This document shows positions 1-64,000 of a stretch of DNA of 64,000 nucleotides, piece by piece. The stretch is from the IMG/VR virus record IMGVR_UViG_3300037042_002125, positions 158,079-222,078 of that record; one strand, 5' to 3'. The notes beneath the pieces are model-generated. The model was not told the origin of the DNA and made no database searches. It saw only the letters and a list, made by a program, of their open reading frames with translations. Each line of letters begins with the position of its first letter. Positions within the stretch are counted from its first letter, which is position 1. A program made the position numbers and the translations under genes.

Positions 1-156
1 CGTACAGAAGAAGAAGCAGATCAAATTCTTACCTGGATGTACGGCACCCAAAAGCCAATGTCTGCTGCTCTACAAGAGATAGCTTGGGATAAGGCGACAG
101 TGACCCAAGCTGTGGCTGATGCCGTTGAGACTCTTAAGAAGGCGTTACAACCATGA
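1..156 (+). CDS. hypothetical protein, 5'-truncated by the window edge
   Basis: Frame 1 is open from base 1 to TGA at 154-156 and overlaps the next ATG (ATGA coupling). Confidence 0.6.
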   Translation, partial: RTEEEADQILTWMYGTQKPMSAALQEIAWDKATVTQAVADAVETLKKALQP

Positions 157-488
157 CAGAAGATATAGACAGAATAAACGTCAGGAGTATGCTTGATCGT
201 ATCCAGAGAGCTGTTGACGAAACAATGGCCAGTCCTCTTAGGGTACTACCAACACAATACTCTATTACGCAACTAAACGCCCTACCAAACAGGCAAAAAA
301 TTGCGATCATAAATATGTCGGGTAACAACCTGCCTGACCTTGAAGATTTGAAAGCACAAGGGCGCATACATGACTTCAAGATAGAGTTCACAAAGGCCGG
401 CATGGCTGACATATACATCAGCCCTATCCAGGCAATTGAATACATCAACGTATCCATTAAGTCTCAAAAGAAAGGTAGTGAGCAATGA
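153..488 (+). CDS. hypothetical protein; C-terminus resembles the tail-sheath C-terminal strand
   Basis: 111-aa ORF, ATGA-coupled on both sides; motif DIYISPIQAIEYINVSI. Confidence 0.6.
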   Translation: MTEDIDRINVRSMLDRIQRAVDETMASPLRVLPTQYSITQLNALPNRQKIAIINMSGNNLPDLEDLKAQGRIHDFKIEFTKAGMADIYISPIQAIEYINVSIKSQKKGSEQ

Positions 489-778
489 TTGTAGAAGAAG
501 TAAGACCCGGCGTAAAACAGTATAGGATGATGGCAAACAATAGTGACCTAAGTCCAACTAGGAAACGAACAAGCTACAAGAGACTATCTAAAACAGAGGA
601 AGAGCTATTAACTTTTTTAGCTAAACCAAAGACTGTTCTAGAAGTAGGGAAGTTTGCCGAAGCAAATCTTGAAACTATACGCTACCACTTGCGAAAGCTT
701 GTTACCCAAGGCAAGATAGAGTATTCTGCATCATCTGGAGAATCTGGAACATATCATCAGTATTGGACAAAAAAGTGA
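485..778 (+). CDS. winged-helix DNA-binding protein
   Basis: LLTFLAKPKTVLEVGKFAEANLETIRYHLRKLVTQGKI is an ArsR/HTH-like pattern. Confidence 0.65.
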   Translation: MIVEEVRPGVKQYRMMANNSDLSPTRKRTSYKRLSKTEEELLTFLAKPKTVLEVGKFAEANLETIRYHLRKLVTQGKIEYSASSGESGTYHQYWTKK

Positions 779-1191
779 ACAAGAAAATTAACAACCCTAT
801 CATATGCGTTGACTTCGACGGAGTGATCAATAGCTATACCTCAGGCTGGATTAGCATTGATGTAATACCTGATGATCCTGTCCCTGGCGCTATCGAATGG
901 CTTATGGATCATCTTCCAACACCAGAAGGTCTCGGTCACATGGATGAATACAAAGGCCCTATCGTCTGCATCTATTCGTCGCGCTCGAAGGAGAACCGTG
1001 GCATCAAGGCTATGCAGCGGTGGCTGGTCAAGCACGGCTTACCTCGTCAGTACATCACTGACAATGTGCTTCAGTTCCCTACTCAAAAGCCAGCGGCGTT
1101 CTTGACTCTTGATGATCGCGCTATATGCTTCACAGGCACGTTCCCTACCACGGAGCAAATGATGGCGTTTAAACCTTGGAACAAGAGGTGA
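775..1191 (+). CDS. HAD-superfamily phosphatase (nucleotidase/PNKP-like)
   Basis: DFDGV motif I, SSR motif II, K...LDDRA motifs III/IV; probable GTG start at 775 overlapping the previous stop. Confidence 0.8.
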   Translation: MNKKINNPIICVDFDGVINSYTSGWISIDVIPDDPVPGAIEWLMDHLPTPEGLGHMDEYKGPIVCIYSSRSKENRGIKAMQRWLVKHGLPRQYITDNVLQFPTQKPAAFLTLDDRAICFTGTFPTTEQMMAFKPWNKR

Positions 1192-1194
1192 GTT

Positions 1195-1443
1195 ATGAGC
1201 AACTTGTTGATGCAGACGATAGGCAACGACGATTGGATGAAAGCCAATGCTCCAAAGATTAAAAATATCTTGCCTGATACGTGGACGCACATAGCCAACT
1301 TGAATGGTTTACAATTAGGTTACCAGCTCAAACTACTTGGCATCGACTGGCGTTCAGAGGATGAGTTCGGTAAGTGCATGATATATCTTGAGCGTATAGG
1401 TATTATGAAACGAGACGGTATGTTGATCAAGAGGGCCTTATGA
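1195..1443 (+). CDS. hypothetical protein
   Basis: 82-aa ORF with GAGGTG RBS, in operon. Confidence 0.65.
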   Translation: MSNLLMQTIGNDDWMKANAPKIKNILPDTWTHIANLNGLQLGYQLKLLGIDWRSEDEFGKCMIYLERIGIMKRDGMLIKRAL

Positions 1444-1667
1444 CAACAGTATTTGTCGTGACAATAAGAGACGTTGTCACTATCATCTGCGTAGTAGTTG
1501 TTCTCATTGCATGTGTTACACCATTGCTTTTGACATTGATGAGGCAACGTCGTTGCCTGCACAACGAAGGGGTTACTGAAACGTCTACTTGCGATGCAAT
1601 CTGCCGCAAGTGTAGAAAGAATCTGGGGGTTCATAGGAACCTGGATACTGAAAAGGGATCACAATGA
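1440..1667 (+). CDS. small membrane protein with Cys/His cluster
   Basis: Hydrophobic N-terminus, then CxH...CxxC; ATGA-coupled. Confidence 0.6.
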   Translation: MTTVFVVTIRDVVTIICVVVVLIACVTPLLLTLMRQRRCLHNEGVTETSTCDAICRKCRKNLGVHRNLDTEKGSQ

Positions 1668-1945
1668 AATTTATTCGGCAAGCACCTATTGATCCTAACT
1701 CCAAACTAGGTAAGGCACGCTATCAGGTCACCAACGCAAAATCAGCTCTACATCGTGGTGAAGAAGCTAGAGATGAAGCACAAATTATTGACGCAATAAA
1801 CAGTGCAAACCTATTCATCAAGCTTGCCAAGTCTGCTTTGGATGGATCTGATGAAGCAAAACTCAAAGTGTCTACTAATAGGTTTGGTAAAACAACCGTT
1901 CACTACCAAACGCCTGCAATACAACCTCCTCCAAGGAACCCTTGA
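1664..1945 (+). CDS. hypothetical protein
   Basis: 93-aa ORF, AAAGGGA RBS, ATGA-coupled. Confidence 0.6.
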   Translation: MKFIRQAPIDPNSKLGKARYQVTNAKSALHRGEEARDEAQIIDAINSANLFIKLAKSALDGSDEAKLKVSTNRFGKTTVHYQTPAIQPPPRNP

Positions 1946-1948
1946 CGT

Positions 1949-1957
1949 TAATTTCAT
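1949..1957 (+). promoter_or_regulatory. TAATTTHAT motif (putative late-type promoter)
   Basis: TAATTTCAT in the intergenic gap; the motif recurs before about 8 genes. Confidence 0.5.
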
Positions 1958-1977
1958 GTAACTATTAGGAGCAGGCT

Positions 1978-2388
1978 ATGACGATGACAGCCAAACAGTT
2001 GATGAAATTTACGCCGCGGAATAGAAAAGATGCTTCTCTATCTGCTCGCATCAAGGAAATAAAAAAGGGCACTTTGTCAAATGGATCTACGATCTACAAG
2101 GCAAAGATTATGACTACCCGCACACCAGCGGGTGCTCGTAAACCGCCTCCGCCTATGTACACCTATGTGACTACAGTAGAGGTTAGTCCAAAGGAAAAAT
2201 GCGTGGTATCCTGTTCTTGTGAAGACTTTTTGTTCACGTGGGAGTACACCTTGAACAAGAAAGGTGCAGCCCGTATTGAATACTCCAATGGAGAGTCGTC
2301 TAAGGACAGGAATCCTCAGCAAATTCCTGGAACGTGCAAACACATCTATTCATTCCTAACACGTTTGATCGACAAAGGAAAACTATAG
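1978..2388 (+). CDS. SWIM-type zinc-finger protein
   Basis: CSCEDF...TCKH (CxC...CxH); AGGAG RBS. Confidence 0.7.
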   Translation: MTMTAKQLMKFTPRNRKDASLSARIKEIKKGTLSNGSTIYKAKIMTTRTPAGARKPPPPMYTYVTTVEVSPKEKCVVSCSCEDFLFTWEYTLNKKGAARIEYSNGESSKDRNPQQIPGTCKHIYSFLTRLIDKGKL

Positions 2389-2429
2389 GTCAGGTTTAGC
2401 ACAGACTAAATCTGGCAGTTTGGTACATC

Positions 2430-3500
2430 ATGACAACCCCAACATCAACATCGTCTAGATCAGATCCAAAATCCCACCCAAAATCTTCAAATGGCAAGGC
2501 AACAATAAACAACTACAACCACTCAAAGTTGTTTGCCAAGCTGAAATCAATTGAAGAGACTATACCAAACAATCTCACCTCCTATCAGTACCTAAGTGTC
2601 CTTGACGAATTGATCTACCGTGGTCTGTATCCTATAATTGAAGGTACAAAATTCTTCGAGAACTTCTTGGCACAGATTCTTGGGTGGCAAACAATAAATT
2701 CGAAGCGCAAGGTCGTTGGGGTTGGAAGACAGGCCTTTAGTTCATACACCACATTGTATCTTCTCCTTGATGACCCAAAGCAACGCATAAAGCTTATCAA
2801 GAAGATGAAGATTGATAGGGCGGTCTTATTTGAGGCAATGCGTAGGTGGACATCGATCTCAGAGGAAATAGTTTCTATATCTGAGACAGACGTAATAACC
2901 TCTGATGCCTTAACACAAATTGCAGACCTTAGCGAAAGGGCTTCAATACGAGATGGGTATCATGTGATAGCCCTTTACAATCAAGTACACTACTGGCATA
3001 ACCAAGCAGTAGCTTTTAAATCTCAGATCTTAGAAAAGTACACTCGCCTGTGCCTTACCACTGCCCAACGTGATTACGTGCAGATGGATTGCCAGGGAGA
3101 TTTAGATGACATAATTCAAGTTTACTTCATGAGCGCAGGCAAGGCCATTGATAAATGTGACACCGAGAAGGGTGTTCTTACCACACATATTCAAAACTGG
3201 CTGCTCAGCGCCAAGAACGTAGTCATAGCTACCTATGTAAACGGGGCAGTTACGCAAACCAAGGCAAGTACCGCAGGTGCTTCTATCATTCGTACAATGG
3301 TAGATCACGTTAGCCTAGATGAAATCGAAAACATGATTGCAGAGGAATTAGATGACCCAGCAGAAAAAGAAGAGACGGTCTATCAGGTACGGAAAGTAAC
3401 ACGCTTCTTTGACAAGACAGGTATAGGTCGAATCCTTTTGGGCATACAAGACGTTCTATCAAAAGAAGATGTACAGGCACTGAGGGCTCACGCACTGTAA
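2430..3500 (+). CDS. phage sigma-70-like RNA polymerase sigma factor
   Basis: Region-2-like DLDDIIQVYFMSAGKAIDKCDTEKGVLTTHIQNWL (compare DLIQEG..GL..A..KFD..KG..F.TYA..WI). Confidence 0.7.
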   Translation: MTTPTSTSSRSDPKSHPKSSNGKATINNYNHSKLFAKLKSIEETIPNNLTSYQYLSVLDELIYRGLYPIIEGTKFFENFLAQILGWQTINSKRKVVGVGRQAFSSYTTLYLLLDDPKQRIKLIKKMKIDRAVLFEAMRRWTSISEEIVSISETDVITSDALTQIADLSERASIRDGYHVIALYNQVHYWHNQAVAFKSQILEKYTRLCLTTAQRDYVQMDCQGDLDDIIQVYFMSAGKAIDKCDTEKGVLTTHIQNWLLSAKNVVIATYVNGAVTQTKASTAGASIIRTMVDHVSLDEIENMIAEELDDPAEKEETVYQVRKVTRFFDKTGIGRILLGIQDVLSKEDVQALRAHAL

Positions 3501-3503
3501 ATA
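3496..3503 (+). promoter_or_regulatory. TGTAAATA motif (putative phage promoter)
   Basis: Recurrent intergenic octamer; overlaps the sigma stop codon, upstream of the clamp gene. Confidence 0.55.
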
Positions 3504-3551
3504 CAATAGTTAAGTGTAAGCATCTCTTTCTCAAGAATAGGAAAAACAAAC

Positions 3552-4622
3552 ATGCAATTCTCAATCGACTCTGAACTACTGGGCGGCACAATCCGTACTT
3601 TGCAGCGTATAGCCCAAGCCGTTTCTATCTCACTTGAGGTCGCCAAGGGCAACGTTCTTATCACAGGCACTGGCAACGGGAACTCTTGTTCCATCAATTT
3701 GCCTTGCAAGATACTCGAGAAGTCCGCGCAAAACAAATTCAGCATTGCCGCTGAAACGTTAGCTAACGCAATTGCAAAACGCAAGGACATGAAGATCACA
3801 ATCAAGGACACGTCCATTGAGCTGGCGAGTTCTCGGTATGCGGTTGAGCTCTTGATCAACCAGTTTGAACAGATTGAAGTTATCCCAGAAGCTGTCAAGC
3901 AAGACAAGAGCTTGAAGCTCAGTACAAAATTCCTTGATGCTATACGGGCCAACTTGAGCAAGATAGAGTTGAAGCCTTTGTTAAGTCTCTATGATTACAT
4001 TCCTATTGGTATCAAGAGCACTGACGAAGGTACGTTTGTTGCTTGCTTTGATACTTGGCAGTCGGCGTTTTTCTTTGACAAAGAAGTTACTGGCAAACTA
4101 GAGTTCACGTTGCCTAGCAATATCTTCATGACGATTGCCAAAGAGTTCAAGAACCAAAGCTACAAACTTTGCATCACCGACAGCACGGTATACGCCTACA
4201 ATGATTTCTTTGAGTTGGGCATTGCGCTGACGCAAACTGAAGGTGAGCAGGTTACGTTAGGTCACATGCTGGCTCTCTACAACAGTCTCAAGAAAGATAA
4301 AAGCGGCGTAAAGATCAAATTGAAGACAGAAGGCATAAACCAACTGATCGAAAATGCCAAAGCTGTCTACGAAAAGGATAGCACATTTACGTTCACTACC
4401 AAAGGTGACAAATGCAAACTTGTGCTCAAGAGTTCATTTGGCTCCATGAGCACGTTGGTCATGATGGAAGAAGCGCCCGCAAAGGACGTCAGCTTCTCTT
4501 GCGACTTCTCATTCTTTAGCACACTGCTTGCTAAAGCACCACCCACCCTTGAACTCAGAGTAAATGATAGGATGATGTTGTTTTCCAACAAGCCTGTCAC
4601 GTACCTCTTGAGTCTGGTATAA
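3552..4622 (+). CDS. dnaN: DNA polymerase III beta-like sliding clamp
   Basis: 356 aa, MQFSID..LL start, three-repeat alpha/beta pattern, replication context. Confidence 0.7.
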   Translation: MQFSIDSELLGGTIRTLQRIAQAVSISLEVAKGNVLITGTGNGNSCSINLPCKILEKSAQNKFSIAAETLANAIAKRKDMKITIKDTSIELASSRYAVELLINQFEQIEVIPEAVKQDKSLKLSTKFLDAIRANLSKIELKPLLSLYDYIPIGIKSTDEGTFVACFDTWQSAFFFDKEVTGKLEFTLPSNIFMTIAKEFKNQSYKLCITDSTVYAYNDFFELGIALTQTEGEQVTLGHMLALYNSLKKDKSGVKIKLKTEGINQLIENAKAVYEKDSTFTFTTKGDKCKLVLKSSFGSMSTLVMMEEAPAKDVSFSCDFSFFSTLLAKAPPTLELRVNDRMMLFSNKPVTYLLSLV

Positions 4623-4632
4623 GGGCTAGTCC

Positions 4633-5091
4633 ATGTCTACAGTAATTGAAGAATCCTCTCCAATGCCGTTGACGATGGACTTAGACATAGCAGAGTCCTT
4701 CAACAAGCGTCTAATAACGAGCTACATCTACCGAGGCCGGACATACTTCCTATTGTTCTACAAGAATGGGACGCCTGGCCCTTTTTACGTTGAGGATGCA
4801 CCCTACGCAGAGAACTCCTTGCTCTCAATTGGAGAAATCAAATGCAAGGCAGACGATCTTGTGATAGGTAACATCTTCTACACTAATGTAAATTACAGAT
4901 GTGAAGGCAGCTTTCTGCTAGTCTACAGCGGGGTGTTCAAACATTCCATCAACAAGAAATTGCCAAGGGACTTGAACATGTCCTTGTGGGCTAAGACTCC
5001 TTACATGCAAATCTTCCAAGAGAAGAATAGAGCAACGTTAGTAATTAGTCCTATGCTCAAGAATAGTATCAAACAGAATCTGGAGATCTAA
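4633..5091 (+). CDS. hypothetical protein
   Basis: 152-aa ORF in operon. Confidence 0.65.
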   Translation: MSTVIEESSPMPLTMDLDIAESFNKRLITSYIYRGRTYFLLFYKNGTPGPFYVEDAPYAENSLLSIGEIKCKADDLVIGNIFYTNVNYRCEGSFLLVYSGVFKHSINKKLPRDLNMSLWAKTPYMQIFQEKNRATLVISPMLKNSIKQNLEI

Positions 5092-5655
5092 ATGGCTAAC
5101 AAAAAAGAACAGAGTAGAAAAACCAAAGAGGTTGGCGGTGAGAGCCTTAAGAGATCTCTGCTTGAGGACGATACGTACAAACGTTACCGTAACATTGTCA
5201 AGGCTATCAAGGACAAAATTATTGTGGATGATATGGACGATGAAATAAATCGTCTGCATAGCGGGCGTATATCACGCACGTTGTATGGTACCACACCGGG
5301 CGGTGACAAGATCATGAACGCGGCGCTGCAAGATGCTTCCCACAGGTCCCGCATGGCTGAAATACGGGTGCGGGTATCTAAGCAAGCTGACCTGCTGGAC
5401 ATTACGTTGGAAGCTACACGCATCTACTTGGCTCGCCAGTTTGCAGACGAGGTGCCAGACATACGGACTAAAGGCGAACGCATGGCCTACTTCGATGCTC
5501 ACCTCACCAATGGAATTGTCATGCACTCCAAACTCAAATCATTGATATCTCGCATTGACGTGCTGATCAAAGACGTTGACCAAACTGGTTTTTCTTTGAA
5601 ACATTGCGTGGACATCCTTGAGCTGGTATACCACAACTCGGGGGCGAAGCAGTGA
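5092..5655 (+). CDS. helical hypothetical protein, possibly a UvsY-like mediator
   Basis: Helical composition, directly before the SF2 helicase; the function is inferred from position only. Confidence 0.5.
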   Translation: MANKKEQSRKTKEVGGESLKRSLLEDDTYKRYRNIVKAIKDKIIVDDMDDEINRLHSGRISRTLYGTTPGGDKIMNAALQDASHRSRMAEIRVRVSKQADLLDITLEATRIYLARQFADEVPDIRTKGERMAYFDAHLTNGIVMHSKLKSLISRIDVLIKDVDQTGFSLKHCVDILELVYHNSGAKQ

Positions 5656-7160
5656 AAGTGTTCTGCAGGGATGCCTTGTACATCCCAATACACAAAGTAA
5701 ATGACGAGGAATATTCTGCTGTAGAGAGAAAATTCGAAAGAGATTCTTACGTAGATGAAGGTCAATGTGAAAAATGTGACTACTTCTCAGAGCGACCTTG
5801 CGATATCTGTACCGACTGCCCCAATTATGAGGGCAAGGTCAAGATGCACAGCATTGTCAAGAAGGACAGTGGTAAGAAATTCCTACGACTGCCTTTTGGA
5901 TCTAGGGCTGCTGTAGAGAAAATCTTTGGGCCCGTAACGTTTGTGAACAAGAACGAAGATGTGCCTATGAAGAAGGCAATCGAGTTCACTGGTGAGTTGC
6001 GAGAGGACCAAGTACGTGCTACCAAGAAGATGTTCAACGCAGAGTTCGGTGTGTTGAAGTCTCCGCCTCGCAGTGGTAAGACCGTCATGTGCGCCTACCT
6101 TGTGTGCAAGCTTAGCCAGAAGACTTTGATACTTGCGTCGCAAAAGGACTGGCTGGATAATTTCCATGAGACGTTTGTAGGTAGTGATACACAGACGCCA
6201 CTGACAAACATTAAAGGTAAACGTATTGGGTTCCCTAAGACGTTGGCTGACTTTGAGAAGTACGACATATGCTTAGTAACCTATCAGAAGTTTCTGTCAG
6301 CTAAGGGTAAGAAGCTACTCAAGGCCATTAGCAAGATGTTTGGTATCCTCTTAATTGACGAGGTGCAGGCAGTTGGTGCCAAGGAGTTTGCGACTGTAGT
6401 GAGCAAGATTCATACACGCTACAAAATCGGAGTTAGCGGAACACCTCAGCGGAAGGACAGCAAGGAATACATCATCTACAGTCTGCTTGGCCCTATCTTC
6501 TACGAGAACCACGTAGAGAAGTTGAGGCCTCGCCTTGAGTATGTTCGAACAGAGTTAGCAGGTAAGATGCCTCAGACGTGGACATACATGGTCAACAAGG
6601 TAGAGGAAGATCCTAAGAGACTTAAGCTAATAGCAGAGACGGCTATCCAAGATGTTAAGAACAAACATTTGGTATTCATACCTTTGGGCCGTGTGAATGT
6701 GATTAAGGCTCTTGTCAAAGCCATCAACATACTGTGTGGTAAGCAAATAGCCGCAGCGTTCTATGGTGGCATAACCAAAGAGAAGCGGATTAGCGTGATA
6801 CAAAAGGCGCGTGACTACAAATACAAAATCATTGTAGGTAACACGAGGCTGTTAAGCACTGGCATAAACATACCTCGGGCTAGTATGCTCTATCAGGTCA
6901 CCCCTTCGGCTAACTTGCCCAAGGCTCAGCAGAGATTTGCGCGTATCCTAACGCCGTACGATGGGAAACCTGAACCTGTGTTCAAGTATTTCCTTGATGA
7001 TGTAGACGTGATACGCTCGTGTATGCGTAAGGAACATTGGCAATGTGTCATACCAATGTTCAGGCCTAAGATGACCGGGCACGTCAAGGAGACCCTTGAC
7101 GCCTATTTCAAGAACAGTAAAAAAGCAAAACAGGACGCTTATACAGGCGGCTACATATGA
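5652..7160 (+). CDS. superfamily 2 DNA helicase (UvsW-like) with N-terminal Cys cluster
   Basis: SPPRSGKT, LIDEVQ, SGTPQR, STGINIP, QRFARILT; CxxC..CxxCxxC at the N-terminus. Confidence 0.9.
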   Translation: MKVFCRDALYIPIHKVNDEEYSAVERKFERDSYVDEGQCEKCDYFSERPCDICTDCPNYEGKVKMHSIVKKDSGKKFLRLPFGSRAAVEKIFGPVTFVNKNEDVPMKKAIEFTGELREDQVRATKKMFNAEFGVLKSPPRSGKTVMCAYLVCKLSQKTLILASQKDWLDNFHETFVGSDTQTPLTNIKGKRIGFPKTLADFEKYDICLVTYQKFLSAKGKKLLKAISKMFGILLIDEVQAVGAKEFATVVSKIHTRYKIGVSGTPQRKDSKEYIIYSLLGPIFYENHVEKLRPRLEYVRTELAGKMPQTWTYMVNKVEEDPKRLKLIAETAIQDVKNKHLVFIPLGRVNVIKALVKAINILCGKQIAAAFYGGITKEKRISVIQKARDYKYKIIVGNTRLLSTGINIPRASMLYQVTPSANLPKAQQRFARILTPYDGKPEPVFKYFLDDVDVIRSCMRKEHWQCVIPMFRPKMTGHVKETLDAYFKNSKKAKQDAYTGGYI

Positions 7161-7780
7161 AAGAGCAAGAGGAAGATCCCCGTTTCAAGAACAGGGGCAA
7201 GTTGAAGATACGGCTTGCTGAAAAGTACATTACGATAATGAAGAACAGAGGTGTCAACGGTGGAGTGTTCAGACAGAACCCCTTTGTGTTGATGCCTACG
7301 TCCTTCACTTCCGACGTTGAGGGTCTCAAGCCCAAAGTGTTTAGCCGTCAGAAGCAGTTCGAGATGTTTGACAAGTTCATGGAGTCTCCTTTTGAGCCTA
7401 TGAACTGTTGCATTGTATCTGCTCCTGATGACGGGAAGGCCAAGCTAATGGCAGCCTACATGATGCAGCACGCCATAGCCCAGCACAATAGCTACACGTC
7501 CTTGCCTATGTGGATTGATCTAACTGGCGGCTTTGACAATCCGCTCGTTGTAAATAAAGTGAAGCCCTCCTTGCTTGTAATAAACAATGTAGGAGTAGCA
7601 TCAACTCAATCCAAGATGGAAAAGCTTAGGGACATACTGGAAGTGTATAGTGACATACCGCGCATTGTAGTAGCAACTGGTTGTGACCCCTACTACTTCT
7701 TCATGCGTCACTTGTATCTGCCCATACACTCGCTGATGTACCTAACCAATTCATCTGTCAAAAAATCTATTGAACTCTGA
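7157..7780 (+). CDS. degenerate DnaC/IstB-like helicase loader
   Basis: Eroded Walker A (SAPDDGKAK) and Walker B (LLVINNVG); immediately upstream of dnaB. Confidence 0.5.
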   Translation: MKEQEEDPRFKNRGKLKIRLAEKYITIMKNRGVNGGVFRQNPFVLMPTSFTSDVEGLKPKVFSRQKQFEMFDKFMESPFEPMNCCIVSAPDDGKAKLMAAYMMQHAIAQHNSYTSLPMWIDLTGGFDNPLVVNKVKPSLLVINNVGVASTQSKMEKLRDILEVYSDIPRIVVATGCDPYYFFMRHLYLPIHSLMYLTNSSVKKSIEL

Positions 7781-7814
7781 GGCCTATTTGCGTCAGTAGT
7801 CAAAGGGGAATATC

Positions 7815-9242
7815 ATCAAGTTAGTTGCAACAAACTCTGAGATGTCGGTACTTAGGGCAGCCGCCTCTAAGAATCCAACAATCGCAGGGACAGTCCTACA
7901 AGGTATTGATGAGTCTTACTTTCACAACGAGTTTGCGAAAGAAGTCTTGGCACGGATACTTAAGGTTAATCAGAAGTCAGGAACTCCTCCTACTTGGCGT
8001 GAGTTATGCGACGACCCTCATATCCGTGAGGAGACAAGAAAGAAGTTACGCACCTCTGAGATTGACAAGATCAAAACCCCAGAGGAAGCACTGCGTAGCA
8101 TAAAACTTCTGCACGGCTACAGGCAGTTGCGTGGAATGTTCCAGCTGGCAGAAGATACGGTGGTATCACTGCGTAAGAAGAAGGTCAACCCAGATCGGCT
8201 GTTGACTACAATGGCGGATACGATCATCCAGCTAAGACAGAACCGAAGCGAAGGTAACCAAGTCCTTACGTTCGGCAAAGGTAACAACACCACTGACATA
8301 GTGAAGAACCTGCTGCTCGATGAAGAGAAGAATTTCCTACCAACAGGCTTTAAGGATTTTGACGACGAGAATGGTGGCATTAGCTTTGGCAATTTGTTCT
8401 TGTTAGCTGGTTCAACAGGTGGTGGCAAGAGCGCATTGGCAGCACAGTTAGGAATTAACTGGGCGGACATGGGTGAGGACGTAACAGTCATTCCACTTGA
8501 AATGTCCGAGGACGAAATGACAGCACGGTTAATGGCTAATGCAGCCAAGTTGGACGTGCGAAAGATTCTGTTCCGCAGGCTTAGTGAAGACGAGAAGAAG
8601 ATCTACTGGAAACGCTACAAACGATTTGTGATGCGTAAGAAGAAGGTAGAAGGTTCCTTCAGAGTGTTCAAGCCTAAGAGTGACATGAACATCCAAGAGA
8701 TAATGGCTACGGTCTATCCCTTGGGCAGTAGAGTTGTCATCATCGATTACGTGTCGTTGTTGAAGGACGTTGATGGTGATGACGCATGGCAAAAGCTTGG
8801 TGCTGTCGCCCGCTATTGCAAGGTCTATGCCGAGACTCACAACATCATTATCGTCTTGCTGGCGCAGGTTAGCGATGAAGGTATTGTCAGGTACGCAAGG
8901 TCACTTGTTGAACATGCCAACTATGCTTGGAGATTTGTTGCAACGTCTGCAACTCGGGAACATGAGATCATAAACATAGACCAGCTTAAGGCGCGTAATG
9001 GTCGCATGTTTGAGTTTACGCTCCGGGCACAGATGGCCTACATGCGGATACGCAACCTCGACATAGAGGAGAAAGAAGAACTTATGTCCAGGATTAGCGG
9101 GTCGTCTGAAAACAAGGACAAGGGTGCTATTAAGGGCAAGCGGTTTGACAAGACTCGGAAGCACAGTGACAAAGAAGACAAACCTAAGAAGACTAACCCA
9201 GGCAAGGACTACTTGAAGGATTTGTCGGATGACGAAGATTAA
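7815..9242 (+). CDS. dnaB: DnaB-like replicative helicase (probable ATC start at 7815; first ATG at 7842)
   Basis: LPTGFKDFD, AGSTGGGKS, LEMS, IIDY, LAQ, LKARNG; charged C-terminal tail. Confidence 0.9.
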   Translation: MKLVATNSEMSVLRAAASKNPTIAGTVLQGIDESYFHNEFAKEVLARILKVNQKSGTPPTWRELCDDPHIREETRKKLRTSEIDKIKTPEEALRSIKLLHGYRQLRGMFQLAEDTVVSLRKKKVNPDRLLTTMADTIIQLRQNRSEGNQVLTFGKGNNTTDIVKNLLLDEEKNFLPTGFKDFDDENGGISFGNLFLLAGSTGGGKSALAAQLGINWADMGEDVTVIPLEMSEDEMTARLMANAAKLDVRKILFRRLSEDEKKIYWKRYKRFVMRKKKVEGSFRVFKPKSDMNIQEIMATVYPLGSRVVIIDYVSLLKDVDGDDAWQKLGAVARYCKVYAETHNIIIVLLAQVSDEGIVRYARSLVEHANYAWRFVATSATREHEIINIDQLKARNGRMFEFTLRAQMAYMRIRNLDIEEKEELMSRISGSSENKDKGAIKGKRFDKTRKHSDKEDKPKKTNPGKDYLKDLSDDED

Positions 9243-9250
9243 AGGAGCGT

Positions 9251-9853
9251 ATGCTCATGGCTAACTTAACCAAAAAACCTTTACGAAGCTCTGGGGCTGC
9301 CTCGGCCGCCAGGGCTTTCTTGCCTCAGACAAAGGCCCCTAGTTCCATATGGGACAATGCAAAGCTATCTGACATTGGGAACAACTTTGAGATCATTAGG
9401 GAAGCGCCTATCCTCGAGGAGTATTCTTTCCATAACCCTTTCCTAAGAGGGCAATCTGAGTTCATATTCTTTGTAGTTAAGCCTAAATACAAGGTCAAAG
9501 AGAAGAAGAAGGTAGTTACACCCTTAAACTTGAACAGCAAGTTGAGCAAACCTCAGAAGAGAAAGATAGCTAGAGCCATTGGCGATAACATTGAGGATTT
9601 TTCTACGTTCTTCATGGAGGAGATTTTGCCAGTTAGTCTGGCAATATCGTCTGCTGGTCAGAAGGTAGACGAATTGATCCAACAATTGATAGACGATAAG
9701 GCAAACCTGCCAATGTCATTCATCCAAGCTAAAGCTACGCAAGCCGTTTGCTTGCGGATCATTAGACGTATATCACAAAAGTTCAAGCTGACTAAAGACG
9801 AACAGCGTATGATGTTTAGGGAGTATCTACGTGAAAACGTTTTCAAAATCTAG
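9251..9853 (+). CDS. hypothetical protein, possibly terminase small subunit
   Basis: AAGGAG RBS; overlaps the terL start; the function is inferred from position only. Confidence 0.55.
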   Translation: MLMANLTKKPLRSSGAASAARAFLPQTKAPSSIWDNAKLSDIGNNFEIIREAPILEEYSFHNPFLRGQSEFIFFVVKPKYKVKEKKKVVTPLNLNSKLSKPQKRKIARAIGDNIEDFSTFFMEEILPVSLAISSAGQKVDELIQQLIDDKANLPMSFIQAKATQAVCLRIIRRISQKFKLTKDEQRMMFREYLRENVFKI

Positions 9854-12800
9854 TAGTGGGAGTGGGATAATCCTACCTCACTTTGCAAGCAAGAGTAAAA
9901 ACTATGTTGACTCTCTGTTCAACAATCCTGGTTCCGCATCTTTACCTTGGGAGGCTTTCCCTGATGACTATGATCCACTCGATCTTATAGCAGCAGACGG
10001 AGAGTTTGATCTTGCTAAAATGATGGACAAGGCCGTAGACAGCATAACAGGTCTACCTAGAGATATCCGCCTACCAGAAGGTGATTTTCCAGAGGCTAAG
10101 AACTACTTTGATTATTGCGAAAACTTTGTAGGTCCTGACACAAAATTTCCTTTCTCCCGTCAGATGTGGGCAGCTATTCATCTGCTTGCCGAATACTGCC
10201 CTAGGTGTTCTCACCCTAAATGGGAAAATATTTTCAACGTAGGCGTTGACGTTGACCCTCGCAACATACCCAACAACGTCCGCCTTCTCCACTATGGGAA
10301 ATGCCCCAAGTGCAAGACAACAAAGGCTGAACTGTTTGCTAACAAGGAGCTAAACCTATACGTTGAAGCCGCTTGGTTATGGGGACAACGTTCTGGCAAA
10401 TCAATCTTGACCGCTAGTCTCACGAACTACCTTCTCCACAAGTACCTCAAGTTTCCAAAGATGAGTGCTATATGTGAGGGTATTCAATCCAGCACACCAT
10501 TGACAGCTACATTCGTTGGCGTTCGTTTTGCGGACGCCATTGCTACCTTGTGGGAGCCAATCACTAAAGGTATACATGATAGCCCTTGGTTTAGGGAATA
10601 TCATGCGATGATGGATCAATACGGTACCAAACTTGGCATTGAGTTTTACAGATTTAAAGATCAGTACCTAAAATACGGCCACAAGAATTTAGAAATCTAT
10701 CCAGCAGGCCCATCCAAACGTGCCCTACGTGGTCGTACTCGTTTCTTGTGCCTTACTGGCGATACTTTGGTAAATACAGACAGGGGTTTGGTAGAGATCA
10801 AAAACAATTTGCAGGGTCAGTCTGTAGACGTTTACATGACTAAAAATGCAGATATTACTTACCATGCATACTCGGGTAAAAAGGAAGTCTTTGAAGTAAC
10901 TCTTGGTAACGGCTTATCTGTTACTGGGTCTTCGGTGCACCCTCTCCTAACGTTAGACTTAGAGACATACAAACCTAAATGGACAAAAATCGAAAACTTG
11001 ACCGTTAACGACTACGTCGTCTGTGGATTAGGTGGCACGTTTCCAGATGAGTTAACCTTGCCTTCCGGCGATCTACCGTCTAAAGCCAAGTATGAAGTAG
11101 CTATTGAGGAAATGGTAAAGCGTAAGACGTTCTATCTTGCAGATATAACTAAAGTATGTGGGTTGTCTCCAAACGTGTTAAGCATAACAACCTGCCAGTA
11201 CACTAGGCTAGGTTTACTGACAAAACGTAAGATGTCACAGACTGGGACCTCTTTATTCTCAGTAGCTAAAGGCGTGACGGTCAACCAACTACTTGCAGCA
11301 AAGAAAAAAGGCTCTCAGCGTATAACTCAAAACAGGAACAAGACACAATTCCCGCTATCAATGACCACAGAACTAGCAAGTGTTCTGGGGTACTTGGTAG
11401 CTGATGGGAAATATACAGAACAAGGGTTTGCTCAAGAACTAGGTTTTGGCACAACCTCAATACTTAAGGCTGAGGACTTTGCGGCCAAATTCCAAGATAC
11501 CTTTGGGTGTGCACCTCGTAGGCGTACAGGTTATAAATCTGATGTAAAACTAGGAAAGGTGTATGGTTGTAGGATTGCGTACTCTGCGGTCAAAGACTTC
11601 TTAAAAACTATAGGACTAGTCCCCGCCGTTGCAAAGACAAAAGAAGTACCTTGGTCTATTCTACAGGCTGACCGAGACAGTGTGGTAGCTTTCCTGTCAT
11701 CTGCTATTAGTTGCGATGGCCGAGTTCCTAATACTTTCAATAAAGGCCTAGGTAGAACGGTTAGTTATACGTCAACTAGCTTAAAATTGCTGCAACAGAT
11801 GCAAATTTTATTCTTTAAACTTGGGTACCCGTGCCATATAAAACAGAATACTGACGGTACGTCTAAGGTCGTCCTTAAAGCCTACACTGCCAGCAAGTTT
11901 CTTGATGAGTACACTGGGCTAGAAAAACGCGACTGGCATATTAACCGAGAACGTACCGTACGTAGAAACTCTATGTCGTATTCAGAGTACCGTATCCCAG
12001 GTTTAGAACTTCGCAATACAAGTATGGTGTACTTTGTTCATACTCTAAAAGAGTTAAATGCTCACAGCCGAATAAATACTTCTGGACTAGGTCATCTTAT
12101 AGACAAAAATTTTGTCTTTTCAAAAGCGAAGACCATTAAGTCAAAAGGTGTTAAGAAAACCTACGACATTAGTGTTGATAGTAAAAGTCACGCGTTTGTT
12201 GCCAACGGGATTGTTGTCCACAACACAGGTCTCGATGAATTAGGTTGGTTCCCTATCTCAGGCGAGAACAGAGACCTTGAACGTGCAGACGCAGACGAAG
12301 TTCACACAGCACTTGACCGCTCCTTGCTTACGATGCGGCGCGAAGTGCGTACCTTGTACCGAAAGGGGTACAGCAATTTCATACCTGGTATCGCAATCAA
12401 CATTTCCAGTCCTGCAGACGAGACAGATAAGATGTGTAGGCTGGTCGAGGAGAATAGATCGAGCACTCGTGTGTTGGCGCTTCAGCTTGCTACGTGGGAA
12501 ATTAGTCCTTTGTTTACCAAGGACAACGAGGAAATTGCAGATGCATATTCTAAGAATCCAATAGATGCCGAGCGTGACTATGGGGCTAAACCTCCAATGA
12601 ACGCGCGGTCGTTTATGGATATGTCTGTGGCGGCCCGAGGGTTTAACGGACGTAATGCTGCTCACGTTACGCCTTTTGAGAAGACTATAAACGAGAAGGT
12701 CAGACGTGCGGCAGCTCTTGATAGTTGGTCACCCTCAACTCCTCAGCCAGCGTCGGTGTTATCAATGGATGCAGGTCTGACAAACAATTCGTTTGCCATA

Positions 12801-13547
12801 ACCATTATGAACTTGAACCAGACTAAAGTTGGTGAGTTGATAAACACTAGAGTTCAAGTGCAGGTGGCGGTTGAGATTCAGCCGCGACCAGGGGTAATGC
12901 TTCACTATAGCAAAATCTACAGTGACGTTATCAAACCAATGATAAAACATTTCAACGTCCGCTTCATGTTCGCAGATCGTTGGAATTCTGTTGCTTTATT
13001 AGACACAGCAGAAGAAGATTTCAAACACATTGGATTAGTCGCCAAGCAGCACAGTGTCAAGTACCCCGATTTCTTGACCACCAGGTCATATTTAGAGGAA
13101 GGTAAACTTATCCTTCCTAAACTTGAAATGGAATATGAGAAGATTCGACAAATTGATAGCTACCCCTCTTATTTTGAAGGTAAGCCAGCCGCTCATCTAT
13201 TGTTCCAGTTTGCCACTGTACGTGATATGGGTAGTACAGTTATCAAAGGTGGACCTTACACAGATGACATTTTTAGGGCCTTGGTTCTAGGTGTAGGTCG
13301 TATTCTCAATCCGAAGATCATGGAAGAGATTCTAAAGATGGGAGTTGTCCTCAACCAAAGGAATTTCGGTGCCGTAACAATGGGGAGATCTTTTGGTATG
13401 TCTAGTCCAATAAACTACCTTGCGAATAGGGACCCGTCTAAACCCAATGTAGGTTCTACAATCCTATCTGGGTATTCTACTATTAGTCCTGTTGGGGGTT
13501 CTAACTTTGCAACCTCACAAGTTGTAAGAAGTTCTAGGACAAGGTAG
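9831..13547 (+). CDS. terL: terminase large subunit, intein-containing
   Basis: Walker A WGQRSGKS, RGRTR..|..GLDELGW Walker B, ISSP motif, RNase H-like nuclease (SMDAG, ADRWNS, TDDIFRA). Confidence 0.9.
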   Translation: MKTFSKSSSGSGIILPHFASKSKNYVDSLFNNPGSASLPWEAFPDDYDPLDLIAADGEFDLAKMMDKAVDSITGLPRDIRLPEGDFPEAKNYFDYCENFVGPDTKFPFSRQMWAAIHLLAEYCPRCSHPKWENIFNVGVDVDPRNIPNNVRLLHYGKCPKCKTTKAELFANKELNLYVEAAWLWGQRSGKSILTASLTNYLLHKYLKFPKMSAICEGIQSSTPLTATFVGVRFADAIATLWEPITKGIHDSPWFREYHAMMDQYGTKLGIEFYRFKDQYLKYGHKNLEIYPAGPSKRALRGRTRFLCLTGDTLVNTDRGLVEIKNNLQGQSVDVYMTKNADITYHAYSGKKEVFEVTLGNGLSVTGSSVHPLLTLDLETYKPKWTKIENLTVNDYVVCGLGGTFPDELTLPSGDLPSKAKYEVAIEEMVKRKTFYLADITKVCGLSPNVLSITTCQYTRLGLLTKRKMSQTGTSLFSVAKGVTVNQLLAAKKKGSQRITQNRNKTQFPLSMTTELASVLGYLVADGKYTEQGFAQELGFGTTSILKAEDFAAKFQDTFGCAPRRRTGYKSDVKLGKVYGCRIAYSAVKDFLKTIGLVPAVAKTKEVPWSILQADRDSVVAFLSSAISCDGRVPNTFNKGLGRTVSYTSTSLKLLQQMQILFFKLGYPCHIKQNTDGTSKVVLKAYTASKFLDEYTGLEKRDWHINRERTVRRNSMSYSEYRIPGLELRNTSMVYFVHTLKELNAHSRINTSGLGHLIDKNFVFSKAKTIKSKGVKKTYDISVDSKSHAFVANGIVVHNTGLDELGWFPISGENRDLERADADEVHTALDRSLLTMRREVRTLYRKGYSNFIPGIAINISSPADETDKMCRLVEENRSSTRVLALQLATWEISPLFTKDNEEIADAYSKNPIDAERDYGAKPPMNARSFMDMSVAARGFNGRNAAHVTPFEKTINEKVRRAAALDSWSPSTPQPASVLSMDAGLTNNSFAITIMNLNQTKVGELINTRVQVQVAVEIQPRPGVMLHYSKIYSDVIKPMIKHFNVRFMFADRWNSVALLDTAEEDFKHIGLVAKQHSVKYPDFLTTRSYLEEGKLILPKLEMEYEKIRQIDSYPSYFEGKPAAHLLFQFATVRDMGSTVIKGGPYTDDIFRALVLGVGRILNPKIMEEILKMGVVLNQRNFGAVTMGRSFGMSSPINYLANRDPSKPNVGSTILSGYSTISPVGGSNFATSQVVRSSRTR
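10749..12224 (+). mobile_element. intein (492 aa) with LAGLIDADG homing endonuclease
   Basis: Starts CLTGDTLV, has block B SSVHPLL, LAGLIDADG-like LGYLVADG and FLSSAISCDG, ends TYDISV..HAFVANGIVVHN; the +1 residue is Thr. Confidence 0.92.
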
Positions 13548-13549
13548 TT

Positions 13550-13558
13550 TAATTTAAT
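13550..13558 (+). promoter_or_regulatory. TAATTTHAT motif
   Basis: TAATTTAAT before the Zn-ribbon and portal genes. Confidence 0.5.
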
Positions 13559-13578
13559 TGCATGTAAAGGGGTACCTA

Positions 13579-13839
13579 ATGTCTAATTCCACCACACCAA
13601 TCCAGAGAATCATTCCTCGCGTCATGCAAGCTCAGCCACATTCTGAAACGACAGTGGCTAAGACTACAGTGACAGTGGGTGCAGATGGTAAGGAAAAAGT
13701 CACGTCAAGAGTTGAAAACATCAACGAAGGTCAATGTCCAATATGCGGAACTCAGTTACGACCAACCGAAGCTAATGGAAATACTGTCCTGTATTGCCCC
13801 GCTCACAACATTGTGATGCCGGTTCGAGATCAAAATTAA
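13579..13839 (+). CDS. small zinc-ribbon protein
   Basis: CPIC...CPAH; ATG at 13579 after AAAGGGG. Confidence 0.65.
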   Translation: MSNSTTPIQRIIPRVMQAQPHSETTVAKTTVTVGADGKEKVTSRVENINEGQCPICGTQLRPTEANGNTVLYCPAHNIVMPVRDQN

Positions 13840-13851
13840 AGGTAGAACAAT

Positions 13852-15717
13852 ATGTTCGGTACTGACAGAAGAATATCCGTTAATGGCAGCACATTGCGTT
13901 CAACAAAGCTAGGTCAACTGTCCGCCACAAAGACAATAAAGTCTCGGACAACTGAAATGGCAAACCTGTTCGGTGGTGGCCCATTAGGAGGAGCAGGAAA
14001 CTCCTCAATGAACGTCTACGCGTCTGGTCCTCTTGCATCTGTATCCATGCTAAACGGATTGGTACCAGAGCAGGAGGATTATCTACGACGTTACTACAGG
14101 GACATCTACTACCTCGATGCCGTAGCTGGTACCACAGTGGACTTGATGTCCACGTTTCCATTTTCAGAGTACACTCTCACTGGTTGCGACACAGACAAAC
14201 TTGAGAAGTATGCAGAGTCGTTGGAACGTCTTAACATCCGTTCGCTGATGCCTGAGATTAGCACAGCCTACTTGGTCGAAGGTTCCTCAATCTCCAGTCT
14301 GATCTTTAACCAGAGAGAAAAGATCTTCATCGACCTGGTTATGTTCGGCGTTGACAACTGCACCATCCAGCAACTGCCGTTCTACTCGACCGACCCAAGC
14401 ATTACGGTCAAGAACACTCAGGCGATGATCGAGTTCATGCGCTCGAATGACAAGCAGGCAAGGGCAATCCGTTCTTTGCTTCCACCGCAGTTGGCAGCAA
14501 CGTTCGCCAGCAATGCGTTCAAGCTTGACCCATTGACGACCTTGTATTTGTCCCGCAAGACGCTCCCAGGTTCAGAGCCTATCTCGTTCTTGAAACGCAT
14601 GTTGCCTATCTACCTTCTTGAGAAAACTCTGTTCCGCGGAACGATTGTTGAAGCCAACAAACGCCAGCGCAGTATGTTGCACGTCACAATGGGCGACGAC
14701 ACTCACACGTTCACACCAGAAGAAATGGCAGAGACTGTCAACCAATTCCAATTGGCAGATTTGGATCCACTAGGCGCCGTCATTGGCACACGTGGTACTG
14801 TCGCAGCTTCTGAAATCCGCCAAGGTGGTGATTTCTGGAAGTGGACAGACACTATCGACACGATGACTCCCTACAAACTTCGCGCCTTGGGGATAAGTGA
14901 AGCATTCCTAAGCGGCGACAGCAATTTCAGCAACACAGAGACGGCCTTGTCAGTGTTCCTGGAAAACCTCGATGCGTACAGGTCATACTTGACGTACGAA
15001 GTGTTCACTAACAAGATCTTTCCGATTGTCGCTATTGCCAACGACTTCTTCAAGAAGGGTAAAGAAATAGATACGTCAAAACGAAACAAGATGACGTACC
15101 AAGCCAACAACCATAAGGACTTGGACATTCCGTTGATGCACTGGCACAAACGTCTTGAAGCAAAAGACGAAGACAACATCATAGAGACTCTCACTACGTT
15201 ACAAGAAAAGGGATTCCCCATTCCTATGCGTATGTGGGCAGCGGCTGCTAAGGTAGACCTCGGCGCATACTACCACGACCTGCAACAGGACAAAGAAGTT
15301 CGAGAGTTGATTGCCAAATACAGCGGCCAAAAGCCAGAAGATATTGGGGCAGCCAAAGACGGTGAAGGCGATGAAGAGGATGATGGAGAATTTGCATCTT
15401 TGCACAACATCACTCAGCCTGTTCGCTCACAGAATCTGTTGGACCGTGACTTTGGGCCTAACGCAGGCGAAGTTGTTGGTCGTACAAAGACCGGCAAGGC
15501 CACGTACATCTTAAATCAGAAGCGCGCCAATGATGAAGCCAATCAAAACATTGCAAAGGCAATGACAGAGTTGAACAAGCCTGAGGTGAGGGCAGCCGCA
15601 TTGAAACGTGTTCGCTCTGCTTTAGGCGCAATTCCAAACATCATTGGTGAGCCACTTCGCAAAGCAGAAAAATCTGCGTCTCTTGCACGAGCAAGAGCAT
15701 CTGGTTCACAGCATTAA
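13852..15717 (+). CDS. portal protein
   Basis: 621 aa just after terL; portal-like segments (YYRDIY..D.V...VD, KLRALGISEAFLSGDSNFS). Confidence 0.75.
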   Translation: MFGTDRRISVNGSTLRSTKLGQLSATKTIKSRTTEMANLFGGGPLGGAGNSSMNVYASGPLASVSMLNGLVPEQEDYLRRYYRDIYYLDAVAGTTVDLMSTFPFSEYTLTGCDTDKLEKYAESLERLNIRSLMPEISTAYLVEGSSISSLIFNQREKIFIDLVMFGVDNCTIQQLPFYSTDPSITVKNTQAMIEFMRSNDKQARAIRSLLPPQLAATFASNAFKLDPLTTLYLSRKTLPGSEPISFLKRMLPIYLLEKTLFRGTIVEANKRQRSMLHVTMGDDTHTFTPEEMAETVNQFQLADLDPLGAVIGTRGTVAASEIRQGGDFWKWTDTIDTMTPYKLRALGISEAFLSGDSNFSNTETALSVFLENLDAYRSYLTYEVFTNKIFPIVAIANDFFKKGKEIDTSKRNKMTYQANNHKDLDIPLMHWHKRLEAKDEDNIIETLTTLQEKGFPIPMRMWAAAAKVDLGAYYHDLQQDKEVRELIAKYSGQKPEDIGAAKDGEGDEEDDGEFASLHNITQPVRSQNLLDRDFGPNAGEVVGRTKTGKATYILNQKRANDEANQNIAKAMTELNKPEVRAAALKRVRSALGAIPNIIGEPLRKAEKSASLARARASGSQH

Positions 15718-15726
15718 GGACATGTC

Positions 15727-16455
15727 ATGTCAATACTTAGCTTAGCCGCAAAAGATAACAGGAAATTCCTCGAAAGATTTATCTCTCAGTATTGCAGTGA
15801 AGATCCTGGGCAATTTCTTTTCTTGCCTATCAATGTAGGTGCTTGGTATAAAGGCATTACTGGAATGAGTTCCAAGGACAAAGAGCCAAAGGGACTTAAA
15901 ACCTTAACGAAGGCTATTTTGGCTATTGGCAAACCTCCGGTTATTGGTACCACTGTATACAGAATGGCAAACGTAAAAGTTCCGCCATCTGGAATTGAGA
16001 CGCTGATGGGTAGACCTAGGAAACTGCAGGTTGGCCCACGACCAATACTGTCCTTTTCCAGAGATAGGGAATACACAAAGAAGTTCTACAAAAAATTCTA
16101 TACCCGAGGTGGTGGTACCCCTATCAAAAGGGGAGACGCTAGGTTTGCCTACGTGGTGCTAATGACAGAAGTGTCAATAAAAAATTATGTGTTGGACACA
16201 CATACAATCACAGAACTGTTCAAGTTGATACTGACAAACTGGGAGTTTACGTTGTCATTAGTAGAGCAACTAGACCCAAATGAATGGCAAAAACTAAGAA
16301 AACAAATAACCAAATACCCCTTCACGGCAACGTACAAAGAGATATCTACTGTATTCATACAACAGCAGCAAGAGGTTATCCTGAGAAGTAAAACCTCTAC
16401 ATTTCCAAATGTCGAAGTAGTAGATGTACTTTGGCATAGTGGTAACAAGGACTAA
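15727..16455 (+). CDS. putative ADP-ribosyltransferase (R-S-E type)
   Basis: VYR ... LSFS ... QQEVIL in canonical order. Confidence 0.45.
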   Translation: MSILSLAAKDNRKFLERFISQYCSEDPGQFLFLPINVGAWYKGITGMSSKDKEPKGLKTLTKAILAIGKPPVIGTTVYRMANVKVPPSGIETLMGRPRKLQVGPRPILSFSRDREYTKKFYKKFYTRGGGTPIKRGDARFAYVVLMTEVSIKNYVLDTHTITELFKLILTNWEFTLSLVEQLDPNEWQKLRKQITKYPFTATYKEISTVFIQQQQEVILRSKTSTFPNVEVVDVLWHSGNKD

Positions 16456-16461
16456 CAAATC

Positions 16462-16914
16462 ATGCAACCACCATTCAAAGTAGCTGCGTTCTGGAACTCG
16501 TTTAATTCCCAGGTAGCAACTCGCGTTCTTCGAGATAGCTTGGCCATCCAACGGCTGGCAAAAGCCAATCGCGCTGACTTTGTTATCGCGTGTGACCCCG
16601 AACTTCACCACACGTTGTCTGCAATGGGCATTCCTGTTACGAGCGATTTTGTTAGCCCCAATATGGTTAGGGCTTACTTGATGAGAGATGACTTAACAGA
16701 TGACCTAACTGATCGTCTACCTGAGTGTGAGGATACTGAGTTGATCACCTTGACTCCAATGCCTGCACTAGGTGATGGGCACAGTGAACAGACAGTTGAC
16801 CCTTATGCCGGTGTCAAGTTGTTCAAGGATTGGAAGGCAATTCCGGAGACACTTCCTCTGGACAAGGCGCCGCCTAAGGGACCTTCGGACCCCATGTGGT
16901 CACCTTGGTTGTAG
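16462..16914 (+). CDS. hypothetical protein
   Basis: 150-aa ORF with AAGGA RBS. Confidence 0.65.
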   Translation: MQPPFKVAAFWNSFNSQVATRVLRDSLAIQRLAKANRADFVIACDPELHHTLSAMGIPVTSDFVSPNMVRAYLMRDDLTDDLTDRLPECEDTELITLTPMPALGDGHSEQTVDPYAGVKLFKDWKAIPETLPLDKAPPKGPSDPMWSPWL

Positions 16915-16923
16915 GGGTGTAAG

Positions 16924-18792
16924 ATGGCAACACTCGACCAACTCAAAGATCAATACCTTGCCGCAAAAGAAAAATACTACAACGATAAAAACGGCAAGAA
17001 CCTTATGTCGGACGCAATGTTCGATAAGCTTGAAGACAAGATACGCAAAGCCGACCCTAAATGGAAAGGGTTTAAGGCAGGGGCACCCGTCAACAAAAAG
17101 ACGAAGGTGAAGTTGCCTATCCCTATGTTCTCGCTCGATAAATTGAAGGCACCAACTGTACAGGCATGGCTAGACAACCAAAACCCAAATGACGACGTAA
17201 CGTTGAGCGATAAGCTTGATGGGTCCTCCCTTGAGATCGTCTACACTCGTGGTGTACCTACATTTTGTGCCACCAGAGGCAATGGCGTCATTGGTGGAGA
17301 GGTTAGCTTCTTGATACCTCACCTGAGGATTCCACAGAAGGTAGGGACCGCAGACTTCACTATCCGCTGCGAAGGCTTGTTCTCTAAGGCAGGTTTCCTC
17401 AAGTACAAAGCTGAGTTTGACGCAGCCCGCAATGCAGCCAGTGGTATCTTGAACAGGCAAGACATTCACCACAGCATGAAGGACCTCAAGGTAGTGGTGT
17501 TGCAGGTCATGAAGCCTAACGTTCAACCTAGTAAGGGCTTGCGTTGGGCAAAGCAAAAGGGCTTCACTGTCGTCCCGTTCAAAGTGTTTAAGGTGCGTGA
17601 TCTTAATGCACACAACCTAAGCACCCTTCTGGCCCAGCGTAAGGTCGCATCTAAATTTGACATGGATGGGCTTGTCCTTACGCTTGACAAGGTCAACAAA
17701 CTGCCAATGAACGGCAACCCCGACTGGGCAAAGGCCTTCAAACAAAACATTGATACTGATAGTGCGCCTGTCACCACAGTAAGAGCAGTAGAGTGGGAAG
17801 TGTCATCTCACGGCCTTATCAAACCAGTGATTGTGTATGACGCGATAAATTGGGACGGTAGCACTCTAACTAGAGCAAGTGCCTACAACGCCAAATTCGT
17901 CAACCTGAATGGCATTGGTATAGGGTCGAAAGTTGCCTTGATACGCTCAGGAGAAATAATACCTAAGGTTGTCAAGGTTTTGAAAAAAGCAGCAAGGACA
18001 GCTATCCCTGATCCTAAAGTGTTCGGTGACTACCACTTAACCAAGAATGACACTGACTATGTGCTGAGCGCACCCCTTGAGAATGAGGATTTCCGGGTCA
18101 AGAAGATTGCCCGCTTCTTTGCTAACCTCGAAGTTGATTACCTACGTGAGCAGACAGTTCGCAAGATGTACGAGGTAGGCTTTGACAACGTCAAGAGCAT
18201 AACACGGGCGACAGTCAAAGACTTCATGGGCATCCCTGGCATACAGGCCAAGGGCGCCAACAAACTCTATGAGGCTATCCATTCCAAAATAGACCAAGGC
18301 GTTCCTGTGGTAAAACTGATGGACGCTAGTGGTGTGTTTCCCAGTGGTATGGGCGAGACACGTTTTGAAACCATTGCCAAGTACCATGACTTATTGGACC
18401 TGTGCGCTTTGCCCGAGTCTGAACAATTGGCTATTCTGTTGAAAATTCCTGGGTTCAAAGACTTGACTGCTGACTTCTTTATCAGAGGCAGTAAGAAGTT
18501 TCTCAAGTGGGTTAAGCTAGTAGGTATAACCCCGGTTAAGCCAAAGAAAGTGAGGGTAAAACTTGACAGCCAAAAACTCGCAGGAATGGGAATCAGTTGG
18601 ACTGGGTATCGCAGCGATGAACAAGAAAGCACCGTCAAAGCAAACGGCGGAACAGTTGAGAGCTTCGGAGGACGGACGAAAACTTTGCTGGTTAGTCCAA
18701 CCGGAAAGGCAAGCTCAAAAGCCCAGAAAGCAGAACAAAAAGGAATCCCAGTCATGACATGGGAAGCCTTTGCACGCAAGTACAAACTCTAG
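16924..18792 (+). CDS. ligA: NAD-dependent DNA ligase
   Basis: YY..MSDAMFD, PMFSLDK, KLDG, ATRGNG, RNAASG, DGLV, AFK, RSGEIIP, HhH repeats, C-terminal BRCT. Confidence 0.95.
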   Translation: MATLDQLKDQYLAAKEKYYNDKNGKNLMSDAMFDKLEDKIRKADPKWKGFKAGAPVNKKTKVKLPIPMFSLDKLKAPTVQAWLDNQNPNDDVTLSDKLDGSSLEIVYTRGVPTFCATRGNGVIGGEVSFLIPHLRIPQKVGTADFTIRCEGLFSKAGFLKYKAEFDAARNAASGILNRQDIHHSMKDLKVVVLQVMKPNVQPSKGLRWAKQKGFTVVPFKVFKVRDLNAHNLSTLLAQRKVASKFDMDGLVLTLDKVNKLPMNGNPDWAKAFKQNIDTDSAPVTTVRAVEWEVSSHGLIKPVIVYDAINWDGSTLTRASAYNAKFVNLNGIGIGSKVALIRSGEIIPKVVKVLKKAARTAIPDPKVFGDYHLTKNDTDYVLSAPLENEDFRVKKIARFFANLEVDYLREQTVRKMYEVGFDNVKSITRATVKDFMGIPGIQAKGANKLYEAIHSKIDQGVPVVKLMDASGVFPSGMGETRFETIAKYHDLLDLCALPESEQLAILLKIPGFKDLTADFFIRGSKKFLKWVKLVGITPVKPKKVRVKLDSQKLAGMGISWTGYRSDEQESTVKANGGTVESFGGRTKTLLVSPTGKASSKAQKAEQKGIPVMTWEAFARKYKL

Positions 18793-18802
18793 GAAGTACA
18801 GT

Positions 18803-19315
18803 ATGGAAGCACACACCTACGCAAACATTAGGGAATCTATTCGATCTGGAGATTTGCTGGCCTTTTCTCATGGAGACTTCAAGTCGTTTAATGGCATGCT
18901 TGTCAAAGGGGTCCGTGTGTTTACAACATCCACCTATAGCCATGTGGCAGTAGCGTGGGTTGCAAAAGATAGAGTGTTTGCTCTTGAGGCAGTTGTGCCT
19001 AAGGTACGGATATTTCCCTTGAGCTTGTTAGGCGATTTTGATCTTATTCCGCTAGAAGCGCCTTGGACAGCAGACACAGAACAGTATGCTTTGTCAAAGG
19101 TAGGCGCTGACTACTCGAGGTGGACAGCAATACAAGGCTTCTTCAACCCTCTTGCTGATGGTGACGTTTCAGAATGTGCAGCCTATGCTCGTGAGGTTTT
19201 GAAGCGCGATGGAATTGATTTAGGGAAAATGTCCCGACCGGATACTGTCATTCATGCTGCCCAAGATTTGGGTGCCACTTTGATTCATGTCGCCAACGGC
19301 GGCTATGTAGCTTAA
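18803..19315 (+). CDS. permuted papain-like NlpC/P60 (YiiX/YebB-like) enzyme
   Basis: GDLL, YSHVAV, then ECAAY (His before Cys indicates permutation). Confidence 0.75.
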   Translation: MEAHTYANIRESIRSGDLLAFSHGDFKSFNGMLVKGVRVFTTSTYSHVAVAWVAKDRVFALEAVVPKVRIFPLSLLGDFDLIPLEAPWTADTEQYALSKVGADYSRWTAIQGFFNPLADGDVSECAAYAREVLKRDGIDLGKMSRPDTVIHAAQDLGATLIHVANGGYVA

Positions 19316-19332
19316 TCTTTAGAAAGTTCACT

Positions 19333-21285
19333 ATGATATTCCAAGTAACAGACGCAGGTCGGCTCCTCCTAGATTCAATGCCAGATGGTGTTGTAATAAC
19401 ACGAGCAGACTTTGGGGATGCTTTCAACTACTCCTTGCCACCTAACCCAACTGGCCTAACTGGTGCATTGGTTTATAGCGCCAACGTAGTGTGGAATCCA
19501 CAAATAGTTGATGTGAATACTCTACGCTATTCTATTCTACTGGCTAACTCTTTACCAAGCTTTGCCTTTGGCGAAGTTGCTCTCTACAGTGACACCACGT
19601 TGTTGGGAGTTGCCGTTAATGCTGTTATGCTTAACAAAATTGGTCCAGTTAGTGGATCAAGTGGACAAACCTTCAAGCTTGATTTCTTTATTGGTAACGC
19701 TCCAGGTCAGCAATATGCTGTAGGTGACGTTATAGGAGATCAACGTGCCTTTGCGCGTCTGCCAGTTCCAGACCTTCTCAAACCTCCTGCTCTCAATGAG
19801 ACAAATGCCTATGTCATCTATGGTATTGGTGAGAATGATATTCCGTATTTTGCATTCTCTGATCCAACAGGCAAGTGGAGTTTCAGTTCAAAACCGTCAA
19901 TCTACATAACAGGTACAATAAGTGATGTTGGTACGTATGGCCTACAAAGCTTTGATATTACTGGTAGCTACCCAGGGCCAGTAACTGACCTAGTTCTTCA
20001 ATTTGTATCTGGCACAACTCGCGGCTACTGCCGTCAAGTATCTTCTATGGTGACAGATGGAATTGTGTGGACAACTCCGATGACTTATCTGCCGTCTGTT
20101 GGGGACAGTTTCATAATCCTAGGTCCCCAAGTGTCTAGTGGCGGTACCATAACCGCCACAGCGGACGACTACGCAGCGTTCTCTTTCAATGGTTCGGCAT
20201 TGGTAGTACCACAAACCTTTGGTCACTATGTAAATACCTTTGAGAGTGGTACTAGCACTAGGTTGAGTCATACTAGCCTAACTTCTGCACACTACAATGG
20301 AGGAGGTAATACTGCTCTTGGGTATAGCTCCTTGGCACAAATATCTGTTGGTAACAACAACACAGCAGTTGGCGATCAAGCAATGAGAGATACAGGCGGT
20401 GGCGATAACAATACTGTCGTTGGTGCACAATCGCTTTCTTCTGACGCCTCTGGGGTATCAGGTAATTCTACTTTGGGTTACAACACTTTAAGTTGGTTAA
20501 CACAGGGCAACAATAACGTTGCCATAGGGCACTCTGCATTAGCCACAGCAGGTTCCCTTATCGATAACGTTGCAGTTGGGGCGTTTTCCTTAACCAATTT
20601 GTTGGGTCAAGGTGCAGGTGCAGGCAATGGACATCGTAATGTGGCCGTTGGCGCATACTCTTTAACAGGTAGCACTATAGGGGATGACAATACTGCAATA
20701 GGTCATAGTGCGGCATACAGTTCCACCAGTGGGGTTAGAAATACGGCCGTAGGTGGTAAGGCTATGTACAGCGTAACTGTCGGGTATAACAATACTGCCG
20801 TTGGTTACTATGCAGGTCAAAACCTTACAACAGGTACTAACAATACGTTCCTGGGGTACAATGCTTTGGCGTTAACAGGAACCGCATCTAATACAATTAC
20901 GTTGGGCAACAGTGCCATAACGACGTTGCGTTGCCAGGTTACAACAATTACCGCACTGTCTGATTTTAGGGACAAAACAGACATTATGCCGTTGCAGCAA
21001 GGTATAGATTTTGTCATGGGCCTTAAGCCCGTTAGCTTCACTTGGAATACTAGAGATGGTTCCAAGGTAGGCATTAAAGATAGCGGATTCATTGCACAAG
21101 ACCTTAAGCAGTCTCAAGATGAAGTAGGGGCCCAGGACATTTTAAAGTTAGTCTGCGAAGACGACCCTGAACATCTTGAAGCATCTGCTGGTCGCTTGTT
21201 GCCAGTCTTGGTAAAGGCTATCCAGGACCTTACAAACCAAGTCAATAGTCTTAAGGCCGAGTTAGCTATTCTTAAGGGGGCCTAA
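19333..21285 (+). CDS. tail fibre protein with 14-aa N.A.G repeats and C-terminal S74-type intramolecular chaperone
   Basis: Baseplate-attachment-like N-terminus (QVTDAGR..GEVALY), NTAVG repeats, SDFRDK cleavage motif, GFIAQD, terminal coiled coil. Confidence 0.85.
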   Translation: MIFQVTDAGRLLLDSMPDGVVITRADFGDAFNYSLPPNPTGLTGALVYSANVVWNPQIVDVNTLRYSILLANSLPSFAFGEVALYSDTTLLGVAVNAVMLNKIGPVSGSSGQTFKLDFFIGNAPGQQYAVGDVIGDQRAFARLPVPDLLKPPALNETNAYVIYGIGENDIPYFAFSDPTGKWSFSSKPSIYITGTISDVGTYGLQSFDITGSYPGPVTDLVLQFVSGTTRGYCRQVSSMVTDGIVWTTPMTYLPSVGDSFIILGPQVSSGGTITATADDYAAFSFNGSALVVPQTFGHYVNTFESGTSTRLSHTSLTSAHYNGGGNTALGYSSLAQISVGNNNTAVGDQAMRDTGGGDNNTVVGAQSLSSDASGVSGNSTLGYNTLSWLTQGNNNVAIGHSALATAGSLIDNVAVGAFSLTNLLGQGAGAGNGHRNVAVGAYSLTGSTIGDDNTAIGHSAAYSSTSGVRNTAVGGKAMYSVTVGYNNTAVGYYAGQNLTTGTNNTFLGYNALALTGTASNTITLGNSAITTLRCQVTTITALSDFRDKTDIMPLQQGIDFVMGLKPVSFTWNTRDGSKVGIKDSGFIAQDLKQSQDEVGAQDILKLVCEDDPEHLEASAGRLLPVLVKAIQDLTNQVNSLKAELAILKGA

Positions 21286-21288
21286 CAC

Positions 21289-21297
21289 TAATTTTAT
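21289..21297 (+). promoter_or_regulatory. TAATTTHAT motif
   Basis: TAATTTTAT in the intergenic gap. Confidence 0.45.
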
Positions 21298-21329
21298 TGG
21301 TAAACGGGAAACACACTAAGGCGGTATTT

Positions 21330-21890
21330 ATGGTAACTAAGAGAGACAATGGTGACCCCATAGATACTGGGGATTTCCCAGAGGACTTTGTTCCTTCACA
21401 ACTAAAACTTGAAGCACTTGTCTCTCATCCAAGTAGATTTGGAAAAGGGCACGAGCGAGAGTACGAATATGAATCAGACAGCAGGTTCAGATTAGATGCG
21501 GAAAACTCTAATACAGAATACTTGAATGGTGCTGCACCTAATTTTTCTGACCGCAGAGTTGCCAATGATGAAGCTGCTATCTTTCATTTGGTAAAACAAA
21601 TTCATTCAGACGTAAAACATCTAGATGGGAAATTAAGCTCTCACATCATAGACGAACCTAAGGATACGGCTAAAGCAATACAAAAGGCAATAACCGAATT
21701 GGTTCCTAACGGTGATGTGTCAAAACACTTTAATAGTCACAAGAGTGCTTTTGATTCTGATGATGCTAATAAAAAAATGTGGCGGGGCATAATAGAAAAA
21801 ACAGTTGGGGGAGTTATTTGGGCTGCTTTAGGTTTATTAGCTCTTGCCATATGGGAATACGTAAAGAAGCAATTGGGAGTATCAAAATGA
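21330..21890 (+). CDS. membrane-anchored protein (possible holin/antiholin)
   Basis: Single C-terminal TM helix GGVIWAALGLLALAIW. Confidence 0.6.
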   Translation: MVTKRDNGDPIDTGDFPEDFVPSQLKLEALVSHPSRFGKGHEREYEYESDSRFRLDAENSNTEYLNGAAPNFSDRRVANDEAAIFHLVKQIHSDVKHLDGKLSSHIIDEPKDTAKAIQKAITELVPNGDVSKHFNSHKSAFDSDDANKKMWRGIIEKTVGGVIWAALGLLALAIWEYVKKQLGVSK

Positions 21891-21915
21891 GAAGCAATTG
21901 GGAGTATCAAAATGA
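21866..21915 (+). repeat. perfect 25-bp tandem duplication containing RBS, stop and ATG
   Basis: GAAGCAATTGGGAGTATCAAAATGA at 21866-21890 and 21891-21915. Confidence 0.95.
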
Positions 21916-22055
21916 GTAGGCAATTTAGATATGCGTTGGCAATTTGGCCGTTTGTGCTAGGTCTTTTGATCATATTTGGGTTGTACGAGGAGAACATTAT
22001 TTCTTCCTTGTTATTGGAGATACCTAGCAATATATCAAACGTTATCTCTAAGTAA
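21912..22055 (+). CDS. 47-aa membrane peptide (not in ORF track)
   Basis: GGGAG RBS; MSRQFRYALAIWPFVLGLLIIFGLYEENIISSLLLEIPSNISNVISK. Confidence 0.55.
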   Translation: MSRQFRYALAIWPFVLGLLIIFGLYEENIISSLLLEIPSNISNVISK

Positions 22056-22061
22056 TTTAAT
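22053..22061 (+). promoter_or_regulatory. TAATTTHAT motif
   Basis: TAATTTAAT overlapping a stop codon, before the collagen-like gene. Confidence 0.45.
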
Positions 22062-22097
22062 GTGTAAATTGTTTTCAACGCCTACAAAGGACAAATC

Positions 22098-22712
22098 ATG
22101 CTAATGCTGTTGCAAAAGACTTTCATGGATGACACAGGTACGCCATATGCGAATTACCCTGTTGTTATCACTGAGTGTGGTTCAAACAATCCTGTTCGCC
22201 TGTACACCCAATCAGGGTTGTTGATGGAACGTTTTGGAAATACAAAAACAGATTCAGACGGAATCATTTCTGTGTATGTGTCAGATGAAAAATTCTATGG
22301 CGCAAATCTTTTTAATCCCTCAAACGGGTTGAAGGTACAAAGTGTATACCGTCTTGACGTTGGTAATGGCGCTGACGTTCGCGTTGGCCCAACTGGCGCA
22401 GCCTCTACTGTTACTGGACCTACAGGACCGTCTGTCACAGGACCGTCTGTCACAGGTCCCACTGGCGCAGCCTCTACTGTTACTGGACCTACAGGACCGT
22501 CTGTCACAGGACCGTCTGTCACAGGTCCCACTGGTGCTGACTCAACTGTTCCTGGACCTACAGGTCCTCAAGGTGACTCGTTGACGGGACCCACTGGTGC
22601 TGACTCGTCAGTCACGGGACCTACAGGTGCCGCAGGCAACGATGGGGCTACTGGCCCGACCGGTGCAGACGGTGTGGCTGGCCCAACAGGCCCAACAGGC
22701 GCAGCACCCTGA
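22098..22712 (+). CDS. collagen-like (GPT-repeat) virion protein
   Basis: Beta-rich N-domain, then GPTG repeats including a 69-bp tandem duplication (22392-22460/22461-22529). Confidence 0.8.
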
Positions 22713-22722
22713 TCTGATGTGA

Positions 22723-22730
22723 TGTAAATA
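22723..22730 (+). promoter_or_regulatory. TGTAAATA motif
   Basis: Upstream of the SprT-hypothetical-topoisomerase unit. Confidence 0.55.
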
Positions 22731-22732
22731 CT

Positions 22733-22767
22733 AGGTGGGGTGCAGTTAACTACTGTACTCCACCTTT
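22733..22767 (+). terminator. hairpin, probable intrinsic terminator
   Basis: AGGTGGGGTGCAGT/ACTGTACTCCACCT stem with G-U pairs, then a short T run. Confidence 0.55.
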
Positions 22768-22805
22768 GTGCGTTATTTGTCGTATACCAACTCAGGAACA
22801 ATATC

Positions 22806-23669
22806 ATGTCTATACAGGCTTTACAGAGAGATGCTGAAGAAGCTTCTTTAAGTCATGGCAGACTGACTGTTGACTCAAGTTCTGGTATCACCCTTCCTCC
22901 AGACATAAAATTCAAAACACCTTTTGCGTTCTGCAAGATATCCCAAGGCAGCACGTTCAAGATGAAATACCTATCTGAGAGGTGGCACTTCTTTAACAAG
23001 GAGTTGTTTGGTGGGTCAATGACAGAGCCAAAGTTGATTATAACCAAGGCATTTAAGCACATGAAGACCTTGGGGTTCTGGAGACCTTACACAAAAGAGT
23101 TATCCATACATCATAAGCTTTTCACTCTTGATAGTGACAAACAAATTTTAGGTACCCTTGTGCATGAAATGGCACATGAGTACGATTCTGATATCTTGCA
23201 AACCCCAATTAGAGAGCGAATGATCAAAAAGGGTCATGGTCCTAGCTGGGACGGTATCATGCGGTCTATTGGTCTGCCTGCAGATGCAATGTTTGCAGGG
23301 GACTCTGACGAATTGATTGATGAAGAACAAAAAGAAAATTTGAATATTCGTAGGGGTAAAATCGAGTCACATAACCAAATAACACCCGCGTCCTTTGACG
23401 GCAAGCCTTACATACCAGTTATGTTCATCAAGGGCAGCGGGACCTTGGAGCCAATGCTACTCCTAGATTCTCAGCTTGTACATGGCGATCCTAATTCAAG
23501 CTACAGAGGGTTTACTAAGAAAGACTTACGGACAGGTTCTTGCTGGTACGTAGACATAGATAACTGTCTTAAGCCTACATCTGCTCAACTTAAAAAGTTC
23601 CCTCCTGAGTTTGACACTATACGCACTCTTGAGATAGTTAACTACACGTATGAACGGTATAAGCCTTGA
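22806..23669 (+). CDS. SprT-like zinc metalloprotease
   Basis: FNKELFGG, TLVHEMAH, GHGPSW motifs. Confidence 0.85.
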   Translation: MSIQALQRDAEEASLSHGRLTVDSSSGITLPPDIKFKTPFAFCKISQGSTFKMKYLSERWHFFNKELFGGSMTEPKLIITKAFKHMKTLGFWRPYTKELSIHHKLFTLDSDKQILGTLVHEMAHEYDSDILQTPIRERMIKKGHGPSWDGIMRSIGLPADAMFAGDSDELIDEEQKENLNIRRGKIESHNQITPASFDGKPYIPVMFIKGSGTLEPMLLLDSQLVHGDPNSSYRGFTKKDLRTGSCWYVDIDNCLKPTSAQLKKFPPEFDTIRTLEIVNYTYERYKP

Positions 23670-23708
23670 TAAAGTGCAGGCGAACTAATTCCACTCACTG
23701 GAGAGTTT

Positions 23709-24197
23709 ATGTCCAAAGCAAATTCACAACCTGAGACAAGTAAATGGGTCCCACCTTTCCAAAGGGCAGACAGCATAACACTTGACGGGTGTCATTACCT
23801 TCTAAGTAGGTTCAATAATAAATGGGCAGTATTGCACGATGGTGATTGGGCTATTCTCCCCGAAGAAAAGTACATTTTTGTCTACATGGGAAGAGAGACT
23901 AATGGACGGAATTCCAAGTGGAAAGTTATCCGTAAACAAGGTACACCCAGGCTTACATCTAGTAATGACGAAGAAGCAGAACTTAATACCGAAACCTCAG
24001 ATGGTCTTAAGGACTTCCAAGTTGTGGCCAACATCAACAAACACAAAGATACCTTGCACATTAGGGCACACAATGCTCGCCATGCTGAGATGATTGCGTT
24101 CTGCGAGTTAAGCACTAGAATAAAATTGTCTGTGGCTACTCTACGGTCTATGTGCCTACCTGATTCGCTAAACATACAATTACAACCAGAAGATTGA
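23709..24197 (+). CDS. hypothetical protein
   Basis: 162-aa ORF with GGAG RBS. Confidence 0.65.
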   Translation: MSKANSQPETSKWVPPFQRADSITLDGCHYLLSRFNNKWAVLHDGDWAILPEEKYIFVYMGRETNGRNSKWKVIRKQGTPRLTSSNDEEAELNTETSDGLKDFQVVANINKHKDTLHIRAHNARHAEMIAFCELSTRIKLSVATLRSMCLPDSLNIQLQPED

Positions 24198-24202
24198 CCA
24201 TC

Positions 24203-25879
24203 ATGTCCAAAAAAGCTTTTTCTCGTATCGCAACACTGGCTCGCGTAAAGCCGAAAAGCTTAGATAGTTTCATCTACCTTCTGTATGCAGCATCTGCAGT
24301 ATTGGCAAAAGACGAGACATTGCCTAAGCTGGCACAGAACGTCACAGCTAAAGCAAAAGACGCGGCAGAGGTAGATGCAGAGCTTGGAACTAAAATTGTC
24401 CCAATGTTGGTTAAGATCGTTAAGTCAAACGACTATGATGAAGAAGAGCTGTCTAAAGATGTTCGCGAACTGAGAAAAGCAATTCGGCGTGACGTTGATA
24501 CTGATGCACAGGTCAACCATGATCACATTGATATGCTAAAGGCCCTTACTGCCTACATATCAAGCCGTGCTGAAGGTGCTCTGCGTAAGTTAATCAGCTT
24601 GGCTCCCCTTACCGAGGCAAACGAGCTTATAGATGCTTTGACATTCAAGCCAAACTCGCAAAAGGAATTTCTCAAACCACTCGAAAAGATTGTCAATGCG
24701 TTTCACCGCAAGGGTACTACACTTACTTCCGAAGAGCAGAAAGTACTCAAAGTCAAGTCTCCGAAGGTGCATAAGGAATATCTGCGGCTTCGCAAGGAGT
24801 TCAACAACGTCTGGAAAGATGAGCTACGCAACCTTATTAACAAGGCAGGTCGGCCAATGACTGACTTCCAGTATGCCCTTGACTACTTGAAAAGCCAAGG
24901 CATACATAATCCTTTGCCGCCAGATTTTGAGGGTAACGTAGATGCCAACGGCAAGTTCTATACCAAGACAGGCAAGCTAATTGCTAACGTACCTGGTGTA
25001 GGCTTCAAGATCGTAATGAATCCGGATTACGATCCCAAAGAAGATAACACCTACGTGTTTACTACTGTCAATGCCGAAGGAAAGGTAAGCCAGCATGTCT
25101 ACACTACCGAGTACCGCAAGAAGACAACAGACGTTAAGTTCAAGAAGGTAGACGAGCTAGACGCTGTTATTGATAGCGTCCGCAAGAAGTGGATGAAATA
25201 CGTCAAACAAGGTGGATCAAGTGTTCAGGCTGTAGCCAGCACGGTATTAGAGTTGATCTATCAATTTAGTGCTCGTGTAGGTTCAATGGGTAATTCTACT
25301 GCTGGTCAAGACACTTATGGCATAAGCACGTTGCTATACAAGCAAGTCAAAGCAGGAAAGACTGGTATTCTTATAAAGTACCCAGGTAAGAAGGGCGTTG
25401 TCCAGTCTCACCTGTTGCAAGGCTCTACCGTTGAAGCTAAGTGGTTGATCCGTAACATTAAAGAATGTCTTGTTGATAAAGACCCAACAGACAGAGTGTT
25501 TACGTTTGATAACAACGGTAAATTGTACCCAGTAACAGGCAATATATCTAACAAGTGGTTTGCCAAACTGGGTTCACCCGTTACAGTACACAAACTTAGG
25601 CACGTCAAAGGATCTAGATTGTTTGCCCAAGAGATTGCTGACAATGACAAGGTTATAAACAACCCCAACAAGCCGTTGAACCAATCTCAAGCAGATGCGT
25701 TGTTCAAACAAATGGCTACTAAGGTAGGTGAGTTGTTAGGTCACGTTACTGGCATTGGTAAACAACAGAAAGTTACGCCAATGACTGCGGTGCAGAACTA
25801 CATATCACCTGCACTAATGATTGGTTACTATCAAAGACTCAATTTGAGACCGCCAAAGTTCTTGTCCAAATTTGAGTAA
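24203..25879 (+). CDS. type IB DNA topoisomerase with long N-terminal extension
   Basis: ARVGS..N..TYGISTL, YPGKKG, TVHKLRH, LGH, AVQNYI (catalytic R, K, R, H, Y). Confidence 0.85.
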   Translation: MSKKAFSRIATLARVKPKSLDSFIYLLYAASAVLAKDETLPKLAQNVTAKAKDAAEVDAELGTKIVPMLVKIVKSNDYDEEELSKDVRELRKAIRRDVDTDAQVNHDHIDMLKALTAYISSRAEGALRKLISLAPLTEANELIDALTFKPNSQKEFLKPLEKIVNAFHRKGTTLTSEEQKVLKVKSPKVHKEYLRLRKEFNNVWKDELRNLINKAGRPMTDFQYALDYLKSQGIHNPLPPDFEGNVDANGKFYTKTGKLIANVPGVGFKIVMNPDYDPKEDNTYVFTTVNAEGKVSQHVYTTEYRKKTTDVKFKKVDELDAVIDSVRKKWMKYVKQGGSSVQAVASTVLELIYQFSARVGSMGNSTAGQDTYGISTLLYKQVKAGKTGILIKYPGKKGVVQSHLLQGSTVEAKWLIRNIKECLVDKDPTDRVFTFDNNGKLYPVTGNISNKWFAKLGSPVTVHKLRHVKGSRLFAQEIADNDKVINNPNKPLNQSQADALFKQMATKVGELLGHVTGIGKQQKVTPMTAVQNYISPALMIGYYQRLNLRPPKFLSKFE

Positions 25880-25900
25880 TAAGACTTGACGTTGCAATAG

Positions 25901-25937
25901 AAAAAGGGGCTGTAGACTAAAAATCTACAGCCCCTTT
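25901..25937. terminator. bidirectional intrinsic terminator between the convergent arms
   Basis: 14-bp perfect stem AAAGGGGCTGTAGA/TCTACAGCCCCTTT with A and T flanks. Confidence 0.85.
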
Positions 25938-25954
25938 GTCGTTTGCTTTTCTTG

Positions 25955-26062
25955 TTATGTGACAGCATCTCCAGACAATTTGTTCTCCCACTTGACTATC
26001 CTGTACGACAAATATATGGGAAGCCATACAAGGAGAGCCATGTAAATGTATTCACTCATCAT
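25955..26062 (-). CDS. 35-aa membrane peptide (not in ORF track)
   Basis: MMSEYIYMALLVWLPIYLSYRIVKWENKLSGDAVT; ATGA-coupled. Confidence 0.45.
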   Translation of the reverse strand: MMSEYIYMALLVWLPIYLSYRIVKWENKLSGDAVT

Positions 26063-26208
26063 TTCTTTTTCTCATAGAACTGGCGATTCCACATGTCGTA
26101 AGCATATCCTGCTATACGTGCCAACACGTACAGAACAATCAAGACACATACAACGATTATTAGACCGTTATCAAGCATCTCGATGATTCTGGTGAAAGTA
26201 GTTCCCAT
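26059..26208 (-). CDS. 49-aa membrane peptide (not in ORF track)
   Basis: GAGGAGG RBS; TM helix GLIIVVCVLIVLYVLA. Confidence 0.55.
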   Translation of the reverse strand: MGTTFTRIIEMLDNGLIIVVCVLIVLYVLARIAGYAYDMWNRQFYEKKK

Positions 26209-26209
26209 G

Positions 26210-26572
26210 TCAGGCCTCCTCTTTACCCTCTACCCCACGCACCATACGCCGTGCAGTCCTTACTTCGAGGTTCACCAACGCTTCTTCCATGTGTTGGATG
26301 GCTCGCTGGTTCTCATCGCAGCCAAATTTAGCATCCAAAAACTTTGTGCGGTGAATCAAGATCGCCAGCAAAGCCTCGTTGGTTAAGCCATTTACTCCAG
26401 ATTTTGGAACTGGGCCGTATTGAAACTTGATCAGACATGAATCTTCGCCTAAAGCAACTTCGTAATAGTGTCCAGTTACGTTCGAAATAATCCCACTAGG
26501 GAAGAAGGTTCGTCCTGCAATGGCTGTTACGGTCACCCCATTGTGGTCTTTGTAAATTTGTGGATCTGGCAT
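26210..26572 (-). CDS. tad1: Tad1-family anti-defence sponge protein
   Basis: IKFQYGP..GVNG.TNEALLAILIHR..F.CDEN..AI.HMEEAL..L..R..RR..RGVEG matches the Tad1 pattern as recalled; GGAG RBS. Confidence 0.7.
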   Translation of the reverse strand: MPDPQIYKDHNGVTVTAIAGRTFFPSGIISNVTGHYYEVALGEDSCLIKFQYGPVPKSGVNGLTNEALLAILIHRTKFLDAKFGCDENQRAIQHMEEALVNLEVRTARRMVRGVEGKEEA

Positions 26573-26585
26573 GGTGTAGGTTCTC

Positions 26586-27278
26586 CTATTTCTTTCCCAT
26601 TGATACAAGTGATAAAAATTCAGCTTTAGCAGTGGTAGTCTTGAACACACCACTCAACTTGGATGTAACCGTATCTGAGCAGGCATCTTCTACCCCACGA
26701 GTACGGACGCACATATGTTCTGCCTCTATCAAGACCGCAACGTGTTCTGTTCCAAGAACAAACTTTAGTGTCTCACATATTTGGCTAGCAAGACGCTCTT
26801 GTATCTGCGGACGCCTGCAGAAAAACTCAACGATACGGTTGATCTTACTCAGGCCCAACACCTTGTCTTTGGCTATGTACGCCACGTGGGCGCAACCAAT
26901 TATAGGAAGAATGTGATGTTCGCACGTGGAGTTGACAGTGATATTGCGTTCGAGAACCATCTCGTCTACTTGCATCTTGTTCTCGACAACAGTAGCCTTT
27001 GGGAAATTGTCGTAATCTAATCCCCAGAAGATTTCGTTGAGATACATCTTGGCAACACGCTTGGGAGTATCAGCCAAAGAGTCATCAGACAGATCCATAC
27101 CTAAAGCCTGCAAGATACCAGTTACGTGATCTTGGATTGCCTGTAGCTGAACAGATTTTGTAACCTCTGCATTATTGCTCGGAAGCCTTGTCATTGGCGT
27201 TTCGATGCCTAGGCTTTTCAAGTGAGCCTCGACTCTGCCACCCAGGAATACATCTGCTTTTGCGTCGTCAGTTTTCAT
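26586..27278 (-). CDS. folE: GTP cyclohydrolase I
   Basis: [37 protein letters not shown]. Confidence 0.97.
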
Positions 27279-27295
27279 TGTTATCCTTGTTTAGA

Positions 27296-28216
27296 TTAGG
27301 CCATTGAGGCGTATAGATGCATTTGGAGACACAGCCGGTAGCCCATATGCAAGGCGTAGTTGGCAGCGTACTCATGGTTTATTTGGTTCTCTTTCTGGTT
27401 GAGCAACCCTGGTGTCCAGAAACTAATCACTTCGTCTACAGTAGAACGCTCATGCAGGCTAGGTGTGTATGTACCGTCTGCACCCTTCTTTGTAAGCCGC
27501 AGGATTTTCGACTGTTGTGGCACATCGTTGTAGATGTTCATTGGGGATATATAGATTTCCCTGCCAGTGCGAGCCTTCCATTCTTGAGCCCATTGAGGTA
27601 CGTTCCAGTACGGGCTGTCAAAATCTTGCTTGACAACGAATTTCAAACACTGAACAGAATCTAGAACCTTATCGTTTGGTTTGAGGTACTCAGTAGGTAC
27701 ACCATTCTTCTCGCCACACTTGGGACTACATACAAACGTAACAAAGTCTGGCACTCTCGTGTTGAGCAAACCATTGCTTTCGATTTGGACATGCTTGTAT
27801 GCAAACTGTTGCCGCATCAAGAACTCATACAAGTTATCTTGCAGCAAAGGCTCTCCACCAGTGACGACCAATATGCAGCCGTAAGGCCCAAGCTTTCTGT
27901 CAAACTTTGTTTCCTTATCAAAGCTCTTAGGCAATACCCAAAGAGGTGCAGGAGTCCCGCCTTCATTCCAGTGATCGCATATGGTAGCGTAGGCTTTCGC
28001 CTCTATTTGCTCGTAGGTAAGCCAGTCACCTTGGTCAAAGAACGTGTCGCAGAAGTGACAATTGAGATTGCACTTAGCAAGACGTATGAACAAGGCAGGC
28101 ATTCCTGCATAAGGTCCCTCGCCTTGTATTGTGAAAAACATGCTCGTCACGTACAGGGAATTCGCGGGTGCGTCTTTGAAGAACTTCTTGCCAGTTATTT
28201 CGTTAGTTCCAAACAT
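27296..28216 (-). CDS. queE: 7-carboxy-7-deazaguanine synthase (radical SAM)
   Basis: FFTIQGEG..FIRLAKCNLNCHFCDT, VTGGEPLLQ, IESNG, SPK, LQMH. Confidence 0.95.
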   Translation of the reverse strand: MFGTNEITGKKFFKDAPANSLYVTSMFFTIQGEGPYAGMPALFIRLAKCNLNCHFCDTFFDQGDWLTYEQIEAKAYATICDHWNEGGTPAPLWVLPKSFDKETKFDRKLGPYGCILVVTGGEPLLQDNLYEFLMRQQFAYKHVQIESNGLLNTRVPDFVTFVCSPKCGEKNGVPTEYLKPNDKVLDSVQCLKFVVKQDFDSPYWNVPQWAQEWKARTGREIYISPMNIYNDVPQQSKILRLTKKGADGTYTPSLHERSTVDEVISFWTPGLLNQKENQINHEYAANYALHMGYRLCLQMHLYASMA

Positions 28217-28224
28217 GGTTCATC

Positions 28225-29025
28225 CTATACAGCATCTTTGCTTGTCTCATATCGACCCTCAAATGCCTTGAGAGAGTTTGCAAGGGCGATCTCGTAGTTG
28301 TCACTTAGCCACTGTTTGATCGTTGCCAGATCAGGCGGCGTGGTTTGTTTGTCCAACCAGGCAGTAAGGAAGTAGTTGTCTTGGTTAGCCCCATCCCACA
28401 GCTTGAGATACCGATCTACGGCATAGTACCCATACTTGAACGTACCTGCCTTGTACCCTTTGTCTTGGCGGAATTGATTCAGCAAAGCCTTTGCCATGTA
28501 GCGGGTGTAGAGGTTACGCAAGTCAAAGTCAATTGATCTTGAAAGGCTGAACAACAAAGACCAAGGGTTAAGGCCAAGCAACCCGTGTGCTTCCACGTAC
28601 TCACTTGCGCTGTTCAAATTCAGGCTAGCCATTAGCATCTTTGCCAAAGACAAAGTCTTAACTTTATCCACAGACAAATCTGCAGACATTTGAAGGCTTC
28701 GGTAGATGCTCTCAATTGCTTCATCGGCGTCTTGGCTATCAATCACTGATTGGCTGAGCATGAAGTGAACTGCGTCTACTATCTCCATTTTGCAGTTACC
28801 TAGGTCTTGCTTATCTCCTGACCACCACTCGTAGCCGTAGCTGTTAACGAACTCACCGATCTCTTGAGAGGCTGCTAGGCTGTAATCAAACTCCTGGGTG
28901 CGGCCTTTGTTAAGCCAATCCTCGTTGTAGGCTTTGGTGTTCAAAGCAATCTGGTTAAATACCATTTCACGTATCATCGAATACGCTGGTGAGGTTTTGA
29001 AATCTTCGCCGAAGAGGTTAACCAT
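28225..29025 (-). CDS. dut: dimeric (all-alpha) dUTPase
   Basis: EIGE..YEWW, MEIVDAVHF, YMAKALLNQFRQDKGY, W.G..DN; Campylobacter-type family. Confidence 0.85.
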   Translation of the reverse strand: MVNLFGEDFKTSPAYSMIREMVFNQIALNTKAYNEDWLNKGRTQEFDYSLAASQEIGEFVNSYGYEWWSGDKQDLGNCKMEIVDAVHFMLSQSVIDSQDADEAIESIYRSLQMSADLSVDKVKTLSLAKMLMASLNLNSASEYVEAHGLLGLNPWSLLFSLSRSIDFDLRNLYTRYMAKALLNQFRQDKGYKAGTFKYGYYAVDRYLKLWDGANQDNYFLTAWLDKQTTPPDLATIKQWLSDNYEIALANSLKAFEGRYETSKDAV

Positions 29026-29027
29026 GG

Positions 29028-29570
29028 TCAGTCCTTGTTGGTGTTTGAGATAAATGAGCTACGGCTCTTTGGAGTCTCCCACCAATCGACACGAGAGCAG
29101 GTAACCCCCAAAGCCTTCATCTTTATTGAGACTAAAGTGTGCATCCACTTTGCAAAATTCTCGCTCGTTGGTACAAAGTCTACAACTAGCATACCACCAT
29201 ACAGCTCTTGCAATAAAGGGGACATTGAATCGTTTTCAACAGTCCATGCTACCTCCACTCCTTCCAGCTCTACTGGTTGTAATCTAGATGTTTCTGGGAA
29301 TAGAATTAACCTTAGTGGATCATTTCTGTCAATGACAAACTTGTGATCAATAAAAGTATTTAGCCACTTCTTAAGCCACTCCAAGTGCCTAAAATCTGTA
29401 ACCATACCTCGCACCAACGTGTCTGAGCTTAAAAAGACTTGAACTTTTGCTTCATGGCCGTGCAGATGCCTACAGGCGCATTTCAAGTCTTCTGAAAATC
29501 TACCGTCTAATTCTTGACTCCAAACTCTATGGCCATAACAGAACTCAAAAGTCTTATCAATGTTGAACAT
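29028..29570 (-). CDS. queD: 6-carboxytetrahydropterin synthase
   Basis: FCYGHR, CRHLHGH, GMVTDF, DHKF, PTSEN, WETPKS. Confidence 0.92.
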   Translation of the reverse strand: MFNIDKTFEFCYGHRVWSQELDGRFSEDLKCACRHLHGHEAKVQVFLSSDTLVRGMVTDFRHLEWLKKWLNTFIDHKFVIDRNDPLRLILFPETSRLQPVELEGVEVAWTVENDSMSPLLQELYGGMLVVDFVPTSENFAKWMHTLVSIKMKALGVTCSRVDWWETPKSRSSFISNTNKD

Positions 29571-29592
29571 GGTTTCTTCCTTTATATCAATG

Positions 29593-29606
29593 TAATTTTA
29601 TTTACA
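29593..29606. promoter_or_regulatory. overlapping divergent motifs: TAATTTTAT (+, endonuclease) and TGTAAATA (-, queD)
   Basis: TAATTTTATTTACA contains both motifs back to back. Confidence 0.5.
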
Positions 29607-29632
29607 CTCTAAGTTACTACATGGTGTAAACT

Positions 29633-30613
29633 ATGAACCTAAATACCGCAGTAAAAAAATTCCTATCTTATGCAGATAAAAATGGCATACGTAGACTTTA
29701 TGAAGTCCTACCTGGTTGGTTGAAAGCTAATTACCCGTCTGTTTATTTCTCTACTCCTGAGTTCAAATTGTTAGAACACCTGCCACACAAGAACGATCAC
29801 GCATACAGGGATATGTCTAAAAAAGACAAGGCTAAAGTAAAGGCCTCACGTACACAACTATATAATGCTATTGCTAAACAGGCTTTGAAAATCCGACATT
29901 GCTACGGTTGTGGAGTCGAACTTACCTATAATTTAACAGGTAGTGTCCCGTGTTCTTTACGGTATGTAAGGACTACACGAAGGTCCTGTTCTATGAAATG
30001 CAGTTCAAATTCCAAAGAAACAAGAGACAAAACCTCCGCAACCAACCTTGCAAAATATGGTAATAAGTGTTCCTTAAACGGGAAAGATCAGATAAAGGCA
30101 AAAAAGGCAACCTGGAAGAAAAATCTAGGTGTATCCAACCCTTCACAAAGTCCTGCCACTGTTAGTAAGATACTAGAGGCTAGGTACGGGCGAAAAACAA
30201 TTGATTTAGCTGGAAAGAAATTTTCATACCAAGGCTACGAGAACGTTCTTCTAAAACACTTATTTCACCTAGGCATAACTGCAAACAATGTATCAACCAA
30301 AGCGTCCGTAATAGGTATGTTTGATTACAAGTATTTTGGCAAGATATTCAAGTACCTTCCAGACATAAAAGCAAAAACGTCATCTGGAAAAATTTGGTAC
30401 TTTGAAGTAAAATCTACTTATACTTTGTGTGGAAGTACTTCTATGCAGAAGCAACTGTGGTATAAAGCTAAATCTATGTTGGAGGTACACAAAAAGAACT
30501 TCCGCGTAGTTCTGTGTTCTAGAAACGAGATTCTTATGAAGGCTGACAACCTAGATGAACTGACTGCAATTATAACCTACGTTAAGAAAAAAGGGAAAAC
30601 TATTCCTAGGTGA
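29633..30613 (+). mobile_element. free-standing putative homing endonuclease (PD-(D/E)XK, Zn-binding and TNL.KYG DNA-binding module), antisense to the operon
   Basis: CYGC..CSMKC, TNLAKYG..NPSQ, YLPDI...FEVKS; AT-rich; inserted into the que operon. Confidence 0.75.
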
Positions 30614-30713
30614 CCAACCCATGTAGTAGATTGCAATGTGAGTCTGCTCGCCATTGCCTAAAGGCACAGGAGAAACCAGCTTCGTGTCCGTAACGTTTTG
30701 TTGATTGAAACAT
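30606..30713 (-). pseudogene. queD: 5' remnant of a second, different QueD/PTPS-family gene
   Basis: MFQSTKRYGHEAGFSCAFRQWRADSHCNLLHG then a stop; keeps its GGAAG RBS and upstream TGTAAATA. Confidence 0.75.
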
Positions 30714-30760
30714 TTTTACTTCCAGTAAAGTAGATTGGTGTAGTGTATTGCTAACACTTC

Positions 30761-30768
30761 TATTTACA
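30761..30768 (-). promoter_or_regulatory. TGTAAATA motif
   Basis: Upstream of the queD remnant. Confidence 0.55.
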
Positions 30769-30798
30769 ACTCGATCAAAAGACTTTTTACAAGGGAAG

Positions 30799-30904
30799 GG
30801 GTACACACAATCAGGAAACGCAGTCTTAGAAATGTGAGCGGAGTGGCCTAACGATCTGAATGACGGGACCGTCCTAAGTAATGCGACTGCTGTCGTGTGT
30901 ACCC
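30799..30904. ncRNA. putative structured non-coding RNA element (~106 nt)
   Basis: Nested stems GGGTACACAC/GTGTGTACCC, GCAGTC/GACTGC, CTTAG/CTAAG and GACG/CGTC in an intergenic gap. Confidence 0.45.
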
Positions 30905-30908
30905 AAAA

Positions 30909-31373
30909 CTATCTAAGAGGAACGCGGAGTTTCCCTTTAGACTTACTAGCGGTGGAAGATTGTGTTTCCACTTTTGTTTGCGTCTCAGTTGACGTAGATG
31001 TATTGTCCTGATTGCTTGGGGAGTTAGGCAATCTTCCTGAGTACGCATCAACTAATTTGTCAGCTACCTTAGCACCTGACCATATTGCCATGTACGCAAT
31101 GAAAATCCACGCATCAATCTTTCCTTTGTTGTTTACCAACATGTACATTATTGCCCACGTAGATACACCTAGGCATACAAAGATTGCAAGGCGAAAGGCA
31201 GAAGGTTTATTGAACTCATCGCGTAGCATGTCAGAGAAATCAAAATCATTGTCTGGGTTCTTCTGAGTCTTCCACAGGACCCAACCACCAAGAGAAAGAA
31301 TGACTAGCAATATGAGTGCTGGAAAATCTATGGTAGTCACCCACCATGTCTCAATTCCCTTCAGTGCGTCCAT
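30909..31373 (-). CDS. three-TM membrane protein (holin-like)
   Basis: Three hydrophobic helices and a polar/basic C-terminal tail. Confidence 0.65.
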   Translation of the reverse strand: MDALKGIETWWVTTIDFPALILLVILSLGGWVLWKTQKNPDNDFDFSDMLRDEFNKPSAFRLAIFVCLGVSTWAIMYMLVNNKGKIDAWIFIAYMAIWSGAKVADKLVDAYSGRLPNSPSNQDNTSTSTETQTKVETQSSTASKSKGKLRVPLR

Positions 31374-31385
31374 AGCAATCCCTTC

Positions 31386-31961
31386 TTAAGTTCTTGATCG
31401 GTAAGTCTTACGCTTACTCTTACGCCTACGTCGAAATTTAGGTCGTTTGGGTTGGGGTTTGGGTTTCAACTCTGGTGCCCCTGGTAGGTACACCCTCTGC
31501 CTAGCTCGTGTCGTTCTCTTGGACAGTTCGCCTGCTCTCCAAGCAAGACGCGCCAGTATGCTCATCCTTATATCAGGTTCAACAGGGACAATCTTTGCCT
31601 TCTTGACAACACGCATCAGGCCGTATTCACTTAAGACAAGCACACCTACTCGACTAGGTATGCGAGACATCAGCTCTTTATCCTTGTTGATCTTTCGAGC
31701 TACATCGACTGTGAATGCCAAGTACACACGATCTGCAAATTTCAAATACTCATGCCACTTAGAATCAGATCGGAAATCAGCTACACTTGATTTAACCTCT
31801 ATGAGGACCAAGTCTCCTGATATCTTGTTGCCAATTACGTCTGCCCGACGGGTTCCCCACGATTGCAAACCAACCTCATAGGCCATTGAATAGCGGTACC
31901 TAAAGAACATAAAAGCAGACGCTTTTTTAAGTGCGTCTGCTACTTCACGTCTAGTAGCCAT
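31386..31961 (-). CDS. mmcB: MmcB-family PD-(D/E)XK nuclease
   Basis: RRADVI..IEVKSSVADFRSDSKWHEYLKFADRVY. Confidence 0.85.
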   Translation of the reverse strand: MATRREVADALKKASAFMFFRYRYSMAYEVGLQSWGTRRADVIGNKISGDLVLIEVKSSVADFRSDSKWHEYLKFADRVYLAFTVDVARKINKDKELMSRIPSRVGVLVLSEYGLMRVVKKAKIVPVEPDIRMSILARLAWRAGELSKRTTRARQRVYLPGAPELKPKPQPKRPKFRRRRKSKRKTYRSRT

Positions 31962-32013
31962 TGTAGGCTGTGCCTTTGTTGTTATTGATGTAGGTTGTGG
32001 GTTTGTGTATGCG

Positions 32014-32667
32014 TTAGGCGACAGGTGTCACTATGTTGGAGGCCTTGAGAGCACTTGTGCCGTATGCGTTAACTGCCCACACAACGCATCGTATGTCTTG
32101 ACCAACGTCACCAATCAACAAAGTGTAGGTGTTTGTAGCTTCCCCAGATATTACCACATTGTTTTTATACCACTGGTAGACGTAAGAAGTAGGAACAACA
32201 TTCCATGTTCCGGTATCACAAGTCAGAAGATTTCCAGTGGTCTCAATTCCTGTAACTACAGGGGCGACCGTATTGATCGGCACCATGTTGGCAACACCAA
32301 CACCAAAGGAATACGAGAGACCTTCGATTATTGCACCATTGGATTGATGCACGTAGTTGGCTAGGCCAGAAGAAGAGCCAATCCAAGAACTAGGAAGCGC
32401 ATCACTCACCTTGACAAACTCAGCGAATCCCTGGTAAGCCTTAAGGCGCACATCTTCATGATTCCACACAGAAGCCATGAACTCTTGATTTACTGGACGA
32501 ATTAGAGAAGGGGTTGGGATCCACAGTTCAATAGCCACGTCGCCTGCAACCAGAGTGTATTTAATTTCAGCCCCGGTGAAGGTGATGTTTGCGCCTAGGT
32601 TATACAGGCCAAGAATTTGTTTGGTTTCACGAGCAATTATTGGCAGGTAATACTGGATGGTTGACAT
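32014..32667 (-). CDS. virion protein with C-terminal Ig-like domain
   Basis: PINTVAPVVTG..GNLLTC.TGTW..YQWY..GEATNTYTL..DVG..IRC; preceded by TAATTTTAT. Confidence 0.75.
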   Translation of the reverse strand: MSTIQYYLPIIARETKQILGLYNLGANITFTGAEIKYTLVAGDVAIELWIPTPSLIRPVNQEFMASVWNHEDVRLKAYQGFAEFVKVSDALPSSWIGSSSGLANYVHQSNGAIIEGLSYSFGVGVANMVPINTVAPVVTGIETTGNLLTCDTGTWNVVPTSYVYQWYKNNVVISGEATNTYTLLIGDVGQDIRCVVWAVNAYGTSALKASNIVTPVA

Positions 32668-32716
32668 TGTGCGTCCTCTTAAGGGTGATGGATTACGGTC
32701 TTGTTTCCGCGTCAAA

Positions 32717-32725
32717 ATAAAATTA
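32717..32725 (-). promoter_or_regulatory. TAATTTHAT motif
   Basis: TAATTTTAT overlapping the upstream stop, before the Ig-domain gene. Confidence 0.5.
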
Positions 32726-33463
32726 CTTTGTAGCTATAAGGTATCGAAGGTCGAAGGCAGATATTTTATATTTCTTGGCAGCCTTGGTTGGTGTGAGTTT
32801 GTTCTGTTTAACCTGTCTTATTGCTACTCTTAGGTTATCTACTGACGGTTGACATAGCATGGCACGTAGGTTGTCTACAATTGCAGGCTTTATTTCCTTC
32901 TGTAACCTACTTTCAATCTTTGACAAAGGCGCGGCTGTAAGTAGCCACGTCTTAATCAATCTAGAAACTATGTCTCGCTTATCAACCTCTTTTATCTTGT
33001 ACAAGAAGGTTTGTATCTTTGACAGATCTGACTGTTCATACTTCTTTAGGATCTCCTTTATTGGCTGATACTTGTGATCAGAAAATAAGAGTTGCTCTTC
33101 TTTGTTTGCGTTTTCAATTAACAGTGATCTAAGAACACCTTCTGTGATATGAGAAAACTCTAATCCCGTTGTTGCTGCTTCTGCTCCCAGTAACGGCACC
33201 TTTAGATTACGAGTCAATACAACAGGGTTATCAACTACAAATGCGACGACCTTAGCAATCTTGAAACGGCCTTGCGTCCTTAGTAAGCAGGTACTTGAAG
33301 TAAAAATAACTGGAAATATTGGCTGCGGTTTAAGGCGTCCTTCTAGGATAACCTTCCTAAAAGAATTCTGCTTGACAATACCGTAGTCAACTTTCAACTT
33401 GCCTAGCATAAGGGCCAACTCGATACCTGTTATGCCAGGAACACCATAAGCTGCTACTATCAT
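32723..33463 (-). CDS. hypothetical protein in the replication operon
   Basis: 246 aa, ATGA-coupled to sbcC; possible C-terminal HTH. Confidence 0.6.
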   Translation of the reverse strand: MIVAAYGVPGITGIELALMLGKLKVDYGIVKQNSFRKVILEGRLKPQPIFPVIFTSSTCLLRTQGRFKIAKVVAFVVDNPVVLTRNLKVPLLGAEAATTGLEFSHITEGVLRSLLIENANKEEQLLFSDHKYQPIKEILKKYEQSDLSKIQTFLYKIKEVDKRDIVSRLIKTWLLTAAPLSKIESRLQKEIKPAIVDNLRAMLCQPSVDNLRVAIRQVKQNKLTPTKAAKKYKISAFDLRYLIATK

Positions 33464-35682
33464 TTTGCTCCTGCCTTTCCAGGGACAAGTGTAGACACAC
33501 CACCCTTCTTGACAACTGTGAAGACTCTGCTACCTTCAATCTCTAGTTCTGGCCTAGGTGTGATGACCACAATGTGGGGTATCACTTTGTTAAGCACAGG
33601 CAAGGCCCTGACAAAGGTAGCGACAGCTTCTGGGCCCATGTTAGCCTCGGGCTCATCTAAGATCAAGAAGTTACTACGTTTATTCTTTGGCAGCAAGCTA
33701 ATTGATGCAACAACTAACACCAATGTCAACATACGTTTCTCGGCCCCCGACAGGCGCTTAACATCAGTGGTGATTACCTTCTTACCTTTCTTGCGATTGG
33801 CAAGTACATCTAGCTTTGATCCATACGAGAACTCGAATTGGATATCCTCTGCAAAGAACAGTCGTACAAATTTGTTTACCTGCTGCTGGAGTAACGACGC
33901 GTACCTTTGGATCAAGATTTTCTTCAAGCCCTTTTTGGAGTAGGCATCGATTAGAGCCTTCAACACCGGCTCGTCTTCTGCCTGCTTTTCCAAGACTTTA
34001 CCACGAGTAGCAAGCTGCTTGAGTTGTTTAGATGCCTCTATACCAGCTGTAACTTCTGCCGTGAGGTTGTTCAGCTTGTTGCTTATCTTGCCCAAGTCAT
34101 CTGTTATAGTGTCGAGCTCTTTTGCCTTTGCTCTCTGCTCATCTGTGACTTTAGACAGCTCGCGTATTTGTTCAATTACATCTTTGAACCGATCAAGCTC
34201 AGATTTTTTCTCCATCCACTTTTCAAGCTTTGCCTCAATGTCAGCAAGATCAAGTTTATCACCTTCAGGCTTGACAGGCTTCTTAGGCAACTGCTTGATA
34301 AGCTCGTACGCCTCCGCATAGTTCTGTATTGCCTCAAGGCGTCCAATCGCATCTTCTAACTGCGCTTCTAACTCCGCCTTGAGCGTCTTGTTTTTCTTGT
34401 AGGTGTCGTAATCTTTCTTGTACTCAGCATAGGCTTGACAAGCATACGCAGTCTCTCTTGCTCTCTGCATATCAGATTTTATTGCACCAAGTTCTCGGCT
34501 CTCGTGCGGTGCGCCGCACGTTGGACATTTACCGCCTTGGAAAGACTTGGCGTGATCTAACTCTTCCTTTATACTAAACACTCTTGCGTTAGCCTTCTCA
34601 AGAGACATCTTAGGCTCGTCAACAGGCTTTGGCTTTTTTACCACTCTTGTAGTGTAGGCCAACCTTAGAGTCTTATACTCTTCATCTATAAGCAGGTACT
34701 TGGCAGCCTTAGATTTTACTTTGTCTATCTTATAAGAAGGACCGACCAACTCTTCTATTTTAGCCGCCAACGGCTCGTATGCCTTTAGGTAGACCTTGCG
34801 AAGACGTCTATATGTCTCCCATTCTTGGGCAGATTCTTTCTTTGCCCTTATGCTCTTGATCAGGTTCTTAGTGTTGAAAACTTCTGAGTCAAAAATAGCC
34901 AATGAGGTTGTAGCATTGAACTTAGATATCAGCTTCTTGTTCTGCTCCTCGAAACGAAGCAGGTCACGGACAACTTGATAAGTGTTAAGCTTAGCCAACA
35001 ACTTTTCTTGGCGCTCTTTGTAGATCCCAATCCGTTCTTGACGTTCTTCAATCTCAGCAGGCTTAAGGGCTTTACCTTTCAGATCATCGAACAAAGCCTT
35101 AACTTCTTTGTAGGTAGCACTAGCCTTCTGTGCCTCTCGTAGATCCGCCAAGAGCAGATGTCGTGTTGCGTCTACGTTCTCCAAATTGAACATGCGGACA
35201 AAGAAGTCCTGACGCACTGCTGCCTTGCCAACAATAAGCGGATGAGGGATTGTATTGTCTATGTAGCGTGTGGTATAGAAGTCTTCTTCTGACCCGCCTA
35301 GTAGTGCCTGCAATTTCGTTTCAGCATATCCAAGCTTGCGAACATTCAAGTCCTTCCCATTCTTGCAAACAACAAACTTCTTGCCTTTGCCATAGGTCTT
35401 GACGAATGTTAGGACGTCCCTGCCTTTATCTCCACCACGGAATTCTAAACCTATTTCTGTGTTGGTATGTTTGGTTTGATCTTTTCCACTAGGAGGACTG
35501 CCGAATCCTATTTCTGGAACAGATGTGAACAAGAGAGATTTTCCGCTCGCGTTGGTGTATGACGCCCCACCAGCATCTTTGTTAAGGCCAAAGACAGTTG
35601 TTAACCCTTTGTAAGCAAGGTCAAACTCTGCGCCTTTAGCAAACGTGCCATATCCCTTAACCCAGAATTTAGAGAGTATCAT
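33460..35682 (-). CDS. sbcC: SbcC/Rad50/gp46-like ATPase
   Basis: NASGKS, coiled coil with CPTC hook, LSGAE, ILDEPEANM. Confidence 0.92.
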   Translation of the reverse strand: MILSKFWVKGYGTFAKGAEFDLAYKGLTTVFGLNKDAGGASYTNASGKSLLFTSVPEIGFGSPPSGKDQTKHTNTEIGLEFRGGDKGRDVLTFVKTYGKGKKFVVCKNGKDLNVRKLGYAETKLQALLGGSEEDFYTTRYIDNTIPHPLIVGKAAVRQDFFVRMFNLENVDATRHLLLADLREAQKASATYKEVKALFDDLKGKALKPAEIEERQERIGIYKERQEKLLAKLNTYQVVRDLLRFEEQNKKLISKFNATTSLAIFDSEVFNTKNLIKSIRAKKESAQEWETYRRLRKVYLKAYEPLAAKIEELVGPSYKIDKVKSKAAKYLLIDEEYKTLRLAYTTRVVKKPKPVDEPKMSLEKANARVFSIKEELDHAKSFQGGKCPTCGAPHESRELGAIKSDMQRARETAYACQAYAEYKKDYDTYKKNKTLKAELEAQLEDAIGRLEAIQNYAEAYELIKQLPKKPVKPEGDKLDLADIEAKLEKWMEKKSELDRFKDVIEQIRELSKVTDEQRAKAKELDTITDDLGKISNKLNNLTAEVTAGIEASKQLKQLATRGKVLEKQAEDEPVLKALIDAYSKKGLKKILIQRYASLLQQQVNKFVRLFFAEDIQFEFSYGSKLDVLANRKKGKKVITTDVKRLSGAEKRMLTLVLVVASISLLPKNKRSNFLILDEPEANMGPEAVATFVRALPVLNKVIPHIVVITPRPELEIEGSRVFTVVKKGGVSTLVPGKAGAK

Positions 35683-35693
35683 GTTGCCTAAAG

Positions 35694-35702
35694 TAATTTA
35701 AT
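35694..35702 (+). promoter_or_regulatory. TAATTTHAT motif
   Basis: TAATTTAAT before the lone + strand ORF. Confidence 0.45.
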
Positions 35703-35747
35703 GTACTCTATTTAAAGAGCGTATTTATCCAACCCAAAGGACTTTGT

Positions 35748-36074
35748 ATGCCGTTCTATCTCGAAATCACTACCACCCGTCCAACTACCACCACATTATT
35801 CTTTTCACAATCAGGCGCTGCCGCAACTGCCTTGATAAAGAATCTGCCTTCGAATACGGCATCTTCTCCAGTTGCATCTCGGTCAAATCTGTCAGCCGAC
35901 AAGCTAGTTTCAACTGACCAGTTCAAATGGAATACCAAACTGGCCTATGACAAATACCTTGCGGAAAACGCAGAAGCATTGTCTGAACTGAACTCGGCTC
36001 GCTCGGCGCACAACGCAGCCAACAAAATTGTTCGCAAGGAACGAACGTTCAACGTTGACAAGGCATTGTTCTAA
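35748..36074 (+). CDS. hypothetical protein in opposite orientation to its neighbours
   Basis: 108 aa, AAAGGA RBS, own promoter motif. Confidence 0.6.
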   Translation: MPFYLEITTTRPTTTTLFFSQSGAAATALIKNLPSNTASSPVASRSNLSADKLVSTDQFKWNTKLAYDKYLAENAEALSELNSARSAHNAANKIVRKERTFNVDKALF

Positions 36075-37171
36075 GACTTCGCATACAGAGGTTTGAGTTC
36101 CTTAGTTGCGTTGAATAAACAAGCGGAGGTGAGCACCGTTTCGGGTAGCAAGAACCCTCCGCTCTTCAACCTCAGATCAACCAGATGGTTTTGAACGATT
36201 GCGTAAGCTGTAAGCAAGGTTGACTCTTCAATCTTGCCATACTCTTTAACACCTTTTGACACGTCTTTGTTAACCTGGGACCACCACACTGATTTATGTG
36301 AGTCGCCCTTCAACACCTTTGAGTTCATCAAGAAGCTATTAAGACGGATTAGAGAACCTATGAGCTTGAACGGATCTTGCACATCCAACAGATCACGTTG
36401 CACAGTCCTGAACTTGTTTGCATACACCGCTGTCAATATGCGTACTGCCAACTGGTCGTCCAAAGATTCCGCAGTAGCAAGAGCTTCGTTTATGTCCTTA
36501 GCTGTCACTTTCTTTGACCCAGAACCTGCAACCGATTGGCTCAGAGCCTCTAACAGATTAGCGGCGGATCGTAACTCACCGTTAGAGTTCTCTGCGATAG
36601 TACCTGCTATGTCTTCTGTAACATATCTCATATCCTCACCTTTAGCTATACGCCTGATGAATTTGACGATATGAGCCTTCTCTGGCACTTGCAGAACAAA
36701 CTGAGAGCACCTGTTCTTCATAGCTTGCAACATCTTCTCTGGTTCCATAGAACACAAGATGAACAACGTTGTAGGTGGCGGGTCTTCCAAAGGCTTCAAC
36801 AGCAACTGAGCAGAAGGCCCTGTTAGTTGTTGGCATTCGTCAACAAGGATAACCCTACGTGGTGCTATGCGAGGTTTAAGCTTGCTGATCTTCAAAAGGT
36901 CTCGCAAGTCATCAATACCTCTTGAGTCTGCCGCATTTATCTCATGGTAATCCTGAGACCCAGACAAATCCTTTACACCAAACAACTCAGCAGTGAAGGC
37001 CCGTGCCAGCGTAGTTTTACCTGCGCTAGATGGGCCTACAAACAACAGGGCGTTAGGAACTTTTTTGCTTTTTACAATTCCAGTAAGCCGCTCTACGATC
37101 TTCTCTTGACCTATCACCTTGTCCAAGGTACGCGGACGATATTTTGTATGGAATGGCTGGTTGCTGCTCAT
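36071..37171 (-). CDS. clamp-loader AAA+ ATPase (DnaX/RFC-like)
   Basis: KYRPRTLDKVIGQE, GPSSAGKTT, EINAADSRGIDD, VDECQQL, LLKPLEDPP, NRC. Confidence 0.93.
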   Translation of the reverse strand: MSSNQPFHTKYRPRTLDKVIGQEKIVERLTGIVKSKKVPNALLFVGPSSAGKTTLARAFTAELFGVKDLSGSQDYHEINAADSRGIDDLRDLLKISKLKPRIAPRRVILVDECQQLTGPSAQLLLKPLEDPPPTTLFILCSMEPEKMLQAMKNRCSQFVLQVPEKAHIVKFIRRIAKGEDMRYVTEDIAGTIAENSNGELRSAANLLEALSQSVAGSGSKKVTAKDINEALATAESLDDQLAVRILTAVYANKFRTVQRDLLDVQDPFKLIGSLIRLNSFLMNSKVLKGDSHKSVWWSQVNKDVSKGVKEYGKIEESTLLTAYAIVQNHLVDLRLKSGGFLLPETVLTSACLFNATKELKPLYAKS

Positions 37172-37806
37172 AGTGGTTTTCTTATTAAGAGGTTCCTGTT
37201 GGTAGGTAAAACTTCAGCATGAGGACCTAAGTTATTAGCCATCATAAATTCATTTACAGCTCGCATTAGTCCTTCGAATTGATGCTCGTAGTCGTCAATG
37301 ATGAACACACCACCTGGTTTGAGGTTAGGCCACCAATGAATCAAATCGTCCCTAACACCTTCATACGTGTGGTTGGCGTCGTGGTAGATGAAATCAATAT
37401 TCGGTAGGTCAACATTAGGTTGTGACGTCCTTCCTTTTCTTGGACATAGGTTAGGTATATCCTTTGTCCACAGTGTCCACATATTCACGTAGTCTAAACT
37501 ACTCAGCATGTTCTCTGGTTGTTTGATCCTGCTATTTAATATCACAGACTCACGTTCACCACAAGTGTTTGGATCGTAAATTCCTCGAGGATGATTCTTC
37601 AAATGTATGTCAGTCCAGATGTCAATAGTGACAAGCTTTACTGACTCCTTTTTATTCCACCCAAGAGAATAAGTGCTACGGCCAAACAGAGCACCTAGCT
37701 CTACTATAAGACCATTCTCTGGAACTGCCGCAGCGTGTTCCGCAATGATGTTTAAGATTGGCAACCCATTCCAGCCAGGTATGTGGGGGTTAATTTTCCA
37801 AGTCAT
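37168..37806 (-). CDS. class I SAM-dependent methyltransferase (Methyltransf_24-like)
   Basis: VELGALFGRST, DFIYHDANHTYE, LKPGGVFIIDDY. Confidence 0.85.
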   Translation of the reverse strand: MTWKINPHIPGWNGLPILNIIAEHAAAVPENGLIVELGALFGRSTYSLGWNKKESVKLVTIDIWTDIHLKNHPRGIYDPNTCGERESVILNSRIKQPENMLSSLDYVNMWTLWTKDIPNLCPRKGRTSQPNVDLPNIDFIYHDANHTYEGVRDDLIHWWPNLKPGGVFIIDDYEHQFEGLMRAVNEFMMANNLGPHAEVLPTNRNLLIRKPL

Positions 37807-38819
37807 TTCCGTAGTCCTTTAAGTATTTCCAAACCTCTTGTAACTTGGCTCTTACGCAAGCCTGCAGTGGACATAAATTCCCGTATCACCTCTATCTCAT
37901 CAAAGGCAGAAGTGTCCGTTGTCAACTCTGCGTCAAAATCCCACTCACGTGTTATGAGGGTTTCGAGATCCTTCTTATTTCTGAATACGTTATGGCGAAC
38001 CACGTTAGGATAATCTGACAACACCTGGTTTATGTCAAGGTCTAGACCCTCTTTTATGAATAGCTTGTACAGGTTTAATGGTTCATGATCGAGCGCCTGC
38101 AGATCGTTCTTAGTTGTTATTGTCTCGTTGATCAACTTCCATGGCGGCTTAAACTTAACACACTCAACATCAAGCTCTGACAAAGGGGCTCCCTTGGGTA
38201 GCTTAACGTGGTGGAAGAACTTGGGTAGGCTCTCGCCAAAATTTGTTTGGTACAAGGTACCGCTATAGTAGGTATTACGAACACGATGCTTAGTATGCAG
38301 GTGTCCCATCAACGTGCGGTGCTTTGTATCTATACCCTCAGAGATTGACCTGCCGTTATCACGCATAGACCCACTTACCTCAAAGTGACCTACGTTTACC
38401 TTATCCTTGCGAGTGTTGGTGAAGGGGTAGGGCAAGAAATTAAAAGGCGCACCGTCTATATCTATTAGCTCTTGCTTAGTGTGGACAATCAAATTTGAGG
38501 TACGTGCCCAAGCACATGCTGACTCCAATACCTGTAGACTGTGAGTCCCATCTTCAGCAAAGTCATGGTTCCCTAGTATAAAATGCAGGTCTAAGTCCCT
38601 ATACTTCTTTACGGCCAACAAACCAAACAGAGCTATGTGAGACTCATAGCTCAATCTGGGTTTATCACCTACATCACCGTAGAATATGATTGTCCTAACA
38701 CCTGCTTCTAATGCGTAGTTGAACACCTTAGCAACAGAGTTGACTATAAGTTCACTGGCGTTAGGGATTATGTTGTCTAATTTTCCAAGATGTAGGTCCC
38801 CTATACCTATGCACTCCAT
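37803..38819 (-). CDS. sbcD: SbcD/Mre11-like nuclease
   Basis: GDLHLG, GDVGD, GNHD, GHFE, MGHLH, YSGTLYQTNFGE. Confidence 0.92.
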   Translation of the reverse strand: MECIGIGDLHLGKLDNIIPNASELIVNSVAKVFNYALEAGVRTIIFYGDVGDKPRLSYESHIALFGLLAVKKYRDLDLHFILGNHDFAEDGTHSLQVLESACAWARTSNLIVHTKQELIDIDGAPFNFLPYPFTNTRKDKVNVGHFEVSGSMRDNGRSISEGIDTKHRTLMGHLHTKHRVRNTYYSGTLYQTNFGESLPKFFHHVKLPKGAPLSELDVECVKFKPPWKLINETITTKNDLQALDHEPLNLYKLFIKEGLDLDINQVLSDYPNVVRHNVFRNKKDLETLITREWDFDAELTTDTSAFDEIEVIREFMSTAGLRKSQVTRGLEILKGLRK

Positions 38820-38821
38820 TT

Positions 38822-40282
38822 TTACTCTCCGTCCTCGTCATCTTCGTCAGTTCCTTGTGTTGCTTTCCCTTGGGCTGAGAACAAAATCTCAGCCTTGCCG
38901 CTTGCCATCTGTGCAAAGCACATCTTACGCAGGTTCATAGGCTTGGGTATTCCCGCTTTCTTGCATACGCTGGCCATGTCGTCTTTTGACCCAAGTATCC
39001 ACAGCTTGAAGTCATCCCATGACAACGGACGTGTTGACTTGGAATGGTTCCAGAACAGAGTAAGCGCCGTACGGCCTTTGCCTTTGAGCTGCCCACTTGC
39101 TTTGAGGTAGTGCATGGTGTCGTACACTGGATCAACTCCGTGTGCTGTACCATTGCTATCCTTAGTCCACAGGCGGATGAATCCTTCTCGATCAGATTCA
39201 GACAGTTTGTTCTTAACTGCCTTAACGCTAATGTACTTGTAGAGGTCCTTGCCGCCGTCAATAGAACGTTCTACCTCATAACCCTTCTTGACCTTGTCTT
39301 CCTTAGGCCACAGTTTTATAGCACTAAGGGCACGAGGGTAGAACCGCAGACGTGCGTCACTGTTATATCGAAGCGCCTTTCCACAAGGTTCCGCTTCCTT
39401 AGGACCAAACATTGCCATGGGTACGTCGCGCAATTGGTTAACACCAAGCACAGCTACTTTCTTGCTAGCCAGGGAACCCTTAACCCGCGGCAGATTCTTT
39501 GAGAACATGCGTGCCTGTAGTGCCAGCGAGTTATCAGAGTTGTCTTCATCCTTGTAGTCTGGGTTCATGTTAGGGTAGCTATCAACAATTACAACTCCTT
39601 GCAGACCAGAGTCGGGAGCAGGTACGTATATGCCAGCGCCATAACGCTTAGCCATAGTTGCGTCTGCATGTTCCTTCATGTGTGCATTAGACTTATCGTC
39701 ATCATATACTAGCCACCACTTGCCGTTCAACAGCTTCTTATCAGGCAGTCTACGCAAGATGGCTGCAAACCAGTTGAAGAAGGATACCCCTTTGGTGCTT
39801 GAGCTATATCTCACTCGTGGAGGGACCAACCAGTCGCCTGTCTTATCATCCTTCTTGCCGAACAGTTCTTCCTTTGACATCTTAATACCAGACGTCTTGA
39901 GAATGCTTTTGACATACGGCAGAGAGTTGCCTGTGCTACCTTCAAAGTCACGCAGGGAAATGATAGGCACCTCATGTTTGATTGCACTCGCCATTACCAA
40001 CAAGGCTGCCGTTGTCTTTGCACTCTGCTCTGGACCAAAGTTTGTGTACCATGCTGGCCGTATCCCGCCGCCCAAAATGTAATCAAGCACAAGGCTGCCT
40101 GTGGACATTGGCACAACATCATCGAGAGTGTCGGCATCAGATAGCTTCTTGGCCACCTCATCAAGAACCCTTGTGTACCCTGCGTAGGGGTTGAACGCCT
40201 TGTCAACGGCTTTGTCGACCTTGTTAGGTTTGATATCCTTGTTTGGTTTAGAAGGTTTTTTAGGTGTCTTTGTTTTTGCCAT
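38822..40282 (-). CDS. recA: RecA/UvsX-like recombinase
   Basis: STGSLVLDYILGGG, GPEQSAKTT, IVDS, ALQARMFS, NQLR, GKALRYNSDARL, KNK; start MAKTK at 40282. Confidence 0.92.
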   Translation of the reverse strand: MAKTKTPKKPSKPNKDIKPNKVDKAVDKAFNPYAGYTRVLDEVAKKLSDADTLDDVVPMSTGSLVLDYILGGGIRPAWYTNFGPEQSAKTTAALLVMASAIKHEVPIISLRDFEGSTGNSLPYVKSILKTSGIKMSKEELFGKKDDKTGDWLVPPRVRYSSSTKGVSFFNWFAAILRRLPDKKLLNGKWWLVYDDDKSNAHMKEHADATMAKRYGAGIYVPAPDSGLQGVVIVDSYPNMNPDYKDEDNSDNSLALQARMFSKNLPRVKGSLASKKVAVLGVNQLRDVPMAMFGPKEAEPCGKALRYNSDARLRFYPRALSAIKLWPKEDKVKKGYEVERSIDGGKDLYKYISVKAVKNKLSESDREGFIRLWTKDSNGTAHGVDPVYDTMHYLKASGQLKGKGRTALTLFWNHSKSTRPLSWDDFKLWILGSKDDMASVCKKAGIPKPMNLRKMCFAQMASGKAEILFSAQGKATQGTDEDDEDGE

Positions 40283-40292
40283 TATATTGTCT

Positions 40293-41192
40293 TTATACAG
40301 ATTTTGTACGGAAGAACTCATTGAGACGAGATAGGGCTATCAATGCGCCTGACACTTTGGGTTCATCAACACTATATACCTTGCCTTTTACATCTTTGGG
40401 CAAGCATGTACCTGCAACCCCCATGGTATTCTCATGGCACCCTATTTTGTTATAATTTGTTAGTGTGTTCAGCCTAGGATCCAAGTGTATGTAATCTACT
40501 ATGCTTTGTGCTTGTTTAGAACTTATACCATGATGAACAGCTTCGTTATAAACTAAGTTGGCAGCCATCAACTTGATAAATAAAGATAGGTTCTTTCCTG
40601 TTTTGATCAACAAACATTCTTCTGCAGATTTACGATTAAAGACTATTGGTGTAGTTTGTGTCTTACAGTTACGCAATGTCTTCTTAAACGTATCGTCTAT
40701 TGCCTTGTTTGTCCAAGGTCCATATACGATGTCAGTCTGATTGTAGAAATCAGAAGCAGCATTTTTCTCTGTTAAGAACTCTGGGCATACTATAAGATTG
40801 AAAGCCCTGTGGATAAACCTATACCTCAACATCTTGTATTCGTTTACCCCCATAGTGCTGATCAAGATAACAAGACCTTTGTATTTTAGATCGCACAGCA
40901 AGCTGAGTACTTTGTTGATATTTGTCATATCATACCCATAACCTTTTGCAGGCGTATTGACACAAACAAATATAGCTCTAGTATGGTGTACCCAAGGTAC
41001 ACACAGGTCAGGGTGCTTTTTTACATCATACACCCAAGAGTTGACAGAATTTGCAATAAACCCACTTCCGATTGCAGATCCTACTACTCCATAGCCAATA
41101 ATACCATACTGCGGTTTTGAACCTGTCTCAAAAAGAGTTCTCATACTAAGGGCTGTAGCGGTAGCAAAGTTGCAATTAGTTTTGGTCTTCAT
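40293..41192 (-). CDS. UDP-glucose/GDP-mannose dehydrogenase family protein (short, lacks C-terminal domain)
   Basis: GYGVVG, VCVNTP, IST, CPEFL, DPRL, GVAGTCLPKD. Confidence 0.8.
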   Translation of the reverse strand: MKTKTNCNFATATALSMRTLFETGSKPQYGIIGYGVVGSAIGSGFIANSVNSWVYDVKKHPDLCVPWVHHTRAIFVCVNTPAKGYGYDMTNINKVLSLLCDLKYKGLVILISTMGVNEYKMLRYRFIHRAFNLIVCPEFLTEKNAASDFYNQTDIVYGPWTNKAIDDTFKKTLRNCKTQTTPIVFNRKSAEECLLIKTGKNLSLFIKLMAANLVYNEAVHHGISSKQAQSIVDYIHLDPRLNTLTNYNKIGCHENTMGVAGTCLPKDVKGKVYSVDEPKVSGALIALSRLNEFFRTKSV

Positions 41193-41212
41193 ATATTTCC
41201 TTGTTAACTAGT

Positions 41213-41220
41213 TATTTACA
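41213..41220 (-). promoter_or_regulatory. TGTAAATA motif
   Basis: Overlaps the DUF2264 stop, upstream of the dehydrogenase and recA. Confidence 0.5.
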
Positions 41221-42367
41221 AAATGATGCCTTCACCATACGATGAATCAATAGATACACTTTCACCTGACCATACTTTAGCTTGCGTCCACTTTTGATCT
41301 TCTGAGGACCAAAAGGGATGATCGTCCGATACAGCTAAAGGTAAAAGAAAGAAGCCAGTTGCGTATAGACTAGACGTGCTAACATAAGGTTCAGATAAAC
41401 AGAATGTCTCATACTTTGAATTAAACCCGTTTCTAAGCATCCCATTAGTCTCGAACATATTCTGTTCGAGCCTCTTTAATACTGCAGTCATACCACATCG
41501 GGACTTCCCCAAAAATCCTGACTCATTTATATCTTGGACTTTACTACACCAACGAGATAGGTGGTGAAATGCTCCTAATCTATAAGTAGCAGACCTACCA
41601 ATAACGGGATAAGTACCTTCGGGAGATATAAGGCGCTCTAAGATACGAGAGTACCGTTCTGACCTAAACGGTTGGTTTACTAACAACGCCTGCATTCTAG
41701 GGTCATCGGCGGTAACTTCTTTGATCGTATCTAAAGCAGGGTGGGTTACGATGCTATTGTAGTAATCAGTATGCAAATCAGGACCGTCCCCGTAAATCGA
41801 CCCACCTTTATAAGATGCTAACGTATTAAGGACAGCAAAATCCAGCCTCATAGGATCAAATGCACTTGACGCAAGTTTGTAAGAAAGAACCTCTGGCATT
41901 GCTGCCAGTAACAGCCAATTGTTCGTTAAAGGCCTAATTTTCTTTAGGTACTGGTTGTACACGACAAAGTTTTCAACAGCTATTGTAGTTGAGTATTCGA
42001 GCAGTGACTTGTAACCATAAGACATCGTATCTAAAATGGACCAAGTGAGGTATCCGTAGTCTACTATGTTCTGAGAGCACGGTTTACAGGAAATGTTGTT
42101 TTTACCAGAAAACAAGTTGTTAAACGCCTTAACTGATAGGTCAGCTAAGTCTCTCCTGTCTATCTCAACACTTGACATAGACTCTGGCGCAAATAACCAA
42201 CACCCTAGACTGTAAAGAATTCTAGAGTAAGCCTCTAGGTTTTGACACAGTTGACCGCCGTTAAAGTTACCAGTCCAAGGTATGTGTTTGTCGTCTGCTA
42301 ACAGGCTTAGGCAAGGTTTAGCGTATTTAACAGCAAAAGCTTCCCAGTAATTTCTGTCTCTAGACAT
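41216..42367 (-). CDS. DUF2264-family protein
   Basis: LEAYSR, NNWLL, Y.DG..DYYNS, LERLISPEGTYPVIGRSATYR, E.YVSTSSLY, PFWS. Confidence 0.8.
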   Translation of the reverse strand: MSRDRNYWEAFAVKYAKPCLSLLADDKHIPWTGNFNGGQLCQNLEAYSRILYSLGCWLFAPESMSSVEIDRRDLADLSVKAFNNLFSGKNNISCKPCSQNIVDYGYLTWSILDTMSYGYKSLLEYSTTIAVENFVVYNQYLKKIRPLTNNWLLLAAMPEVLSYKLASSAFDPMRLDFAVLNTLASYKGGSIYGDGPDLHTDYYNSIVTHPALDTIKEVTADDPRMQALLVNQPFRSERYSRILERLISPEGTYPVIGRSATYRLGAFHHLSRWCSKVQDINESGFLGKSRCGMTAVLKRLEQNMFETNGMLRNGFNSKYETFCLSEPYVSTSSLYATGFFLLPLAVSDDHPFWSSEDQKWTQAKVWSGESVSIDSSYGEGIIL

Positions 42368-43130
42368 TTAGAGTTACCCTTTGACTGACCACAGCATCAG
42401 TAGCCTTCCAATTATCATTAAGGTAACCTTGTTCAAGTCCAATATGGTGAGCCTCGCACCCCATAGTGTACCCAATCTTGTACCCTAACTCTGTTAATCT
42501 TATCTCTAACGCTATGTCGTACCCTCGAACTCCTTTTTTACTAAAAGTTTCTTCTATAAGTAACCACAAGTTGTCGTCTTCTAATACGTCTCTTCGCATA
42601 GAGTAGAATTGAGATAGCCACTTGTACTGTATTGTCGATAGGCTCTTGATAAAGTGCACTTTTGCTTTATCTTCTGGCATACCTGCATTGAGATATGACG
42701 CATAAGAGAGATATCTGGTTCTGTTGAAGTCAGAGTAACCCCTAACATTAGCAGCGTCAACTACTCCAATAGTATGAACGTCAAGGCCCCCGCTTCTGTT
42801 AAGAAGCGAATACCAAGCGTTATAGTGAGTTATTAGATCATCATCGAGGTTAACAAACCATTTCCAATCTGGATTTATAGTATTCTTAAACTCCCTTTTT
42901 GACCTTGCTACGGACATAGATTCCGGTATTTCATTGATCAGAAAGTGGTTTTCAGTTGCCAGCGCAGCTAGATCTATAGCAAGGCGTACGTTAGCTTCCA
43001 TTTTGCCATAATGCTGTATTATAAACACAGCGTTGCTGACGTTAGCCATTGCGCAAGACAAAGTAGCAAGCAGGGCATGACTACGCCCGGGATAAGTAGT
43101 TGTTAGAAGTACAAAATCAGTATAATTCAT
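42360..43130 (-). CDS. GT-A fold glycosyltransferase (GT2-like)
   Basis: LLTTTYPGR N-terminal strand, FVNLDDD (DxD), HHIG. Confidence 0.6.
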   Translation of the reverse strand: MNYTDFVLLTTTYPGRSHALLATLSCAMANVSNAVFIIQHYGKMEANVRLAIDLAALATENHFLINEIPESMSVARSKREFKNTINPDWKWFVNLDDDLITHYNAWYSLLNRSGGLDVHTIGVVDAANVRGYSDFNRTRYLSYASYLNAGMPEDKAKVHFIKSLSTIQYKWLSQFYSMRRDVLEDDNLWLLIEETFSKKGVRGYDIALEIRLTELGYKIGYTMGCEAHHIGLEQGYLNDNWKATDAVVSQRVTLNV

Positions 43131-43137
43131 TTAGGTT

Positions 43138-43161
43138 AGAAGGGGGACGTGTCCCCCTTCT
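43138..43161. terminator. GC-rich hairpin after ssb
   Basis: AGAAGGGGGAC/GTCCCCCTTCT perfect stem. Confidence 0.6.
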
Positions 43162-43191
43162 CTCTTTAGTTAATCTTCATCATCCTCAGTC

Positions 43192-44628
43192 TTAGTCGTC
43201 TTCATCCTCGTCGTCTTCATCATCCTCGTCATCATCGTCTGACTTCTTGGACTTTTTGCCTTTATTGGCCTGCTTCTTGGCTTTCTTGGCCGGCTTACCT
43301 TTGGCCTTTTTCTTTGGGACGTCGTCTAGATCATCGTCATCATCATCCTCGTCGTCATCATCTTCGTCCTCATCATCATCGTCATCTTTTTTAGATGGCT
43401 TCTTAGAAGGTTTACCCTTAGCTTTAGACGCTTTGGACTTTGGAACGTCCTCGTCTTCGTCATCATCGTCTTCATCATCCTCATCCTCATCGTCATCATC
43501 GTCGTCGGACTTCTTGGATTTCTTTGAGGGTTTGGCCTTGGCCTTCTTGCTCTTGGGTGTATCATCTTCGTCGTCCTCGTCATCTTCGTCCTCGTCATCA
43601 TCTTCGTCATCTTCATCATCGTCATCGTCGGACTTCTTGGATTTCTTCGAGGGCTTAGCCTTTGATTTCTTTGACTTTGGAGTATCCTCGTCTTCATCGT
43701 CTAGGTCATCATCTTCATCGAGGTCGTCTTCTTCGTCCTCATCGTCGTCTTTGGAATGCTTTTTGCCTTTAGCATTTTTATCTGGCTTGCCTTTACCCTT
43801 CTTTGACTTAGGTGTATCTTCATCATCATCATCGTCGTCATCATCCTCGTCGTCACCCTTCTTTTTCTTCTTACCACCGATAGTTGCCATACGCTCAGAC
43901 CAACGCTCAACTTCCTTCTTGGCTTCCTTAGGTGTTTCTGGGGACATCAGTGCAGACAAATCCCACAGCAAGTATTCCTGCTCTTCTTCTGTCAAGGGGC
44001 TATGGTCACCCTTTTGGATAGAGTATGCGTTAGCCGCCAGCTTCGCATCTGGGTCGTACATGATCGAGACATCGCAACCGTACTTGGGATTCGACAGGTC
44101 AAAGCCTTTCTTCTCGCCAGTCTTTTTGTCCTTGTGACGATTAAGAGCGCCAATTTTCTTCAACTCACGAATGAGTGTACTTGTCAGGCGTACGCCACGA
44201 GCAGGCGTCCAGGTCTTGCTACCTTTCGTCTTAATACCAGTCTTGTCTTCGGACTTGCTTGGGGTGCCTTTTTTGCTAGGCTCGTCTTCTTGCACAGACC
44301 TGATGATTGCATTGGTGAAGTATTCCTTCGAGAACCGAATACGCTCATCATCAGCCTCACAGTATGCACATGACTTGGTACTGTCATGATCTTCTGTTTG
44401 GGGATCGAACGACACACATGTCTTAGGAAATTTGATAGTCTTTCCCTCTTTGGATCTTGACTCAATCCAATGCTTCCCATAAGCAAAGATTGGGCCTACG
44501 AAACGTAGCTGCACCCATTCATTAGGCGGGAACTTGAACATGTCCACTATTTCGTCAGGGCGTGGATCCCTGTTGTTTGTGTCTTTGACGTCGCTAAACG
44601 TCTTGTTGGATTTGAAAACTGCTTTCAC
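43192..44628 (-). CDS. gp32-like single-stranded DNA-binding protein with very long Asp/Lys block tail
   Basis: LRFV, HW, KTC...CAYC, NAIIR, G.DV.I, YSI, LWDL pattern, then about 230 aa of D/E and K blocks; GTG start with GGAG RBS. Confidence 0.75.
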   Translation of the reverse strand: MKAVFKSNKTFSDVKDTNNRDPRPDEIVDMFKFPPNEWVQLRFVGPIFAYGKHWIESRSKEGKTIKFPKTCVSFDPQTEDHDSTKSCAYCEADDERIRFSKEYFTNAIIRSVQEDEPSKKGTPSKSEDKTGIKTKGSKTWTPARGVRLTSTLIRELKKIGALNRHKDKKTGEKKGFDLSNPKYGCDVSIMYDPDAKLAANAYSIQKGDHSPLTEEEQEYLLWDLSALMSPETPKEAKKEVERWSERMATIGGKKKKKGDDEDDDDDDDDEDTPKSKKGKGKPDKNAKGKKHSKDDDEDEEDDLDEDDDLDDEDEDTPKSKKSKAKPSKKSKKSDDDDDEDDEDDDEDEDDEDDEDDTPKSKKAKAKPSKKSKKSDDDDDDEDEDDEDDDDEDEDVPKSKASKAKGKPSKKPSKKDDDDDEDEDDDDEDDDDDDLDDVPKKKAKGKPAKKAKKQANKGKKSKKSDDDDEDDEDDEDEDD

Positions 44629-44673
44629 TTTTACTCCAGTTTGTTGTTAATGGAAATACATAACTAACACGTT

Positions 44674-44681
44674 TATTTACA
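44674..44681 (-). promoter_or_regulatory. TGTAAATA motif
   Basis: Overlaps a stop codon, upstream of ssb. Confidence 0.55.
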
Positions 44682-45399
44682 ATGCTATGTCTGCGTCTTT
44701 TAGAGTCTTCTTATTTATGTACTCCTCTAGTGCGTTCATAACCATCAACCTATCTCGTAGGTTCTTCCTCCACTTCTGATAAAGCTTCCTAACGTAATAA
44801 GATTGAATCACCAATGTGCCGTCAATCAATACACCTAGGTCGTAGTAATAGAATTGATTTCCATAGAAGTCTCGCATACGCTGCCTAAGTGTCTCTTCGT
44901 TTGACCACATGAAGTACGTCGCATGTTCATCGCTAAATGTGAACATATAGACTGGCACGCCTTTACTCATGATCACAAATTTGGACTTACTACTCAGTAT
45001 GTCAAACGTAGCAAACATTCTACCTTTGGCATTCTTGCTAATCTTTGCGTACACAAGATCTAAGTAAGGAAGATTCTTATCTTCCTCAGTAGAGGTAGAG
45101 TTTATAGTTAGTAGGTTGTAGATGATCTTGTGTGTCAAGTTGTCTTCTGACTCATCACCTACACGCATACCACCAATGGTGACACCACGACTTGGAGCAC
45201 TTAGCTTGGAGGTTTCTGCGTCAATGCAACCTAAGAAATAATCAAAAGGTTTCTCTTCGTCAGATACCTTCTCACCAAAGTGATTCCCTATCTCAATCTT
45301 GTCCATGTGTACAAAAGGGAACGTTACTGGAGAGACTGTACTAGATGCCTCTCCCCTATAACTGTGCAAAACAACACACCCGTATAAAAGGCCTGTCAT
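44677..45399 (-). CDS. hypothetical protein, possibly a degenerate Ntn/class II amidotransferase fold
   Basis: MTGLLYG..HSYRG start resembles CGI.G..RG; GRMFA, PVY; no N-terminal Cys. Confidence 0.45.
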   Translation of the reverse strand: MTGLLYGCVVLHSYRGEASSTVSPVTFPFVHMDKIEIGNHFGEKVSDEEKPFDYFLGCIDAETSKLSAPSRGVTIGGMRVGDESEDNLTHKIIYNLLTINSTSTEEDKNLPYLDLVYAKISKNAKGRMFATFDILSSKSKFVIMSKGVPVYMFTFSDEHATYFMWSNEETLRQRMRDFYGNQFYYYDLGVLIDGTLVIQSYYVRKLYQKWRKNLRDRLMVMNALEEYINKKTLKDADIAL

Positions 45400-45403
45400 A
45401 GCA

Positions 45404-46114
45404 TCACCTCTTTAACAGAGACTGGCGAGTAAGAATTTTTATAGCCCTCTCTTTTATAGGGGTCCTATCATACGGGAAAAATCCTTGTAACCCAGTTGTT
45501 ATAAGATGCCCACCGTACTCTTTTAGCAAGTTATCTAAACAAGCTGACCAGACGTAGTTGCGAGCGCCAGGAGCATATCTCCACCCATCATTTGCTGCGC
45601 CACTTTTTGCCCAAGATGTTGGGTAGGAAAAGAACCAAACACTTGATTTTATTTTTACATACTCTTGTGTCGTAATGCTAAGAAGCCTAGGCCGAAGTAA
45701 TTCAGTGCTAAAAACTTTCAAGGTTTCAAGAACTGTTTCGATGTACTCCAAGGTTAGCTTCGGCAAAAGTACCATACGGTAGGATAAGTGATCATACGGG
45801 GTACGATCCACTACAAGAACGTCTAAACCTTCAACTGTTGCTAGTGTTACTTCATCTTGAAGGTTTCTACAATAGTCTTCAAGTATTGCTTCTTGCAAGG
45901 TTAGTTTCTGATCATCGGTGAGGTATTGGGCGTCGCTTTCTGTGCCTATGTTTAATCTTGCATACGTTTGTCTTGTAGTGCTCTTAACAATTCCTGCCTT
46001 TAAACCCAAGGTTGTTGCTTGATCTTTTAACTCTTTGGCTACAGAGGTTTTGCCTACACCTCCTGCCCCCGCCAAAAATATGATGTTCAACGTGTGTGTA
46101 TTATTGGTCTTCAT
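45404..46114 (-). CDS. P-loop nucleotide kinase (AAA_28/dNMP kinase-like)
   Basis: GAGGVGKTS, VVDRTPYD, DGWR. Confidence 0.75.
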   Translation of the reverse strand: MKTNNTHTLNIIFLAGAGGVGKTSVAKELKDQATTLGLKAGIVKSTTRQTYARLNIGTESDAQYLTDDQKLTLQEAILEDYCRNLQDEVTLATVEGLDVLVVDRTPYDHLSYRMVLLPKLTLEYIETVLETLKVFSTELLRPRLLSITTQEYVKIKSSVWFFSYPTSWAKSGAANDGWRYAPGARNYVWSACLDNLLKEYGGHLITTGLQGFFPYDRTPIKERAIKILTRQSLLKR

Positions 46115-49100
46115 TTGTATTCCTCTGGCACTACGCCTAAAATTGGATAGTTGGTGTGAAGGTAACGCTTAAGCTTTTTGTACTTTGGGTCTTCGTAAAT
46201 CGCCCATATTTTTGTCTCTGCTTCTTTGCGGCTCTCAGCATCTAAATCTTTTAAGGCGACCTGATCGTCTAAGGTTTTTAGGATTATCTCGTTCAAATTT
46301 GAATTTGTAAATGACCATTTGTAATGCTTGTCTTCTGTTGCGCCGATTTCCACTTCGATCTCTGGTTCAACTGTGAACTCGAAATTGTAGACGTCCTTGT
46401 AGTGTTTAGTCACACCATACGTCACTGTCCATTGCATCACGTGGATGAAGATAAGCATGATCTCATAAGGCACCTCAGAGTATTGGGCATCATGTACTTG
46501 CTTAAGGATATCAACAGGCATTACTTCTGTGTTTTCATCCATGAAGCCAAACTTTGTTAGAACATCCCACATTTCAACTACAACCAACCGACTGCCTGTA
46601 ACGCCTATCATAGAGGCCAGACCTTGAACAGGACTGTTGGCCGCCCTGCGTAGCAAGCCAGCAACAATGCCGTTTATGCCAGTCATGACACCAAACAGAT
46701 TGCGCCGTACCCCAATAGGGCTGTAGGTGTAGTAATTTTTCTCGGCATGAGCTTTAGACCACTCTAACCAAGCTGCGCCTTTCTTAAACTCAGCAAACAT
46801 CTTGGTCATTATGTCTTTAGCAAGCTTTACCTTGTCGTCCCCAGCTAACTCTACATAATCAGGCTTGAGCTTAAGCAAAGCATCTTTTATCTCTAAAACA
46901 CGTGCCTTAGTAGGGGCTGGAGTGGCCTTTAGTTCGTTCTTAAGTGCGTACTTCTTGTCATCCAAGTTGTTCTTTGCTGTAGTGCGAATGTCCTTAGCAA
47001 GAGACTTGGCGCTTTTTTGATAGATCACACCGAACACAACGCTCTTGATTGCGTCACGTAGTGGATGCTCTTTATCAACCCACATATCAAAGAAGCGTTT
47101 TACGTTCAGCAGATGTATATCGCCCCTCTTTTTCAAATCTTTGAATATTCTATCAGCTTTCAGTGTGTGCTGTATCTCTTTAATTCTTTGTCTTTTTTCA
47201 TCTTTGTTCAAAGATTTAAGCTCCTCTTCTAACTTCTTTATATCCTCTTCACTTAAAGGAAATTTACTATTTGTAGGCAGACTGTAAAGTTGGCGTAGTT
47301 TCCTACGCAACTCTTGGCCGACCTTAAACACGGACGCAAGCACCAAGTCAAAGGAAATCATTGACCACACTCTAACCTCGTGTGCGCTATAGTCAAACTT
47401 GACATGCACATGCCCAGGTGGGGCCCTAAAAGATCGCTTGATGTACTTGGCCTCAGGACCTCTTGATGGTACTTGCTGCAGGCTAGGCTTCATGCTGTTA
47501 AGCCGGCCTGTCACAACATCAAAGAAACCATAGGCCGCACGTAGCATCCAGTCAAGCTTGCTATCAGGCGAATCTTGAATCTTGTTCCACCAGCCTTTAA
47601 CGTATGTAGACCACAGCTTCTTTAGCTTAACAAGCTTGCCGAACTTCTCTACAATAACGTTGTCTCGTTTGTAAGCCTTAATGAACGATACGTTTACCTG
47701 AGGTTTTCCAGTCTTTGTGTGGCTAATTGGTTCTAGACCTAGCACACCAAAGAACAATAGCATTTGATGCTCTGCTTTGCCGAAGTCAAACACTGACAGC
47801 ACTGTATCAAACAGACCTTTGTTTGTCTTTTGGCCAGAGCCTTCATCAAGAAGCTTTGCATTAGCTTGCTTTAACTCCTTTGTACTCATCAAGTCTTTCG
47901 ACAGGTCAGCTATAAGCTTAAGCAAAGGACTTGCCTTCGACTTTAAGAGCGCCAAATAGTTTCTGTCAATGGATATGCCTGCCGCTTCCATGTGAGATAT
48001 GGCATGTACCGTGTTGCTCATCTGGTTTATTACAAGCCTTCGGAAGAAAGGTTTGTAATTCTTATCGCCTAGTGTTAGGTCACTAGCTCTCTCCAACTGC
48101 ATTTGGTGCATACACCACGGGAACACCACATCACCACACCCGTACTTGATGAAATCAGGGTTGCTTATCTTTGTGAGGTTTGGATTACTACGGTCTTCCT
48201 TAGAGAATTTAGATCTCTTGTAGAAGTCATTACCATATACAAACAAAGTCTGTTCTAGACCACCATGTGCTGTACCGAAAGGACTGTCCTTAAGGGCTGT
48301 GCGGTTCTCATCAAGCAACCACTCTCCCGCAGTGATCTCCCATATAGGATGGAAGATGATAGGGATGCCCAAGGACTTGCGTATGATGCGGTTGTCAAAT
48401 TTGCCGTTGACTGCTATAAGGTACTTGCAAGGTAACTCACCAGTCTTGGCATAGAAGAATTTGCGTAGACGCTTCTTTATATACCGAGTCTCTTTAGCTG
48501 AGAATGGAGTTTCCTCATGATCAACAGGCAGCATGTATCCCTTGCCACTATCATCGAAGGCGAATTGAATCGTCTTCATCTTGTTGTGGTTGACCGTCAA
48601 ATTTTCCGTCTCTGTATCGACTGCAATCTTCTCTTCTGTCTTGAGGCGACGATACAGCTTATCAAACTTCTCGATTGTATCAACAAGACGTGGACGTACT
48701 TTGACCTTAGACAAGTCATAGAGCATACGGCCAAGCAAAGCATTGATCACATGGTTCGTGACGTAGAACAGAAGATTAGATCTAGTATAGATCTTGCTTT
48801 CGCCTTCACCTTCGTCTTCGCCATCATCCTCGTCTGCCTGTTCGTCTTTTTTGCCCAACGTGTACAAAGGCAGGAGGTCCAAGCTAGGGACCATCTTGCA
48901 CTTATGTCCGTTAGCTTCTAAGTCAAAAACCCACCCACGCTTTTTAGGCAGGAAGTCAACATCTGGAAGAAGAGATTGAGCAGCGTAATCGCCAAATACT
49001 AAAACCGTTGTTGGTTCTAAGTCAGCAATAGCTACTTTGACGCGCTTAACAAATTCTGCGCGATAGGGCGGCCACATCTCTTTTGGCTTGTCCATGAATT

Positions 49101-49374
49101 TTTCATTGTTGAAGTTTACCGCAGCAAAAGCCACATCCTTGCGACGCAGCCCTTTTTCTTTAGCTCGGTCTAAGCTGTACCTAAGTAAATTAGCCACAAC
49201 TGTTTTTGCTCTGTCATGCAGTAGCTGACGATCTTTTATGTCATGAGTATCGACAGTCTCAATGACAATAAGAATCCTGTTACTTGCAGTCTCCCAATCG
49301 GAATCTACTGGGCACCGTAGACTGTAGCTGCCCTTTTTGTAAGGGACGTCTGGTTTGAAATAACTATCGAACAC
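46111..49374 (-). CDS. polA: family A DNA polymerase with N-terminal uracil-DNA-glycosylase-like domain and 3'-5' exonuclease
   Basis: IADLEPTTVLVFGDYAA (UDG-like), AVDTET, NGKFD, YGCGD, TGRLNS..PSLQQVP, DYSAHEVR, R..K...FGVIY, NSPVQG, VHDA. Confidence 0.93.
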   Translation of the reverse strand: MFDSYFKPDVPYKKGSYSLRCPVDSDWETASNRILIVIETVDTHDIKDRQLLHDRAKTVVANLLRYSLDRAKEKGLRRKDVAFAAVNFNNEKFMDKPKEMWPPYRAEFVKRVKVAIADLEPTTVLVFGDYAAQSLLPDVDFLPKKRGWVFDLEANGHKCKMVPSLDLLPLYTLGKKDEQADEDDGEDEGEGESKIYTRSNLLFYVTNHVINALLGRMLYDLSKVKVRPRLVDTIEKFDKLYRRLKTEEKIAVDTETENLTVNHNKMKTIQFAFDDSGKGYMLPVDHEETPFSAKETRYIKKRLRKFFYAKTGELPCKYLIAVNGKFDNRIIRKSLGIPIIFHPIWEITAGEWLLDENRTALKDSPFGTAHGGLEQTLFVYGNDFYKRSKFSKEDRSNPNLTKISNPDFIKYGCGDVVFPWCMHQMQLERASDLTLGDKNYKPFFRRLVINQMSNTVHAISHMEAAGISIDRNYLALLKSKASPLLKLIADLSKDLMSTKELKQANAKLLDEGSGQKTNKGLFDTVLSVFDFGKAEHQMLLFFGVLGLEPISHTKTGKPQVNVSFIKAYKRDNVIVEKFGKLVKLKKLWSTYVKGWWNKIQDSPDSKLDWMLRAAYGFFDVVTGRLNSMKPSLQQVPSRGPEAKYIKRSFRAPPGHVHVKFDYSAHEVRVWSMISFDLVLASVFKVGQELRRKLRQLYSLPTNSKFPLSEEDIKKLEEELKSLNKDEKRQRIKEIQHTLKADRIFKDLKKRGDIHLLNVKRFFDMWVDKEHPLRDAIKSVVFGVIYQKSAKSLAKDIRTTAKNNLDDKKYALKNELKATPAPTKARVLEIKDALLKLKPDYVELAGDDKVKLAKDIMTKMFAEFKKGAAWLEWSKAHAEKNYYTYSPIGVRRNLFGVMTGINGIVAGLLRRAANSPVQGLASMIGVTGSRLVVVEMWDVLTKFGFMDENTEVMPVDILKQVHDAQYSEVPYEIMLIFIHVMQWTVTYGVTKHYKDVYNFEFTVEPEIEVEIGATEDKHYKWSFTNSNLNEIILKTLDDQVALKDLDAESRKEAETKIWAIYEDPKYKKLKRYLHTNYPILGVVPEEYK

Positions 49375-49402
49375 AAATGACCTCGAAGGTAGTATAAGGG
49401 AG

Positions 49403-49420
49403 GGGGCAAATATTTGCCCC
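49403..49420. promoter_or_regulatory. perfect 18-bp palindrome in the polymerase 5' leader
   Basis: GGGGCAAATATTTGCCCC between TGTAAATA (49430-49437, -) and the RBS. Confidence 0.5.
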
Positions 49421-49432
49421 TTGTTTTGTTAT

Positions 49433-49654
49433 TTACAACGTAGATGATTGTTTACCCCAGGTGATTTTGTTCCACACACGCTCATGACACCAGTAGATGA
49501 AAGGCTTAACGACAATCTCAGTGGTGCCAATAGCAAGAGAAACAATAATCTTCCCAGTTACAACGTAGGAGATGATTACGGTTGTAGCTGTCCCACACAT
49601 GCGATAGCTATACGCCTTAACCAAACTCCTAATGCCAGATTCACCGTTACGCAA
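49433..49654 (-). CDS. DUF2061-family small membrane protein (start uncertain)
   Basis: RSLVKAYSYR..T....Y..TG....AIG..E...K..IYW.HERVW. Confidence 0.8.
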   Translation of the reverse strand: MRNGESGIRSLVKAYSYRMCGTATTVIISYVVTGKIIVSLAIGTTEIVVKPFIYWCHERVWNKITWGKQSSTL

Positions 49655-50498
49655 GTCCCATGTCTTGACGAATCTTTGTAGCAGAGATTGAGTGTGTTGC
49701 GTCATCGAAAGTTTCCTGGGCAATTGTATAACCAACACCGCGTCCGTACCCAATGTGGGTGATGTTCGGCACAACTTGAATCTCGTACTGACCTTGGTAG
49801 ATAGGGTCAAGGTCACGTCGTATGAAGGCCTTAACTTTCTCAATCTCGAATGGATTGGAACCATTCCAGCCTTGGCAATCACGCACTTGGATCACAACTT
49901 GACCCGTCTTCTGGATCAGACGGTCAAACAATGCACGGTGGCCTTCGTGCCAAGGTTGCCAGCGGCCAAGCATCTGCACAGTTTCCTTCTGCCAGTTGAA
50001 GACAGGACGACGGCGGTTGTTCAGTATATGGTCGCCAATGAACTCCGCCCACTTGTCAGCGTTCTGTTCAGGGACTCGGAAGTCGTATTGCTCAGGTGGC
50101 ACAAACGCTTTGTTGGTGTCCTCATACCGGCCTTGGTCGATTGTATCAACCCAGATCGTCCAGTCGGCTTTGAAGTTGTGGCGCATTTCAGGCAGAGGGG
50201 CTACAAAGTCAGCAATAGCAAAATCACCTGCTGACTTTAGGGCAAACTCCGCCATACGCAGTGATTGACGGATGCGCCCGTCATGCGAGAAGTCCCAATC
50301 ATTGAACCGCTTGCGAATCTCGTCGGCGTTGAACCAATCAACCTTTACACAGTACGGGCCAAGCATCGAGTCAGTTGTCATCGCTCTGGACAGCGACATG
50401 TTGTTGGCAGTGCCGTTGTCCTCAATGTATTTCTTAAGTGCCATTGCAAGTGTTGTCTTGCCGGAGCCTGGAAGCCCCATTACGAGTATTTTTGTCAT
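49647..50498 (-). CDS. adenylylsulfate kinase fused to HxGH nucleotidyltransferase
   Basis: GLPGSGKT, NADEIR, DFSHDGRIRQ, DFVAP, FVPP; then GRWQPWHEGH, NPF, SISATKIR. Confidence 0.85.
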   Translation of the reverse strand: MTKILVMGLPGSGKTTLAMALKKYIEDNGTANNMSLSRAMTTDSMLGPYCVKVDWFNADEIRKRFNDWDFSHDGRIRQSLRMAEFALKSAGDFAIADFVAPLPEMRHNFKADWTIWVDTIDQGRYEDTNKAFVPPEQYDFRVPEQNADKWAEFIGDHILNNRRRPVFNWQKETVQMLGRWQPWHEGHRALFDRLIQKTGQVVIQVRDCQGWNGSNPFEIEKVKAFIRRDLDPIYQGQYEIQVVPNITHIGYGRGVGYTIAQETFDDATHSISATKIRQDMGLA

Positions 50499-50516
50499 GT
50501 TGTTACCTTGTTAGTG

Positions 50517-51014
50517 TTAGAAACCAATGTTCTGGTTAATTTTTTTAGCGAATGCCCAATCGTAATGTAGCTCATACTGTAAAGGCTTTTCACGATTTGC
50601 CAAACGCCTAGCTAATTCTTGGGCATGGTACTCTGGGAATACGTTGTCCCATTTGGAAGTTATTCGGATATCAAACTTTGACGGAGGCACAAACAATTTG
50701 TTAGTATCCTCGAACCGACCAGCTTCAATACGGTCAACCCAAATTGTGAATTGGGCATTGAACAATGCTCGCGTTTCCTCGGTAGGACACACAAAGTCGG
50801 CAATGACGTTTGCGCCCCACTTGGCTGCAATGTCACACAGGTGTCCCATGCGTCGCGCTTGCTCAACACGATCAGAAGATGAAAAACCAAGGTCCTTGTT
50901 AATGTTTTTGCGTATATCGTCGGCGTTGAAGTGTACGCACTTTAGATTTTTAGCCAAGGCCTCAGCAAGATAAGTCTTGCCGGACCCTGGTAGTCCCATA
51001 ATTAGGATCTTCAT
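50517..51014 (-). CDS. cysC: adenylylsulfate (APS) kinase
   Basis: GLPGSGKT, NADDIRK..DLGFS..DRVEQARR, DFVCP, FVPP. Confidence 0.85.
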   Translation of the reverse strand: MKILIMGLPGSGKTYLAEALAKNLKCVHFNADDIRKNINKDLGFSSSDRVEQARRMGHLCDIAAKWGANVIADFVCPTEETRALFNAQFTIWVDRIEAGRFEDTNKLFVPPSKFDIRITSKWDNVFPEYHAQELARRLANREKPLQYELHYDWAFAKKINQNIGF

Positions 51015-51033
51015 ATTGTTGAACTAGTTGGAG

Positions 51034-51345
51034 TTACTCGGCTTCGAGCATTTCCTTGACGCGGGCGCGCAACGTGTCGTCAGTCCACGTGCCGCGCACG
51101 GCCAAGTACGCATCGCCTTCCCATGCGGTCATGTTGCGAGTAGTCAGTGGTGTAGTCGGGAACGAAACGACGACCTGAACGCTGCTCAGAGGACCGCGCC
51201 CAAAGTTCTCGCGATGCGGCTGATCTGGATTGGGGTTGGGAGGCGTGTAGCCGTAGTTTTCTTGAACGTCAACGAGATCAAATTCAGTGACGACGACGGC
51301 TGCAATTGCTGCGGCCACTACATAGCTTTTCGACAAGGCTGTCAT
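51034..51345 (-). CDS. hypothetical protein
   Basis: AAGGA RBS; Pro/Tyr-rich loop and C-terminal WEGDAY..GTWTD. Confidence 0.65.
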   Translation of the reverse strand: MTALSKSYVVAAAIAAVVVTEFDLVDVQENYGYTPPNPNPDQPHRENFGRGPLSSVQVVVSFPTTPLTTRNMTAWEGDAYLAVRGTWTDDTLRARVKEMLEAE

Positions 51346-51354
51346 GGTAAGTCC

Positions 51355-52272
51355 TTAAAGTTGAATGGCCGATTTTGGCCGTTGGGGTTGCGGGATAGAT
51401 TGCGGAGATTGTTTAACAAGTTGTGATTGGGTTGTTGGCTGGACATTGGGTACCCAGTTAAGTTGTGATTTGATTTGATCGAAATTACTCCTCCAAAAAG
51501 ATGCGGATTCATATTGCTGCCAAAGGTCTCCAGGCAGAATACTAACACGTTGCTTGAATTCAACCTTCTTACGAACCGTATGGAGACCTACAATTTTTGT
51601 CTGCTGATCAAACTCATCGTAAGAATCTTCCACGCTATTTAAGTCATGGTTGAACCAAGGCTCGCCTATGAAATTATAAATAGCTTTGAGCACACTTAGG
51701 GGTTCGCATACTAACGTATCGTACTCAATGTACAGAATGTTCTTACGCTCATTGCAGAACAAAGATTGCTTTACGTTAGCCAAAGGACCCGCAACATAAC
51801 CTGGGAAGTTAGGAATCTGTCCCATAAGCATATTGCTACGCTCGTACACGGTACTTAGTTGCTGATGACCGTACAGTGGCTTGATCGTGTATGGATTTTT
51901 AGCATTTAGTTGCTCGAATGAATCGAGAATCCAAGGTATTTCTCGGACGCACACAATCATCTTGAACGTAGGGAACAGATCAGCAAGCAAGGCCGTCTCT
52001 GCGGACCACCCTCGGTTGGTATTGAAACAAACGTCAGTCTTGTTTTCCTTGTAGTAACTATCAAACAGATCACGAATCATCTGCCTGCGTTTATCAATAG
52101 ATACTACAGCCTCCATCCCTGCTGCTGTACCTGTATCCTTGATGATGCTGTTGATGTACATAGCCAGCGGATCACTGATGCCAGTGGAGAACCTTGGGTT
52201 CTGCTTCAAGATCGCGCTGAGCAACGTAGTACCCGATCGAGGCAAGCCAGAAATAAAGTGATATGTCTTCAT
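51355..52272 (-). CDS. PAPS-dependent sulfotransferase, RaxST-like
   Basis: YHFISGLPRSGTTLL..IL.QNP, NTNRGW, IVCVR..WILDSFE, YDTL, GLH.VR, FW. Confidence 0.9.
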   Translation of the reverse strand: MKTYHFISGLPRSGTTLLSAILKQNPRFSTGISDPLAMYINSIIKDTGTAAGMEAVVSIDKRRQMIRDLFDSYYKENKTDVCFNTNRGWSAETALLADLFPTFKMIVCVREIPWILDSFEQLNAKNPYTIKPLYGHQQLSTVYERSNMLMGQIPNFPGYVAGPLANVKQSLFCNERKNILYIEYDTLVCEPLSVLKAIYNFIGEPWFNHDLNSVEDSYDEFDQQTKIVGLHTVRKKVEFKQRVSILPGDLWQQYESASFWRSNFDQIKSQLNWVPNVQPTTQSQLVKQSPQSIPQPQRPKSAIQL

Positions 52273-52358
52273 TTGAAAACTCCAGTGACTACGCCGATAA
52301 TGTAGCCAAGAATGAACGCTACCATCGGGTGCTGTATGACGGCGTGAAGTTTAGCCAT
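52269..52358 (-). CDS. 29-aa membrane peptide (not in ORF track)
   Basis: MAKLHAVIQHPMVAFILGYIIGVVTGVFK; overlaps both neighbours. Confidence 0.5.
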   Translation of the reverse strand: MAKLHAVIQHPMVAFILGYIIGVVTGVFK

Positions 52359-54063
52359 TAGACTTCACCTTAGTGATAAGCTTGCCAAGGTCAGGCATGT
52401 ATAGGTACTGTATCTCGCTATTGAACAGAGTGACCAGCGCATCATACGTGCTCTCGACCAGCGGTTGGCCGGCCAGATTGAAGCTGGTGTTGAACAGCAT
52501 AGGCATTCCGGTAATTGACTCAAAAGCTTTGATGAGTTTGTAGTACACAGGGTTCTGTTTTTCAGTAACAGTCTGGATGCGGCAGGTACCGTCAACGTGT
52601 GTCACTGCGGGAATAAGATCGGCCTTGTCTTCACGCACCTTCACAGCGTACATCATGAACGGAGACTCTTCGAGGCCGGCCATTTCAAACAGTTGGTCTG
52701 CGTACTCTGCCATAACCGAGCCTGCAAAGGGGCGGAACCACTCGCGGTGCTTGACCGAGTTGATAAACTCTTTACCATTAGGCGCGCGCGGATCAAACAA
52801 GATACTGCGATTGCCCAAAGCGCGTGGACCGCCTTCTGCTTGCCCTTGGAACAAGGCGACGATCTGTTGTTTGGACAATAGGTCTGCTACATCTTCTGCA
52901 GTTGCATCTTCTACCTTGATGTTGCCGTTCTTCTCAGCCACCTGAATGGCCTCGTAGTTAGGAGGGGCGCCAAGATACACTGACGTTAGAGGGCGCACCG
53001 TCAGTTCCTTGCTGTGCTGATACCACGCGTATTGTGCCAGGCCGATCGCCGTGCCGCCGTCATGCGCCATTGGATCAACGTAGAACTCAATGTTAGGGAA
53101 CGCCTTGACGTACTTGTAGTTGGCGACGCAGTTGAGCGCGAACCCACCAGATAGTACGATGTTGGTTTCACCAGTTGTGTCAATCGCCTTCTGGATCAAC
53201 CGCATCACCATTTCTTCGGCTTCATTTTGAACCGCGTAAGCAAGGTTCTTGTCTTGCTCACGAACCAGATTGAAATCGTTGTGCCACTCACGAGGCTCAG
53301 TGTAGCGTTTCAGATATGGGAACCTGTTCTCGTCGATGTGTGCGCCCGCTGGGTACGCAGGGATCAGCAGGTTTTTGTTTCCCTTGCCGTTGACGAAGAA
53401 GGGTGGGATGCTCGTGTCTGGTTTTCCGTACGGGGACAAGCCCATTGTCTTACCAGCTTCAATGAAGCCGAATCCCAGGTACTGGGAGACAGCTTCGTAT
53501 GCCTTGGTAATGGTGACAGAGCTATCAAACTCTTGGATGCCGTTGTCGTAGTAGGTGTTGGTGCCACCGTCGGAGTAGCGTTTGTAGACTGCATTGAACT
53601 CATGTGGGTAACTGCATTGGTAAATTGTCTCGGTCTCGTATCCGGCAACCTCTGGGCCGTTCTCGCTAACACGTTCACGGTGGACCGAACCAGAACCGTC
53701 AACGATGATTGCGGCGGCGGTCTCAAAGCCTGAACCGTAAAAGGCAGCCGCAGCGTGGCCAAGATGGTGTAAGTTCCCCATCACAGATACCTTGATATTC
53801 GGGTTAAATTTACGGGCCAATGCAGAGTACGCATTTTCCCCTGTCCACGGTAAAACAGCTAATTCCGGTGAGGTACCGCCTATAATTAGCTCGTCTACGG
53901 GGTGATTTATGAGGACCTGTAGCATAGCACGAAACGGGTTTCCGTCGTATTTCATGCGACTGACTCGTTCTTCTTCACCATAGAAGGCAAGAACACCGTC
54001 TACGACGAGGGCGGCGCTGCCGTTGTGGCCTGGATTGATTGCCAAAATTGAATACATGGTCAT
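52351..54063 (-). CDS. O-carbamoyltransferase (NodU/CmcH/TobZ family)
   Basis: GHNGSAA, EEERVSRMKYD, HHLGHA, VDGSG, GKTMGL, GGFALNC, DGGTAIG, GPRALGNRS, REWFRPFA, NTSFN. Confidence 0.95.
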   Translation of the reverse strand: MTMYSILAINPGHNGSAALVVDGVLAFYGEEERVSRMKYDGNPFRAMLQVLINHPVDELIIGGTSPELAVLPWTGENAYSALARKFNPNIKVSVMGNLHHLGHAAAAFYGSGFETAAAIIVDGSGSVHRERVSENGPEVAGYETETIYQCSYPHEFNAVYKRYSDGGTNTYYDNGIQEFDSSVTITKAYEAVSQYLGFGFIEAGKTMGLSPYGKPDTSIPPFFVNGKGNKNLLIPAYPAGAHIDENRFPYLKRYTEPREWHNDFNLVREQDKNLAYAVQNEAEEMVMRLIQKAIDTTGETNIVLSGGFALNCVANYKYVKAFPNIEFYVDPMAHDGGTAIGLAQYAWYQHSKELTVRPLTSVYLGAPPNYEAIQVAEKNGNIKVEDATAEDVADLLSKQQIVALFQGQAEGGPRALGNRSILFDPRAPNGKEFINSVKHREWFRPFAGSVMAEYADQLFEMAGLEESPFMMYAVKVREDKADLIPAVTHVDGTCRIQTVTEKQNPVYYKLIKAFESITGMPMLFNTSFNLAGQPLVESTYDALVTLFNSEIQYLYMPDLGKLITKVKSNG

Positions 54064-54989
54064 TTCACTTTCTTGTCGACGTCAGCACAGATGGATACGA
54101 AGATTTCGTTGAGGTCCTTCTCGGAGAACCGCATGGTTGACTCATTGAGCCTGTTGGACAACGCTACGTCAAGACCGGCCAGACGGATAGGGCTGTACTT
54201 CTTGACGGTCAGACGATCAATGATATTGAAGTAGTCCGGGTACGACGTATTGATCGGGAACGTAGAGCCAAAGATCACAGAGCCGGGTGTACCGACCGCA
54301 CGAGCAATGTGCTGGCCTACGCTGTCGCAACCAACGAAGTAGTCGGCTTCGGCAATCAACGCACCCCACTGGCGCAGATCGCAAGTGTACTTGGCGGCAA
54401 AGTTGTCGTCCTTGAGTTGGAAGTCAGGCTCGCCGAAGAACACCATGTTGTATCTTTGGGCTAATTTCTTCACCAGCGACAGGTAATCCTTTTGGCTCAA
54501 GCTGCGGGATTCTTCATCGATGATCGCAGTCTTGTCAATCTTGGCGCCTCGACCAAACGGTTGGAAGATCACGGTCCGTTGCTTCTTCTGGATGCCCTTG
54601 AGGTCGTTGAGTGTGCTGGTAGCCACAGCGCGTTCGGTGATGTTGAACACCATCTGCGGTACGCCCAGATCGCTGTGATCCTTGGTCAGATTGATTTCCC
54701 GGTCAAAGCCTTCGACCAGCGAAATCTCCTGACGGAAATATGCGGGGTTGCGATACGGCTCAGGTGTGATGATACGATCCGCGTTCTTCACCACGTTGTC
54801 AAACACGCCCTTGGTGTCCAGGTTATACGCACGATCCTGTAGCTCAGGAATGCCCCAGAACAGAAAGTCCCATGCACCAATGAGCACAGCCCAATCATCA
54901 TTAGGGTTGAGCCGTCCGTACTTGATGAGTGCGGGGATGGCCGCGATCACTCGGCCTGCGCCGCCGTCGATGAAAAATATAGTCTTCAC
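54060..54989 (-). CDS. GT-B glycosyltransferase, GT9 (heptosyltransferase)-like
   Basis: GGAGRVIAAIPAL, FQPFG, ADYFVGCDSVGQHIARAVGTP..IFGST. Confidence 0.75.
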   Translation of the reverse strand: MKTIFFIDGGAGRVIAAIPALIKYGRLNPNDDWAVLIGAWDFLFWGIPELQDRAYNLDTKGVFDNVVKNADRIITPEPYRNPAYFRQEISLVEGFDREINLTKDHSDLGVPQMVFNITERAVATSTLNDLKGIQKKQRTVIFQPFGRGAKIDKTAIIDEESRSLSQKDYLSLVKKLAQRYNMVFFGEPDFQLKDDNFAAKYTCDLRQWGALIAEADYFVGCDSVGQHIARAVGTPGSVIFGSTFPINTSYPDYFNIIDRLTVKKYSPIRLAGLDVALSNRLNESTMRFSEKDLNEIFVSICADVDKKVK

Positions 54990-55705
54990 AGTAGGAGTCT
55001 TTCTTCAGTGGTTGTTGCTATTTCGGAAGTAGTAGGCGCTAAGCCTGTTAGCGAAATGTTCAAGTGTCGCTCGAACAGGATGTCAGTCTGGAGCAACGTG
55101 CCTCGCTCATCGTACGAGGTGCCAAAGATGTCGATTGCTACGTATCCGATTGCCGCCATGTACGCGATGACTTCGGCAAACAGAGGTGCGTCCTTGTTGT
55201 ATTCTGCGATTGAGCACTCCAATAAAATGTACAGAGGCAGCTTATCAAGAATGAATCCGGATGCGCCCTTGAGTATCAGTAGCTCTGCGCCCTGTGCATC
55301 GATTTTGATTAGTCCGTTCGTTGACCACGAGCCGAAGAAGTTGTGCTTGCGGTGCAGGGCGTCCACCGTTGTCATGTGCTTCTTCAGGACTAGCGTAGAC
55401 ATCGGGTTGTAGTGGAACGTCTGCTCAAGGAAGATTGAGCTGCCCGTAGTGTTCTTGTCTTCGCCGAGCGTGTAGAAATTCACGTTGTCTTGCTCACGAT
55501 CACCAAGCAAGGCGATGATCGCTCGGTCAGATAACCACGGCGCCTGGCGTTCGTCAGCTTCGATCTGCCACACTATAGCAGTAGGCCACACGGCTCTGAC
55601 CGTTTCAGTGAACTCACCACGGTAGGCGCCAATGTCAAGCACGTAGTTGATGTGTCTTCCGTGGTTCTTCAACACCGAGAACCTCTGTCTGAATTGTTCA
55701 ATCAT
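54986..55705 (-). CDS. FkbM-family methyltransferase
   Basis: LDIGAYRG, IEA, TGSS, IKIDAQGAELLILKG, Q.DILF. Confidence 0.9.
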   Translation of the reverse strand: MIEQFRQRFSVLKNHGRHINYVLDIGAYRGEFTETVRAVWPTAIVWQIEADERQAPWLSDRAIIALLGDREQDNVNFYTLGEDKNTTGSSIFLEQTFHYNPMSTLVLKKHMTTVDALHRKHNFFGSWSTNGLIKIDAQGAELLILKGASGFILDKLPLYILLECSIAEYNKDAPLFAEVIAYMAAIGYVAIDIFGTSYDERGTLLQTDILFERHLNISLTGLAPTTSEIATTTEERLLL

Positions 55706-56502
55706 TTTCTGTTCCAAAAGTCGAGCTGCATATCAGTGTAGAGATTGGTCAGTTCGTGTCCGATCACTTTCTCGGGCTCAGGACTTGTCTGAGCCATCGT
55801 CGGGCGCACGTCATGCAGACCTTCGAGACCGCCGTGGTATGAGTCGTTCTCAGGCATTGGCTGTAGCGAATCCAGACGGACTCCGCAGGACTCAATGCCG
55901 ACGAACTGACAGACCTGGTCCATTGTTCCCTGACTGTTATTTACAATGTCCAAATAGCGTAGCACCAGCAGGTCAGCAGCACCTGATTGAAATCCATGAC
56001 GCAGCGCCATGTAGGGCACGTTGATGTAACGCTCCCACAAAATCTTGCATCTGTTCTTGTCGTTGATCGGCAGCCCCTTGTCGATCAGGTCTTGATCCAC
56101 GAACGTAGTCTTGTGAGAGTTCTTGCGTATCAGCAGAATGTAGGACGCCAGCACACTGGGTATGGATCGCACTGTGCAGATGATCTTGGGACGCTCGTGC
56201 AGAACGTCCTTCATCATGTGAGCCTGACGCGGCCAGATGCGGTTCTTGTCAACGATGATAGGCTTGGATACGTGCTCGTAAGCGCCGAACACCAAGCCTC
56301 GCATCATGTTGCTGTACTGGTTTGGGTCTGGATTGACTAACGCTGCCGAGATTTGGGGCCAGTTGTTGTTGAAGATCGTAATCATGTCCACCACTGGTGA
56401 CGTAGTGGAGGCATGAATCATCGGATGTTGATTCAGCAAGGACGCAAGTACCTGTGAGCCAGAGCGTGGAATGCCCGAGAGCATGATAAAAGACTTGTCC
56501 AT
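55702..56502 (-). CDS. second PAPS-dependent sulfotransferase, RaxST-like
   Basis: SGIPRSGSQVL..LLNQHP, DKNRIW, ICTVR..LAS, GLHDVR, DFW. Confidence 0.88.
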   Translation of the reverse strand: MDKSFIMLSGIPRSGSQVLASLLNQHPMIHASTTSPVVDMITIFNNNWPQISAALVNPDPNQYSNMMRGLVFGAYEHVSKPIIVDKNRIWPRQAHMMKDVLHERPKIICTVRSIPSVLASYILLIRKNSHKTTFVDQDLIDKGLPINDKNRCKILWERYINVPYMALRHGFQSGAADLLVLRYLDIVNNSQGTMDQVCQFVGIESCGVRLDSLQPMPENDSYHGGLEGLHDVRPTMAQTSPEPEKVIGHELTNLYTDMQLDFWNRK

Positions 56503-56987
56503 TACAGTTGTTTCCCGTTCGTTGGGGCCGCAGTTGCTGTAGTACCGCGCATAATCTCAAGGAACTCCTTTGTGCCTAGGAAGTTCCAGCCACCATCAAT
56601 CTCGTACCGCACATTGGCCAAGGCATTTCGTTGGATAGCTTGCACGGCCCAATTCAGTACACGAGCGTCAAGCCGTTGCCCCATTTCCTTTATGGTGACG
56701 AACGATACTCCAGTTCGGGTTGTTTCCAACACTAGCAACGCGTTGACCAGATTAGGCTTCATCCATGCAGGGATAGCGAGCGACCTCAACCATAGACAGC
56801 GGAACGTTTTGCACGGTTGCTCAGGTCGATCTTCATAGATGGTGCAGCCAGTTTCACACACGAAATGGCACTTCGTACCTGGATAGAACTGGTGTCCGTG
56901 CGCTTCGCCGGTCGCCCAACCATCGCAGCAGGCCGTACAGCCACCACAGTTCCTTTCAGCCATTATGTGAATTGTGGCACCTCTCAT
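56502..56987 (-). CDS. Cys-cluster protein (YkgJ/CxxCxxCC-like, Zn or Fe-S binding)
   Basis: CGGCTACC...CHFVC..GCTIYEDRP..CKTFRCLW. Confidence 0.75.
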   Translation of the reverse strand: MRGATIHIMAERNCGGCTACCDGWATGEAHGHQFYPGTKCHFVCETGCTIYEDRPEQPCKTFRCLWLRSLAIPAWMKPNLVNALLVLETTRTGVSFVTIKEMGQRLDARVLNWAVQAIQRNALANVRYEIDGGWNFLGTKEFLEIMRGTTATAAPTNGKQL

Positions 56988-57682
56988 AGCTGCCTCTTCG
57001 TAGTCGGTATGGTAAAGTCAGGACCCTTGAACCATCTGGTAAACTGATGACTAGTTCCTTTAAACTTGTAGGGTCCGATATGGTTGCACACGATGTCAGG
57101 ATCGAGATATATCTGGAAGCCGCCCGTACGTAGCTTGTTGAACGCGTGAATGTCCTCGCTTATGAGGCTACTGTCTTCGATCACAACGTCAAAGATCATG
57201 CGACGCTCTTTGTTGTCCTTGGGATCGATGTAGGGCACACTTGCGTCCCACAAATACTGCATGGCCTTGCGACTCATCTTGACGAAGCCTGTTCCTAGCC
57301 CATCAACTTCGATCAGACCAGTGACGGGGTCCTTGGGACGTCGCTGTACACTGCGAACAACGTACTCCTCAATGTCGCCCTTCTTGCGATACGTGCCACC
57401 AACCACGTCAGCCTCGTGGTCTAGCAGTCGGAAGAACCACTCAGGTTCCCACTCAATGTCGCTGTCAATCCAGATCAGATCGTCAACGCCCGACTCAAGA
57501 GCAACGTGGATTGTGTCGTTACGGGCACGTTGCAGCAGAGCGTCGAAGCTGATCCACATTGGCGTAATATCGACGTCACGTTCCATGCCCATCTTGATCG
57601 TATTGCACAGACTGTTCGTGTACCACACGTCGAGGCGGCCGTCGTAGCACGGCGTTCCTATCATCACTTTTCGTGCGCTCAT
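56984..57682 (-). CDS. GT-A fold glycosyltransferase
   Basis: IGTPCYDG, RARN, WIDSD, GGTY, GTGF, SED, H.G; ATGA-coupled start at 57682. Confidence 0.8.
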   Translation of the reverse strand: MSARKVMIGTPCYDGRLDVWYTNSLCNTIKMGMERDVDITPMWISFDALLQRARNDTIHVALESGVDDLIWIDSDIEWEPEWFFRLLDHEADVVGGTYRKKGDIEEYVVRSVQRRPKDPVTGLIEVDGLGTGFVKMSRKAMQYLWDASVPYIDPKDNKERRMIFDVVIEDSSLISEDIHAFNKLRTGGFQIYLDPDIVCNHIGPYKFKGTSHQFTRWFKGPDFTIPTTKRQL

Positions 57683-58323
57683 TGCAGTGCCTTTATCAAG
57701 TCTCGAAATTCTAGGAGGACAGTCTGTGCATCGGGCCCGAGATAGTTGTTCATGAACGAACGATATGGTACGGTGTCCGTCCACTCGTACACAATCTCCT
57801 CGTACTCGCGGTCGTGAAAAATGCTGTTGCCAACCAGGTGTTCTAGCATACTCAGTTTAGGCACCACAAGCATATTGCCGTCACGCTCAGTGAATATCCA
57901 GCGATGGTGAATGAAACCCAACCACTTGGCGCTCTCGATCCGCGTAAGTTCTGTGCGGATGCTGGGCGTGGTAATGACGCCGGCCTTGGCAATACGCGGC
58001 AGTAGCTCCAACGTAGTGAACGGGTTGTAGAGGTCTTCGAGAGTGTGAGTGCAGATCGCGTAGTCGAAGCGTCCGTGACGTTCCACATACTCAAGCATGG
58101 TGTTCCACGCCTCACGGTCGCAGACATCAATTCTCACGCCACTAGGTGACGTCACTGCATTGATGTCAATCACGAGGTCAGTGATAGACGCAGACCAGCC
58201 TCCGCCATGAGTACCGCCGACGTCAATGACAGAGTATCCCGGCGTCTGTTGTTTGGTGTTCCCTACGTCGTGTAGGATACGCGCACGGGTATGCAGCGTC
58301 CTACCGTATTTGATTGTGAGCAT
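57679..58323 (-). CDS. SAM-methyltransferase-like protein
   Basis: VIDVGG, FDYAICTHTLEDL.NP, HHRW. Confidence 0.7.
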   Translation of the reverse strand: MLTIKYGRTLHTRARILHDVGNTKQQTPGYSVIDVGGTHGGGWSASITDLVIDINAVTSPSGVRIDVCDREAWNTMLEYVERHGRFDYAICTHTLEDLYNPFTTLELLPRIAKAGVITTPSIRTELTRIESAKWLGFIHHRWIFTERDGNMLVVPKLSMLEHLVGNSIFHDREYEEIVYEWTDTVPYRSFMNNYLGPDAQTVLLEFRDLIKALQ

Positions 58324-58325
58324 AT

Positions 58326-59270
58326 TCAAGCCTGCAGTAGTGAGTTGAAGAACTGACGCCACTCGCCAATGCGATGTTCCCAACTGTAGCGACTGTTGAA
58401 CCAGGCCGACTGTGCACGCCATTGTGAGTCGGGTAGCCACGTGTACTCGTCGATAGCGTCTGCAAGCACCTTGGCGTACCGCTCGACTAGTCCGCTGCGC
58501 TCACTATTGACATACGTGGCGTGAGGTCCGCACGTCTCAGGCAACGCACCAAGACCTGTAGTGACTATGTGGCAACCAGCAGCGCCAGCCTCAATCGCGG
58601 ACAAGCAGCTAGTCTCCTCGAACGTACTTGGGTACGCCAGAATGTGAGCCCGTTGCACCGCTACGCGAACGGCTTTGTTGGTGACGTATCCTCTGTAATT
58701 TACACCTGGAGCAGTCCGACATTTGGCAAGGACGTCCTTGTTTTTCTGACCTTCGCCACTAGCGTAACCCGCACCATAGATGATGTTGGATGAGTACACG
58801 TCAAGAACCACATTGCGGCCAGGCTTCACAATCTCGTATGCGTCAAGCAGAATGTCAAGACCCCGATCTGGCATGGAGGTATAGATGAGCCGAATCTGAC
58901 CGTCCGGCTTTGGCACGAACGGTATTGGGTCAATTGCGTTTCTGATTACGGTGTTTTGAACGTGCTCGATGTTGTACAGTTCACGGAATTGGGCAAGCTG
59001 CCATTCACTGACGTAAACAAAGGACGATACTTGGCTGACGAACTCAGCGTCGCGCATTCCATAGGTTGCGGGCTGGTCAGTCATCAAGTGCTGCCACACT
59101 ACGTTGAGCCTTTGGGACTCAAGTAGCTGTGGAGCGCAGATGCTAAGGATCAAGTTGACCCGGCTTAGAATAGCGGGCCAATTTGGTCCTAGGTACCGCA
59201 AGAGGGAGGTGTACAGAAGTTCTGATCCGCCTTTTGGCGTTATTGATATTGGTGTCATGGTCTGTACCAT
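58326..59270 (-). CDS. GT4-family glycosyltransferase (start uncertain: 59270 or 59258)
   Basis: GGSE, VSEWQ, IRNAI, YTSMPDRGL, YPSTFEETSCLSAIEA.AAG, GALPE. Confidence 0.9.
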   Translation of the reverse strand: MVQTMTPISITPKGGSELLYTSLLRYLGPNWPAILSRVNLILSICAPQLLESQRLNVVWQHLMTDQPATYGMRDAEFVSQVSSFVYVSEWQLAQFRELYNIEHVQNTVIRNAIDPIPFVPKPDGQIRLIYTSMPDRGLDILLDAYEIVKPGRNVVLDVYSSNIIYGAGYASGEGQKNKDVLAKCRTAPGVNYRGYVTNKAVRVAVQRAHILAYPSTFEETSCLSAIEAGAAGCHIVTTGLGALPETCGPHATYVNSERSGLVERYAKVLADAIDEYTWLPDSQWRAQSAWFNSRYSWEHRIGEWRQFFNSLLQA

Positions 59271-59282
59271 TGGTGGAGAACG

Positions 59283-59307
59283 AAAAAGGAGTGTACGCAC
59301 ACTCCTT
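59283..59307 (-). terminator. intrinsic terminator after the fibre gene
   Basis: AAGGAGTGT/ACACTCCTT stem plus T tract on the - strand. Confidence 0.7.
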
Positions 59308-59314
59308 ATTTACA
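59307..59314 (-). promoter_or_regulatory. TGTAAATA motif heading the modification island
   Basis: Abuts the terminator stem. Confidence 0.55.
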
Positions 59315-59333
59315 GTGCTTGATCTGCGGACGG

Positions 59334-62300
59334 TCACGCTCCTTCTAGCACACGCACGCGTTCTGTGAGCGCCTCTACGCTGGTAGTCAAAGCGTCATTC
59401 TTTTCTGCCAGTTCCTGAATGGCTTTCACCATCACTGGCAAGAGCTTACCAGGTGCTGCTTCGTATCTTGATTCGTCCTCGTTGGAGATCACAAGTTCAA
59501 GCCAGTCACGGACCTGATGGTAATCCATCGCTTGCTTGAGTTCCTGGGCAATAAATCCAGCGTACCCCTGACCAACTTTTGATCCGTCACGCATATTCCA
59601 TGTGAATTTCACTGGACGGATTTGCCGAATGAAATCAAGACCTAGTGGAATGTCCTGAATGTCTTTCTTGTCACGGGCATCAGATAGTGCAGTGATACTG
59701 GTTACCTGAGCACGGATGGTTGCTATGCTTGCGTTACCAAGAGTAATAGTATTAGAGCAAGCCGCTGCTAATGCCTGTGAGTTAAATCCTATTAGGATAT
59801 TATTTGATCCCCCGTTAACGGTGTATCCGGAACAGCAACCAATAGCTATGTTATTGCTGCCGGTGGTGTTGCCGTAGAGCGCCAAGTACCCTTGGGCGGT
59901 GTTATTACTGCCGGTGGTGTTGGAGTAGAGCGCCTGTTGTCCCTGGGCGAAGTTATTACTGCCGGTGGTATTGTAGAAGAGCGCCTGTTGTCCCTGGGCG
60001 AAGTTATTATTGCCAGTAGTGTTGAATATGAGCGCCAAGTACCCCGAGGCGATGTTATTACTGCCGGTGTTGGAGTAGAGCGCCTGTTGTCCCTGGGCGA
60101 AGTTATTATTGCCGGTGGTGTTGGAGGTGAGCGCCAAGTACCCTTGGGCGAAGTTATTACAACCGGTGGTATTGGAGCTGAGCGCCAAGTACCCTTGGGC
60201 GAAGTTATTGTTGCCGGTGGTGTTGAAGTAGAGCGCCTGGTATCCTATTGCGGTGTTATTACTGCCGGTGGTGTTGCCGTAGAGCGCATGGTTTCCTTGG
60301 GCGAAGTTATTACTGCCGTAGGTGTTGCTGTAAAGTGCAGCTTGTCCCTGGGCGGTGTTATTACTGCCGGTGGTGTTGGAGGTGAGCGCCTGGTATCCTA
60401 TTGCGGTGTTATTACTGCCGGTGGTGTTGGAGTAGAGCGCCTGTTGTCCCTGGGCGAAGTTATTATTGCCGGTGGTGTTGTTGCTATAGAGTGCCTTGTA
60501 TCCCTGGGCGAAGTTATTACAACCGGTGGTGTTACCGTAGAGCGCCCAGTACCCTTGGGCGAAGTTATTACGGCCGGTGGTGTTGGAGGTGAGCGCCAAG
60601 TACCCTTGGGCGAAGTTATTACCGCCGGTGGTGTTGCAGTAGAGCGCCTGTTGTCCCTGGGCGAAGTTATTATTGCCGGTGGTGTTGCTGCTATAGAGTG
60701 CCTTGTATCCCTGGGCGAAGTTATTACTGCCGGTGGTGTTGCCGTAGAGCGCCAAGTATCCTATGGCGGTGTTATTATTACCGTAGGTATTTGAGTAGAG
60801 CGCCGAGTATCCTATGGCGGTGTTATTACGGCCGGTGGTGTTGCAGTAGAGCGCCCTGCATCCTTGGGCGGTGTTATCATTACCAGTAGTATTGCCGTAG
60901 AGCGCCCTGTATCCTATGGCGGTGTTATTACAACCGGTGGTATTGGAGCGGAGCGCCTGTGGTCCCTGGGCGAAGTTATTACTGCCGGTGGTGTTGCTGT
61001 AAAGTGCCCCGCATCCTTGGGCGGTGTTATGGCTGCCGGTGGTGTTACCGTAGAGTGCCTTGTATCCTTGGGCGAAGTTATTACTGCCGGTGGTGTTCTT
61101 GCGGAGCGCCAGTGGTCCTATGGCGGTGTTATTATTACCGGTGGTGTTGCATTGGAGCGCCTTGCATCCTTGGGCGGTGTTACTACAACCGGTGGTATTG
61201 TAGAAGAGCGCCTGGTATCCTTGGGCGAAGTTATTACAACCGGTGGTGTTACCGTAGAGCGCCTGATATCCTTGGGCGAAGTTATTGTTGCCGTAGGTGT
61301 TGAAGTAGAGCGCCTTACTTCCCTGGGCGGTGTTATTACAACCGGTGGTATTGGAGCGGAGCGCCGAGTATCCTTGGGCGAAGTTAGTACTGCCGGTGGT
61401 GTTGGAGCGGAGCGCCGAGTATCCTTGGGCGAAGTTATTACAGCCAGAGGTGTTGCCGTAGAGCGCCCTGCATCCTATGGCGGTGTTATGGTTGCCGGTG
61501 GTGCTGTAAAGTGCCCCGTATCCTTGGGCGAAGTTACCACAGCCGGTGGTGTTCTTACATAGAGCACCGATACCAACTGCAAAGTTATTAGCGCCCGTAG
61601 TATTACTAGCCAATGCGCCAGTCCCGATACCAAGGTTGTTGTAAGTCGGGGTTAGTGAGGCGCCGCCTACCGAAGCGCCATTGACTGTTAATGCTCCGGC
61701 ACCAGTTACCTGTAGGCAGTTAGTACCTGCTTTAAGGTAGATAGTGTTAACCAGACCGGCAGTCCCTACATAAGAGCCTATGATAGTGTTGTCAACACCT
61801 GTGGTTATGCTCTTACCAGCATCAGCACCAATAGCGATGTTGTTACCTGCATTGTTCGATGCGTATAGGGCACAGCAACCGATACCAATGTTGTTGGAAC
61901 CAGTAGTATTGCTGTATAGTGCCTTGTATCCTTGGGCGGTGTTATTATTACCGGTGGTGTTGCATTGGAGCGCCTTGCATCCTTGGGCGGTGTTATTACT
62001 GCCGGTGGTGTTGGAGAGGAGCGCCAAGTATCCTATTGCGGTGTTATTACAACCGGTGGTGTTACCGTAGAGCGCCCTGTATCCTTGGGCGAAGTTATTA
62101 CAGCCAGTAGTGTTGAATAAGAGCGCCTTGCATCCTATGGCGGTGTTATTACTGCCGGTGGTGTTACCGTAGAGCGCCTTGCATCCTTGGGCGGTGTTAT
62201 TATTGCCGGTGGTGTTCTTGTAGAGCGCCTTACTTCCCTGGGCGGTGTTATTATTGCCGGTGGTGTTGCCGTAGAGCGCCTTGCATCCTTGGGCGGTGTT

Positions 62301-62720
62301 ATTATTGCCGGTGGTGTTGCCGTAGAGCGCCTGTTGTCCTATGGCGGTGTTATTACAACCGGTGGTGTTGGAGTAGAGCACCAAGTCTCCTATGGCGGTG
62401 TTATTACTGCCGTAGGTGTTCTTGTAGAGCGCCCAGTAGCCTTGGGCGAAGTTATTACAGCCAGAGGTGTTGCCGTAGAGCGCCGAGTGTCCTTGGGCGA
62501 AGTTACCACAGCCGGTGGTGTTCTTACATAGAGCACCGATACCAACTGCAAAGTTATTCGTGCCAGTAGTGTTACTAGCCAGTGAACCAGTGCCAATTGC
62601 CATGTTGTTGGTTCCGGTGCTAGTTGTCAAGCCAGCACCTACACCAAGGGCCAATTCACCACGTGCGTTCGCATTTGTATCAGGGATGATTGTACATCCA
62701 TTTATCTTGATAGCCATCAT
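59334..62720 (-). CDS. long repeat-rich tail fibre with S74-type chaperone
   Basis: About 60 14-aa repeats (NTTG.NN.A.G..AL), SDARDK, GFIAQE, coiled-coil end; AAGGA RBS. Confidence 0.88.
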   Translation of the reverse strand: MMAIKINGCTIIPDTNANARGELALGVGAGLTTSTGTNNMAIGTGSLASNTTGTNNFAVGIGALCKNTTGCGNFAQGHSALYGNTSGCNNFAQGYWALYKNTYGSNNTAIGDLVLYSNTTGCNNTAIGQQALYGNTTGNNNTAQGCKALYGNTTGNNNTAQGSKALYKNTTGNNNTAQGCKALYGNTTGSNNTAIGCKALLFNTTGCNNFAQGYRALYGNTTGCNNTAIGYLALLSNTTGSNNTAQGCKALQCNTTGNNNTAQGYKALYSNTTGSNNIGIGCCALYASNNAGNNIAIGADAGKSITTGVDNTIIGSYVGTAGLVNTIYLKAGTNCLQVTGAGALTVNGASVGGASLTPTYNNLGIGTGALASNTTGANNFAVGIGALCKNTTGCGNFAQGYGALYSTTGNHNTAIGCRALYGNTSGCNNFAQGYSALRSNTTGSTNFAQGYSALRSNTTGCNNTAQGSKALYFNTYGNNNFAQGYQALYGNTTGCNNFAQGYQALFYNTTGCSNTAQGCKALQCNTTGNNNTAIGPLALRKNTTGSNNFAQGYKALYGNTTGSHNTAQGCGALYSNTTGSNNFAQGPQALRSNTTGCNNTAIGYRALYGNTTGNDNTAQGCRALYCNTTGRNNTAIGYSALYSNTYGNNNTAIGYLALYGNTTGSNNFAQGYKALYSSNTTGNNNFAQGQQALYCNTTGGNNFAQGYLALTSNTTGRNNFAQGYWALYGNTTGCNNFAQGYKALYSNNTTGNNNFAQGQQALYSNTTGSNNTAIGYQALTSNTTGSNNTAQGQAALYSNTYGSNNFAQGNHALYGNTTGSNNTAIGYQALYFNTTGNNNFAQGYLALSSNTTGCNNFAQGYLALTSNTTGNNNFAQGQQALYSNTGSNNIASGYLALIFNTTGNNNFAQGQQALFYNTTGSNNFAQGQQALYSNTTGSNNTAQGYLALYGNTTGSNNIAIGCCSGYTVNGGSNNILIGFNSQALAAACSNTITLGNASIATIRAQVTSITALSDARDKKDIQDIPLGLDFIRQIRPVKFTWNMRDGSKVGQGYAGFIAQELKQAMDYHQVRDWLELVISNEDESRYEAAPGKLLPVMVKAIQELAEKNDALTTSVEALTERVRVLEGA
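59840..62600 (-). repeat. two arrays of ~42-bp coding tandem repeats
   Basis: Arrays at about 59840-61620 and 61860-62600; identical 69-bp segments at 61521-61589 and 62490-62558. Confidence 0.9.
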
Positions 62721-62756
62721 CGTTCCTTTCAAGAACTCGGTTATTTAGATTGTCGA

Positions 62757-62765
62757 ATGAAATTA
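62757..62765 (-). promoter_or_regulatory. TAATTTHAT motif
   Basis: TAATTTCAT before the fibre gene. Confidence 0.5.
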
Positions 62766-62855
62766 GATTGAATTAGTTTTGAAATTTTAGTTCAAGTCTC
62801 TTCCAATATTCTTACTCTATCTGAAAGCACCCTGAGATTTAGTAATAAAGAGTTC

Positions 62856-64000
62856 CTAGAAAGTAATGGAGCCGTTGCCGGTCCATGTATAGATGCGATA
62901 ACCACCTGCTACTGTGATAGTAGGAGAGCCCGTAGTTGCGGCAGCGTCTGCATAACTGTCTGCATAACGGATGACTACTATTCCAGAGCCACCTAACGAA
63001 GATGTATTAGAGCTGCCATCGCCTCCACCTCCGCCACCAGTATTTACTACTCCGTTCTCAGGAATGCTGCCGCTGCCGGCACCTGAACTTGAGCCGCCGC
63101 CACCTGAACCTCCTGATACTGTAGGTCCGTGATAATTACCACCAGCACCACCACCGGCATAATAAGTTTGAATTCCGGATATAGAGGATTGTAGACCACC
63201 GCCCGGATAACGACCGTATGCTGCTCCACCGGCTCCGCCGCCACCACCGGCTGAAGGACTGGACGTATTGCCACCCGAAAATCCTTGGCCGGACGTTCCA
63301 GTGCCAGCAGTTCCGTCAGGCGCAGACCCGCCACCGCCAGACCCACCAGATGCTCCTACTCTAACAACATCGACGATTCCGCCTCGCCCACCCCCTAGTG
63401 ATGTTATTGAGTGGAAAATTGAAGACAATCCAGATGCTTGTGCGACGCCGCCAGCGCCAACAGTTACGGGATAAGTTGTGCCGCTTGAGATTGCAAGTCC
63501 GGTGCCCGACCTAAATCCACCGCCACCACCGCCGCCTCCGCCACCATTGCCGTATCCAATGTTATTGCCACCACTACCACCACCAGCAACTACTAGATAT
63601 TCAACCGTACTCGTAGCAACCATAAGAGCGACATATAAACTAAAACTCCTATCGGTGACTTGATTTTGACCATCAGTTGCACGAATCACAAAGCTATATG
63701 TAGTTGAACTACTCAAGGTCGGGGCAATGCCTGATATAACGCCGGTGCTACTACTTAGTGAAACACCACTTGGCAATACTCCGGAATACAAGCTATACGT
63801 AACTGGTGCATCACCTGTTGCTGCAACAGTAATATTAACGCTATGTGAAACCGTAGCGGTGCCTAAACTCCCTGCTGCCGTTGTCCAAGCGGGTATACCG
63901 CTGTACGAGATACCCGGAACTGCGATGGCCGTTGCACCGTCTGTATTGACAAGGTAGACCGGGTACGTTCCAGCGGCCACGGCTGGTGCAGTGAAGGTGA
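62856..64000 (-). CDS. glycine-rich virion/tail protein with Ig-like domains, 5'-truncated by the window edge
   Basis: Ig repeat (G.LPSGVSL.S.TG.ISG), VEYLVVAGGG.GG, NTGGGGGG, GGSGIVVIRY, YRIYTWTG.GSITF. Confidence 0.8.
   Translation of the reverse strand, partial: TFTAPAVAAGTYPVYLVNTDGATAIAVPGISYSGIPAWTTAAGSLGTATVSHSVNITVAATGDAPVTYSLYSGVLPSGVSLSSSTGVISGIAPTLSSSTTYSFVIRATDGQNQVTDRSFSLYVALMVATSTVEYLVVAGGGSGGNNIGYGNGGGGGGGGGGFRSGTGLAISSGTTYPVTVGAGGVAQASGLSSIFHSITSLGGGRGGIVDVVRVGASGGSGGGGSAPDGTAGTGTSGQGFSGGNTSSPSAGGGGGAGGAAYGRYPGGGLQSSISGIQTYYAGGGAGGNYHGPTVSGGSGGGGSSSGAGSGSIPENGVVNTGGGGGGDGSSNTSSLGGSGIVVIRYADSYADAAATTGSPTITVAGGYRIYTWTGNGSITF

Follow-up and report, generated by a model that had tools for sequence, protein, structure and literature searches.

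A predicted nuclease gene of homing-endonuclease type and a substitute queD gene lie inside the original queD gene of a freshwater phage

How does a phage come to carry the first codons of one queD gene, an antisense gene for a putative homing endonuclease, and a complete queD gene of a different subfamily, one directly after the other? We observed this arrangement in a 64,000-nt stretch of DNA (the window; positions 158,079 to 222,078 of IMG/VR record IMGVR_UViG_3300037042_002125) from a 222-kb uncultured freshwater phage. The initial annotation, made from the sequence alone, interpreted it as a mobile cassette of a nuclease and a rescue allele that cuts the resident queD at its active-site codons and supplies a resistant substitute (a cleave-and-rescue drive). 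All but one of the elements it described were confirmed, and its inference that one queD was replaced by another is supported, with the qualifications given below.

The first element is a 35-codon open reading frame on the minus strand (30609-30713; ATG at 30713-30711, TAG stop at 30608-30606). Its first 32-33 residues match the N-termini of phage QueD proteins of the STK.YGH..SCAFRQWRA..HC..HG type (hereafter the RQWRA type); a tblastn search found matches in 87 phage records (best E 3e-11), and the QueD proteins of Motura, PhiXhv-15 and BCSR5 found the fragment in this genome with E 4e-12, so this is not a chance match. Only residues 1-32 of about 158 remain, and the fragment gives no Pfam hit, although the intact genes of relatives (L017, L008 and L030, introduced below) do match PF01242. 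The homology stops after His-Gly, and codons 33-35 (L-V-T) and the stop come from the antisense of the 3′ end of the nuclease gene. The remnant keeps its RBS and a promoter-like TGTAAATA motif (30761-30768, minus strand), which would now drive the 35-codon remnant and antisense transcription into the nuclease gene. This motif occurs 32 times in the genome (about 10 expected) and often lies 20-60 nt upstream of an RBS and ATG. Further upstream, between the queD promoter and a gene for a 154-aa membrane protein, is a conserved structured element (30799-30905, minus strand) closed by a 12-bp stem; it has no Rfam match, but is retained in a distant relative (L010), in which six pairs change on both sides and stay paired.

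The antisense gene (29633-30613, plus strand) encodes a protein of 326 aa; the homology of the fragment ends at 30617, 3 nt beyond the stop codon of this gene, and the two reading frames overlap by 8 nt. The protein is assigned to the Pfam family DUF7487 (PF24308; 59.1 bits against a cut-off of 27, E 7.7e-16, residues 124-268) and weakly matches a PHROG annotated as ‘homing endonuclease’. It has an N-terminal helical region, a four-Cys zinc finger, repeats (TN..KYG / GV.NPS) and a C-terminal PD-(D/E)xK domain, whose residues D244, E258 and K260 are, like the four Cys, invariant in nine homologues of 37-90% identity. An AlphaFold model (pLDDT 85) matches folds of PD-(D/E)xK nucleases: the top Foldseek hits in the PDB are Cas4 SSO0001 (E 7.8e-4, probability 0.98), ACE1, RecU/PrfA, NucS and Hjc, with low TM-scores (0.2-0.36) because only the C-terminal domain matches.

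The second queD (29028-29570, minus strand) is a full-length protein of the PTPS/QueD family (Pfam PF01242, 84 bits against a cut-off of 22.4, E 8e-24; PDB 3jyg, E 3.6e-46), in which the YGH, C..HLHGH and DH motifs are visible. TIGR03367 (the QueD equivalog) is its best NCBIfam hit, but at 53 bits this falls below the cut-off of 89 bits. It shares only 34% identity over 77 residues with the RQWRA type; we refer to it as the QueD180 type. The spacer between this gene and the nuclease gene (29571-29632, minus strand) carries a TGTAAATA motif of its own (29599-29606) and an RBS, and the nuclease ATG lies 26 nt upstream of the motif, on the other strand. The initial annotation also placed a divergent late-type motif for the nuclease here; however, we found only a 7-of-8 match (TGTAAACT) directly abutting the nuclease ATG, and no clear promoter or strong RBS for that gene. 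A scan for sigma-70 promoters and terminators gave no more sites than shuffled sequence.

Is the fragment the first exon of a gene that is restored by splicing, or one half of a split gene whose polypeptides assemble? The fragment does keep its promoter-like motif, RBS and start codon, but no 3′ part of the RQWRA-type queD exists anywhere in the 222-kb genome except its last five codons, which are already fused to the other queD. Rfam and ARAGORN searches found no intron, riboswitch or tRNA in the region (at E up to 10 only chance Rfam hits were found, and one tRNA-like hit inside the QueD180 coding sequence, 29424-29527, with 28.9 bits against a cut-off of 29, was judged spurious). The nuclease gene is on the opposite strand, and the 35-residue piece lacks most of the fold. 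This reading is therefore refuted on sequence grounds.

Megablast and blastn searches of the locus against 50,697 phage records found no close relative (only distant folE and queE matches), IMG/VR scans with the dUTPase-like protein encoded downstream (see below) and with the nuclease alone found nothing, and a scan with the nuclease alignment found only distant members. Very close relatives, however, are known: two nuclease-free relatives (L016 and L017, the latter covering the whole locus) and a 67-kb contig in run X8 carry the intact RQWRA-type queD at exactly this locus. L016 differs from the window at one of the 587 bases next to the junction, and the remnant is identical to codons 1-32 of the intact genes in L016 and L017; the same TGTAAATA motif, at the same spacing, precedes the intact queD in L010, L016 and L017. 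The window and L016 match through 30617 and are unrelated from 30616 downward; the left junction falls right after the Cys-x3-His-Gly codons. On the other side, blastn homology between L017 and the window resumes at 29045, with a shared NTN(TN)KD-stop and an identical 28 nt after the stop; the right junction lies at about 29045-29048. Consistent with this, the X8 contig joins 29045 to 30619 with 364 other letters in between.

About 1.57 kb (the nuclease gene, the promoter and codons 1-175 of the new queD, 29046-29570) thus replaced codons 33-153 of the resident gene. The new queD is not wholly foreign: it is an in-frame chimera that uses the last five codons and stop of the resident gene (N-T-N-K-D-stop, 29028-29045). 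It is the only complete queD in a genome that presumably still needs one for its FolE-QueD-QueE deazaguanine pathway. The downstream genes of this pathway, identified by Pfam hits and by blastn matches to phage folE and queE genes, encode a dUTPase_2-like NTP pyrophosphatase (28225-29025), QueE (27296-28216) and FolE (26586-27278), all on the minus strand (26586-29025), and the same gene order occurs in L010, L012, L014 and L017.

An assembly chimera, or donor DNA that hitch-hiked in with the nuclease, might produce a similar picture, as the window comes from a metagenome assembly, but both possibilities are refuted. The same architecture and junctions occur in three further, independent assemblies (L007, L020 and, from its gene map, a 217-kb ENA contig, ERZ1426841), and contigs of other runs span each junction of the cassette allele with no differences. 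The fragment and its upstream 490 nt match the nuclease-free L016 with the single difference noted above, and are resident rather than imported DNA. The fragment and the upstream spacer are also nearly invariant between the window and L007 (one and four differences), but the same block is the ordinary resident sequence of nuclease-free phages. Both alleles occur in one sediment sample: run X3 holds the nuclease-free allele at a depth of about 10 and the cassette allele at about 3-4.

Where did the new queD come from? Nuclease-free relatives L012, L013 and L014 carry the QueD180 type at this locus with the same promoter motif and a homologous upstream spacer (the spacer of the window differs from that of L007 at one of 62 positions), and the new queD is 78% and 68% identical to those of L012/L013 and L014, respectively, which gives a plausible donor. 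Comparison of the window's flanking proteins with those of RQWRA-type and QueD180-type relatives was uninformative on donor and recipient backgrounds (all were 43-77% identical, with no consistent pattern). The founding event was probably an illegitimate join, linking a break in the RQWRA queD to the 3′ end of a nuclease gene that sat, as its homologues still do, just upstream of the queD of a related QueD180-type phage.

Mobility of the cassette is supported indirectly. The junctions are identical in the window and L007, although the two cassettes differ by 8.8% and sit on different flank haplotypes: the flanks of the window are closer to nuclease-free genomes than to L007 (on the left, 1 versus 20 mismatches in 587; on the right, 37 versus 66 in 517). 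Both alleles co-circulate, and the nuclease gene is under purifying selection (dN/dS 0.14 at dS 0.35, against L007). Homologues of 44-47% identity lie divergently, 60-69 nt upstream of an intact queD, in two other phage lineages (L008 and L029-L031), and another sits beside folE-queE in L021. We consider it more likely than not that, during co-infection, the nuclease cuts the intact RQWRA allele at or near the Cys-x3-His-Gly codons, that the cassette-bearing genome is immune because it lacks that site, and that the break is repaired from the cassette genome with the two flanks as homology arms, copying the nuclease and the substitute queD into the recipient. Cleavage and biased inheritance are inferred here and not demonstrated, and the junction marks where DNA was joined, which is not necessarily where it was cut (known free-standing phage endonucleases often cut hundreds of bases from their gene; PMC2988022). 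Synonymous differences at the Leu-His-Gly codons of the incoming queD (CTG CAC GGC, against CTA CAT GGG in L013 and in the RQWRA site) look like immunising changes, but nuclease-free L014 has CTT CAC GGC, and we draw no conclusion from them.

It is also possible, though less likely, that the nuclease is a passenger: a single illegitimate recombination between an RQWRA-type phage and a QueD180-type phage that happened to carry the nuclease gene upstream of its queD would have produced the replacement, with the nuclease not cutting queD and the allele persisting through ordinary recombination and drift. The locus is naturally polymorphic for the two queD types even without the nuclease (L010, L016 and L017 against L012, L013 and L014), homologous recombination in the flanks alone could explain why they are younger than the cassette, and the related nucleases in L008 and L029-L031 sit beside intact RQWRA-type queD genes, so RQWRA queD is not a target for every family member. 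However, one junction lies 3 nt from the nuclease stop codon and the other inside the same ORF, an unlikely pair of breakpoints for a random event; nuclease homologues are linked to queD or its pathway genes in four separate contexts; and purifying selection on a selfish nuclease is hard to maintain without ongoing homing or some other function. An inactive or domesticated nuclease, left from a past homing event with both alleles simply segregating, appears improbable. No expression signals were recognised for the gene, antisense transcription from the resident promoter would run across it, and a truncated 167-aa paralogue elsewhere in the genome (which also matches DUF7487) shows that members of this family do decay; but the full-length ORF is kept in every copy seen, and the catalytic and zinc-finger residues and the dN/dS ratio argue against decay here.

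Homing endonuclease genes normally avoid harming their host by hiding in introns or inteins, by sitting between genes or, rarely, by splitting a gene into pieces that still assemble. This locus suggests a different solution, with the before and after alleles both preserved in nature (they coexist in sampled lakes): the element carries a distantly related, complete copy of the gene it destroys. If the nuclease does cut the intact allele, the locus would give a concrete mechanism for non-orthologous gene displacement in phage metabolic modules, would be a natural counterpart of engineered home-and-rescue drives, and would add a probable site-specific nuclease from an uncharacterised family (DUF7487) with a candidate target defined to within a few base pairs. 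A fuller version of this idea, in which a PD-(D/E)xK homing endonuclease cuts the active-site codons of one queD family and spreads by converting that gene in situ into itself plus a non-orthologous queD, so that selfish homing directly drives gene displacement in phage populations, would be a third way for a free-standing endonuclease to live inside a coding sequence, alongside self-splicing introns or inteins and functional gene splitting. It remains tentative, and we regard it as slightly less likely than not.

Among known systems, the free-standing homing endonucleases of T4-like phages (Seg and Mob proteins; ‘intronless homing’, marker exclusion) are likewise encoded outside any intron or intein, with presence/absence polymorphism between close relatives, conserved flanks and apparent co-inheritance of flanking DNA (PMC2988022). 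Those genes sit between genes and co-convert homologous DNA, whereas here the gene sits inside an ORF and travels with a non-homologous substitute gene, and its catalytic family is PD-(D/E)xK with DUF7487, not GIY-YIG or HNH. Endonuclease insertions that create split genes (Aeh1 mobE in nrdA, T4 mobA in the gene 39/60 topoisomerase and seg43(25) in gene 43) also place a free-standing endonuclease gene in a functionally critical part of an enzyme gene (PMC2988022); in those cases both halves are kept and the polypeptides reassemble, whereas here the downstream two-thirds of the gene is gone and function would be supplied by the queD of the cassette. In collaborative or trans homing (a free-standing endonuclease plus an endonuclease-less intron that interrupts its target, e.g. 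F-CphI with psbA, or mobE with I-TevIII), the nuclease-bearing genome is immune because a linked element interrupts the target and the two move together (PMC2988022, PMC6083498), as would be the case here; but the interrupting and rescuing element here would be a whole substitute gene with its own promoter, not a self-splicing intron. Finally, synthetic home-and-rescue (HomeR) and cleave-and-rescue gene drives link a nuclease to a cleavage-immune functional copy of the gene it disrupts. No drive behaviour has been measured for the phage element. Cleave-and-rescue proper, the label used in the initial annotation, acts in trans without homing and is the weaker analogy; here, as in HomeR, the cassette would sit in the target gene itself (PMC7968924), although the nuclease is natural and protein-guided and the presumed rescue copy is a distant paralogue, not a recoded copy.

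The window is the last 64 kb of a single 222 078-bp virus record, which is rated 93% complete by CheckV. Sequences from this record occur in freshwater lake and sediment metagenomes, but the collection of sequenced phages holds no close relative. Apart from one plus-strand ORF, the genes of interest run on the minus strand, in the following order: an MmcB-like gene (31386-31961), a 154-aa membrane-protein gene (30909-31373), a 195-nt spacer, a 35-codon ORF (30609-30713, with its stop at 30606-30608), the plus-strand ORF of 326 aa (29633-30613), a 62-nt spacer, a 180-aa PTPS/QueD gene (29028-29570), and, after 2 nt, a dUTPase_2-like pyrophosphatase gene (28225-29025), followed by QueE (27296-28216) and FolE (26586-27278). 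We also observed an element of roughly 105 nt closed by a 12-bp stem (30799-30905; given on the minus strand, although its strand is uncertain) between the 154-aa gene and the candidate queD promoter. Its fold is kept in the distant relative L010 (at 1113-1225), with six pairs changed on both sides and still paired, but it has no Rfam match; it could be a 3' stabiliser or terminator of the upstream gene, or a small RNA. Relatives carry a 123-aa gene with a weak Acb2/Tad1-hairpin Pfam hit directly after folE (L012 4758-5129; L014 9275-9646; and the gene map of the ERZ1426841 contig), whereas the window's ORF at that position (26210-26653) gave no Pfam hit.

The 35-codon ORF is a fragment of a real QueD. 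Its first 32-33 residues match the N-termini of phage QueD proteins of the RQWRA type (named for a residue motif) in 87 phage records (66-77% identity in the rows listed, best E 3e-11), and the full-length QueD proteins of phages Motura, PhiXhv-15 and BCSR5 hit it at E 4e-12 to 5e-10. The match stops after His-Gly, and the same search found no C-terminal part of an RQWRA-type QueD anywhere in the genome, and no other queD apart from 29028-29570. The two QueD types both belong to PF01242, but they share only 34% identity over 77 residues. The 180-aa type (hereafter QueD180) matches PDB 3jyg (E 3.6e-46) and belongs to a large family of more than 2000 metagenomic proteins; its closest matches among sequenced phages, at about 40% identity, are in PA5oct-like Pseudomonas phages, Campylobacter phages and one large Vibrio phage. 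Pseudomonas phage PA5oct itself carries two QueD-like genes about 1.8 kb apart (5001-5519 and 7296-7766), so the presence of two PTPS-family genes in one phage genome is not unique to this locus. A tRNA-like Rfam hit (28.9 bits against a gathering score of 29) was found inside the QueD180 coding sequence (29424-29527, minus strand), with a 27-nt insertion in the anticodon arm; ARAGORN finds no tRNA, so this hit is probably due to chance.

The plus-strand ORF (29633-30613) can be assigned to the Pfam family DUF7487 (59 bits against a cut-off of 27) and weakly matches a PHROG annotated as homing endonuclease. An exhaustive profile-free search found seven full-length relatives at 39-90% identity, and more than a thousand distant proteins share residues 110-300. 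In an alignment of nine full-length members, four cysteines (C90, C93, C119 and C123) and the motif P243-D244...E258-x-K260 are invariant. When an AlphaFold model of the protein (mean pLDDT 85) was used in a fold search of the PDB, only PD-(D/E)xK nucleases were found at the top: Cas4 SSO0001 (E 7.8e-4), ACE1, RecU/PrfA, NucS, Hjc and Exo5 (the TM-scores are low because only the C-terminal domain aligns). We conclude, from sequence and predicted structure alone, that the protein is a PD-(D/E)xK nuclease with an N-terminal DNA-binding region. A 167-aa paralogue of the nuclease (DUF7487, 34% identity) is encoded outside the window (genome positions 39698-40201, equal to 3199-3702 of the sequence we call L028, minus strand), between a 499-aa gene and a 362-aa gene. 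It lacks the N-terminal region and the zinc finger, so it is probably a decayed copy; a 121-aa ORF with HNH-like Cys/His motifs (judged by eye) lies about 2 kb away, at L028 955-1320.

Comparison with relatives resolves the history of the locus. A search with the nuclease found a 90%-identical copy on an NCBI metagenome contig (L007), which has the same architecture, including an identical 35-residue fragment; the architecture is repeated in another assembly (L020) and in a 217-kb ENA contig. A search with the neighboring 154-aa protein then found contigs that lack the nuclease. One of these, L016 (1218 bp), matches the window from about 31203 down to 30617, with 1 mismatch in those 587 nt; beyond 30617 it continues as an intact RQWRA-type queD, where the window continues into the antisense 3' end of the nuclease gene. 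Another, L017 (3376 bp), covers the whole locus: MmcB, the 154-aa gene, the spacer, a 158-aa RQWRA queD, and then 2 nt and the dUTPase-like gene. Bases 1-2495 of L017 match window 33122-30619 at 95.9% and bases 2860-3376 match window 29045-28529 at 92.8%, but the 364 nt in between have no counterpart in the window.

A codon-level comparison places the left junction after CAT GGG T, at 30617|30616, which is 3 nt beyond the nuclease stop codon, whereas the right junction lies five codons before the queD stop. The window's QueD180 ends in ...S-N-T-N-K-D-stop, that of L007 in ...S-N-T-N-T-N-K-D-stop, and the RQWRA QueD of L017 in ...P-N-T-N-T-N-K-D-stop; the 28 nt that follow the stop are identical in all three. 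The shared tail is a short (Asn-Thr)n codon repeat that varies in length (NTNKD in the window, 29031-29045; NTNTNKD in L007, 1405-1425, and in L017, 2854-2874). So about 1571 nt (3 nt, the nuclease gene, the 62-nt spacer and codons 1-175 of a QueD180-type gene) replaced codons 33-153 of the resident queD. The incoming gene is fused in frame to the resident tail and stop, and sits the same 2 nt upstream of the next gene's ATG as the resident gene did. The direction of change is unambiguous: both ends of the RQWRA gene flank the cassette, and an intact gene cannot be regenerated from that allele without a template.

Other relatives that lack the nuclease carry the QueD180 type at the same locus: in L012/L013, MmcB is followed by a queD at 78% identity (with dUTPase_2, QueE and FolE further downstream), and in L014, MmcB and a 127-aa gene are followed by a queD at 68% identity and then by dUTPase_2, QueE and FolE. 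All queD genes of this phage group, of either type, are preceded by TGTAAATA 35-52 nt upstream of the start codon. This octamer occurs 32 times in the genome against about 10 expected (in the window at 3496, 7549, 20229 and 22723 on the plus strand, and at 29599, 30761, 41213, 44674, 49430, 55938 and 59307 on the minus strand); it often lies 20-60 nt upstream of an RBS and ATG, and sometimes follows 'aaac'. It is a candidate phage promoter that appears to resemble the T4 late-promoter element TATAAATA. The window's 62-nt spacer aligns with the spacer of L012/L013 from the motif to the ATG. The cassette therefore carries the native candidate promoter of a QueD180-type phage, with the nuclease ATG 26 nt beyond it on the other strand.

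The nuclease family is linked to queD in other lineages as well. In the contig L008 (nuclease at 44% identity), the nuclease gene lies divergently 63-69 nt upstream of an intact RQWRA queD, with a 150-aa gene on the other side and MmcB beyond it. In L029-L031 (47% identity), it lies 60 nt upstream of an intact RQWRA queD, which is followed by QueC and an Asn-synthase-like gene, and in L021 (37% identity) it converges on folE-queE. The family's usual home is therefore the spacer just upstream of a queD, and the window's cassette keeps that arrangement relative to the incoming queD.

Both alleles were found when Logan contigs of four sequencing runs were aligned to positions 28500-31500 of the window. 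Run X8 holds a 67-kb contig (depth 14) with 29045 joined to 30619 and 364 other letters in between, which is the nuclease-free allele. Run X3 holds the same joint at depth about 10, and also holds cassette contigs at depth about 3-4, one of which spans the right junction with no differences. Run X2 holds a cassette contig that spans the left junction with no differences.

Between the window and L007, dS is 0.35 for the nuclease (dN/dS 0.14), 0.38 for QueD180 (dN/dS 0.06) and 0.36 for the 154-aa gene (dN/dS 0.14), but 0.79 for the dUTPase-like gene (dN/dS 0.13) and 1.27 for QueE (dN/dS 0.07). The two cassettes differ at 8.8% of sites yet have identical junctions, which indicates a single origin. 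The window's proximal left flank differs from nuclease-free L016 at 1 of 587 sites and from L007 at 20 of 586, and its right flank differs from nuclease-free L017 at 37 of 517 sites and from L007 at 66 of 517. So the cassette sits on different flank haplotypes that it shares with nuclease-free genomes. This is what repeated homing would produce, but ordinary recombination in the flanks could produce it too. L016 is itself mosaic, as its MmcB end and the 5' part of its 154-aa gene (L016 1-290 against window 31204-31490) resemble L007, whereas from about window 31203 to the junction it matches the window, which shows frequent recombination in this population. Purifying selection on the nuclease over the divergence from L007 favours continued function.

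On this comparative evidence alone, we infer that the nuclease cuts the intact RQWRA allele at or near the Cys-x3-His-Gly codons, and that the cassette allele is immune because it lacks the right half of that site. Repair from a co-infecting cassette genome would then use the resident flanks as arms (on the left the 154-aa gene, the spacer and queD codons 1-32; on the right the tail and the dUTPase-like gene), and the carried queD would keep the FolE-QueD-QueE pathway working. The most likely founding event is an illegitimate join between a break in an RQWRA queD and the 3' end of the nuclease gene of a QueD180-type donor, with a second crossover in the short shared tail. Besides FolE, QueD and QueE (26586-29570, together with the pyrophosphatase), the phage has the PF08761 dUTPase/MazG-like pyrophosphatase but no Pfam-detectable QueC or TGT/DpdA in the whole genome (a divergent DpdA3 was not searched for). 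This gene set recalls the CDG-pathway phages with complete guanine replacement (phiST, CP220) described by Cui et al. (PMC10516641).

Free-standing endonucleases, intronless homing and marker exclusion are well known in T4-like phages. Three known insertions into coding genes (Aeh1 mobE in nrdA, T4 mobA in gene 39/60 and seg43(25) in gene 43) all gave split genes whose products reassemble (PMC2988022), and in collaborative homing immunity comes from a linked intron (PMC2988022, PMC6083498). Our literature searches found no description of an arrangement such as the one observed here, and none of a nuclease in queD. Here the interrupted gene is neither spliced nor reassembled, but is substituted by a distant paralogue that travels with the nuclease; the nearest logical analogue is the engineered home-and-rescue drive (PMC7968924).

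What the first reader, a model, noticed from the sequence alone, without database searches (positions are those of the whole stretch)
43192..43880. SSB with a ~230-aa alternating poly-Asp/Lys-block tail, condensate-like
Seen: about six acidic runs alternate with basic spacers of the repeated form D(T/V)PKSKK..KP.KK.KKS. Ordinary gp32 tails are short and only acidic. Established: charge-block disordered regions drive phase separation in nucleolar proteins such as NPM1 and nucleolin. DnaB and RecA here also end in charged tails. Inference: a scaffold for a membraneless phage replication compartment.
Basis: partly seen in the sequence, partly recalled or inferred. Interest (0 to 1): 0.6.

Follow-up and report, generated by a model that had tools for sequence, protein, structure and literature searches.

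The report
Jumbo-phage SSB with charge-block tail
A freshwater jumbo phage encodes a T4 gp32-type single-stranded-DNA-binding protein whose C-terminal 228 residues are a disordered chain of six poly-Asp/Glu blocks alternating with lysine-rich blocks. The whole phiRSL1/PaBG-like phage group shares this tail, its function is untested, and a role as a multivalent electrostatic hub for the replication and recombination machinery is plausible but unproven.

Summary

The tail is not peculiar to this phage. Of 48 distinct complete homologues from jumbo-phage contigs, 45 carry at least three acidic runs alternating with Lys blocks. These include phiRSL1, PaBG and Rhizobium phages, where the protein is mislabelled 'Nop14-like'. 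A proline follows 78% of acidic runs.

Block number varies and the tail grows by tandem duplication. Independent lake and sediment metagenomes reproduce it. UvsX lies directly downstream in 46 of 46 relatives, often with a Lys-rich N-terminus and usually with an acidic tip.

The condensate-scaffold reading is plausible but untested. The strong net negative charge (SCD +50) argues against tail-only self-coacervation and for a heterotypic, cation- or partner-dependent mechanism. I found no paper that describes this tail. Verdict: a real, family-wide, uncharacterised variant of the SSB acidic tail, of moderate interest.

The parts
43192..44628 (-). Whole SSB gene, 478 codons plus a TAA stop, with a GTG start
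   Evidence: ORF list and translation. phrog_15004 'single strand DNA binding protein', E 1.1e-79, covering residues 8-421.
44634..44637 (-). Shine-Dalgarno GGAG, 5 nt upstream of the GTG start
   Evidence: Read directly from the sequence. Homologues align from about residue 9, which fits this start.
44569..44628 (-). N-terminal residues 1-20, Lys-containing and predicted disordered. This is the positional counterpart of the gp32 B-domain.
   Evidence: pLDDT below 50 for residues 1-18. The structural alignment to gp32 starts at residue 25-29 in both proteins.
43879..44568 (-). gp32-type OB-fold core, residues 21-250
44359..44472 (-). Codons of the putative zinc tetrad His53, Cys71, Cys87 and Cys90
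   Evidence: The tetrad co-varies in the family: 21 of 36 members have H-C-C-C and about 12 have Y-x-D-R. hhalign places C87/C90 on the CxxC of T4 gp32. T4 gp32 has H64, C77, C87 and C90 (sequence; their role as ligands is established knowledge).
43195..43878 (-). Disordered block-polyampholyte tail, residues 251-478
   Evidence: Composition, kappa and SCD, block table, pLDDT 45-54 with no secondary structure.
43816..43854 (-). Acidic block 1 (aa 259-271, net -13)
43684..43749 (-). Acidic block 2 (aa 294-315, net -20)
43561..43629 (-). Acidic block 3 (aa 334-356, net -23)
43447..43506 (-). Acidic block 4 (aa 375-394, net -20)
43321..43386 (-). Acidic block 5 (aa 415-436, net -21)
43195..43239 (-). 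Acidic block 6, the C-terminus (aa 464-478, net -15, no aromatic residue)
43451..43746 (.). 123-bp (41-codon) tandem repeat, about 2.4 copies at 77-81% identity. One unit is one acidic block plus one Lys block.
   Evidence: Tandem Repeats Finder
38822..40321 (-). UvsX/RecA-like recombinase, the candidate partner. It has a Lys/Pro-rich N-terminus and the acidic tip DEDDEDGE.
   Evidence: phrog_97 E 4e-43, Pfam RecA E 2.3e-18, sequence. UvsX is directly downstream of the SSB in 46 of 46 related loci.
7842..9242 (+). DnaB-like helicase with a roughly 50-aa mixed-charge C-terminus ending SDDED
   Evidence: Pfam DnaB_C E 4.2e-22, sequence

Best explanation
The gene encodes the replication and recombination SSB of an uncultivated freshwater jumbo phage of the phiRSL1 / PaBG ('Lupandier'/Mieseafarmvirus-like) group. 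Shown: residues 21-250 form a T4 gp32-type OB-fold core with a His-Cys3 zinc site. The 228-aa tail starts exactly where the acidic A-domain of gp32 starts and is predicted to be disordered. It consists of repeated units of the form [D/E run of 13-23]-x-Pro-Lys-[Lys/Ser/Ala/Gly block of 18-27]. The block architecture, though not the sequence, is conserved throughout the family and is remodelled by tandem duplication. Inferred mechanism: the tail is an enlarged, multivalent version of the acidic regulatory tail of SSBs. In free protein the acidic blocks pair with the Lys blocks and with the basic ssDNA cleft, which gives autoinhibition as in the gp32 A-domain, T7 gp2.5 and the E. coli SSB tails. 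When the core binds ssDNA the tails are released. An SSB-coated strand then displays many acidic and basic blocks that bind in trans to each other, to cations, to DNA and to oppositely charged tails of partners: the Lys-rich N-terminus and acidic tip of UvsX, and the charged C-terminus of DnaB. The expected result is cooperative clustering of SSB-ssDNA with the recombinase and helicase. This may amount to a heterotypic condensate that needs polycations or partners, because this tail is net -57.
Against: There are no binding, condensation or localisation data for any family member. The net charge of -57 and the positive SCD (+50.0, only about 1.5 SD below shuffles) predict an expanded polyanion. 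Tail-only self-association is therefore disfavoured, and ssDNA binding adds more negative charge. Net tail charge is not conserved in the family (+9 to -75), so no single electrostatic mechanism is guaranteed. The Lys-rich N-extension of UvsX is present in fewer than half of the relatives. The tails of DnaB and UvsX in this genome are short. An acidic tip on a RecA-family protein is common and not specific.
Confidence: 0.5

Rival explanations
1. The tail regulates only in cis. It acts solely as an intramolecular ssDNA mimic and autoinhibitor: acidic blocks occupy the DNA cleft and Lys blocks tune it. This sets affinity and cooperativity, as the gp32 A-domain does, with no higher-order assembly and no scaffold role.
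For: The tail starts at the position of the gp32 A-domain. Its large net negative charge and positive SCD favour intramolecular or DNA-competitive electrostatics over self-coacervation. Established knowledge holds that the acidic tails of gp32, T7 gp2.5 and E. coli SSB compete with ssDNA for the core.
Against: A 48-aa tail is enough for this in T4. Six blocks and the conserved interleaved Lys blocks with Pro junctions are far more than one cleft can use. High valence is typical of multivalent interaction.
Confidence: 0.22
2. The tail is an electrostatic shield or decoy. The tails form a charged brush around phage ssDNA that excludes host nucleases and defence proteins. Alternatively, the acidic and Lys blocks titrate host nucleoid proteins, polyamines or DNA-binding defence factors.
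For: The tail has very high charge density (FCR 0.74). The phage is a jumbo phage with no detectable chimallin shell (a weak negative), and its relatives use the host RNA polymerase with a phage sigma factor (PMC7412058), so its DNA is exposed in the cytoplasm.
Against: No direct evidence supports this. Known DNA-mimic anti-defence proteins are folded and are not fused to an SSB (general knowledge). Strict SSB-UvsX synteny points to a role inside replication and recombination.
Confidence: 0.1
3. The tail is a neutral low-complexity expansion. It is a tolerated by-product of replication slippage in GAT/GAC/AAG-rich DNA and has no specific function beyond a short acidic end.
For: There is a tandem 123-bp repeat and many 3-18-bp sub-repeats. 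Block number (1-9) and tail length (55-257 aa) vary widely. Environmental variants differ by indels.
Against: The alternating architecture persists in 45 of 48 distinct homologues whose cores are only 32-46% identical. The Pro junction after acidic runs is conserved (78%). The frame stays open over about 700 nt in every case. It is the only such protein in the genome.
Confidence: 0.1
4. The feature is an artefact: a mis-assembled repeat or a non-coding stretch.
For: Low-complexity DNA is prone to assembly errors. Short contigs of other organisms pile up on the GAT/GAC runs.
Against: An independent contig is identical over 43100-43744, and a 67-kb contig spans the gene. Cultured phage genomes encode the same architecture.
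Confidence: 0.01

Closest known systems
T4 / RB69 gp32 (phage SSB with a zinc-containing OB-fold core, a basic N-terminal B-domain and an acidic C-terminal A-domain)
   Different: Identity is only 13-17%, and no Pfam or PDB sequence match is found. The tail is 228 aa against 48 aa, holds 113 against 15 acidic residues, and carries five interleaved Lys blocks that gp32 lacks. Kappa is 0.70 against 0.29.
phrog_15004: SSB of phiRSL1 (ORF222), PaBG (gp117), Lu11, BcepSaruman, Ea35-70-like Erwinia phages, Dickeya JA11-like phages and Rhizobium RHph phages
   Same: The core is 32-46% identical and the alternating acidic/Lys tail is the same. UvsX is a neighbour.
   Different: Here three sugar-metabolism genes sit between the SSB and UvsX. 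The tail is among the longest and most acidic. The C-terminus is purely acidic, without the W/F-containing, DVPF or poly-Lys tips of other members.
Bacterial SSB (E. coli type: OB tetramer, disordered linker, acidic DDDIPF tip), which undergoes phase separation
   Same: A disordered C-terminal region with an acidic end governs autoinhibition, partner binding and condensation in E. coli SSB (PMC7584906, PMC12143593). Some family members end in ...DVPF.
   Different: The core type differs: it is gp32-like and there is no Pfam SSB hit. The E. coli linker is Gly/Gln/Pro-rich and nearly uncharged, not a charge-block chain (general knowledge). The protein in this window has no aromatic tip.
Nucleolar D/E-tract and K-block IDRs (nucleolin, UBF, NPM1, NUCKS, POLR1F)
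   Same: Long D/E tracts and Lys blocks are tethered to a nucleic-acid-binding domain. In nucleoli this grammar drives asymmetric complex coacervation (PMC11938373). The 'Nop14-like' label on the Rhizobium phage homologues reflects this compositional likeness.
   Different: There is no homology. The resemblance is compositional only. The tail is Asp-rich rather than Glu-rich, the setting is prokaryotic, and no condensation has been shown.

Membership tests
gp32-type phage SSB | OB-fold core with the gp32 topology | tested here: met
gp32-type phage SSB | Zinc-binding His-Cys3 subdomain | tested here: met
   H53, C71, C87 and C90 are present. The tetrad co-varies in the family (21 of 36 H-C-C-C, the rest mostly Y-x-D-R). 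The CxxC aligns with that of T4. Metal binding itself was not tested.
gp32-type phage SSB | Detectable sequence homology to gp32 (Pfam or PDB sequence profile) | tested here: not met
   No Pfam hit at E<=1. No gp32 chain is found in the PDB profile search at E<=10. hhalign finds only a local 31-column match, probability 3%. Membership therefore rests on fold, not sequence.
gp32-type phage SSB | Acidic C-terminal domain and basic N-terminal segment flanking the core | tested here: met
   The tail starts at residue 251 and is net -57. The N-terminal 20 residues are disordered with four Lys. The tail is much enlarged and carries additional Lys blocks.
gp32-type phage SSB | Cooperative binding to ssDNA | not testable with these tools
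   Needs EMSA or fluorescence titration of purified protein.
phrog_15004 (jumbo-phage SSB) | Profile match over core and tail | tested here: met
   E 1.1e-79. Residues 8-421 match profile positions 5-421 of 421.
phrog_15004 (jumbo-phage SSB) | Synteny with the UvsX-like recombinase | tested here: inconclusive
   UvsX is directly downstream in 46 of 46 related loci. Here it is on the same strand but 2.9 kb downstream, behind three inserted genes.
Bacterial SSB (PF00436) | SSB OB-domain profile match | tested here: not met
   No Pfam family at E<=1.
Condensate scaffold with D/E-tract plus K-block grammar | Blocky segregation of acidic and Lys residues in a disordered region tethered to a nucleic-acid-binding domain | tested here: met
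   Kappa 0.70 against 0.17 +/- 0.03; six D/E runs of 13 aa or more; five K blocks; tail pLDDT about 50.
Condensate scaffold with D/E-tract plus K-block grammar | Phase separation in vitro or foci in vivo that depend on the IDR | not testable with these tools
SCD +50 and net charge -57 suggest that any condensation would have to be heterotypic.
Nucleus-forming jumbo phages (Chimalliviridae) | Chimallin shell protein | tested here: inconclusive
   PhiKZ gp54 finds nothing in the 222-kb record at E<=1. This was a single-sequence search of a 93%-complete record without a positive control. Relatives encode a sigma-70 factor next to the SSB (PMC7412058).

The most novel reading that the evidence does not exclude
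In jumbo phages that lack a protein-shelled nucleus (the phiRSL1 / PaBG / Lu11 / Ea35-70-like group), the charge-block tail turns the gp32-type SSB into the scaffold of a membraneless replication and recombination factory. SSB-coated ssDNA would nucleate a heterotypic coacervate with polycations and with the Lys-rich and acidic tails of UvsX and the helicase. The block number, which changes quickly by tandem duplication, would tune its material properties. This would be a prokaryotic-virus counterpart of the nucleolar D/E-tract and K-block grammar.
Probability: 0.25. Interest if true: 0.75.

Novelty: new variant of a known kind. Interest (0 to 1): 0.5.

Why it matters
SSB tails are the control and recruitment hubs of replication. 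This family enlarges the tail five-fold into a regular block polyampholyte and keeps the pattern across phages of Ralstonia, Pseudomonas, Erwinia, Dickeya, Burkholderia, Xanthomonas, Rhizobium, Vibrio and many uncultured freshwater hosts. If the tail organises a condensate, it would show how large phages without a chimallin nucleus concentrate their replication machinery. It would also give a simple, genetically tractable model (PaBG on PAO1, Lu11 on P. putida) for how charge-block valence sets condensate behaviour. If it only autoregulates DNA binding, it is still an extreme natural case for the ssDNA-mimic model of SSB tails. In practical terms, 'Nop14-like' and 'hypothetical protein' annotations in this family should read SSB.

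Tried and rejected
- Pfam scan of the whole protein found no family at E<=1.
- A profile search of PDB sequences with the 36-member core alignment gave only chance hits to a carboxypeptidase at E 0.2.
- hhalign of the family against T4 gp32 gave only a local CxxC match at 3% probability, so the link to gp32 rests on fold.
- The search for related loci with the single protein found nothing. It worked with a 4-sequence alignment.
- blastn of the DNA polymerase/SSB region against phage genomes found only about 115-bp patches, so there is no close cultured relative.
- ESM Atlas look-alikes of the tail gave no usable feature hit, and structure rows with TM <= 0.25 are meaningless for a disordered region.
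- The chimallin (phiKZ gp54) search of the phage's own genome returned nothing, a weak negative.
- Literature searches found no paper that describes this tail, and the PaBG genome paper does not mention the SSB.
- The opposite-strand 296-aa poly-Ser ORF (43247..44137 +) was rejected as a gene. It is the mirror image of the GAT/GAC/GAA runs.
- A single-alpha-helix reading of the tail was rejected. The blocks are about 20 residues long, Asp-rich and punctuated by Pro, and the model shows no helix.
- Complex prediction was not used. Diffuse electrostatic contacts of disordered tails are outside what it can score.
- The two large protein searches were not used, because the family scans and 54 loci had already settled identity and distribution.
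- No other genetic code was used.
- Read laying was given 1601 bases.

Full report
**What is there.** The finding lies in ORF 43192..44628 on the minus strand, 478 codons. The start is a GTG preceded by GGAG at a 5-nt spacing. Homologues align from about residue 9, so the start is sound. The window is the last 64 kb of a 222,078-bp IMG/VR virus record estimated to be 93% complete. No cultured phage is close at the DNA level. The same DNA occurs in lake-water, freshwater and sediment metagenomes from about ten studies.

- Residues 251-478 (228 aa) contain 87 Asp, 26 Glu and 56 Lys, with no Arg and no aromatic residue. The fraction of charged residues is 0.74 and the net charge is -57.
- There are exactly six acidic runs of 13, 22, 23, 20, 22 and 15 residues.
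- There are five Lys-rich spacers of 18-27 residues, each net +9 to +14. Each begins (T/V)PK and contains a second K-P.
- Charge segregation (kappa) is 0.70, against 0.17 +/- 0.03 in 300 shuffles, none of which exceeds 0.28.
- Among about 261 ORFs of the genome, this is the only one with several long D/E runs.
- A 123-bp tandem repeat (43451-43746, 77-81% identity) corresponds to one acidic block plus one basic block, so the tail has grown by unit duplication.
- The tail is not a mis-assembly. A contig from another sample is identical over 43100-43744. A 67-kb contig from a lake in another study spans 43211-44700 with 32 substitutions and 6 gaps.

**What the protein is.** Pfam finds nothing, and a family profile finds no solved structure by sequence. 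PHROGs places the protein in phrog_15004, 'single strand DNA binding protein', at E 1e-79. That profile covers the tail as well.

I built a 36-sequence alignment of the core from related loci and folded it, obtaining mean pLDDT 91.7 and pTM 0.85.
- Foldseek returns only gp32 cores at significant E-values: RB69 2a1k at 1.3e-6 and T4 1gpc at 2.3e-5.
- Model residues 28-244 align with gp32 residues 28-239. The tail therefore begins where the acidic A-domain of gp32 begins, and the disordered first 20 residues correspond to its B-domain.
- His53, Cys71, Cys87 and Cys90 match the zinc ligands of gp32 (H64, C77, C87, C90 by established knowledge; T4 sequence). hhalign aligns the two CxxC motifs.
- In the family the four positions co-vary. 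21 of 36 members have H-C-C-C, and about 12, including phiRSL1, have Y-x-D-R instead.

The gene sits in a replication and recombination module: DNA polymerase, a kinase-like protein, an unknown ORF, the SSB, three sugar-related genes, UvsX, SbcD, a methyltransferase, a clamp loader and SbcC. In the full-length model the core keeps pLDDT above 90. Residues 251-478 have pLDDT 45-54 and no secondary structure.

**The tail is a family trait.**
- tblastn finds the core in 95 cultured phage genomes. All are jumbo phages of Erwinia, Pseudomonas, Dickeya, Burkholderia, Rhizobium, Xanthomonas, Ralstonia, Vibrio, Achromobacter and Yersinia, at 32-40% identity. The low-complexity filter hides the tails.
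- Translating the annotated genes of phiRSL1 (490 aa), PaBG (403 aa) and Rhizobium phage RHph_N46 (427 aa, labelled 'Nop14-like family protein') shows the same alternation of acidic and Lys blocks.
- A scan of IMG/VR gave 54 loci, mostly on contigs of 130-320 kb.
- Among 48 distinct complete proteins, tails are 55-257 aa (median 156) with 1-9 acidic runs (median 5). 45 of 48 have at least three runs. Kappa is 0.44-0.75, with a z-score above 5 against shuffles in 47 of 48.
- Net tail charge is not conserved. It ranges from +9 to -75 with a median of -13.5.
- Polarity is conserved: 184 of 235 acidic runs are followed within three residues by a proline that opens the Lys block.
- C-terminal tips fall into classes: acidic with Trp or Phe...DVPF, resembling the bacterial SSB tip; or poly-Lys in the Erwinia/Dickeya clade. 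The protein in this window ends in a purely acidic block.
- T4 gp32 is very different. Its A-domain has 48 residues, 15 acidic, 3 basic, a longest acidic run of 3 and kappa 0.29.

**Partners.**
- In all 46 distinct related loci with sequence downstream, the next gene is a UvsX homologue (E <= 1e-28 to the window's UvsX). 25 of 34 complete ones end in an acidic tip, and 21 of 46 carry a Lys-rich N-terminal extension.
- The window's UvsX (38822..40321) has both features: a Lys/Pro-rich stretch after Met14 and the tip DEDDEDGE.
- The DnaB-like helicase (7842..9242; Pfam DnaB_C) has a roughly 50-residue mixed-charge C-terminus ending SDDED.
- These tails are short.

**How it most likely works.** Shown: a gp32-type core; a disordered tail at the A-domain position; an architecture conserved across a deep family and remodelled by duplication. 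Everything in the rest of this section is inferred.

The tail is probably an enlarged, multivalent version of the acidic SSB tail. In free protein the acidic blocks would pair with the Lys blocks and with the basic DNA cleft. This is autoinhibition, as established for gp32, T7 gp2.5 and E. coli SSB. On ssDNA the tails would be released and would offer many acidic and basic sites in trans to neighbours, cations, DNA and the complementary tails of UvsX and the helicase.

This predicts cooperative clustering, possibly a condensate. There are three precedents:
- E. coli SSB condenses through its disordered tail (PMC7584906, PMC12143593).
- T4 gp32 and UvsX scaffold condensates in RPA mixtures (PMC11951158).
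- D/E tracts with K-blocks drive asymmetric complex coacervation of nucleolar nucleic-acid binders (PMC11938373).

Despite the high kappa, the SCD is +50.0, against 54.8 +/- 3.1 in shuffles, because the tail is net -57. Alone it should behave as an expanded polyanion. Any condensation would have to be heterotypic, needing Mg2+, polyamines or basic partners.

The rivals are a purely cis-acting autoinhibitor, an electrostatic shield or decoy, and a neutral slippage product. The neutral reading is weakened by the conservation of pattern, polarity and reading frame at 32-46% core identity.

**Compartment context.** PhiKZ chimallin finds no match in this genome. This is a weak negative: a single-sequence search without a positive control. 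Relatives encode a sigma-70 factor next to the SSB and use the host polymerase (PMC7412058). These phages are therefore probably not nucleus-formers, which leaves room for a membraneless organisation but does not demonstrate one.

**Novelty.** In the searchable library I found no paper that describes this tail. The PaBG genome paper does not mention the SSB. The protein family is already in the databases, tail included, so this gene is a new member of it. The feature itself, a gp32-type SSB with a regular charge-block tail, is an uncharacterised variant of the SSB acidic tail. I rate interest at 0.5. The feature is real, widespread, striking and testable in cultured relatives, but the attractive mechanism is inference only.

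**Limits.** All functional statements are inferences from sequence, predicted structure and analogy. Read laying used contigs, not raw reads, so it shows presence and variants but not expression. No RNA run held the gene.

Noticed in passing
window 40293-43130 (-): Three genes sit between the SSB and UvsX: an unknown 256-aa protein, DUF2264 (E 2e-49) and a UDP-glucose/GDP-mannose dehydrogenase-like protein. The SSB and UvsX are adjacent in 46 of 46 related loci, so this looks like an inserted sugar-metabolism cassette.
   Followed up: partly
window 43247-44137 (+): A 296-aa poly-Ser ORF lies on the opposite strand of the tail. It is the mirror image of the GAT/GAC/GAA runs, not a gene.
   Followed up: yes
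window 43138-43161: A perfect 10-bp GC-rich hairpin lies between the SSB stop codon and the ATG of the next gene (43130). No clear U-run follows it on the coding strand. It could be an attenuator or an RNA-stability element.
   Followed up: no
window 43170-43195: Just after the TAA stop, shifted by one base, six more codons read T-E-D-D-E-D and then TAA. This may be a relic of a longer acidic end. Contigs from other lakes diverge from the window exactly at the 3' end of the gene, which suggests variant C-termini.
   Followed up: partly
window 40282-40321 (-): UvsX probably starts at Met14 (nt 40282; MAKTK..., like the MAK-K starts of its relatives), not at 40321. That start would remove the 29-nt overlap with the upstream gene, which ends at 40293.
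   Followed up: partly
SSB family, loci L011, L013, L015, L026, L032, L034, L035 (phiRSL1) and others: A subclade has replaced the whole His-Cys3 zinc tetrad by Tyr-x-Asp-Arg. This is apparently a zinc-free version of the gp32 knuckle. These members have some of the longest and most acidic tails.
   Followed up: partly
loci L017 and L055: Two family members end in ...DVPF, like the partner-binding DDDIPF tip of bacterial SSB. Others end in W/F-containing acidic tips or in poly-Lys.
   Followed up: no
genome G000:C1:116305-117291 (+) = L059:1306-2292, outside the window: A second charge-rich, probably disordered 328-aa protein has a 16-residue D/E run and a Lys/Pro/Ala block. It has no PHROG match.
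   Followed up: partly
window 31386-31961 (-): An MmcB-like DNA-repair protein (Pfam E 2e-20) has an extremely basic C-terminal 50 residues, net +19.
   Followed up: no
window about 50000-64000: G+C content rises from about 0.43 to 0.51-0.53. The region holds a Nol-like carbamoyltransferase, several unknown genes and a 1132-aa tail-fibre/spike-like protein. It may be a mosaic or acquired segment.
   Followed up: no
window 22098-22712 (+): A 204-aa ORF ends in collagen-like Gly-x-y repeats (TGPTGA...), as seen in some phage fibre proteins.
   Followed up: no
public records MW980063, MN988515 and MN988535 (Rhizobium phages): The SSB homologue is annotated 'Nop14-like family protein', evidently because of the composition of its tail. 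Several other records call it 'hypothetical protein'.
   Followed up: yes

What the first reader, a model, noticed from the sequence alone, without database searches (positions are those of the whole stretch)
49433..59314. Candidate new system: phage sulfation-carbamoylation-glycosylation-methylation island beside a variable tail fibre
Seen: 14 tightly coupled - strand genes behind one TGTAAATA motif, visibly GC-richer than the core. In order: GT4, MTase-like, GT-A, Cys-cluster protein, sulfotransferase, FkbM MTase, GT9-like, carbamoyltransferase, TM peptide, sulfotransferase, small ORF, APS kinase, APS kinase-NTase and DUF2061. Established: this chemistry set parallels Nod-factor decoration (NodH/NodPQ/NodU) and Xanthomonas RaxST/RaxPQ peptide sulfation. 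Inference: the phage builds a sulfated, carbamoylated, methylated glyco-decoration with its own donor supply. The target is unresolved: adjacency suggests the fibre or virion, while promoter class and position before polA allow DNA or host surface.
Basis: partly seen in the sequence, partly recalled or inferred. Interest (0 to 1): 0.88.

Follow-up and report, generated by a model that had tools for sequence, protein, structure and literature searches.

The report
Phage tail-fibre glycan decoration gene cassette
A jumbo phage carries, directly behind a highly repetitive tail-fibre gene, a conserved set of sugar-adding, sulfating, carbamoylating and methylating enzymes. The set recurs beside tail-fibre genes in many unrelated phages and most likely coats the fibre itself with a decorated sugar.

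Summary
All 14 minus-strand ORFs exist, are tightly packed, and are richer in G+C than the phage backbone. Ten have family support: GT4, FkbM, GT9 fold, NodU-type carbamoyltransferase, two sulfotransferases, two APS-kinase-like paralogues and DUF2061 are clear, and the GT-A-like protein has a phage-family match only. The MTase-like call is weak, and the 29-aa membrane peptide is not conserved.

The cassette is not a one-off. The GT9-like and carbamoyltransferase genes are adjacent in 36 of 37 lineages. In cyanophages and in one phage contig binned into a bacterial genome assembly, the pair sits between tail-fibre genes and a full ADP-heptose pathway. GT4 plus GT-A occur only directly behind a fibre made of about 47 seventeen-residue repeats. 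Two 32-kb pelagiphages pair the same fibre family with a lone distant GT9-like gene. The kinase paralogues occur only where sulfotransferases do.

Best reading (about 0.45): cytoplasmic glycosylation of the fibre with carbamoyl-heptose, extended, methylated and sulfated. Main rival (about 0.3): remodelling of the host receptor glycan. DNA is unlikely as a target, because a separate 7-deazaguanine pathway lies elsewhere in the window. TGTAAATA is enriched, but at both island borders a hairpin follows it, so its role as a promoter is unproven. I rate this a new variant of virus-encoded glycosylation.

The parts
59334..62732 (-). Tail fibre, 1132 aa: two blocks with about 47 copies in all of a 17-residue repeat (N-T-T-G-x-N-N-T/F-A-Q/I-G-x-x-A-L-x-x) and a C-terminal Peptidase_S74 chaperone domain. 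Proposed acceptor of the glycan.
   Evidence: Translation. Period 17 with 47 NTTG-type anchors and 63 NxS/T sites. DNA tandem repeat of period 51. Peptidase_S74 at 1e-11. No PDB or Pfam match for the repeat.
59286..59314 (-). TGTAAATA motif (59314-59307) directly followed by a 9-bp-stem hairpin and a T-run (59307-59286). Upstream border of the island.
58326..59258 (-). GT4-family glycosyltransferase, about 310 aa. The start is inferred from relatives.
   Evidence: Glyco_trans_1_4 at 5e-10. phrog_2170 at 1.5e-29. Found only behind the 17-mer fibre.
57679..58323 (-). Possible class I methyltransferase, about 214 aa. Accessory gene.
   Evidence: Methyltransf_23 at E 0.002-0.004, below threshold. 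Present in only some lineages.
56984..57682 (-). GT-A-like glycosyltransferase, about 232 aa, with a DSD motif. Always paired with GT4.
   Evidence: phrog_1574 at 1e-20 and phrog_34859 'glycosyltransferase' at 4e-5. Sub-threshold GT2/Anp1 hits. Co-occurrence with GT4.
56502..56987 (-). Cysteine-cluster protein, 161 aa, with a CxxCxxCC-type motif near the N-terminus. Function unknown; accessory.
   Evidence: phrog_9155 at 6e-35. No Pfam hit. Present in L014, L058 and L064.
55702..56502 (-). Sulfotransferase 1, 266 aa, with a PRSGS PAPS-binding loop.
   Evidence: Sulfotransfer_3 at 1e-11. R112 and S120 are invariant. Closest solved relatives are TPST1/2.
54986..55717 (-). FkbM-family methyltransferase. 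The slot is filled by a GT2/Methyltransf_24 protein in other lineages.
   Evidence: Methyltransf_21 at 1e-10. Replacement in L017, L006, L029 and others.
54060..54989 (-). GT9-fold glycosyltransferase, 309 aa: the invariant core gene and a putative heptosyltransferase.
   Evidence: Glyco_transf_9 at 2e-6. phrog_8954 at 2e-78. Model pLDDT 91. Foldseek top hits are WaaF, 3TOV, WaaC and TibC.
52351..54063 (-). NodU/NolO-type O-carbamoyltransferase, 570 aa. Always follows the GT9-like gene.
   Evidence: Carbam_trans_C at 5e-61 and Carbam_trans_N at 4e-22. Adjacent in 36 of 37 lineages.
52269..52358 (-). 29-aa hydrophobic ORF in the 78-nt spacer. Probably not a gene.
   Evidence: In relatives the carbamoyltransferase and ST2 are less than 30 nt apart.
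51355..52272 (-). Sulfotransferase 2, 305 aa, with a PRSGT loop. About 22% identical to ST1.
   Evidence: Sulfotransfer_3 at 6e-14. phrog_27463..
51034..51345 (-). 103-aa protein with a hydrophobic N-terminus. Function unknown; conserved in some lineages.
50517..51014 (-). APS-kinase-like P-loop kinase, 165 aa, with a shortened C-terminal half.
   Evidence: APS_kinase at 3e-15 over residues 3-84. The PDB hits at E up to 1e-4 (18 of 24 listed) are all APS kinases, with E about 1e-9 for the best. 41% identical to the N-half of the next gene.
49647..50498 (-). Fusion of an APS-kinase-like domain and a small HxGH/ISxTxxR nucleotidyltransferase-like domain, 283 aa.
   Evidence: More than 8000 metagenomic relatives. 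Occurs only with sulfotransferases in the loci examined.
49433..49705 (-). DUF2061 small membrane protein, about 90 aa. Overlaps the 3' end of the fusion gene.
   Evidence: DUF2061 at 2e-16. Also lies near the kinase gene in L006, L007, L014 and L070.
49401..49437 (-). Second TGTAAATA (49437-49430) plus a palindromic hairpin (49422-49401). Downstream border of the island, before polA.

Best explanation
The island is a phage-specific cassette for assembling and tailoring a glycan, and it belongs to the tail-fibre module.

Proposed mechanism (inferred, not shown):
1. In the infected cell's cytoplasm the GT9-fold enzyme transfers a heptose from ADP-heptose.
2. The adjacent NodU-type enzyme O-carbamoylates that heptose, as WapO does on the Pseudomonas LPS core.
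3. GT4 and the GT-A-like enzyme start or extend the glycan on the 17-residue repeats of the neighbouring fibre.
4. FkbM, and perhaps the second methyltransferase-like protein, O-methylate it.
5. The two sulfotransferases sulfate it. They use PAPS that the two APS-kinase paralogues make from host APS.

The product would be a fibre shaft carrying a regular array of charged, capped sugars. Such a coat could alter receptor binding, resistance to proteases or depolymerases, or sticking to non-host surfaces.

Shown: the enzyme families, the conserved gene order, the co-occurrence patterns and the restriction of the GT9 clade to phages.
Inferred: the donor sugars, the order of the reactions, and above all the acceptor.
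For: 1. The enzyme families are confirmed.
2. The GT9-like and carbamoyltransferase genes are adjacent in 36 of 37 lineages. In S-SSM7, P-SSM2, S-CAM3 and L075 the pair lies between tail-fibre or fibre-chaperone genes and a complete ADP-heptose pathway. Heptose 7-O-carbamoylation by WapO is a precedent (PMC8005017).
3. GT4 and GT-A occur in 11 of 13 informative lineages directly behind the 17-mer fibre, and the fibre never occurs there without them in these loci (Fisher p 2e-6, not corrected for phylogeny). In the reverse search, 8 of 9 fibre loci carry the island.
4. In most relatives the gap between the fibre gene and GT4 is 40 nt or less, or the genes overlap. That implies co-transcription with a late structural gene.
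5. Pelagiphages HTVC111P and HTVC112P (about 32 kb) pair a fibre of the same family with a single overlapping gene. That gene is a distant homologue of the GT9-like enzyme (hhalign probability 82%, E 1e-5, end to end).
6. In Vibrio phage K479 the GT9-like gene sits between two giant tail proteins.
7. The GT9 clade is almost absent from 185,579 species genomes. There were 7 hits, and the five that match over the full length each have the carbamoyltransferase next door. One of them (L075) was shown by Pfam to be a phage contig.
8. The fibre and the genes from GT4 through the carbamoyltransferase share raised GC3, distinct from the backbone.
9. The island has no priming phosphoglycosyltransferase, flippase, polymerase or Gtr-type membrane enzyme. 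A route that acts directly on a protein therefore needs nothing more.
10. The kinase paralogues occur only where sulfotransferases do: 11 and 5 lineages with sulfotransferases against 0 and 12 without (p 2.5e-4). The same holds in the unrelated contexts L067 and L070.
11. TibC/Aah heptosylation of beta-helical autotransporter repeats (own knowledge; TibC is among the fold hits) and mycobacteriophage virion glycosylation (cited in PMC12619734) show that such chemistry on structural proteins exists.
Against: - No direct evidence identifies the acceptor.
- Synteny with the fibre is equally predicted if the enzymes modify the fibre's receptor on the host. P22-type gtr and oac genes lie next to tailspike genes (own knowledge).
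- Some lineages have GT4 and GT-A behind a different receptor-binding protein (L015-L018, L036) or with no fibre within 10 kb (L044).
- The fibre family also occurs without any GT9-like gene: SPO1-type Bacillus phages appear in the fibre hit list but not in the GT9 hit list. It also occurs with no annotated glycosyltransferase beside it, as in Roseobacter phage CRP-1. L065 lacks the island too.
- The fold search cannot separate an LPS heptosyltransferase from a protein heptosyltransferase, and the TibC iron-finger region is absent.
- In this window a terminator-like hairpin separates the fibre gene from GT4, and the TGTAAATA motif also precedes replication genes.
- The invariant N, T and G of the repeat may be purely structural.
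- Three small membrane proteins in the island hint at a step at the cell envelope.
- The kinase paralogues lack the APS-kinase DGD motif and the lid region. One relative (L066) has no sulfotransferase within 10 kb.
Confidence: 0.45

Rival explanations
1. Host-envelope remodelling. The cassette alters the host surface glycan that the adjacent fibre recognises, such as LPS core or O-antigen, capsule or EPS. Infected cells and debris then stop adsorbing competing phages or the phage's own progeny.
For: - GT9 enzymes and WapO-type carbamoyltransferases are classic LPS inner-core enzymes (PMC8005017).
- Cyanophage relatives were annotated as LPS genes (PMC3037559).
- Adjacency and co-variation with receptor-binding genes are also expected under this model.
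- The cassette sits next to different receptor-binding protein types.
- Small membrane proteins are present: DUF2061, the 103-aa protein and the 29-aa ORF.
- Surface-polysaccharide sulfotransferases are typical of host hypervariable regions used as phage receptors (bioRxiv 10.64898/2026.04.03.716430).
Against: - No priming transferase, flippase, ligase or Gtr/Oac-type membrane enzyme is present.
- The GT9 clade is essentially confined to phages rather than being drawn repeatedly from hosts.
- The same gene pair occurs in phages of very different hosts, whose envelopes differ: cyanobacteria, SAR11, vibrios and unknown freshwater hosts.
- Tight operon coupling to a late fibre gene in most lineages gives little time to rebuild an outer membrane.
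- Cyanophages bring a whole ADP-heptose pathway. From memory, marine Synechococcus LPS lacks heptose, which would leave no native core acceptor.
Confidence: 0.3
2. A soluble or lipid-linked small glycoconjugate, such as a Nod-factor-like or sulfated glycolipid or a secondary metabolite. It would be made during infection to manipulate the host or its neighbours.
For: - The chemistry parallels the Nod-factor tailoring enzymes NodU/NolO, NodH/NoeE and NodPQ: NCBIfam gives weak NoeE hits and cyanophage homologues are annotated 'Nol-like'.
- Iyer et al. proposed metabolite roles for cyanophage tailoring-enzyme clusters (PMC2938197).
Against: - No backbone synthase (NodC-like, NRPS or PKS) and no exporter is present.
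- A metabolite model does not explain the strict linkage to tail-fibre genes across five phage groups.
Confidence: 0.06
3. DNA hypermodification. The transferases decorate a modified base in the phage DNA, given the position just upstream of polA.
For: - Phage glycosyltransferases and P-loop kinases are used in DNA hypermodification (own knowledge; Pyle et al. 2024 is cited in PMC12619734).
- In this genome the island abuts polA and shares the TGTAAATA motif with replication genes.
Against: - No hydroxymethylase, TET/JBP enzyme or base-exchange enzyme lies in or next to the island.
- polA adjacency is unique to this genome. Relatives have RNR or other genes downstream.
- The phage has a separate 7-deazaguanine pathway (FolE, QueE, MazG-like, QueD) at 26586-29570.
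- The conserved partner is the fibre gene, not a replication gene.
Confidence: 0.03

Closest known systems
Bacterial autotransporter heptosyltransferases (TibC, Aah) acting on TibA and AIDA-I
   Same: - A GT9-type fold (TibC is among the top fold hits).
- The enzyme gene lies next to the gene for a long, repetitive, beta-solenoid-like surface fibre.
- The reaction is cytoplasmic and needs no lipid carrier.
- ADP-heptose is the likely donor, judging from ADP-heptose pathway genes next to the phage homologues.
   Different: - The phage protein is shorter (309 aa). It lacks the C-terminal region that carries TibC's iron-finger cysteines, and is as close to WaaF and WaaC as to TibC.
- The acceptor is unproven.
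- The phage system adds a carbamoyltransferase, further glycosyltransferases, methyltransferases and sulfotransferases.
Cyanophage 'LPS gene clusters' (P-SSM2, S-SSM7, S-SM2, S-CAM3; Sullivan et al. 2010, PMC3037559)
   Same: Homologous GT9-like and carbamoyltransferase pair (35-46% identity) in the same position beside tail-fibre genes. Function unknown in both cases.
   Different: - The cyanophage clusters carry ADP-heptose synthesis genes. They lack GT4, GT-A, sulfotransferase and kinase genes next to the pair.
- The window's cassette lacks heptose synthesis genes and adds sulfation and methylation modules.
- The phage backbone is different: a jumbo phage with a phiRSL1/BcepSauron-like polA.
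Mycobacteriophage virion glycosylation (Freeman et al. 2023, cited in PMC12619734) and chlorovirus or giant-virus capsid glycosylation
   Same: Virus-encoded soluble glycosyltransferases, and methyltransferases in chloroviruses, that would decorate the virus's own structural proteins in the cytoplasm.
   Different: - The enzymes are of different families, and homology to them was not tested here.
- The known targets are the capsid and tail tube, not a fibre.
- No sulfation or carbamoylation is known there.
- The modification is only inferred here.
Nod-factor tailoring (NodU/NolO, NodH/NoeE, NodPQ, NoeI) and Pseudomonas LPS-core WapO
   Same: The same reaction types: O-carbamoylation, PAPS-dependent sulfation with a dedicated PAPS supply, and FkbM-type O-methylation of sugars. 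WapO carbamoylates a heptose added by a GT9 enzyme (PMC8005017).
   Different: - No chitin-oligomer synthase or lipid A-core context is present.
- The kinase paralogues are divergent and are not fused to CysN.
- This is an analogy of chemistry, not orthology. NCBIfam equivalog cut-offs are far from met.
Phage seroconversion modules (gtrABC, oac) next to tailspike genes
   Same: Glycan-modifying genes placed beside the receptor-binding gene.
   Different: Seroconversion enzymes are membrane-embedded and act on the periplasmic side in lysogens. This island encodes soluble cytoplasmic enzymes, has no Gtr or Oac family match, and sits in what looks like a lytic jumbo phage.

Membership tests
CAZy GT9 (heptosyltransferase) fold family | GT-B two-domain fold closest to WaaC, WaaF and TibC | tested here: met
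   The model has pLDDT 91.3 and pTM 0.90. The 30 best Foldseek PDB hits are all GT9 enzymes, with E 1e-10 to 1e-6. Pfam Glyco_transf_9 scores 27.5 bits against a cut-off of 22, but only over residues 204-248.
CAZy GT9 (heptosyltransferase) fold family | Use of ADP-heptose as donor | not testable with these tools
   Context only. PfkB kinase, HAD phosphatase, cytidylyltransferase-like, epimerase and GmhA genes flank the homologues in P-SSM2, S-SSM7, S-CAM3 and L075. None lies in this window's island.
CAZy GT9 (heptosyltransferase) fold family | NCBIfam equivalog scores for WaaC, WaaF or WaaQ | tested here: not met
   Best scores are 27 bits against a cut-off of 467 (RfaQ) and 25.9 against 170.2 (heptosyltransferase III).
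BAHT protein heptosyltransferases (TibC/Aah) | Extra C-terminal iron-finger cysteine motif and dodecamer-forming elements | tested here: not met
   The protein is 309 aa against 371-390 resolved residues in the TibC chains. No conserved cysteine cluster appears among the invariant columns.
BAHT protein heptosyltransferases (TibC/Aah) | Enzyme gene adjacent to a repetitive fibre-like substrate gene | tested here: met
   Fibre-module adjacency is seen in jumbo-phage contigs, Kyanoviridae, pelagiphages, Vibrio phage K479 and L075.
BAHT protein heptosyltransferases (TibC/Aah) | Heptosylation of Ser or Thr in the fibre repeats | not testable with these tools
   Needs mass spectrometry of the fibre.
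NodU/CmcH O-carbamoyltransferase family | Both Carbam_trans_N and Carbam_trans_C domains above the gathering score | tested here: met
   79.7 bits (cut-off 24) and 205.7 bits (cut-off 27). 44-52% identical to cyanophage 'Nol-like carbamoyltransferase'.
PAPS-dependent sulfotransferases | Family HMM above threshold, plus a 5'-PSB loop (PxxGS/T) and a 3'-PB motif (R...S) | tested here: met
   Sulfotransfer_3 scores 45.9 and 53.3 bits against a cut-off of 27. PRSGS and PRSGT loops are visible. R112 and S120 are invariant in the ST1 alignment.
Protein-tyrosine sulfotransferase (TPST/RaxST type) | Specific relationship to TPST rather than to carbohydrate sulfotransferases | tested here: inconclusive
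   TPST1/2 are the best solved relatives of the ST1 profile (E 1e-9 to 9e-6). NodH- and NoeE-type enzymes were not among the PDB matches, and the fibre repeats lack the acidic context that TPSTs prefer.
APS kinase (CysC) | P-loop plus the DLGFSxxDR segment and an FxxP substrate motif | tested here: met
   APS_kinase scores 56.9 bits against a cut-off of 21.1 for the 165-aa protein. The alignment to M. tuberculosis CysC shows the conserved stretch. The kinase half of the fusion is 41% identical to it.
APS kinase (CysC) | DGD motif, full-length match including the lid, and the NCBIfam equivalog cut-off | tested here: not met
   NAD replaces DGD. The matches cover only residues 3-88. TIGR00455 scores 53.9 bits against 138.7.
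ATP sulfurylase / PAPS synthase | An ATP-sulfurylase catalytic domain fused to the kinase | tested here: not met
   The C-terminal 119 aa give only a sub-threshold CTP_transf_like hit (E 0.0026) and weak NMNAT hits, with no ATP-sulfurylase match. The structure model was too poor to use (pLDDT 55).
FkbM methyltransferases | Methyltransf_21 above the gathering score | tested here: met
   42.3 bits against a cut-off of 22.7. TIGR01444 scores 31.8 against 37.7, just below.
Phage seroconversion (GtrABC/Oac) | Membrane-embedded GtrA flippase, GtrB, GtrC or an acyltransferase_3 protein | tested here: not met
   No such family was hit by any island protein.
T4-type late promoter | TATAAATA-like element upstream of late genes only | tested here: inconclusive
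   TGTAAATA is enriched, 11 sites against 2.3 expected. It precedes the DnaB, SSB and polA genes as well as the island, often contains the upstream gene's TAA stop, and in three of the eleven copies (22723, 49437, 59314) is followed by a hairpin.

The most novel reading that the evidence does not exclude
GT9-fold enzymes encoded beside tail-fibre genes form a phage-wide family of fibre glycosyltransferases, found in Kyanoviridae, pelagiphages, vibriophages and freshwater jumbo phages. In this lineage they are the core of a complete virus-encoded cytoplasmic protein-glycosylation pathway. That pathway would place carbamoyl-heptose-based, methylated and sulfated glycans on every 17-residue turn of the fibre, using PAPS made by phage APS-kinase paralogues. 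The result would be the first sulfated glycoprotein fibre of a bacterial virus.
Probability: 0.4. Interest if true: 0.85.

Novelty: new variant of a known kind. Interest (0 to 1): 0.68.

Why it matters
Tail fibres decide which hosts a phage can infect. If phages routinely coat their fibres with their own tailored sugars, host-range prediction from fibre sequence alone misses a layer of specificity. It would also mean that phage-encoded protein glycosylation, known so far from mycobacteriophage capsids and tail tubes, is widespread in aquatic phages.

The work gives a concrete, testable function to the cyanophage 'LPS genes', whose role has been open since 2005-2010. It also points to a very abundant metagenomic kinase family (more than 8000 relatives) as a likely viral PAPS supply. 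Under the rival reading, the cassette would be a new kind of receptor masking by lytic phages. Cultured carriers exist (S-SSM7, P-SSM2, S-CAM3, HTVC111P), so the question can be tested directly.

Tried and rejected
- Megablast of the island and of the replication module against 50,697 phage records found nothing. There is no close cultured relative.
- Sequence search of the fibre and of the GT9-like protein against PDB found nothing useful. Pfam finds no family for the 17-mer repeat, not even at E up to 10.
- The AlphaFold model of the kinase-nucleotidyltransferase fusion was poor (pLDDT 55), so no fold search was run on it.
- I tested whether the nucleotidyltransferase half matches the cyanophage heptose-1-phosphate adenylyltransferase. 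Only the HxGH motif aligns (probability 6%), so this was rejected.
- An NAD-salvage reading of the fusion (NR kinase plus NMNAT) was considered. It is judged less likely, because kinase-only forms occur and both forms track sulfotransferases, and the kinase half carries APS-kinase-specific motifs.
- Tyrosine sulfation of the Tyr-rich repeats: the lineage without sulfotransferases (L025, L028) has little Tyr, but so do two lineages with sulfotransferases (L007, L013). Inconclusive.
- The Cys-cluster protein as a YkgJ/FliB-type CxxCxxCC protein: the resemblance is from memory only, and Pfam gives no hit.
- DUF2061: the literature search gave nothing informative.
- Literature searches for phage-encoded heptosyltransferases or sulfated or glycosylated tail fibres found no description of this system.

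Full report
**Source and setting.** The window is the last 64 kb of a 222-kb IMG/VR contig, IMGVR_UViG_3300037042_002125. Nothing close to it is among 50,697 deposited phage genomes. Its 1087-aa family A DNA polymerase is 36-39% identical to those of jumbo phages of Burkholderia, Achromobacter and Ralstonia. The plus-strand half of the window encodes a sigma factor, helicases, terminase, portal, ligase and structural proteins. The minus-strand half encodes replication and recombination proteins, then the island, then a fibre and a glycine-rich protein.

**The observation.**
- Pfam, NCBIfam and PHROGs confirm a GT4 glycosyltransferase, two PAPS-type sulfotransferases, an FkbM methyltransferase, a NodU-type carbamoyltransferase, an APS-kinase-like protein, a fusion of an APS-kinase-like domain with a small HxGH nucleotidyltransferase-like domain, and DUF2061.
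- The GT9 assignment rested on a 45-residue Pfam match. A 24-sequence alignment gave a confident model (pLDDT 91). Its 30 best PDB matches are all GT9 enzymes: WaaF, a Veillonella GT9, WaaC and the protein heptosyltransferase TibC.
- The 'MTase-like' and 'GT-A' labels are weak.
- The 29-aa membrane ORF sits in a spacer that relatives lack.
- The genes overlap or nearly abut.
- GC is 0.51 in the island against 0.445 in the backbone. The raised GC3 (0.56-0.69) is shared by the fibre gene and by GT4 through the carbamoyltransferase. ST2, the small kinase and DUF2061 look like backbone.

**The TGTAAATA motif.**
- It is truly enriched: 11 sites against 2.3 expected.
- It often contains the TAA stop codon of the gene before it, and it also precedes the DnaB, SSB and polA genes.
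- At both island borders a hairpin follows it directly (59307-59286 with a T-run, and 49422-49401). The island is therefore a unit bracketed by hairpins.
- What looked like a Shine-Dalgarno sequence is hairpin stem. GT4 probably starts at 59258.
- Whether the motif is a promoter is not settled. The phage's own sigma factor is at 2430-3500.

**The fibre.** The 1132-aa protein upstream has a Peptidase_S74 chaperone domain at its C-terminus. Before that come two blocks totalling about 47 copies of a 17-residue unit, N-T-T-G-x-N-N-(T/F)-A-(Q/I)-G-x-x-A-L-x-x, with N, T, G, N, A, G and L invariant (41/41) and the second A nearly so (40/41), and 63 NxS/T sites. The repeat matches no Pfam family and no solved structure.

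**Relatives.**
- The GT9-like protein retrieved 52 IMG/VR loci. With other fetches, 73 loci fall into 37 lineages when clustered at 90% GT9 identity.
- The carbamoyltransferase gene follows the GT9-like gene in 36 of 37 lineages. The one exception is a contig that ends there.
- The full order fibre, GT4, (MT), GT-A, (Cys), ST1, (FkbM or a GT2/Methyltransf_24 protein), GT9, carbamoyltransferase, ST2, (small), kinase, DUF2061 recurs with gains and losses of the bracketed parts.
- GT4 and GT-A occur together, and the 17-mer fibre is immediately upstream in 11 of 13 informative lineages. None of the 16 informative lineages without GT4 has that fibre upstream (p 2e-6, uncorrected).
- Searching from the fibre instead, 8 of 9 other loci have the island directly downstream.
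- In most lineages the gap between the fibre gene and GT4 is 40 nt or less, or the genes overlap.
- No other locus has polA downstream. Some have ribonucleotide reductase. The position before polA is therefore incidental.

**Independent contexts for the core pair.**
- In the T4-like cyanophages S-SSM7, P-SSM2 and S-CAM3, the GT9-like and carbamoyltransferase genes lie between annotated tail-fibre genes. They are followed by heptose-7-phosphate kinase, heptose-1-phosphate adenylyltransferase, phosphoheptose isomerase and an epimerase.
- A phage contig binned into a Polynucleobacter genome assembly (L075) shows a tail-fibre chaperone, a 1257-aa protein, the pair, and then PfkB kinase, HAD phosphatase, cytidylyltransferase and epimerase genes.
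- Clustering the upstream neighbours of loci that carry only the pair gives families of long fibre proteins and fibre-chaperone-like proteins.
- Vibrio phage K479 has a GT9-like gene between two giant tail proteins.
- The 32-kb Pelagibacter phages HTVC111P and HTVC112P carry a fibre of the same 17-mer family (about 40% identity). Its stop codon overlaps the start of a 'putative glycosyl transferase' that is a distant, end-to-end homologue of the GT9-like family (hhalign probability 82%, E 1e-5).
- Among 185,579 species genomes, the GT9 clade was found only seven times. The five that match over the full length each have the carbamoyltransferase next door, and L075 among them is demonstrably a phage contig.

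**Chemistry.**
- A heptose added by a GT9 enzyme and then O-carbamoylated has a direct precedent in the Pseudomonas LPS core (WapO; PMC8005017).
- The sulfotransferases have the PAPS-binding loops. Their nearest solved relatives are protein-tyrosine sulfotransferases, but that comparison is biased by what has been solved.
- The 165-aa protein and the N-half of the 283-aa protein are paralogues (41% identity). The 165-aa protein's PDB hits at E up to 1e-4 are all APS kinases, matched over the P-loop-to-FxxP half, including the DLGFSxxDR segment. NAD replaces DGD, and the lid is shortened.
- In the loci examined, these kinases occur only where sulfotransferases occur: 11 and 5 lineages with sulfotransferases against 0 and 12 without (p 2.5e-4). 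The same holds in two unrelated contexts. One contig has the kinase with no sulfotransferase within 10 kb.
- Kinase-only forms exist, so the kinase is the part linked to sulfation. This fits hosts that reduce APS directly and make little PAPS (own knowledge).
- The role of the nucleotidyltransferase half is open: there is no ATP-sulfurylase match and the model was poor.
- The family is very abundant in metagenomes.

**Target.**
- *For the fibre:* linkage to fibre genes across five phage groups; operon coupling in most lineages; shared base composition; a GT9 clade confined to phages; the minimal fibre-plus-GT9 pair in pelagiphages; and no lipid-carrier priming, flipping or Gtr-type genes, so a direct protein route needs nothing else.
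- *Against the fibre:* synteny with a receptor-binding gene is also what a receptor-modifying module would show. Some lineages place the cassette behind other receptor-binding proteins. The fibre family exists without it. The fold does not distinguish LPS enzymes from protein enzymes. Small membrane proteins are present.
- *DNA* is unlikely. There is no base-activating enzyme nearby, and FolE, QueE, a MazG-like protein and QueD at 26586-29570 point to a separate 7-deazaguanine modification.
- I put fibre or virion glycosylation at about 0.45, host-glycan remodelling at about 0.3, and the other readings together at about 0.1. The remainder is left unassigned.
- The narrower claim, that this is a functional fibre-module cassette making a carbamoyl-heptose-containing, methylated and sulfated glycan, I put at about 0.75-0.8.

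**Novelty.**
- The cyanophage core was noted in 2010 as 'LPS genes' that might be functional or 'stuffer DNA' (PMC3037559).
- Iyer et al. predicted sulfation of tail-collar-like proteins in bacterial operons (PMC2938197).
- Virion glycosylation is proven only for mycobacteriophages (cited in PMC12619734).
- Six literature searches found no description of a phage GT9-like plus carbamoyltransferase fibre module, of its sulfation extension, or of the 17-mer fibre as a partner.
- I rate it a new variant of a known kind: virus-encoded glycosylation.

Noticed in passing
window 26586-29570 (-): GTP cyclohydrolase I (26586-27278), QueE-like radical SAM (27296-28216), MazG-like NTP pyrophosphatase (28225-29025) and QueD/PTPS (29028-29570) lie in a row. 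This is probably a 7-deazaguanine (preQ0-type) DNA-modification pathway. QueC and DpdA were not seen in the window.
   Followed up: partly
window 2430-3500 (+), plus the 11 TGTAAATA sites: A phage sigma-factor gene (phrog_17569) ends inside a TGTAAATA copy. The motif is enriched fivefold, and at five of the eleven sites (3496, 41220, 44681, 49437, and by coordinates 3498-3500 etc.) its TAA is the stop codon of the preceding gene; three of the eleven copies (22723, 49437, 59314) are followed by a hairpin. It could be a phage-specific promoter or a gene-junction signal.
   Followed up: partly
window 9831-13547 (+): The large terminase ORF is 1238 aa and matches its family in three separate stretches. 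A short 'recombinase' hit falls at residues 765-801. This suggests an intein or another insertion.
   Followed up: no
window 40293-42367 (-): A truncated UDP-glucose/GDP-mannose dehydrogenase-like gene and a DUF2264 gene sit inside the replication module, behind another TGTAAATA. They may be further sugar metabolism unconnected to the island by position.
   Followed up: no
L083 2324-2731 and L085 919-1305 (Pelagibacter phages HTVC111P and HTVC112P): A gene annotated as an RTX toxin-activating lysine-acyltransferase family protein lies directly before the large tail protein gene, two genes upstream of the fibre and GT9-like pair. This hints at acylation of tail proteins as a second modification.
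   Followed up: no
L067 1-8852: In another freshwater phage contig, the kinase-nucleotidyltransferase fusion lies with two sulfotransferases that are interleaved with RCC1-repeat (beta-propeller) proteins, methyltransferases, DUF6445 and a GT25 gene. This is a different sulfation cassette beside other putative fibre proteins.
   Followed up: partly
L017 8546-9937; also L006, L029, L036, L044: The FkbM slot between ST1 and the GT9-like gene is occupied by a 460-aa fusion of a GT2-like domain and a Methyltransf_24/TylF-like domain. In L029 there is also an NAD-dependent sugar epimerase/dehydratase. A different family thus takes over the methylation step.
   Followed up: partly
protein P0031: A 79%-identical relative of the kinase-nucleotidyltransferase fusion is listed with a longest contig of exactly 222,078 bases, the length of the window's own contig. 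It may be a paralogue in the part of the contig outside the window.
   Followed up: no
L075 (contig binned as Polynucleobacter sp.): This 25.7-kb contig is phage-like: tail-fibre chaperone, fibre, the GT9-like and carbamoyltransferase pair, and ADP-heptose genes. The window's backbone GC (0.445) is, from memory, close to that of Polynucleobacter, and its polA is closest to phages of Burkholderiales. That makes a freshwater betaproteobacterial host a reasonable guess.
   Followed up: no
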